IMG/VR virus record: IMGVR_UViG_3300042398_001353
DNA: 21,442 nucleotides
DNA from: a virus
Taxonomy: Duplodnaviria > Heunggongvirae > Uroviricota > Caudoviricetes
Direction: 5' to 3' (one strand)
The notes under the pieces were generated by a model. The model saw only the letters and a list, made by a program, of their open reading frames with translations, ran no database searches and was not told the DNA's origin. The position numbers and the translations under genes are program-made. This document shows, one piece after another, positions 1-21,442 of the stretch (position 1 is the first letter of the stretch; every line of letters starts with the position of its first letter).

Positions 1-41
1 AGTGGTTCTGTTTTAATATCCAAAAAATAATCAATAAAAAT

Positions 42-614
42 ATGGAAACTAAGAAAGAGATATGTAAGGTTGGTTTTTATCAAATATCAGAGATAAAAGA
101 CGGAAGATCAATTAGTTATGAAGCTGATAGTGGTCAATATATTTTTATAGAAAGATTTAAAAAATATATAATCAATAAAAATAGAGACAAAAAAAGATTT
201 AAAACCTTAGAAAAGGCCAAGGATTATGCTGTCATAAAACTGGGTAAACACAAGAAAGTTAAGGAAACTAAATTAAAGGCGTTACCTAAATCACTTTATT
301 TAGTTTTAATTAAAGAAGAAAGCACTGGTAAAACGTTTGTCAAAGTTGGGATCACATCTAAAAGGTTTATCATGAGACGTTTTAGTAAGGCGTATGGATA
401 TGATGGTTATGTATTAGAATCAATCTTAAGAAGGATCGACACACCAGATGCGGAGGAATTGGAATCAGAAATAAAAGAAAAATTAAATAAAAAAAGGTCG
501 GTAAAAAAATACCGACCAGTTTTAGAATCTTTTTCGGGCTATTCCGAATGTTTTAATTATCTATGTTTAGATGAAATTATCGAAATTTTTGATAAAGTAA
601 CTAAAAGTGTTTAA
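42..614 (+). CDS. T5orf172/MUG113-like (GIY-YIG superfamily) putative endonuclease with basic N-terminal region
   Basis: C-terminal half LYLVLIKEE...FVKVGITSKR...RF...AEELESEIKEKL...SECF matches the Y-x-I...K-I-G-x-T...E...E-x-F pattern of this family. Recognised by eye. Confidence 0.6.
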   Translation: METKKEICKVGFYQISEIKDGRSISYEADSGQYIFIERFKKYIINKNRDKKRFKTLEKAKDYAVIKLGKHKKVKETKLKALPKSLYLVLIKEESTGKTFVKVGITSKRFIMRRFSKAYGYDGYVLESILRRIDTPDAEELESEIKEKLNKKRSVKKYRPVLESFSGYSECFNYLCLDEIIEIFDKVTKSV

Positions 615-1063
615 TCCCAAGCAAAATCTAAACTAAGTTTACCTCCCTCGTTTGTTATACTTAAACCACCATTAGCTTCTGCATATCTTTTGTTAACACC
701 AACAATACCAAATACAAGTGTTCCACCTTCAATCAATGTGATTGTGGTGTCATTATCAAATTGTTTGCCTGTTGCATTTTTATCAATAGGGATACCTCCG
801 ATTGAGCCTACTGTACTTGGTCTTTTGTAATTTTTATTATAAAGATCTGAATTTGAAACAGATGCACGGAAACCTAAAACTTCTAATTTAACTTTAGCTG
901 TCTTATGTTTTAATTTTTGTATTGTATCGATGTCACTCTGAATTGTTTGTGCTTTTCTAATTGTTCCAGAAGCACTTTTAGGAGTGGCTGATGACATTTC
1001 TTCATTCATTAAATGATTGATAACTTTTTTTACTTGTGACTCTGTTAAAATATATTTTTTCAT
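611..1063 (-). CDS. Hypothetical protein, probable late/virion-associated; start revised to MKKYILTESQ (1063)
   Basis: The ATG at 1063 lies 1 nt after the stop of the upstream minus-strand gene and begins the shared N-terminal motif ILTESQVKKVINHLMNEE. Confidence 0.75.
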   Translation of the reverse strand: MKKYILTESQVKKVINHLMNEEMSSATPKSASGTIRKAQTIQSDIDTIQKLKHKTAKVKLEVLGFRASVSNSDLYNKNYKRPSTVGSIGGIPIDKNATGKQFDNDTTITLIEGGTLVFGIVGVNKRYAEANGGLSITNEGGKLSLDFAWD

Positions 1064-1064
1064 G

Positions 1065-1364
1065 TTATTTTGTTGTTCTTCTTCTTTTATGCAACTCATC
1101 GTTTTCTTTTGTTAAGAATTCAACCTTAACACTAAGAGCCGCAACCTCTTTAGTTAATTGCAATACCATTTTTCTGAGTTCATCTTTTTCTGTTGCAGAT
1201 TGTACCAATAGCGCCTCTAATTTTGAGATTCTATCTTTGCAATCATGTTTTATGAAATCATCATCTCTTTCTTTATTTAATGCTCTTTTCTCGTAAAATC
1301 TAAAAGCAGCGGCAGAGCCCAATACTGAAACAACTGCAATTAAAACTGAATATAGGTTTTCCAT
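1065..1364 (-). CDS. Small membrane-anchored coiled-coil protein
   Basis: One hydrophobic N-terminal helix (YSVLIAVVSVLGSAAAF) followed by a heptad-rich charged region. TATTTAT box 5 nt upstream. Confidence 0.75.
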   Translation of the reverse strand: MENLYSVLIAVVSVLGSAAAFRFYEKRALNKERDDDFIKHDCKDRISKLEALLVQSATEKDELRKMVLQLTKEVAALSVKVEFLTKENDELHKRRRTTK

Positions 1365-1369
1365 ACTAC

Positions 1370-1376
1370 ATAAATA
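1370..1376 (-). promoter_or_regulatory. TATTTAT box (putative phage late promoter)
   Basis: GTATTTATGTAGT-ATG, 5 nt before the start at 1364. Confidence 0.55.
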
Positions 1377-1423
1377 CCAAATAAAAATAAAAATTCCATA
1401 TTTTTCTCGATATTAGATTTATT

Positions 1424-1476
1424 ACCCCAAATTTATTTTAACATGACAAATAGACATGGGGTTTGGGGTGTTTTTT
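1424..1476 (+). terminator. Hairpin with U-tract in a divergent intergenic region
   Basis: ACCCCAAA (1424-1431) pairs with TTTGGGGT (1462-1469), inner CATG/CATG pairing, followed by GTTTTTT. Confidence 0.35.
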
Positions 1477-1499
1477 AATGGTATTTATTTATTTATTTT

Positions 1500-1563
1500 T
1501 AAATGTTGGGGAACATTTAAGGTCTATCGACAAAGGGAAAGTTTGCAATTTTCCCTTTTTTTT
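1500..1563 (+). ncRNA. Candidate small RNA 1
   Basis: Overlapping TATTTAT boxes (1482-1496), hairpin AAATGTT-GGGG-AACATTT (1501-1518), TCGACAAAGG (1527-1536), terminator-like hairpin AAAGGGAAA/TTTCCCTTT with T-run to 1563. Confidence 0.35.
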
Positions 1564-1573
1564 CTTATATTAA
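1542..1573 (+). promoter_or_regulatory. Bacteroidota-type -33/-7 promoter for the kinase-nuclease operon
   Basis: TTTG (1542-1545), 20-nt spacer, TATATTAA (1566-1573); the Bacteroidota consensus is TTTG-N19-21-TAnnTTTG. Confidence 0.55.
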
Positions 1574-1578
1574 TGGTT

Positions 1579-2127
1579 ATGAAAACAAAAATTATCAATT
1601 TCTTTGGTGGACCAGGTATTGGAAAATCAACACAGGCTTGTGGTTTATACACCGAGATGAAAAAAAATCATATGAATGTTGAGTACACATATGAGTTTCC
1701 TAAAGAAGTTGCATGGGAGGGTAACATCTCACAGTTAAAGGATCAGTTTTTCATTACTGCCAATCAACACAGAAACATAAGTAGATTATACGGAAAGGTT
1801 GAATATATAATTGTTGACTCCCCAATAGTATTAGGGTGTTTTTATGAAAGTAGATATGGGTCAGATTACCCATCCTCACACTATTCAATGTCTGGGTTAA
1901 GTAATTTCCTTTGGGGATTGTTTCGCCAATATGACAACATAAACATCTTACTAACCAGAAATAATGACACGTATGATCCAAATGGTAGATTACAAAATTT
2001 AAATGAAGCTAAAGAGATCGATGCAGACATAAAGGAGACCTTACTTATTAATAACATACCTTTCGTTGAGTTTTGTGTTGATACTAATGCCGCTGTGGAT
2101 ATATTTAAGTATATAACACAGTTATAA
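1579..2127 (+). CDS. P-loop NTPase / nucleoside(tide) kinase-like (NadR/AAA_28-like); start revised to MKTKII
   Basis: Walker A GGPGIGKST at the N-terminus and IIVDSP strand. The longer ORF start at 1456 runs through promoter and hairpin sequence. Confidence 0.75.
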   Translation: MKTKIINFFGGPGIGKSTQACGLYTEMKKNHMNVEYTYEFPKEVAWEGNISQLKDQFFITANQHRNISRLYGKVEYIIVDSPIVLGCFYESRYGSDYPSSHYSMSGLSNFLWGLFRQYDNINILLTRNNDTYDPNGRLQNLNEAKEIDADIKETLLINNIPFVEFCVDTNAAVDIFKYITQL

Positions 2128-2128
2128 T

Positions 2129-2731
2129 ATGAAAAAATCGTTACTTTTATTTGGACTTATTTTAATTAGCATAAGTTCATTTTCACAAGACACAGTAAGA
2201 GTCAAAAATCAGGTATTTGAAGTTCTTTATTCACAAAAATTAGAATCACCTTTATGGTTGAAGTATCGTTCAATCAATAGACCAACAAACGTTAATAGGG
2301 GTGCAATGGATTTCTATACCGAAAAGAATATACGCACATCGGATGCTGAAGATTATATTAAAAACATATATGATAAAGGTCATTTAGCACCAGCAGCATC
2401 ATTCTCGGACAATATGGAAAATCTTAAACAAACGTTTTCATATTTGAATTGTATGTTACAGGATCAATACATGAATAGAGGTGAGTGGAGATTGCTTGAG
2501 GAGCAGGAAAGAAAATGGGATGACAATGAAAATTTAACAATTTTAATCAAGATATTTTTTGATAAACCGGTAAAAAGATTACCAACAAACGCGGCTATCC
2601 CTTCATACATGGAAAAGCACATTTATTTTGAAAAACAAAAAGTGTGGAAATGCTATGTTTTCTTAAATGAAAAACCTAAATTTAAATGGAGTGAACTTGA
2701 GATGGTATGTCCAGCAAGTGAACACAAGTAA
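2129..2731 (+). CDS. Secreted DNA/RNA non-specific endonuclease (NucA/Serratia-type beta-beta-alpha-Me)
   Basis: YDKGHLAPAA catalytic motif, TFSYLNCMLQ...MNRGEWRLLEEQER metal-binding helix, and N-terminal signal peptide ending SFS-Q. Confidence 0.88.
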   Translation: MKKSLLLFGLILISISSFSQDTVRVKNQVFEVLYSQKLESPLWLKYRSINRPTNVNRGAMDFYTEKNIRTSDAEDYIKNIYDKGHLAPAASFSDNMENLKQTFSYLNCMLQDQYMNRGEWRLLEEQERKWDDNENLTILIKIFFDKPVKRLPTNAAIPSYMEKHIYFEKQKVWKCYVFLNEKPKFKWSELEMVCPASEHK

Positions 2732-2734
2732 ATT

Positions 2735-2938
2735 ATGCTTTTAAACAAAGAATTAGTAAAATATCAAGACAGGTTATTCTGGGTATACAGAAAAGTTAAG
2801 CAAGAAGCGATAAATGAGCCCCATATTCAAGAGTTAAGGGAGTTTTGGATGTGTGACACCATATTAAAACAAAAAACCCCACAAGGTGAGGTTTTTTTAT
2901 TTTTAAGGGAAATACCCGAAGCGATCGTTATTAACTAA
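2735..2938 (+). CDS. Hypothetical protein
   Basis: 67-aa ORF starting 3 nt after the nuclease stop; plausible composition. Confidence 0.65.
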   Translation: MLLNKELVKYQDRLFWVYRKVKQEAINEPHIQELREFWMCDTILKQKTPQGEVFLFLREIPEAIVIN

Positions 2939-3476
2939 ATTTACTTTTAAGTCTGTTAATCATAGAGCGTACTGATTTAATACCAGACAACACACTAGAT
3001 AGTGAAACCTTTGATCCACCGTCATTTTCTTTAACTTCACTTTCTTTAGATTTTACATCAAAAGAAGCACTTTTTTTACCAACAGTTGTATTGCTTTCTT
3101 TTATCTTAGTGAAAACATCTCTTAATTTAATTGATACTTTAGGTAAAAAGTCTTCTAAAATTTTAGCATAACTAGCTGTTTCTGTTACAGAGCTTTTTCT
3201 TGTCATTTTAACAACAAATTGCTTTGTCTCCAAAATGTCATGACCAGTATCTTTTAATTCTTCCATTATCTGTGTTATTTTTTCCTTAGAATCAACATAT
3301 TTTGGATCTTTCTCTAATTTATTTAAATCAGATTTTAATTTTTGAATTTGGCTATGCATAGATGCAAACTCATTTAATTGTTTAGCTAATTTACCTTTAG
3401 CCTCTTTTGTTTCACCACCTTGCTTTGCTTCAACTAGATTTCTAAGGTGATTTTTGATAATTTCTTCTAATAACAT
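2931..3476 (-). CDS. Hypothetical Lys-rich coiled-coil protein, probable late/virion-associated
   Basis: 181-aa ORF with N-terminus LLEEIIKNHLRNLVEA and a TATTTAT box 16 nt upstream. Confidence 0.78.
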   Translation of the reverse strand: MLLEEIIKNHLRNLVEAKQGGETKEAKGKLAKQLNEFASMHSQIQKLKSDLNKLEKDPKYVDSKEKITQIMEELKDTGHDILETKQFVVKMTRKSSVTETASYAKILEDFLPKVSIKLRDVFTKIKESNTTVGKKSASFDVKSKESEVKENDGGSKVSLSSVLSGIKSVRSMINRLKSKFS

Positions 3477-3490
3477 GATTTTTGGTTTTA

Positions 3491-3889
3491 TTATAAATAT
3501 TTCTTTATTTCTTTAATACAAAGGCTTGTATATTTTTTTTCATTCCTTCTAGCTTCCCTTTCATATGGGTTGGTGGAATAATAATAGACCTTTTCATATT
3601 GTTGATATAAGTTCCTGGATTGGAGGTAATGGGTGTACTCATGAATAACCGTTGCCACAATGTCATGTATGGTTAAGCAAGCCGGCTCGTGTATTGTCAT
3701 TTTATTTCTATAAAAACAGTAGTTTCCGCAAATATCCCAGTTCTTCATTCTTCGTCTTCTAGATGTAAATTCGACCCATAACTTGGTTCTTTTCCTTTCA
3801 TTTATACCTAAATTTTTTTTACACCATTTTATGGCTAGCATTGCATATTTCTTTTTTTTAAGATAATTGTCAACTACTTTTTTAGCCAT
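3491..3889 (-). CDS. HExxH zincin-like putative metallopeptidase
   Basis: VIHEYTHYLQ with downstream PYEREAR supplying a possible third ligand. Confidence 0.65.
   Translation of the reverse strand: MAKKVVDNYLKKKKYAMLAIKWCKKNLGINERKRTKLWVEFTSRRRRMKNWDICGNYCFYRNKMTIHEPACLTIHDIVATVIHEYTHYLQSRNLYQQYEKVYYYSTNPYEREARRNEKKYTSLCIKEIKKYL
3493..3499 (-). promoter_or_regulatory. TATTTAT box
   Basis: ATATTTATAATAAAACCAAAAATC-ATG upstream of 3476; overlaps the stop of the preceding gene. Confidence 0.5.
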
Positions 3890-4241
3890 TTGGTTTTCTT
3901 TCTGTTTTTGTGGATTTTTTTATAGTTTTCAATGGTTTTGATAACTCATTTATAGATTCATAATTCTTAATAATGTCATTTAATATAGCTGCGACCTCAT
4001 AATTTTCATTCTCCTCGTTCTTTTTCCACAAAGCAACCAAAAAGGCTCTAAACTCAACATCTCCAAGGGTAACTCTCTTTTCTGTATTACTTTTTATGAT
4101 TTTAAACACCGCGTATGATAGAGCTGACCTTTTTTCCTCGGAAAGGGTAAAATATTGATCAATTGAAATGTTGGAAACAATATTGTTGGTAATATCTGAT
4201 AGAAATTTAACAACAGAGGGGTGGTTTACATTTACATTCAT
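3882..4241 (-). CDS. Hypothetical protein
   Basis: 119-aa ORF overlapping the next gene by 8 nt; contains a UVR-like ENYEVAAILND segment. Confidence 0.72.
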   Translation of the reverse strand: MNVNVNHPSVVKFLSDITNNIVSNISIDQYFTLSEEKRSALSYAVFKIIKSNTEKRVTLGDVEFRAFLVALWKKNEENENYEVAAILNDIIKNYESINELSKPLKTIKKSTKTERKPNG

Positions 4242-4254
4242 ACTCTCTAACGTT

Positions 4255-4266
4255 TATTTATAAATA
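4255..4266. promoter_or_regulatory. Palindromic TATTTATAAATA (TATTTAT box on both strands)
   Basis: Perfect 12-bp palindrome; the minus-strand copy is 18 nt upstream of 4241. Confidence 0.5.
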
Positions 4267-4283
4267 GTTTCTTTTGCGTTAAT

Positions 4284-4317
4284 AAAAAAAGGGATAGATA
4301 AAATCCACCCCTTTTTT
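4284..4317 (-). terminator. Intrinsic terminator after the Nmad1 gene
   Basis: Minus strand reads GGGGTGGA-TTTTA-TCTATCCC-TTTTTTT (8-bp stem with G-U pairs, then U7). Confidence 0.7.
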
Positions 4318-4334
4318 ATAAAAATTTTGGCAAG

Positions 4335-4694
4335 TTATTTAGCCCATTTACCCCTAATAACGATCTGAGCGATTATGTTATATACAGATAAATCTTGATA
4401 TGTATCTTCAATAGCCTCACCAACGGTGTCTGGTTTACCTAACAAAACCAGCTGCTTTAATCGTTGAATCTTATCATTCATTCTGAACCAGAGTCCAGTT
4501 TGGGATAATTTAACCTCTTCCGGGGTTTCTAATCGAGTCCCTACCGAAATATTATCTGGGCCATAGTTTAGTTGTTTTCTACAGAACACCTCATATTGCT
4601 CTTTTAGAATTCTTTTAAATTCTTTTGTGGTCTCAGGATACTTCTCCTCACACAATTTAACGGGGTCTAGTTGTTGATCTTTATCTTCTGACAT
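4335..4694 (-). CDS. Nucleotide modification associated domain 1 (Nmad1/DUF1599) protein
   Basis: KQLNYGPDNI...FRMNDKIQRL...E-x-IEDTYQDLSVY pattern typical of the family. Confidence 0.75.
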   Translation of the reverse strand: MSEDKDQQLDPVKLCEEKYPETTKEFKRILKEQYEVFCRKQLNYGPDNISVGTRLETPEEVKLSQTGLWFRMNDKIQRLKQLVLLGKPDTVGEAIEDTYQDLSVYNIIAQIVIRGKWAK

Positions 4695-4714
4695 AGTATT
4701 TATTGTTTATAGTT

Positions 4715-4745
4715 CTAATATAGCTAAAAATAATCAGATTTCAAA
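4715..4745 (-). promoter_or_regulatory. Bacteroidota-type -33/-7 promoter
   Basis: TTTG (4745-4742), 19-nt spacer, TATATTAG (4722-4715). Confidence 0.6.
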
Positions 4746-4746
4746 A

Positions 4747-4753
4747 TATTTAT
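4747..4753 (+). promoter_or_regulatory. TATTTAT box
   Basis: 14 nt upstream of the ATG at 4768. Confidence 0.5.
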
Positions 4754-4767
4754 AATAAAACAACAAA

Positions 4768-5013
4768 ATGGCGTCTAACAAATATAAAGAAATGCAACAA
4801 GATCCTAAGACTGGATCTGATATGCCAAAACACAAACAATTAATCCAAATGTTATCATTTAGGGTTGTTCCAGCTTACTATAAGGAAATTGAAAAAGTAG
4901 CAAATAAAAAGAAGATGACAGTTTCAAAGCTTATAAGAAATTATATCAAGGACGGTATGAAGCGTGACAAAGAGATCACAGGATCTGAAAACACAGATTT
5001 TAGAGTAGATTAA
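4768..5013 (+). CDS. Ribbon-helix-helix DNA-binding protein
   Basis: Alternating beta-strand MLSFRV, helix YYKEIEKVANKK, turn KMTVS, second helix KLIRNYIKDGM. Confidence 0.65.
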   Translation: MASNKYKEMQQDPKTGSDMPKHKQLIQMLSFRVVPAYYKEIEKVANKKKMTVSKLIRNYIKDGMKRDKEITGSENTDFRVD

Positions 5014-6063
5014 TTATTTATTAAATCTCTTAAACGAGTTTTGAGAAATCATATTAAAGTTAGCTCCACCAATAAAATGGTGGAGTTCTTTTTTCCCAGA
5101 ATAACTCATTGCTGAACGCAAATAATCCTCAAAATTTTGACACCAACTCTCAATTGTATACTTTACCTCGTTTCTCCTTATAACCCCTTCAGATGTCTTT
5201 AAATCATCCCTACCCCACGATTTTTGAACTTCCTTGGTGCTCATACCTCTAAAGTTCTTATAAAGAGGTATTTCAGCCATAAACATCTCATTAGCATGCT
5301 TAGTATATTGATTTATCACTTCATAATTTTCCTTACTTGTTTCCCCGGCGCTTTCTAAACATCTATTCAAAATTGAACCTAACATAACATAATCAGCACC
5401 TAATCCTAGTGCTTTAATGATATCTGAATATTTTTTAAAACCACCGTCAGCAACAATTGCAGTTCTACAATCACTGTGTTTTTTAATATCATTACACTCT
5501 TCAATCAGTGATGCCATTGGGTAGCCGACTCCTGTTTGAACAGTTGTTAAACATCCACCACCATTACCGATACCAACCCTAACCATATCCACACCAATTT
5601 TACAATATTCTTGAAATGTTTTAGGGTTAGCGACATTACCAACCATTAAACAAATGTCATTACCATACATTATTTTAGCTTTATTTGCTGCCTCGTATAA
5701 ATCTAGCATGTGTCCATTAGCAATATCAATTAATGCCAGTATTCTACTTTCACTTGGAACAAATACCCTTTCTCTAAGGAACAACCTTTCAAAATCAGTT
5801 AAACTGTATGAAAGAAAGTGATTATGATCCACCCACTCAGGTGTTGGATTATTTATTCTGGGTAAAACAGGTAAAATACCTTGATTCTTAAATAAATGAA
5901 AATTATCTTCGCTAATAACAGTGTCCATTGGGGCTGTCATTAATGGTAGATTACCCATTACTGTTCTTGTGTTGATTTCAGACCTAGATCTTATTTCTGA
6001 TAATATTGCAGGCTCGATCAGAAGATCATCAAAATCATACAGTTGTTCAAATATTTCGTTCAT
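5014..6063 (-). CDS. GMP reductase/IMP dehydrogenase family protein lacking CBS domains (more GMPR-like)
   Basis: TAPMDTV, DIANGH, VGNVAN, catalytic loop VRVGIGNGGGCLT, IVADGG, ALGLGADYVMLGS, FRGMS, SEGV. The flap lacks the IMPDH Arg-Tyr pair. Confidence 0.85.
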   Translation of the reverse strand: MNEIFEQLYDFDDLLIEPAILSEIRSRSEINTRTVMGNLPLMTAPMDTVISEDNFHLFKNQGILPVLPRINNPTPEWVDHNHFLSYSLTDFERLFLRERVFVPSESRILALIDIANGHMLDLYEAANKAKIMYGNDICLMVGNVANPKTFQEYCKIGVDMVRVGIGNGGGCLTTVQTGVGYPMASLIEECNDIKKHSDCRTAIVADGGFKKYSDIIKALGLGADYVMLGSILNRCLESAGETSKENYEVINQYTKHANEMFMAEIPLYKNFRGMSTKEVQKSWGRDDLKTSEGVIRRNEVKYTIESWCQNFEDYLRSAMSYSGKKELHHFIGGANFNMISQNSFKRFNK

Positions 6064-6081
6064 TGTTTAGAATTTGTAAGT

Positions 6082-6089
6082 CAAATATA
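6082..6089 (-). promoter_or_regulatory. Bacteroidota -7 box TATATTTG
   Basis: Exact TAnnTTTG match 18 nt upstream of the GMPR-like start. Confidence 0.6.
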
Positions 6090-6129
6090 ATAAAAAAAGG
6101 AGAAACTAAAAAATAATGGAATAAAAAAG

Positions 6130-6136
6130 TATTTAT
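6130..6136 (+). promoter_or_regulatory. TATTTAT box
   Basis: GTATTTATAGAGAT-ATG, 6 nt before 6143. Confidence 0.55.
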
Positions 6137-6142
6137 AGAGAT

Positions 6143-6472
6143 ATGGAAAAGAAGATTATTTCTGAAAATGATGTTAAATCTGTTTTGGATCAACTTTTAA
6201 ACGAAGAAGCATCAAAGGTTAAAAGAGAGGAATTTAGTAGAGTTCAGTTTAAAATGGACGAATTGCAAAATTCGTTGAATGAGACAGTAAAAGAATTTAG
6301 AAAACTACAGGACTCAATTCCAGGTGGGTTAAAGACACTTTCAAATGGTAGAGTCAGTGGTATTGGTTCAAGTTTAGCTAATGCACAAAAATTACTATCT
6401 CAATTAAAAGATAAAGTTAAAACACACAAGAGATCTATATACACACAACAAGTGGAAGAGAAAAAGAAATAA
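6143..6472 (+). CDS. Hypothetical coiled-coil protein, probable late/virion-associated
   Basis: N-terminus IISENDVKSVLDQLLNEE parallels ILTESQVKKVINHLMNEE of the 611-1063 gene. Confidence 0.75.
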   Translation: MEKKIISENDVKSVLDQLLNEEASKVKREEFSRVQFKMDELQNSLNETVKEFRKLQDSIPGGLKTLSNGRVSGIGSSLANAQKLLSQLKDKVKTHKRSIYTQQVEEKKK

Positions 6473-6474
6473 AA

Positions 6475-6870
6475 CTATTTTTCTTTTTCCTTATCTAGGA
6501 ACACATTCAATTCTTTAATATCCTCAATATTTTCCATCTCGTTGACTTGGTTTTTACCTAAATCTGTTAGGAAAAACATTTCTTCCGTTTCATCATCCTC
6601 GTAAGAATCTATTAAACCATTTTTTTGTAATGATCTTAGAACATCTTCCGCAATAATCTCTTTTAAAATGGTATCAAACTCTTCCTCAGAAAAATACCCT
6701 TCATCTTCATTATCTAAACCGTTTTCTAGGAACTTTCTAGTTAACTCATCTGATATTCTCTTTCTGGCATAATTTTCGCTAGATATTTCAAATTCAGTAA
6801 AATAATCATCATCAACTAATGAAGCAATAATTTCTTCTGTGATTTCTTGGATTTTTGGTAGGTAGCTCAT
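6475..6870 (-). CDS. Very acidic hypothetical protein
   Basis: 131 aa, D/E-rich; C-terminal LQKNGLIDS...FFLTDLGK resembles a winged-helix wing. Confidence 0.72.
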   Translation of the reverse strand: MSYLPKIQEITEEIIASLVDDDYFTEFEISSENYARKRISDELTRKFLENGLDNEDEGYFSEEEFDTILKEIIAEDVLRSLQKNGLIDSYEDDETEEMFFLTDLGKNQVNEMENIEDIKELNVFLDKEKEK

Positions 6871-6891
6871 GATAAAAAATTTAATATTGAG

Positions 6892-6899
6892 CTAATATA
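6892..6899 (-). promoter_or_regulatory. -7-like box TATATTAG
   Basis: Same octamer as at 4715 and 14110; 21 nt upstream of 6870. Confidence 0.5.
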
Positions 6900-6957
6900 G
6901 ATAAAAAAAACCAAATAAAAAAATGGGATTATAATTTATTATTTAATCGATTTTGAG

Positions 6958-6965
6958 TATATTAA
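6958..6965 (+). promoter_or_regulatory. -7-like box TATATTAA heading the glycan operon
   Basis: Same octamer as at 1566; 16 nt upstream of 6982. Confidence 0.45.
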
Positions 6966-6981
6966 ATAATAAAAAAATATA

Positions 6982-8232
6982 ATGGGAAATAGCAAAATTT
7001 TTATTCAGATCGCGTCTTATAGAGACCCACAATTAATCCCCACATTAAAAGATTGTATTGAGAAAGCAAAGTATCCGGAAAATCTGGTATTTTCAATCGC
7101 ATGGCAACATTCTGTTGATGATCTTTGGGATAACCTAGATGAGTTTAAGAATGACAGTAGATTTAAAATTGTAGATATAAATTATAAAGAAGCTAAGGGT
7201 GCTTGTTGGGCTAGGAACTTACTACAACAAAATTATAATGAAGAGGAGTTTACACTTCAGTTAGATTCACACCATAGATTTATTGAAAATTGGGATGAAG
7301 AATTAATAACGATGTATTATGGATTACAAAATAAGGGTCACGAAAAACCTTTGTTAACATCATACATATCATCATATGATCCGGATAATGATCCAGCAGG
7401 AAGAACAATGGTGCCATGGAAAATGAATTTTGATAGATTTATTCCTGAGGGTGCGGTGTTTTTCTTACCTGCATCAATTGATAATCATAAAGAACTAACA
7501 GAGCCAATACCTGCTAGATTTTACTCAGCACATTTTTGTTTTACAACTGGGCAGTTTGTTAAGGAAGTACCGCACGATCCTGAATATTATTTTCATGGTG
7601 AAGAAATCTCAATCGCTGTTAGAGCATATACCTGGGGATATGATTTATTCCACCCACATAAAATAATTGCTTGGCATGAGTACACCAGAAAAAATAGAAC
7701 AAAACAATGGGATGATGATAGTTCTTGGGTGGATAAAAATAATAACTGTCATCTGAGAAATAGAAAGCTATTTGAAATGGATGGTCATGAAAAAGATATT
7801 GATTTTGGTATATATGATTTTGGTAAAGTTAGAACACTTGAGGATTATGAAAGATATGCTGGTTTGTCATTTAAAAAAAGAGCGGTACAAAAGTTCACGT
7901 TGGATAATAATATAGCACCAAATCCACCACTTTATGGTGAAGAATTCGAACAATCATTTTTGAAAATATTTAAACATTGTATAGATGTTCATAGAAGTGT
8001 CTTTGTAGATGATGATTATGATTTCTGGGCGGTAATATTTGAAGATGATAATGGTGGTACATTACATAGACAAGATATGAATGCACAAGAGGTTAAATCA
8101 ACATTAGCAACAAAAGATGATTTTATTAAAATATGGAGAACATTTGATACAGAAAAAAAACCATTTAAGTGGATTGTGTGGCCGCATTCAGAATCAAAGG
8201 GTTGGTTAAATAAAAGCGAGGGTAAGTTATAA
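6982..8232 (+). CDS. GT60-type (Skp1/Gnt1-like) polypeptide N-acetylglucosaminyltransferase with a C-terminal extra domain
   Basis: IFIQIASYRDPQL, AKGACWAR, LQLDSHHRF, FHGEEISIAVRAYTWGYD, WHEY: hallmark motifs of the GlcNAc/GT60 family. Confidence 0.8.
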   Translation: MGNSKIFIQIASYRDPQLIPTLKDCIEKAKYPENLVFSIAWQHSVDDLWDNLDEFKNDSRFKIVDINYKEAKGACWARNLLQQNYNEEEFTLQLDSHHRFIENWDEELITMYYGLQNKGHEKPLLTSYISSYDPDNDPAGRTMVPWKMNFDRFIPEGAVFFLPASIDNHKELTEPIPARFYSAHFCFTTGQFVKEVPHDPEYYFHGEEISIAVRAYTWGYDLFHPHKIIAWHEYTRKNRTKQWDDDSSWVDKNNNCHLRNRKLFEMDGHEKDIDFGIYDFGKVRTLEDYERYAGLSFKKRAVQKFTLDNNIAPNPPLYGEEFEQSFLKIFKHCIDVHRSVFVDDDYDFWAVIFEDDNGGTLHRQDMNAQEVKSTLATKDDFIKIWRTFDTEKKPFKWIVWPHSESKGWLNKSEGKL

Positions 8233-9056
8233 TGAAAAAAGTATTAACAGGGTTATCGAATAATATATCACTAAACAAACATAAAATAAAAGTTTGGTCA
8301 GAAAGTTTTAAGAAACACTCTGACGGTGATATTATTTTAATTGCAGCGAATGCTACAGATGAAGACATAAAAGTATGTGATGAATTAGGTATTAAATACC
8401 ATCAAGTTACTGTTGAGGATACGTGGTACATTAATAATAAGAGGTTAAAACACACCAAAGATTTTTTAGAACAATCTGACGCCGATCTTTTTTTGATTAC
8501 TGATGTGTTTGATGTTTTATTTCAATCTGACCCATTTAGTAAAATGGATTTAGAAAACTATGATGTATTCATTAGTAGAGAAGGTATTTTAGTTTGTGAA
8601 GAACCGTGGAATGGTGATGTGTTAAATAAGGTATTTCCAGACGAGACATCATCTTGTATGCAAACAGAGATTGTTTGTTCTGGTATTATTGGTGGTAAAA
8701 GGACTGCATTAATAAAACTATATGATAAGTTGGATTATATGTGTGAAAATAGTTTAAATGGTCACAACATTAAAGATCAAGCCGCACTTATTATTATGGT
8801 TAAGAATAATGAAATTGACAGATTAAAGAATTTTTCATTAGATGAAGGTTGGGCCATGCATTGCCAATCAGCAGGTCCAACACAATTTTTTGAATCTTGG
8901 GGACTTAAGGGTTCATTAATCAGAAAAGGGTATGGTATACCAGAATTAAGAGAAGATGGTATTGTGTATACCCAATCCGGAATAAAATATGATATGGTTC
9001 ATCAATTTAATAGAGTTGATGAATGGAAAAAAATTATAACTAAAGAATATGAATAA
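8232..9056 (+). CDS. Putative GT-A glycosyltransferase
   Basis: LITDVFDVLFQSDPF (DxxD), CSGIIGG, DQAAL, C-terminal VHQFNR; overlapping stop/start with its neighbours. Confidence 0.7.
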   Translation: MKKVLTGLSNNISLNKHKIKVWSESFKKHSDGDIILIAANATDEDIKVCDELGIKYHQVTVEDTWYINNKRLKHTKDFLEQSDADLFLITDVFDVLFQSDPFSKMDLENYDVFISREGILVCEEPWNGDVLNKVFPDETSSCMQTEIVCSGIIGGKRTALIKLYDKLDYMCENSLNGHNIKDQAALIIMVKNNEIDRLKNFSLDEGWAMHCQSAGPTQFFESWGLKGSLIRKGYGIPELREDGIVYTQSGIKYDMVHQFNRVDEWKKIITKEYE

Positions 9057-9804
9057 CGCATTATGTATTTGCTCGACTAGTGATCTGTATGGTCCGTTTG
9101 CTGATGAGTGGCTAAATGAACCAATTGTTAATGGTGATAAATTTGTAATTGTTGATGTAACAAAAGACCCATCCTTTAATAAGGGGTTTACATTTACTGA
9201 ACAACAATTAAGAGAAAAAATGAATTTTACACAAGAAGTTAGTAAACTCAATTGGTGGAACTCATATGGTAATAGAAACATTGCTTGGTTTTATGCCCAT
9301 TTAAGAATGATAAATTTTTATATGGAACACCCAAATTATGATTACTATTGGTTTTTTGATGACGATATTAAAATGGATAATTGGGCATTGTTTTTTGATT
9401 CATTTAAAAATGAAGACGCTGATTTCTTAACATATTTTTTATTTAAAAATATTGACGTTGATACACAACCAGATGTACCGGTAATTGATGATAGAACATA
9501 TTCTAGAACTGAGTGGTTTAAAAGATTTCCTGGGATTGATGCTAATTTACCTAAAGATATGACCAAACTATTTGGTTCGTTTTTCCCAACAACCAGATTT
9601 TCAAATAAAGCATTAAAGACTATCATGGATTATAATACAAATGGTTATCATGCTTATCATGAGGGAATGGTGCCAACCATATTAAATTATGAGGGACAAA
9701 AATTAAAAACAATAATAACACCGGAAAACACTTCAAATTTCTTCGATGTTAATGAAGTTAATATTGTACACAAAAATCAAAAAATTAATTGGGAATGGAT
9801 ATAA
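9049..9804 (+). CDS. Putative GT-A glycosyltransferase
   Basis: YDYYWFFDDDI (DxD) motif, HEGMVPT; located within the operon. Confidence 0.62.
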   Translation: MNNALCICSTSDLYGPFADEWLNEPIVNGDKFVIVDVTKDPSFNKGFTFTEQQLREKMNFTQEVSKLNWWNSYGNRNIAWFYAHLRMINFYMEHPNYDYYWFFDDDIKMDNWALFFDSFKNEDADFLTYFLFKNIDVDTQPDVPVIDDRTYSRTEWFKRFPGIDANLPKDMTKLFGSFFPTTRFSNKALKTIMDYNTNGYHAYHEGMVPTILNYEGQKLKTIITPENTSNFFDVNEVNIVHKNQKINWEWI

Positions 9805-11147
9805 AAAAAACGGCTATTGTTACAGCCATATTTGATATTGGTAGAGATAAGTGGGATAATTTTACAATGTCTTACCACACCTATTTGTGGTGGATGCGAA
9901 ATTTACTTTACTTAGATACCAATCTTATTATCTATACTGAAGAGAAGTTTAAAAATGATATTTTAAATTACAGGAAAGAGGTTGATCCTCATTTAGAAAA
10001 AACAATTTTAATAATCCAACCTCTTGGGGCTATTGAGGGTTATAAAACATTTTATGAGCCATTGAATACTTTAATGTTAAGTGATGAATTTAAGAAAGAT
10101 ATTCAATTCGATGTTCCGGAGATGACAAAGCCATTATATAATGTGGTAATGTTTGCTAAGTTGTTTTACATATTAGATTCAGCTAGAAAAAACTTATTTG
10201 ATGCTGACTTATACGCATGGGCGGATGCTGGTGTTATAAGAAATGATCAACCGGAAAAAAATGTTAAATGGCCAGATATTCAAAAGATTAATGAATTAGA
10301 TAATAACAAAGTTACGTTCTTTTGTCATCACCCATATGTTAGGGTTGGCGAGGATCAATATAAGTTTCATGCATTATCTCAAATGAGATATATTCAAGGT
10401 GGGGCCGTATTTGTACCTAAAAAATGTGTAGAAGATATTTGCGAATTATTTAAAACAACAGCATTGGATTGTATATCAAAAGGGTTTGTTGGTAGTGATG
10501 AAAAAATATTTGACTTCACATATCTTACTAATCCAGATAATTACAATCTAATACAATGTGGATGGAGAGAATATATTGATTTGTTTACAACAAAAAAAGA
10601 TTTAGAGCTAGTTGTTTCACATTATAACGAGGATATATCCTGGACAAATGATATTAAGTATAAAACAACAATTTATAATAAGAACGAAAATGAAACAAAT
10701 CTATTTCAAAATAACTTACCAAATATAGGTAGAGAAGGTCACACGTTCTTTAATCATATTGTTAACAATTATGATAATTTACCAGAATATTTAGCATTTG
10801 TTCAGGGAAACCCTTTTGACCATTGTCCAGACTTAAAAAACATTATCAATGACTTTGATTTTAAAACAGAGTTTAAACCATTAGGTGTTTTACATCAGTT
10901 AACGATGGAATATGAAGGAATTAATCAACAAGTACAATCATTTAGTGAAAGAATGGGGTTTAATATTACATATCCAATATATATGGTACCGGGAGGTCAA
11001 TACTTAATAAGTAAAAGATTGATTCATAAAAAACCAAAACAATTTTATATGAATATACTAAATTCGTTATCTAATAACATATACCCACAAGAAGGTTTAG
11101 ATGTTGAAAAAACATTATTTCAAATATATAATATATATAAAAATTAA
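9795..11147 (+). CDS. Fusion: HtrL/YibB (WlaTC-like) glycosyltransferase plus DUF3431 domain
   Basis: N-part IVTAIFDIGR...VMFAKLFYI...YAWADAG...GSDEK; C-part LVVSHYNEDISW...NIGREGHTFFNHIVNNYDNLP...FVQGNPFDH. ATG at 9795 preferred over TTG at 9789. Confidence 0.72.
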   Translation: MDIKKTAIVTAIFDIGRDKWDNFTMSYHTYLWWMRNLLYLDTNLIIYTEEKFKNDILNYRKEVDPHLEKTILIIQPLGAIEGYKTFYEPLNTLMLSDEFKKDIQFDVPEMTKPLYNVVMFAKLFYILDSARKNLFDADLYAWADAGVIRNDQPEKNVKWPDIQKINELDNNKVTFFCHHPYVRVGEDQYKFHALSQMRYIQGGAVFVPKKCVEDICELFKTTALDCISKGFVGSDEKIFDFTYLTNPDNYNLIQCGWREYIDLFTTKKDLELVVSHYNEDISWTNDIKYKTTIYNKNENETNLFQNNLPNIGREGHTFFNHIVNNYDNLPEYLAFVQGNPFDHCPDLKNIINDFDFKTEFKPLGVLHQLTMEYEGINQQVQSFSERMGFNITYPIYMVPGGQYLISKRLIHKKPKQFYMNILNSLSNNIYPQEGLDVEKTLFQIYNIYKN

Positions 11148-11150
11148 AAA

Positions 11151-11954
11151 ATGAAAAGAATACTAGTAACACCAGCAGGGAGAAAAAGATATTTAGAAAT
11201 ATTATTTAATCATTTAAATAATTTAAAAAATGAGTTTGATGAATGGATATTATGGGTAAATACAGAAAACGTGGATGATATACAATACATGGAAAAACTA
11301 GAAAATGAAAATGAATTTATAAAATTACAAAGAACAAAAATTGGTGTTAGGGGTAGTGAAACTATTTTTCATTTTTTTAAAGAATGTGTGGATGAGAATT
11401 CTGTTTATATTAGATTAGATGATGATATTGTGTATATTAAACCAAATTCTTTAAAAAATTTATTTAATTTTAGAATAAACAATCCAAATTATTTTTTGGT
11501 ATATGGTAACATTGTTAATAATGCAATAATATCACATTTATATCAAAGAGTGGGTGCTATCACCAGTGAATTTGTATTTGGTTATAATTGTGTTGACCAT
11601 AATGGTTGGAATAATCCTATTGCATCAGAATCAATACATCGAAGATTTTTTGAGTTATATGAAAGCAACCAGCTTGCCGATTTTTCAATAAATGATTGGA
11701 TTTTAAAACACTATGAAAGATGTTCTATTAACGTTATCTCTTGGTTAGGTAGTGAATTTAAGAAATTTGATGGTAACGTTGGTTTTGATGAAGAGGCTTG
11801 GTTATCGTGTGACAAACCAAGGGAAATACAAAAACCTAATATTATTTTTGGCGATGGTTTATTTGTTCATTACGCATTTTTTACTCAGAGAAACCACATG
11901 GATAGTACAGACATTTTGGAATTATATAAAAACATCTCAATTAATATTAAATAA
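11151..11954 (+). CDS. Putative GT-A (GT2-like) glycosyltransferase
   Basis: LVTPAGRKRYL, YIRLDDDIVYI, DEE-x-WL, VHYAFFTQR. Confidence 0.65.
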   Translation: MKRILVTPAGRKRYLEILFNHLNNLKNEFDEWILWVNTENVDDIQYMEKLENENEFIKLQRTKIGVRGSETIFHFFKECVDENSVYIRLDDDIVYIKPNSLKNLFNFRINNPNYFLVYGNIVNNAIISHLYQRVGAITSEFVFGYNCVDHNGWNNPIASESIHRRFFELYESNQLADFSINDWILKHYERCSINVISWLGSEFKKFDGNVGFDEEAWLSCDKPREIQKPNIIFGDGLFVHYAFFTQRNHMDSTDILELYKNISINIK

Positions 11955-13057
11955 TGTACAACTACTTGATAGTCGGGTCCGGATTATTTGGATCTATATT
12001 TGCCAGAGAATTAACAGACAAAGGATACAAATGTTTAGTTATAGATAAAAGAAATCACATTGGTGGTAATTGTTATACTGAAGAGATTGAGGGTATTAAT
12101 GTGCATAAGTATGGCCCCCATATTTTTCATACATCTGATGATGATGTGTGGGAATATATGAATAGGTTTTGTAAATTCAATCATTATGTTAATAGACCTA
12201 AAGTAAATTATAAAGAAAAGATTTATTCATTCCCTATTAACTTAATGACATTATATCAGTTGTACAATGTAACAACACCAGAACAAGCTAAAATCATGTT
12301 AAATAACGTTAAGCATGATATTGAGAACCCAAAGAATTTAGAAGAATGGATATTATCACAAGTTGGTACTGAAATATATGAAATATTCATTAAGGGTTAT
12401 ACAACAAAGCAATGGGGAAGAGAACCCAAATTATTACCATCAAGCATAATTAGAAGATTACCTATTAGGTTGACATTTGATGATAATTATTTTTTTGACA
12501 AATACCAGGGAATACCGATTGGTGGATATACAAAAATATTTGAAAAATTATTAGAAGGTATTGATGTTAAATTAGGTGTTGATTACTTTGAAAATAAACA
12601 ATATTGGGACAATCAATGTGATAAAGTAGTGTATACTGGCCCTGTTGATAGATATTATGATTATAGGTTTGGTAATCTAGAATACAGAAGTTTAGAATTT
12701 AAAACAGAATTAAAGGATGTTGAAGATTTTCAAGGTAACGCTATTATAAATTATACTGATATTAATCATGAATATACCAGAATTATTGAACATAAACATT
12801 TTGAGTTCGGTAAACAAAAGAAGACTGTTATTACAACAGAGTATCCAAAGAGTGCAGGTGATCCATATTATCCTGTTAATGACACCATTAACAACACTAG
12901 ATACAACCAATATAAAGAATTAATGAATCTTGAGGACAGTGTGATCTTTGGCGGTAGATTGGCTGATTACAAATACTATGATATGCACCAAGTTGTGGCA
13001 TCAGCATTAAAAAGAGTTAAAGACGAAATATTTATAAAAACCGGTTACACACCATAA
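11954..13057 (+). CDS. glf: UDP-galactopyranose mutase
   Basis: IVGSGLFG FAD motif, HIGGNCY, HKYGPHIFHT, GYTTKQWG, YQGIP, YRSL, YTRIIEHKHF, PYYP, FGGRLADYKYYDMHQ. Confidence 0.95.
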   Translation: MYNYLIVGSGLFGSIFARELTDKGYKCLVIDKRNHIGGNCYTEEIEGINVHKYGPHIFHTSDDDVWEYMNRFCKFNHYVNRPKVNYKEKIYSFPINLMTLYQLYNVTTPEQAKIMLNNVKHDIENPKNLEEWILSQVGTEIYEIFIKGYTTKQWGREPKLLPSSIIRRLPIRLTFDDNYFFDKYQGIPIGGYTKIFEKLLEGIDVKLGVDYFENKQYWDNQCDKVVYTGPVDRYYDYRFGNLEYRSLEFKTELKDVEDFQGNAIINYTDINHEYTRIIEHKHFEFGKQKKTVITTEYPKSAGDPYYPVNDTINNTRYNQYKELMNLEDSVIFGGRLADYKYYDMHQVVASALKRVKDEIFIKTGYTP

Positions 13058-13086
13058 ATCGATAAACAACTTATACATGGACCCTG

Positions 13087-13329
13087 ATGATGAACAAAAT
13101 CAAAAAATTAAAAGACAAACACAGAAGGTTAGTGCTATACAAAGATACATCTCTAATGTTAGCAATGTTCTTTCTCCCATTTGGGTACGACGCTCTGTTC
13201 AAATTAATAATGGATCTGAGTGGTTCCTATTGGGTAGCAGATATCGTTTTCTATTCTATTTCAGGTTGTTTCTGGTTGTCTTATATATTTCTTACGAAGT
13301 ACTTAAATAAAAAAGAAACCTCCAATTAG
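13087..13329 (+). CDS. Small two-helix membrane protein
   Basis: 80 aa with a basic N-terminus and two hydrophobic segments. Confidence 0.65.
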   Translation: MMNKIKKLKDKHRRLVLYKDTSLMLAMFFLPFGYDALFKLIMDLSGSYWVADIVFYSISGCFWLSYIFLTKYLNKKETSN

Positions 13330-13340
13330 GAGGTTTTTTT
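13316..13340 (+). terminator. Intrinsic terminator (probably bidirectional) between convergent units
   Basis: AAACCTCC-AATTA-GGAGGTTT followed by a T-run; an A-run precedes it. Confidence 0.75.
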
Positions 13341-13457
13341 ATTGTCTGTTTTTCCTGGTTGCTGTAAACCTTTTTTAGTTTCATCTTTTTTAACATTATG
13401 ACTCTTTGTTGCGTCTTTATGTTTTTCTAAGATTTTCTTTTTTTCTTCTTCGGTCAT
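13326..13457 (-). CDS. Unannotated 43-aa basic protein MTEEEKKKILEKHKDATKSHNVKKDETKKGLQQPGKTDNKKTS
   Basis: Translated by hand: ATG at 13457, TAA at 13328-13326. Fills the gap below the 13468 gene and has an ILE (I-x-E) site. Confidence 0.65.
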   Translation of the reverse strand: MTEEEKKKILEKHKDATKSHNVKKDETKKGLQQPGKTDNKKTS

Positions 13458-13467
13458 TTTGAATACA

Positions 13468-13764
13468 CTACTCATATTTTAATTGTTTTTTGTTTTCTTG
13501 GAGACATTTCTCTTTTTTATTTTTTAGTACTAAACATTTTTCATACTCTTCTGTTTCTTCTAGAATTTGTATCATTCTATCAATAATTTCGATCAATAGT
13601 TCCAAATCATTATTATAACTTAATATTGTCTTGTTATTAATATACTCATAAATCATGTCATTGTCAACATTTCTTATGTAATCATATATCATTCTAACCT
13701 CATCATCATCATAGTTGCCTACGTGAAGAACTCTAGTTGCTTGTAAAAGAAATGATATGGACAT
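13468..13764 (-). CDS. Hypothetical protein with C-terminal UVR-like motif; start revised to MSISFLLQ (13764)
   Basis: EETEEYEKCLVLKN motif. A TATTTAT box lies 4 nt before the in-frame ATG at 13764. Confidence 0.65.
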   Translation of the reverse strand: MSISFLLQATRVLHVGNYDDDEVRMIYDYIRNVDNDMIYEYINNKTILSYNNDLELLIEIIDRMIQILEETEEYEKCLVLKNKKEKCLQENKKQLKYE

Positions 13765-13768
13765 ATTC

Positions 13769-13775
13769 ATAAATA
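13769..13775 (-). promoter_or_regulatory. TATTTAT box
   Basis: GATATTTATGAAT-ATG. Confidence 0.45.
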
Positions 13776-13780
13776 TCCCT

Positions 13781-14104
13781 TCACTCATTGATTAACTTTT
13801 TTTCTAAGATCCTGAAACATTCAAAGAAGCCATCCTTTTCAATCTCCTCTCTATTTTCTTTAGAAGATTGTGTTGGCCCAAAAACAATTCCGTTATTTAA
13901 TGAAATAGTAAAAACCCATTGTTTAGGGTTATACATTTCAACTGTTAGATATATCCCTTCTTTATCAAAGAATCTATAAAGTTTCTTTAAATCATATCCT
14001 CCGATCGTGGAAATACTTAATACCCCCACGTTTGGAAACATGATATCATTAAATCTTTTAAATGCTTTGGGGTACAAATATTCCACCGAATACCAATCTA
14101 ACAT
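13781..14104 (-). CDS. Hypothetical protein
   Basis: 107-aa ORF with TATATTAG box upstream. Confidence 0.72.
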   Translation of the reverse strand: MLDWYSVEYLYPKAFKRFNDIMFPNVGVLSISTIGGYDLKKLYRFFDKEGIYLTVEMYNPKQWVFTISLNNGIVFGPTQSSKENREEIEKDGFFECFRILEKKLINE

Positions 14105-14109
14105 AATAA

Positions 14110-14117
14110 CTAATATA
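14110..14117 (-). promoter_or_regulatory. -7-like box TATATTAG
   Basis: 5 nt upstream of the ATG at 14104. Confidence 0.5.
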
Positions 14118-14191
14118 ACAAATATCTATCAATAATTATAAAATTCATAGGCTTTTATAAAAAAAAGACATACTTATTTGGTACTGATAAA

Positions 14192-14425
14192 ATGATAATA
14201 CGAGAGTTTTACCTTAATGAGGATACCGGCGGTCTTTATGTCGAATTCTCAACAAAAAATGACGGGGATGATTTCTATAGGGTTCTTGAATTAACCAGGA
14301 ATGATATTGAATATTATTCACCAACGTTATTGGATGAAGATAGTGAAATAGACGAGGATTTTATATCTGAGCTACTATTTGAGTACTCAAAACACAACGA
14401 ATTACCAGAAGAAGAAATATTGTGA
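14192..14425 (+). CDS. Small acidic hypothetical protein
   Basis: 77 aa, D/E-rich. Confidence 0.7.
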   Translation: MIIREFYLNEDTGGLYVEFSTKNDGDDFYRVLELTRNDIEYYSPTLLDEDSEIDEDFISELLFEYSKHNELPEEEIL

Positions 14426-14432
14426 TATTTAT
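14426..14432 (+). promoter_or_regulatory. TATTTAT box
   Basis: GATATTTATAAGTT-ATG, 5 nt before 14438. Confidence 0.55.
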
Positions 14433-14437
14433 AAGTT

Positions 14438-14809
14438 ATGGGATTCCTAAACGATCAACAAAAAGAAAAATTAACAGAATTTATAAAATTCGTAAAAGGT
14501 GAGCTTCAGTTAAAGTCCACTCCAAAGGTTGTTGTGCAAAACGGTAGAAAAGAACTTAAAACAACAGCAAACTATGATTATACTAAACCAGAAAAGGTAA
14601 TTAAGGTTAATGCAAAGAATAGGATGCTAGTTGATGTAATGAGAAGTGTTGCTCACGAGCTGGTACATCACAAACAATACGAAGACGGTCGCCTAGATGG
14701 TCCAAAACCACCAGATATTGGGGGTGAAATTGAAGACGAAGCAAACGCTAAAGCTGGCCAGTTTATCAAAATGTTTGCACAAAAGGATCAAACCATATAT
14801 GACGAATAA
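14438..14809 (+). CDS. HExxH zincin-like putative metallopeptidase
   Basis: RSVAHELVHHKQ with downstream IEDEANAKAG. Confidence 0.68.
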   Translation: MGFLNDQQKEKLTEFIKFVKGELQLKSTPKVVVQNGRKELKTTANYDYTKPEKVIKVNAKNRMLVDVMRSVAHELVHHKQYEDGRLDGPKPPDIGGEIEDEANAKAGQFIKMFAQKDQTIYDE

Positions 14810-14810
14810 A

Positions 14811-15407
14811 TTAATTTCGTTTAAAGGTTAATGTAACAAACGCTGTTACAGCTTTTTCTCTAATACCACTACTTAAATAAAGATCAGTACTAATATTTGG
14901 GCTAGTTAAGGTCATTACTCTAGAATAACCTGCGCCAAATTTATCTGTTGTGAATGTGAAATTAGTTTCATTTCCATTCATATGATTACTAACAACCATT
15001 TCAGTTTGAATATAATCACCATATTTGTTTGGTAGATATGGTCTAGGAAATTTAACATATATTTCATCATCAAAACTGTTATTAACTCTTAATGGGAAAA
15101 ACGTTGATTGACTAGGACCATCAAAATCCCACGTTGTAACACCTTTAATGAATCTTCTATCAATCGATGTTTTATTATAGTTTTGTTTCATAAGTATCCC
15201 ACCAGACACAAAAGACTGATCACCAAAGTTATTAATACATATCGTGTCACTTTTAATAACCTGAACTTTGCTTAAAGATTGTACAATAGTCACTGTATAA
15301 TCATCAAAATACCATTTTCCAGCAACAGATGGTTCACTAGGTAATTCGTACTTCTCACAACCCCAAAATAGCGGTGCAATTACTAGTATTAAGAATAGTT
15401 TTTTCAT
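14811..15407 (-). CDS. Lipoprotein of unknown function
   Basis: MKK plus hydrophobic core plus FWG-C lipobox, then CEKYELPSE; beta-rich mature part. Confidence 0.75.
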   Translation of the reverse strand: MKKLFLILVIAPLFWGCEKYELPSEPSVAGKWYFDDYTVTIVQSLSKVQVIKSDTICINNFGDQSFVSGGILMKQNYNKTSIDRRFIKGVTTWDFDGPSQSTFFPLRVNNSFDDEIYVKFPRPYLPNKYGDYIQTEMVVSNHMNGNETNFTFTTDKFGAGYSRVMTLTSPNISTDLYLSSGIREKAVTAFVTLTFKRN

Positions 15408-15477
15408 TATTATTGATTTTAAAACACAAAACTCGTATATTTTATTGATATTAACAAAAAAAACCGGAATTATTTTA

Positions 15478-15484
15478 TATTTAT
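15478..15484 (+). promoter_or_regulatory. TATTTAT box
   Basis: ATATTTATAGGGT-ATG, 5 nt before 15490. Confidence 0.55.
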
Positions 15485-15489
15485 AGGGT

Positions 15490-16986
15490 ATGCATTTAGT
15501 AATAACAGAAAAACAGCTTAAAAAGCTATCATCACAACTTATTGCGTTTCAAGACGTTAAAGAGGAAGATGATCCAGCCGCAGCTGCTCCAGAAGCTGGT
15601 ACATCAAGCGATGGTGCTAATAAGACTGGTGCAACCAAGTGGGAAAGCGGCGCTACTAGAGGCCCTGGAAATCAAATTGGTGTAACTAAATGGTCTGATG
15701 TTGTTGGTTCTACCTTGAAAAGAGGTAAAGCAAATCCATTAAGTGAACAGGTATTACTTGGTGGGCCCGTTCCTATTGATCCGGTAGCATTAAATAATAC
15801 TTTCAATCCAGCGACAGATACACCCACAAAAGAATATATAACATTTTGGGGAGATAAAATTAATTTACCAGCAGATGGTAGTGTAACTGTTTCACTATGG
15901 AAAGATGATCCGGAAAAACCTAGAGCTTTGCATTTTAAAAATGCTGTTAGAGACCCAGATATGCCAGAATATATTTATTGGCCTCAAAATTATGTTAATC
16001 CGGAAACAAAAAAACTAGAAACAAAAAATGAGTTAGCTCCAGATGATGATTGGTTGAGAAAAAAGTTTCCAACAGGAACTGTAAAATATATTGAGACAAA
16101 TAGTGATAAAAGAATATATACAGTACTTTTAACACAAAGAAGTAAAAAAACTGGGTGGGAGGTTAATAATAATTATTTTTATACCGATACTGGCGCAGGT
16201 AAACATATACCATTTGATCCTAAAAAATATGTGCATGTTTCATTCACAACTGATGCGTTAAAGTTTTTAAAAGAAAACTGGCCCATTATTGGTGAAATTG
16301 TTGTGAGTATTGCTGCTGGGATTTTAACTGGTGGCTCATCATTATTGGTACAGGCGTTGGTTCAATCTGGTGTTGCATTAACATTTGCTGGATCAGTTTA
16401 TGCTTTAAGTGATAAAAAAAGCGCTGATACCGTTGGTTTGGTTACTGGTATTTTAATTGGTTGTTTACCTTTTATTCCGGCCGCAACAAAGTTAGGACTA
16501 AAAGGCCCATTAAAAGGTTTAGCAAAATATGGTGACGAATTGGCTTTAGCTAAAAACGAAGATGAAATTTTGGGTATAATCGCCAAATTCGATGAAGCAG
16601 AACAAATTTTAATAACAAGATGTATGAAACAAATACCTAAAGCAGAATTTGAAAAAGTACTTTCAAATAAGCTTATTCAAGGTTTCGCAGATCAAGTTAA
16701 ATCTGGTAAAATTGTTTTATCAAAAATACCGGGGTCACAATTAAGATGGTGGAAAGAATTATTAGTTGAGGGTGGTGGTGCGATACCAATTGCAGTTGGT
16801 GGACACGCATATAGTTCAATACAAGAAAGAAAAGATGCTGAAAAACAAATTCTTGATTTAATTAAACTTAAATCAGCTGATACTACCCAACCAGCAAATA
16901 ATTCACAACCAACAAATAATACACAATCAGCAAATACAACTAAACCAGTAAATGGTGATCCGCTGAGCATAAGAAAAAATAAGTAA
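15490..16986 (+). CDS. Putative virion/ejection protein with central hydrophobic G/A-rich helices and T/N/Q-rich tail
   Basis: N-terminus VITEKQLKKL, hydrophobic stretches around aa 265-335, C-terminal TTQPANNSQPTNNTQSANTT then GDPLSIRK. Confidence 0.7.
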   Translation: MHLVITEKQLKKLSSQLIAFQDVKEEDDPAAAAPEAGTSSDGANKTGATKWESGATRGPGNQIGVTKWSDVVGSTLKRGKANPLSEQVLLGGPVPIDPVALNNTFNPATDTPTKEYITFWGDKINLPADGSVTVSLWKDDPEKPRALHFKNAVRDPDMPEYIYWPQNYVNPETKKLETKNELAPDDDWLRKKFPTGTVKYIETNSDKRIYTVLLTQRSKKTGWEVNNNYFYTDTGAGKHIPFDPKKYVHVSFTTDALKFLKENWPIIGEIVVSIAAGILTGGSSLLVQALVQSGVALTFAGSVYALSDKKSADTVGLVTGILIGCLPFIPAATKLGLKGPLKGLAKYGDELALAKNEDEILGIIAKFDEAEQILITRCMKQIPKAEFEKVLSNKLIQGFADQVKSGKIVLSKIPGSQLRWWKELLVEGGGAIPIAVGGHAYSSIQERKDAEKQILDLIKLKSADTTQPANNSQPTNNTQSANTTKPVNGDPLSIRKNK

Positions 16987-16998
16987 TATTTATAAATA
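16987..16998. promoter_or_regulatory. Palindromic TATTTATAAATA
   Basis: Plus-strand box 12 nt upstream of 17006. Confidence 0.5.
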
Positions 16999-17005
16999 AA
17001 AAAAA

Positions 17006-18118
17006 ATGAAAACAGTTTTAACAGAAGAAATAAAAAAAGCCAAAAAATTAATGGGCCTTTTAAATGAAGCAGCCGCTGGTGGTGGAATATTAAAAGCGTT
17101 GTTTCGTAACATGGTTACGGATCAAATTGATAATGCGTTTGCTAAAATTGAAGCTAAGATTGGCGGTTCGTTAACCGGATCAAATAGTCTAACATCTTTA
17201 GAAAGAGCGATCAGTAATAAACAAATCACCAAAAAAGAAGCTTTAGCTATTTTACTTGATACATTAGGTATGAGTGACGACGTTGTTGCTGATCTAATTG
17301 AAAAAGAAGTTAATGCTAGTTTTGTGGCATTACAAGCCGCAGCTAGAAATAAAAAAACAAGGGGAGAGATCATTGCTGCAGTTCCTGAATTAGCAGATTT
17401 ACCTGATGGTGTAATTAATTCTTTACTTAAAAAATCTGGTGTAAAAATTGGTGATGCGGTTACCGTTAGAGAGTTAATTGGAACACTATCTGGATCATAT
17501 CCTGAATTATTTGCTCAAACTTGGTTTAAGGCGTGGAAAAATGAAGCTGTTTTAAAAGGTGTTATTAACGAAGCAGAACAAGCATTTACTGGTAAAAATT
17601 TAGCAGCCGTTGTGGACGAACTTAAAGTTATGTTATCTAAAGCAAATGGTATTGCTGATGATTTAATGAAAAAGAAAAAAATGACCGCAGAACAAGGTAA
17701 TTCATTTAAAAAATCTGTGGGTAAATTTCTTGAATCAATAAACCCAGTAAAACATGAAATATTAGACCCTAAAAAAGTTGATTGGTCTGGAACAACAAAA
17801 CAATTTGCAAAAGGTGCTATCGGTAGTTATTTAATATACAAAATTGCTACAAACTGGTATGAAACTGGTTCACCTATTGGTGGAATAGCTAAAACGGGTA
17901 GTGAGGAATATGAAAAAGCAAAAGAATATGTTACCCCAGCAACAGGTTCAAAATATGATTTAAAAAATTTCTTTATGAAAACTTATGGGTACACTCAAAA
18001 AGAAGTTGATGCATTAAAAATTGAATATATTGGAGCTTCAAAATATACTGTAGTAAGTGGTGGTGGAACAACAACTTGGGAATATGATGGTAAGGGTGCT
18101 TATAATTTAAAAAAATAA
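17006..18118 (+). CDS. Putative virion/ejection protein, Ala/Lys-rich and helical
   Basis: N-terminus VLTEEIKKAKKLMGLLNEA. Confidence 0.7.
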   Translation: MKTVLTEEIKKAKKLMGLLNEAAAGGGILKALFRNMVTDQIDNAFAKIEAKIGGSLTGSNSLTSLERAISNKQITKKEALAILLDTLGMSDDVVADLIEKEVNASFVALQAAARNKKTRGEIIAAVPELADLPDGVINSLLKKSGVKIGDAVTVRELIGTLSGSYPELFAQTWFKAWKNEAVLKGVINEAEQAFTGKNLAAVVDELKVMLSKANGIADDLMKKKKMTAEQGNSFKKSVGKFLESINPVKHEILDPKKVDWSGTTKQFAKGAIGSYLIYKIATNWYETGSPIGGIAKTGSEEYEKAKEYVTPATGSKYDLKNFFMKTYGYTQKEVDALKIEYIGASKYTVVSGGGTTTWEYDGKGAYNLKK

Positions 18119-18120
18119 TA

Positions 18121-19074
18121 ATGGATAATATTTTAGAACAAAACAATAACGACCCATTAAAAGCGAGAGGTGGTAGTGGCGCAACAAGTAGCGATCCATT
18201 AGGCGCGAGAGGTAGTAGTGGTGTTTCAAACAACGACCCATTAAAAGCGAGGGGTGGTAGTGGATCGACAGATAATGACCCATTAAAAGCAAAGAGTGAT
18301 ACAAATGACCCACTAAAGGCGAAAACTAATACAACACCAGTAACTTCCGATGTTTTTGCTTGTTTATTAAATAATACTGAAACACCAAAAATTGTAAAAA
18401 CAAGTAGCCCAAGGCAGGTAAGACGAGTTTTTGATGATGAAACTCATTACTTTTTTAGTGATTATTTTTTTCAAATTACAGACAAGACCGGCAAAACGGT
18501 ACAATATAAGGGTACTTGGAAATGTGATGGTGATAAAGATTTTATAATAAACACCGAAGATGGTGATGAATATAGTACTAAAGCTGGCAAGTGGAAAGGA
18601 CCTACTAAAAATAACAATAGTAATAGTAATAGTAACAATAATTCAGGTAGTGGTACCTCATTAGTAGATACAACATTAACTGCTGATGATTTAAAAGCGG
18701 GTAAATTTGTTAAAAAAGGAATGAAGGGTAAGATTGTTGGTGATATACAAAATTTACTAATTAAATTAGGTTATACCGATGTAAGTAAATCTGGTAAAGC
18801 AGATGATAAGTTTGGTTCCAGAACCGAGAAAATGGTAAAAGATTTTCAAAAAGCTAATGATTTAACAGATGATGGTTCTGTAGGTGAAAAAACTTGGCCA
18901 AAATTAAATGACCCAGCAGCTGTTAAAAACAGTGGATCAAGCTCATCTAGTTCATCTAGTTCATCAGGTGCTTTAGGATCATCAAATGATAATGAAACTG
19001 AGCCAGGTTCTGATATTATAATCAAAGAATCTTTGAAAAAAAGTTTAAGAAAAAACCTACTAAAATTTAATTAA
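18121..19074 (+). CDS. Peptidoglycan-binding (PG_binding_1) domain protein with DPL-x-A repeats and S/N-rich linkers
   Basis: KKGMKGKIVGDIQNLLIKLGY...ADDKFGSRTEKMVKDFQKANDLTDDGSVGEKTWPKL is a typical three-helix PG-binding domain. No catalytic hydrolase motif recognised. Confidence 0.8.
   Translation: MDNILEQNNNDPLKARGGSGATSSDPLGARGSSGVSNNDPLKARGGSGSTDNDPLKAKSDTNDPLKAKTNTTPVTSDVFACLLNNTETPKIVKTSSPRQVRRVFDDETHYFFSDYFFQITDKTGKTVQYKGTWKCDGDKDFIINTEDGDEYSTKAGKWKGPTKNNNSNSNSNNNSGSGTSLVDTTLTADDLKAGKFVKKGMKGKIVGDIQNLLIKLGYTDVSKSGKADDKFGSRTEKMVKDFQKANDLTDDGSVGEKTWPKLNDPAAVKNSGSSSSSSSSSSGALGSSNDNETEPGSDIIIKESLKKSLRKNLLKFN
18142..18324 (+). repeat. Five in-frame repeats D-P-L-(K/G)-A-(R/K), 42-nt period
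   Basis: Asp codons at 18151, 18193, 18235, 18277 and (30 nt later) 18307. Confidence 0.9.
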
Positions 19075-19089
19075 TAGTTAATTACAAGA

Positions 19090-19096
19090 TATTTAT
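19090..19096 (+). promoter_or_regulatory. TATTTAT box upstream of a non-coding segment
   Basis: GATATTTATATTA-GGAG. Confidence 0.5.
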
Positions 19097-19100
19097 ATTA

Positions 19101-19195
19101 GGAGTTTGATTGGTTTGGTCGCCGTCAAATGATAATACGAAAAAACGAAAGGAGGTATTCAATCTCGACAAAGGAGCTCTAAAGGCTCTTTTGTT
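19101..19195 (+). ncRNA. Candidate structured small RNA 2
   Basis: Own TATTTAT box; three-way junction (GATTG/CAATC, TTTGGT/GTCAAA, AATAC/GTATT with C-GAAA-G in the loop); TCGACAAAGG; 10-bp hairpin ACAAAGGAGC/GCTCTTTTGT. Confidence 0.5.
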
Positions 19196-19213
19196 CGTTT
19201 AGGTGGTTAAGGA

Positions 19214-19220
19214 TATTTAT
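19214..19220 (+). promoter_or_regulatory. TATTTAT box
   Basis: GATATTTATCATAT-ATG, 5 nt before 19226. Confidence 0.55.
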
Positions 19221-19225
19221 CATAT

Positions 19226-20119
19226 ATGAAATTCAGGGATTTATTACAAGATTTATTGGAAGATCAATTACCATGTGAAAAGGTAGTAACGTATGATATG
19301 CTTAATAGAGCAAAAAATTGGTGGTTGAACCGTTTAACTAATGACCCTAGTATTGTAAGTAAAATATTAAAAACAAAATATGGTAATGGTCAATTACAAA
19401 AAATGAATAAAAATTCCATTAATGAGTTAATTGATAACACATCTAAAGATATAATAACGGCAGTAAAAAGAATTAATTTAGTAAATAAAATAGAATATTT
19501 TAATTCAAATGAACAAGAGGTTATGTACGTTAAACCAAATAAACCAACAATTGTGTGGGTTAATTGTAATAGGGTTAAAGGACTTAGTAATGAAGATAAT
19601 TATGGTTTTTTAATACATGAATTACAACACACGATACACGATTTAATAGGGGTAGATTCATCAACTGTAGTAGATACGGGTTACTATAGAAATTATATTA
19701 GTAATGTGTGGGATACAAAAGAGATATTAAAATTAAGTAATCCCCAAAGTTCGTGGTATGATAATGCAAAAAATTATGTTTTAAAATTATTTGGAAACGA
19801 TACTAATCAAAAAGATGATGAATATTTCACAAAAGAACATGCTAAAAGATTGTACAATGAATATCCGCAATACCGCACATATGCATGTGATCCAAATGAA
19901 ACACAATCAAGAATGGCTCAGGTAAGAGCAATGTTAAATTTAAAACCAAATCAAGACATTACAATAGATATGTTAAGAAATCCTAAAATATATGACGCAT
20001 TTCAACTTAATTTGATGTGTTGGGGTGGTAGGACCGATAATGTTTCTTTTCAAGATTATTTAAATAATCTTAATTTGTTGGCTACTAATAATAAACAAAA
20101 TACATCAACACAAGTATAA
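19226..20119 (+). CDS. HExxH zincin-like protein, probable virion-associated
   Basis: LIHELQHTIH with distal DPNETQSRMAQVR; N-terminus MKFRDLLQDLLED. Confidence 0.68.
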   Translation: MKFRDLLQDLLEDQLPCEKVVTYDMLNRAKNWWLNRLTNDPSIVSKILKTKYGNGQLQKMNKNSINELIDNTSKDIITAVKRINLVNKIEYFNSNEQEVMYVKPNKPTIVWVNCNRVKGLSNEDNYGFLIHELQHTIHDLIGVDSSTVVDTGYYRNYISNVWDTKEILKLSNPQSSWYDNAKNYVLKLFGNDTNQKDDEYFTKEHAKRLYNEYPQYRTYACDPNETQSRMAQVRAMLNLKPNQDITIDMLRNPKIYDAFQLNLMCWGGRTDNVSFQDYLNNLNLLATNNKQNTSTQV

Positions 20120-20120
20120 T

Positions 20121-20145
20121 AAAAAACCCATCCGAAGATGGGTTT
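20121..20145 (-). terminator. Bidirectional intrinsic terminator with a C(UUCG)G loop on the tmRNA strand
   Basis: Minus strand AAACCCATC-TTCG-GATGGGTTT-TTT. Confidence 0.85.
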
Positions 20146-20150
20146 AAGTG

Positions 20151-20544
20151 TGGAGGTGACGGGACTCGAACCCGTGTCTTTCCTGTTCAACAATAAATGA
20201 CTACACGTTTATTCTATTAGTTCATAACAGACAAATAGTAAGTTAATTGCGGAAAACTTACAATACCGCTTCTGACCGGATTTTCAAGAGCCGCCAAATT
20301 TGCTCCAACACTCTGGGGTTATGTTCCACCGAAGGGACTTCTGTTCCTAGGTTATATGTCCAATCGACCCGATTGTAGTTTCGCCTTAGGCTACCGCTAC
20401 GTTAGAAGTTGCAAGTAAACCTGCAATTTCCATGTTGTTATAAACGTTGCCGCTTAAATTGCTTCACCGTGGATTTAAGTCATAGATGAATTCTGACTAC
20501 GTGCCATTTACCCCTGATACCTGAAATCAATGCCAGGCACCCCC
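20151..20544 (-). ncRNA. ssrA: tmRNA (one-piece, about 394 nt, CCA not encoded)
   Basis: 5' GGGGGTG pairs with 3' CACCTCC-A including the G3-U alanine determinant; T-arm GACACGGGTTCGAGTCCCGTC; no anticodon arm; internal tag frame ending in Ala then TAA. Confidence 0.93.
20386..20451 (-). other. tmRNA tag reading frame (A)GNVYNNMEIAGLLATSNVAVA*
   Basis: Resume codon GGC inferred after ATTTAAGC; 21 codons plus TAA, translated by hand. Confidence 0.8.
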
Positions 20545-20547
20545 GTA

Positions 20548-20567
20548 ATAAATAGAATACAAATGTA
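20548..20567 (-). promoter_or_regulatory. Tandem promoters of ssrA: TACATTTG (-7 box) and TATTTAT box
   Basis: TACATTTG at 20567-20560 and TATTTAT at 20554-20548, 3 nt before the mature 5' end. Confidence 0.6.
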
Positions 20568-20570
20568 GAT

Positions 20571-20600
20571 AAAAAAGGGTTAAAATGAAAATCTTAACCC
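20571..20600 (-). terminator. Intrinsic terminator after the 20624-20941 gene
   Basis: Minus strand GGGTTAAGAT-TTTC-ATTTTAACCC-TTTTTT. Confidence 0.75.
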
Positions 20601-20623
20601 ATTATTTTAAATAAAAAAGCTAA

Positions 20624-20941
20624 TTATTTAGATTTTCTCTTAGCTCCTTTTCTAGTTGAACCATTAGCAGCTTTAGTAACGTCTTTAGCTTGTTCAACAA
20701 CTTTCTTAGTTGCTTTAACAACGTCAGCTACTTCTTCTTTAACACGCTTAGCTCTTTGCTTAACGACTTCAACTTTTTCTTTAACCTCCGCAACAACTTC
20801 TTTGACGTCTTCAATTTTTTCCTCGATAGCGTCAGGAATGTTATTATTGTTGGCATCTTTAATTTTCCCTGATTTCATTAATAAATAAGCAATTCCACCA
20901 GAAACTAATAAGGCTAATAAAATTAAAAATAATGTTGTCAT
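20624..20941 (-). CDS. Membrane-anchored protein with a DxNxNxxxD loop and amphipathic K/E/V repeats
   Basis: N-terminal TM helix, DANNNNIPD, VKEVVAEVKEKVEVVK-type repeats, basic C-terminus. Confidence 0.75.
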   Translation of the reverse strand: MTTLFLILLALLVSGGIAYLLMKSGKIKDANNNNIPDAIEEKIEDVKEVVAEVKEKVEVVKQRAKRVKEEVADVVKATKKVVEQAKDVTKAANGSTRKGAKRKSK

Positions 20942-20958
20942 AATTTGTTTGTTTATAT

Positions 20959-20965
20959 ATAAATA
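20959..20965 (-). promoter_or_regulatory. TATTTAT box
   Basis: 17 nt upstream of 20941. Confidence 0.45.
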
Positions 20966-20983
20966 TTCGTTATTTTGCTAAAA

Positions 20984-21442
20984 TCAATATTCCGTTTCGG
21001 GAATGGCTGGGAGCTCTTTTTCGTATAATGCCTCAAAAAATAATTTGTTTTTCTCCCATTGTTTATTAACCATACCAATAGATTTATGAGTTAATGAAAT
21101 CTTGGTTGTAACACCTATTTTAACACCCTCCTTAAAGTTTTCAAAACAAAAGGAAATATCATAGAAATGAAATCCCTGAAATTCTTCATTGAAATGCTTT
21201 TTTAATCTTCTTCTATCAACCATGAAAAACAAACCATCGACAACCACCACTCGTTTTAATACATCGACATAAGATCCTTTAGAATAGTGATTAACATGTC
21301 TTTTTCCTTCATGAAGGTGACCAACAACACCAAACATATTATCTCTACTATCCCACCATCTACCGCTCAATAATTTGTCAGTACCAGCAATACCTATAAT
21401 ACCATATTCTGGGTGCTTCTCAAATAATTTAACAACCTTTGG
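20984..21442 (-). CDS. GT2-like (Glyco_tranf_2_5/StrF-like) glycosyltransferase, 5'-truncated by the window
   Basis: Frame is open to the window edge (...KLFEKHPEYGIIGIAGT...); VVVVDGLFF and GFHFYDISFC motifs. Confidence 0.78.
   Translation of the reverse strand, partial: PKVVKLFEKHPEYGIIGIAGTDKLLSGRWWDSRDNMFGVVGHLHEGKRHVNHYSKGSYVDVLKRVVVVDGLFFMVDRRRLKKHFNEEFQGFHFYDISFCFENFKEGVKIGVTTKISLTHKSIGMVNKQWEKNKLFFEALYEKELPAIPETEY

Follow-up and report, generated by a model that had tools for sequence, protein, structure and literature searches.

Leader-tagged candidate head cargo, one protein with membrane-type helices, in an uncultured T4-type jumbo phage from a lake

Two neighbouring genes of an uncultured lake phage may encode head cargo that is addressed by an N-terminal leader, released by a protease and delivered with the DNA, the body of one of the two proteins (P0001) being membrane-active; we put the probability of this reading at about 0.45. 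The genes lie in a window of 21,442 nt, the whole stretch of IMGVR_UViG_3300042398_001353 that was analysed, to which all positions refer (Table 1). Because both proteins carry tags resembling those that are cut off in T4, and one of them has membrane-type helices, they are probably packaged and delivered with the DNA. Packaging, cleavage, ejection and membrane insertion of these proteins are all steps that we infer.

Table 1 Features of the locus and their positions in the window
Feature	Position	Strand	Remarks
TATTTATA box	15478..15485	+	late-promoter-like; starts 12 nt before ATG 15490, 4-nt gap
Gene for P0001 (498 aa)	15490..16986	+	leader, N-module, beta domain, hydrophobic helices, helical C-domain
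P0001 leader, residues 1-25	15490..15564	+	helix 7-19; V-K-E25 at end
P0001 N-module core, residues 26-86	15565..15747	+	two W-x-S-G..R-G-x-x-N units; N-P-L-S-E86 at end
Cassette without DNA homology to G001	15750..18327	+	P0001 body, whole P0002 gene, P0003 repeat region
P0001 beta-rich domain, residues 105-250	15802..16239	+	differs among relatives; pLDDT 92-97
P0001 Gly/Ala-rich hydrophobic helices, residues 264-337	16279..16500	+	hydropathy 1.58-1.92; model confidence low
TATTTATA box	16987..16994	+	abuts P0001 stop codon; starts 19 nt before ATG 17006, 11-nt gap
Gene for P0002 (370 aa, helical)	17006..18118	+	ORF
P0002 leader, residues 1-21	17006..17068	+	L-N-E21 at end
Gene for P0003 (317 aa)	18121..19074	+	begins 2 nt past P0002 stop; without its own box
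TATTTAT box	19214..19220	+	12 nt before ATG 19226 (P0004)
Gene for P0004 (297 aa)	19226..20119	+	HELQH motif; second leader type (MKFRDLLQDLLE)

The phage is a distant, uncultured T4-type jumbo phage from a lake, and its host probably belongs to the Bacteroidota. A gp21-type protease (PF03420, Peptidase S77) was found in all three module-carrying records searched, including the relative G001, and a gp23-type capsid protein in both relatives searched; these genes in the relatives' records stand by proxy for those of the window phage. The window aligns collinearly with G001, the DNA being about 80% identical. In G001 the protease gene occupies 77576-78265, and a scaffold-like protein is encoded at 78358-79554. 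Both open reading frames described by the original prediction are present, and so is the PG-binding protein that it placed downstream of them, P0003. Residues 203-261 of P0003 match PG_binding_1 (PF01471; 56.5 bits against a Pfam cut-off of 23, E 3.1e-15), following five DPL(K/G)A(R/K) repeats (residues ~10-69) and a middle domain, with Ser-rich linkers. Among PHROGs it matches endolysin families best (E 4e-17), its PDB relatives align only to the PG_binding_1 domain, and the Pfam and PDB comparisons found no catalytic domain. Near P0003 lies a 105-aa ORF (20624-20941) that has an N-terminal hydrophobic helix and weak spanin-like matches (E 0.0035-0.0085). All Pfam matches of P0004 fall below the cut-off and no match was found among PDB sequences; compared with G001, its N terminus is 82% and its C terminus 75% identical, against 28-50% for the middle.

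P0001 and P0002 begin with a common leader type, as had been claimed for them. T4 gp21 cleaves after L/I-X-E (PMC9026906), and the leaders of both proteins end in a motif of this kind. In the P0001 family, [ILV]-x-E stands at E25 in 77 of 77 aligned members and L-x-E at E86 in 79 of 79, the middle residue varying at both sites; in the P0002 family E21 is invariant, and all 12 alignment rows have [LIV]-x-E. Such tripeptides are frequent in these proteins, so that the weight lies only in their invariance. Leaders in the window end L-L-N-E/A, L-L-N-E/E and L-M-N-E/E, and the capsid protein of G001 has Y-L-I-N-E/A near residue 59. When a position-specific scoring matrix (PSSM) trained only on the P0001 family was applied to the 352 ORFs of G001, six N-termini scored at least 18 bits, five of them other N-termini, whereas none of 1192 internal Met sites reached 8 bits. 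One of the leader-tagged G001 proteins is a Peptidase_C39-like enzyme. Judged by sequence, the P0001-type leader is a portable N-terminal tag that is found on unrelated proteins.

The first 86 residues of P0001 constitute a module that occurs independently and widely, which the original prediction had overlooked: it is present in 286 protein clusters (counted by cluster representatives). Its core, residues 26-86, is the best-conserved stretch of the P0001 family, Trp/Gly/Arg-rich, about 60 residues long and predicted to be disordered (pLDDT 37-45). Across 80 loci, the module is free-standing in 52 (36 distinct) and fused to a body in 28 (21 distinct), always in the same syntenic slot, and the bodies behind it range from 291 to 775 aa. 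N-x-L-x-stop ends 34 of the 36 distinct free modules, and N-x-L-x-E is found in all 21 distinct fused ones; read from these sequences, the stop codon of the free module falls where the fused forms carry the Glu of the putative cut site. The same exchange appears in contigs from three of four lake runs, in which a module ending ...NPLK-stop is joined straight to position 16985, so natural variants without the P0001 body exist. L84 is also invariant in the free-standing modules, which have no following Glu, and cleavage alone therefore cannot explain its conservation. A stretch that is the most conserved of the protein and yet predicted to be disordered would be odd for a discarded propeptide, which implies a separate function for the module. 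DNA binding by the module was considered and rejected, the net charge after the leader ranging between -5 and +5 (median near +1). An origin of the module from a prophage or a cell was likewise set aside, since 185,579 species genomes yielded a single match, weak and partial.

The bodies are swapped as cassettes, because the DNA ceases to resemble that of G001 exactly where the module ends: blastn segments stop at 15749, the penultimate base of codon 87, and resume at 18328. The cassette proteins are 36% and about 25-29% identical to those of G001, compared with 73-95% for the genes to the left. In G001 the locus sits at 33.7 kb and the head gene cluster at 72-81 kb.

Both genes carry the TATTTAT box that the original prediction had assigned to them, at the distances given in Table 1. 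TATTTAT as such is not enriched in the window (24 copies against 19.9 expected), and the signal comes from placement. Of 78 TATTTATA copies in G001, 40 precede a start on the same strand by 0-30 nt, where a uniform expectation is 1.2, and control words of similar composition were placed in this way in 7 of 78, 1 of 58, 4 of 111 and 5 of 31 cases. The box is thus non-random by position and orientation, not by count. We scanned 28 of the roughly 40 box-preceded G001 genes against PHROGs, and the five with a functional PHROG are all virion genes, encoding terminase, portal, head protease, head-tail adaptor and baseplate wedge. Sigma-70-type promoters occur no more often than expected (24 against 24.5), and no RNA run holding the phage was listed among 24 runs. 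Leader-bearing genes without a box also exist, such as the one at 611-1063 of the window.

The label 'orphan', which had been given to both proteins, applies only as regards family: neither P0001 nor P0002 matches a Pfam or PHROG family. In other respects it fails, since P0001 has 186 metagenomic homologues at E<=1e-3, its module is as widespread as described above, and P0002 has 10 homologues. Neither blastn nor tblastn found a match, and hence a cultured relative, among 50,697 phage records; for P0001, tblastn returned nothing at E<=0.01. A scan of viral contigs with the single P0001 sequence found no relative, whereas the family alignment recovered 88, and we retained 80 of these. The best hit of the P0001 family profile among PDB sequences had an E value of 0.072. 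A C-terminal D-P-L motif was discarded as a family trait, being present in only 8 of 79 members. A literature search, from which most subscription journals lay outside and which is therefore not proof, found no paper describing the module or the leader.

The hydrophobic strings on which the prediction of membrane insertion had been built are present in the P0001 translation at residues 266-306 and 315-332, and its N terminus reads as polar, with no Sec-type signal, in agreement with the claim that a signal peptide is absent. Kyte-Doolittle means over 19 residues reach 1.75 (264-292), 1.58 (285-303) and 1.92 (311-337). At least one region with hydropathy of 1.6 or more occurs in 78 of 79 family members, and two or more in 53 of 79, so that by sequence the hydrophobic helices are a trait of the family. 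As a test, hydropathy is crude, since soluble bundles can also contain Gly/Ala-rich helices; the helices of P0001 were modelled at pLDDT 47-57. P0002 is predicted to be almost all helical, as had been said of it. Its supposed late hydrophobic patch is not membrane-grade, however: the hydropathy maximum is 1.37, at residues 80-98, and Kyte-Doolittle analysis found no membrane-grade segment.

Fold searches gave few matches. With the full P0001 model, which included the beta domain (105-250), Foldseek returned nothing from the PDB at E<=1e-3, the best Z of VIA-align against 48,161 chains was 4.7, and the sole BFVD match was an uncharacterised protein of an uncultured phage (E 3.1e-5). The same searches compared P0001 with pore-former or colicin-type folds and gave no Foldseek PDB match at E<=1e-3 and no Z above 4.7, although the helical part (252-465) was modelled with low confidence. 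Residues 88-470 matched unnamed clusters in the ESM Atlas (best score 0.89); the named clusters T6SS_Tle1-like_C, PT-TG, DUF637 and DUF4225 were dismissed, because their scores of 0.81-0.84 are at chance level. For P0002, the best VIA-align Z was 7.3, to generic three-helix bundles and at the noise level of helical proteins, and BFVD gave nothing at E<=1e-3. Complex prediction for P0001 (88-470) with P0002 (22-370) scored 0.30 and 0.00, the mark being 0.32. The earlier proposal that both proteins enter the host envelope therefore narrows to P0001, for which hydropathy is the evidence; P0002 has no membrane-grade segment, and no pore-former fold was matched. The proposal that they are packaged gains real if indirect support from a leader with a prohead-protease motif, a late-gene box and a conserved tag in front of swapped bodies.

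The internal proteins of T4 are soluble, whereas P0001 would be a packaged cargo with membrane-type helices. T4 internal proteins are described as small and basic (PMC9026906) and as diverse, with the targeting sequence alone conserved (PMC3012670). P0001 and P0002 resemble this system in several ways. Their short N-terminal tags end, like the capsid targeting sequences of IPI, IPII, IPIII and Alt, in L/I-x-Glu, and in T4 the tag is removed by gp21 (PMC9026906). A conserved tag precedes diverse, fast-evolving bodies, as PMC3012670 reports for T4; the lineage has a gp21-type protease and a gp23-type capsid protein, here seen in relatives; and the genes are late and lie outside the head cluster, as do those of T4 internal proteins. 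The leader differs in having 21-25 residues rather than 10 and is likened to the T4 tag by its terminal motif. Unlike the T4 proteins, P0001 also has a 60-residue module between leader and body, with a cut site of its own, which occurs as a separate gene as well.

A second parallel is SPN3US gp47, a head protein whose propeptide has 111 residues and which is cut at two sites, the mature part having a predicted transmembrane helix (PMC5694885); its ejection is inferred there, and its gene occupies a fast-diverging slot, that of phiKZ gp86 and 201phi2-1 gp148. P0001 is similar, by motif, in its long propeptide with two sites (E25 and E86) and, by hydropathy, in a putative membrane helix of the part that would remain after cleavage (1.58-1.92, residues 264-337). 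Common to both are a fast-diverging gene in a conserved syntenic slot and a proposed function at the membrane of the host (PMC5694885). The two differ in that P0001 shows no sequence similarity to gp47 (tblastn, 50,697 phage records, E<=0.01), has the motif L/I/V-x-E rather than A-x-E and belongs to a different clade, with a T4-type capsid and a probable Bacteroidota host. Moreover, the case for gp47 includes mass spectrometry and an amber mutant, whereas P0001 is known from sequence. The ejection proteins of podoviruses (T7 gp14/15/16, P22 gp7/gp16/gp20) also reside inside the virion, accompany the DNA out of it and become inserted in the envelope. Unlike the proposed cargo, they are not known to be protease-processed or to have a targeting leader, and no fold or sequence match to them was seen for P0001 (Foldseek PDB, VIA-align, BFVD).

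We propose that the leader would direct the late proteins P0001 and P0002 to the assembling head, where a gp21-type prohead protease would free them by cutting after [L/I/V]-x-Glu. P0001 would be a polyprotein, made up of leader (1-25), module (26-86) and a swappable body (87-498) with a beta domain followed by hydrophobic helices; the module would be the counterpart of the separate small protein found in many relatives. The cleaved body would stay in the head and exit with the DNA, and its helices may insert into the host membrane, as proposed for SPN3US gp47. P0002 would be soluble helical cargo from the same cassette.

Other roles for P0001 can be weighed against this proposal. It could be a late inner-membrane protein of the infected cell, which would take part in lysis timing (as the holin or antiholin that partners P0003), exclude superinfecting phages or anchor head assembly to the membrane, with the N-module as a cytoplasmic interaction domain. 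Two or three membrane-grade hydrophobic segments would suit such a protein, as would the late-type box, which also fits lysis genes, the adjoining P0003 with its PG_binding_1 domain and endolysin-family PHROG matches, and the 105-aa ORF with spanin-like matches. We nevertheless consider this unlikely: P0001 matches no holin or lysis family in Pfam or PHROG, its 498 aa and large beta domain are unlike known holins, and the PG-binding neighbour shows no catalytic domain. Nor would such a role account for the invariant [LIV]-x-E sites, the equivalence of stop codon and cut site, or the presence of the same leader on soluble enzymes.

A prohead core or scaffold subunit like T4 gp67 or gp68 would explain why the module is conserved, near-universal, held in a constant syntenic slot and free-standing in most loci; P0001 would then be an assembly-only variant that is degraded or expelled, with nothing delivered. 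T4 core proteins are indeed small and cut by gp21 (PMC5694885). Core proteins are normally conserved end to end, however, whereas the P0001 body is swapped at about 80% DNA identity and missing in natural variants, which fits an accessory, host-facing role, and the gene lies outside the head cluster (33.7 kb against 72-81 kb in G001); we regard a core role as somewhat less likely again. Gly/Ala-rich hydrophobic stretches are also typical of tape-measure proteins, and P0001 could be a tail-channel or tape-measure-like protein that is loaded into the tail and leaves through its tip to breach the membrane. PMC12619734 reports that no tape-measure gene was identified in aquatic Bacteroidota jumbo phages, a lineage that may differ from the present one. 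This role is nevertheless very improbable, because P0001 is far too short for the tail of a jumbo phage, is missing in natural variants, is encoded outside any tail gene cluster and has no tape-measure match in PHROG or Pfam, and because the gp21-type motifs would be given no role.

Within the preferred reading of P0001 and P0002 as delivered head cargo, we tentatively extend the argument to the clade, although this wider scheme is doubtful. The module may be a universal head-docking unit, produced in some phages on its own and in others as the N-terminal part of a polyprotein, a stop codon and a protease site being interchangeable at its end. Recombination there and at the box plus leader of the next gene would swap cargo, one of which would be injected and insert into membranes.

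If this is true, these phages possess a natural modular system for loading cargo that is larger and more structured than the 10-residue tag of T4. Abundant uncultured jumbo phages of lakes would load varied head proteins by a two-part address, the leader and the 60-residue module, and the cargo, which would include enzymes and a membrane-active protein, would be exchanged at the protease site. The principle of the T4 internal proteins would thereby extend to membrane cargo and to a polyprotein design. Injected proteins of metagenomic phages could then be predicted by a rule based on sequence, and the leader would point to a portable tag with which T4-type capsids could be loaded with foreign proteins. 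Even if the reading fails, the N-module, with its 286 clusters, is still a conserved and unnamed family of phage proteins that is worth describing.

The adjacent genes for P0001 (498 aa) and P0002 (370 aa) lie in a window of about 30% G+C. Pfam and PHROG contained no family for either protein, and neither had a match among 50,697 deposited phage genomes. The original prediction had called both orphans, a label that no longer holds given 186 homologues of P0001 (E ≤ 1e-3) and 10 of P0002 among metagenomic proteins. Many P0001 matches covered only its first ~87 residues; identity there was as high as 91%, and the proteins were of very unlike lengths. Alignments of 24 and 79 members revealed a hyper-conserved N-terminus and, after a variable stretch, a conserved hydrophobic region rich in Gly and Ala, followed by a helical C-terminal part; E25, P34, G37, W51, G54, R57, G58, W68, R78, N82, L84 and E86 are invariant in the 79 sequences. 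Searching 1.84 billion proteins with a profile of this N-terminal module yielded 286 cluster representatives, 161 of them at E ≤ 1e-10; they span 64–933 aa and nearly always carry the module at residues 1 to ~85. The module is all but missing from the species genomes of bacteria and archaea: 185,579 of them gave one weak partial match.

Features of the window, including the P0001–P0002 cassette
Feature	Position	Strand	Remarks
P0001 gene, 498 aa	15490–16986	+	ORF
P0002 gene, 370 aa	17006–18118	+	ORF
P0003 gene, 317 aa, downstream of P0002	18121–19074		PG_binding_1 domain, E 3.1e-15 (Pfam)
P0003 N-terminal repeats	18148–18327		five, D-P-L-(K/G)-A-(R/K)-G-G type
P0004 gene, 297 aa, downstream of P0003	19226–20119		HELQH motif
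Small/medium ORF	14438–14809		HELVH motif
Small/medium ORF	3491–3889		HEYTH motif
Predicted lipoprotein	14811–15407	−	signal ends F-W-G-C; immediately left of cassette
TATTTATA ahead of genes	4747, 6130, 14426, 15478, 16987	+	
TATTTATA ahead of genes	3499, 4266, 20965	−	
tmRNA, phage-encoded	20148–20544	−	Rfam RF00023, 73.8 bits vs cut-off 47; tag peptide ATSNVAVA* (ARAGORN)
267-aa ORF and UDP-galactopyranose mutase	11151–13057		PF03275, E 6e-76
Glycosyltransferase-type gene run	6982–13057		PF11397 GlcNAc transferase, HtrL_YibB, DUF3431
DNA/RNA non-specific endonuclease	2129–2731		PF01223; secreted type with signal peptide
IMPDH/GMP-reductase family gene	5014–6063		PF00478

Two putative cleavage sites bracket the module core. 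T4 gp21 cleaves after L/I-X-E, and the T4 internal proteins are targeted to the capsid by their 10-residue propeptides (PMC9026906). In the P0001 family, I, L or V stands two residues ahead of the invariant E25 in 77 of 77 sequences and L two residues ahead of E86 in 79 of 79; the middle residue of both motifs varies freely, and Q follows E86 in 76 of 79. The P0002 alignment has an invariant E21 preceded by (L/I/V)-x in all 12 rows, and the G001 capsid protein reads Y-L-I-N-E/A near residue 59 (G001 is a 251-kb IMG/VR relative). Leader ends in the window are L-L-N-E/A (P0002), L-L-N-E/E (6143–6472) and L-M-N-E/E (611–1099, counted from an internal Met of that ORF). A position matrix built from P0001-family leaders only reached at least 18 bits at 6 of 352 G001 ORF N-termini, and at least 8 bits at none of 1,192 internal Met sites. 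With a looser pattern, matches came to 3 among the 39 ORFs of the window and 4 among the 352 of G001, with one internal match in 6,027 and in 76,235 residues, respectively. Judged by this distribution, the leader is a portable tag. Among the tagged G001 products, that of 9877–10851 contains a domain resembling Peptidase_C39 (E from 3e-8 to 3e-6) and may be a packaged protease. Another kind of leader, M-(K/N)-F-(K/R)-D-(I/L)-(L/I)..., ending L-x-E or I-x-E at residue 12–14, occurs on P0004 and on two further boxed G001 genes (3495–4130 and 18376–19623).

In 52 of 80 viral loci (36 distinct) the module stands alone as an ORF of fewer than 100 aa, and in the other 28 (21 distinct) it forms the front of proteins with bodies of 291–775 aa; within these loci, the body profile matched only as a module fusion. 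Free modules end N-x-L-x-stop in 34 of 36 distinct forms, whereas N-x-L-x-E is found in each of the 21 distinct fusions, so that the free protein ends one residue before the putative protease release point. Free modules occupy the syntenic slot of P0001, behind homologues of window genes 13468–14809; the genes that follow differ, and some carry leaders. The module is highly conserved yet disordered in the P0001 model, and its L84 stays invariant where no Glu comes after it; the module must have a role of its own, perhaps docking to the core. The 14438–14809 product keeps its place beside the module gene, on the left, in distant relatives. No Pfam family scored above cut-off for it or the other two HExxH proteins.

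The boundary of the module is also where the window departs from G001. DNA homology reaches 15749, the penultimate base of codon 87, and resumes at 18328. P0001 is 36% identical to its counterpart overall and 80% identical in residues 41–80, and P0002 is 29% identical over 154 aa. By this comparison, the P0001 body, the entire P0002 and the P0003 repeat region are replaced relative to G001; in P0004 both ends are conserved and the middle has diverged. Contigs in three of four lake runs connect 15710 to 16985 through 37 letters that read, in the P0001 frame, ...V-L-K-R-G-K-A-N-P-L-K-stop. Because these contigs (depths 3.2–6.6) were matched at 80% likeness, they come from relatives, in which a free module directly adjoins the next gene's box and leader. 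The lipoprotein left of the cassette shares just 55% identity with its orthologue in G001 (genes further left, 73–95%), indicating that the fast-evolving zone begins ahead of P0001. At the P0003 repeat position G001 has a different repeat, of K-R-A-G-G type; the window motif resembles the module end N-P-L-K and the P0001 end G-D-P-L-S.

Both genes carry the TATTTAT box noted originally: TATTTATA lies 4 nt ahead of the P0001 start codon and 11 nt ahead of that of P0002, and TATTTAT lies 12 nt upstream of P0004. In G001, 40 of 78 copies of TATTTATA fall 0–30 nt upstream of a same-strand start, against ~1.2 expected with uniform placement; the word's reverse complement gave 7 of 78, and the figures for three further AT-rich words were 1 of 58, 4 of 111 and 5 of 31. 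The window has 8 of 12 copies so placed, and the oriented box directly precedes ~40 of 258 G001 genes and 8 of 32 window genes. Leaving aside window-gene orthologues and four genes straddling stretch edges, 28 boxed G001 genes were scanned against PHROGs: 20 had no match, 3 matched families of unknown function and 5 had a function (terminase large subunit, portal, head maturation protease, head–tail adaptor and baseplate wedge). Given this placement and these functions, TATTTATA is probably the late promoter of the clade. T4 has a single-element late promoter, of which the box is reminiscent.

The lineage is a distant T4-type one. G001 is collinear with the window (DNA ~80% identical; proteins of 42–14809, 73–95%). 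A T4 gp21-type prohead protease is encoded in all three module-carrying records searched and a gp23-type capsid protein in two of two; the nearest deposited capsid proteins, from an uncultured 484-kb phage, Rhodothermus phage RM378, Flavobacterium phages and Microcystis phages, are 29–42% identical over aligned parts. The stretch is present in 24 lake or freshwater DNA runs. A 2025 paper describes aquatic Bacteroidota jumbo phages with a T4-like core (PMC12619734), a group to which this phage may or may not belong. The 267-aa ORF and mutase, which close the glycosyltransferase-type run, are missing from the otherwise collinear G001; the endonuclease and the PF00478 gene are auxiliary phage genes. 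The tmRNA position coincides with far higher contig depth at 19942–20742 in lake runs.

The hydrophobic strings quoted for P0001 are present, with Kyte–Doolittle 19-residue means of 1.75 (264–292), 1.58 (285–303) and 1.92 (311–337). P0002, to which a late hydrophobic patch was ascribed, peaks at 1.37 and includes no membrane-grade segment, and the peptidoglycan-binding protein noted after the pair is confirmed as P0003. A segment of hydropathy at least 1.6 occurs in 18 of 21 distinct fused proteins; such regions number one or more in 78 of the 79 aligned members and two or more in 53. The P0001 AlphaFold2 model (79 sequences; mean pLDDT 66.6) has a helix at 7–19, pLDDT 37–45 at residues 20–93 though these are the most conserved stretch, a confident beta domain at 105–250 (92–97) and a helical part at 252–465 (47–84), where the hydrophobic helices fall towards the lower values. 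It had no significant fold match, and its single match in BFVD was an uncharacterised uncultured-phage protein. The P0002 model (12 sequences; pLDDT 73.4), helical with a small C-terminal sheet, matched generic helical bundles only. In the models the hydrophobic helices are not convincingly buried, and no membrane topology is seen.

We propose that P0001 and P0002 would be produced late in infection and directed by the leader to the prohead core, where a gp21-type protease would free both, cutting P0001 into leader, 60-residue module and body; the P0001 body would then accompany the DNA and embed itself in the host membrane. We hold this whole sequence tentatively, at a probability of about 0.45, its packaging and cleavage half being likelier than its membrane half. 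The late box and hydrophobic helices would also suit a late membrane protein working inside the infected cell, for example in lysis, which we consider unlikely; a role in assembly alone, with no delivery, seems somewhat less likely still, and a tail-channel protein improbable. For head loading followed by membrane insertion there is a parallel in SPN3US gp47, described as an essential head protein in a rapidly diverging slot, with a 111-residue propeptide, cut sites AVE-79 and ALE-111 and a predicted transmembrane helix in its mature part (PMC5694885); the host-membrane role proposed for gp47 is that proposed here for the P0001 body. T4 internal proteins are likewise a diverse set in which the targeting sequence alone is conserved (PMC3012670), and here too diverse bodies follow a conserved tag.

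Cleavable head-targeting tags are already known in T4 and phiKZ-like phages. Our literature search found no description of a two-part address, a stop/cut-site equivalence or cassette exchange at such a boundary. What is specific to this family is a two-part address with a 286-cluster module, free or fused; a stop codon that coincides exactly with the putative cut site; and the exchange of cassettes at that boundary, with cargo of predicted membrane type.
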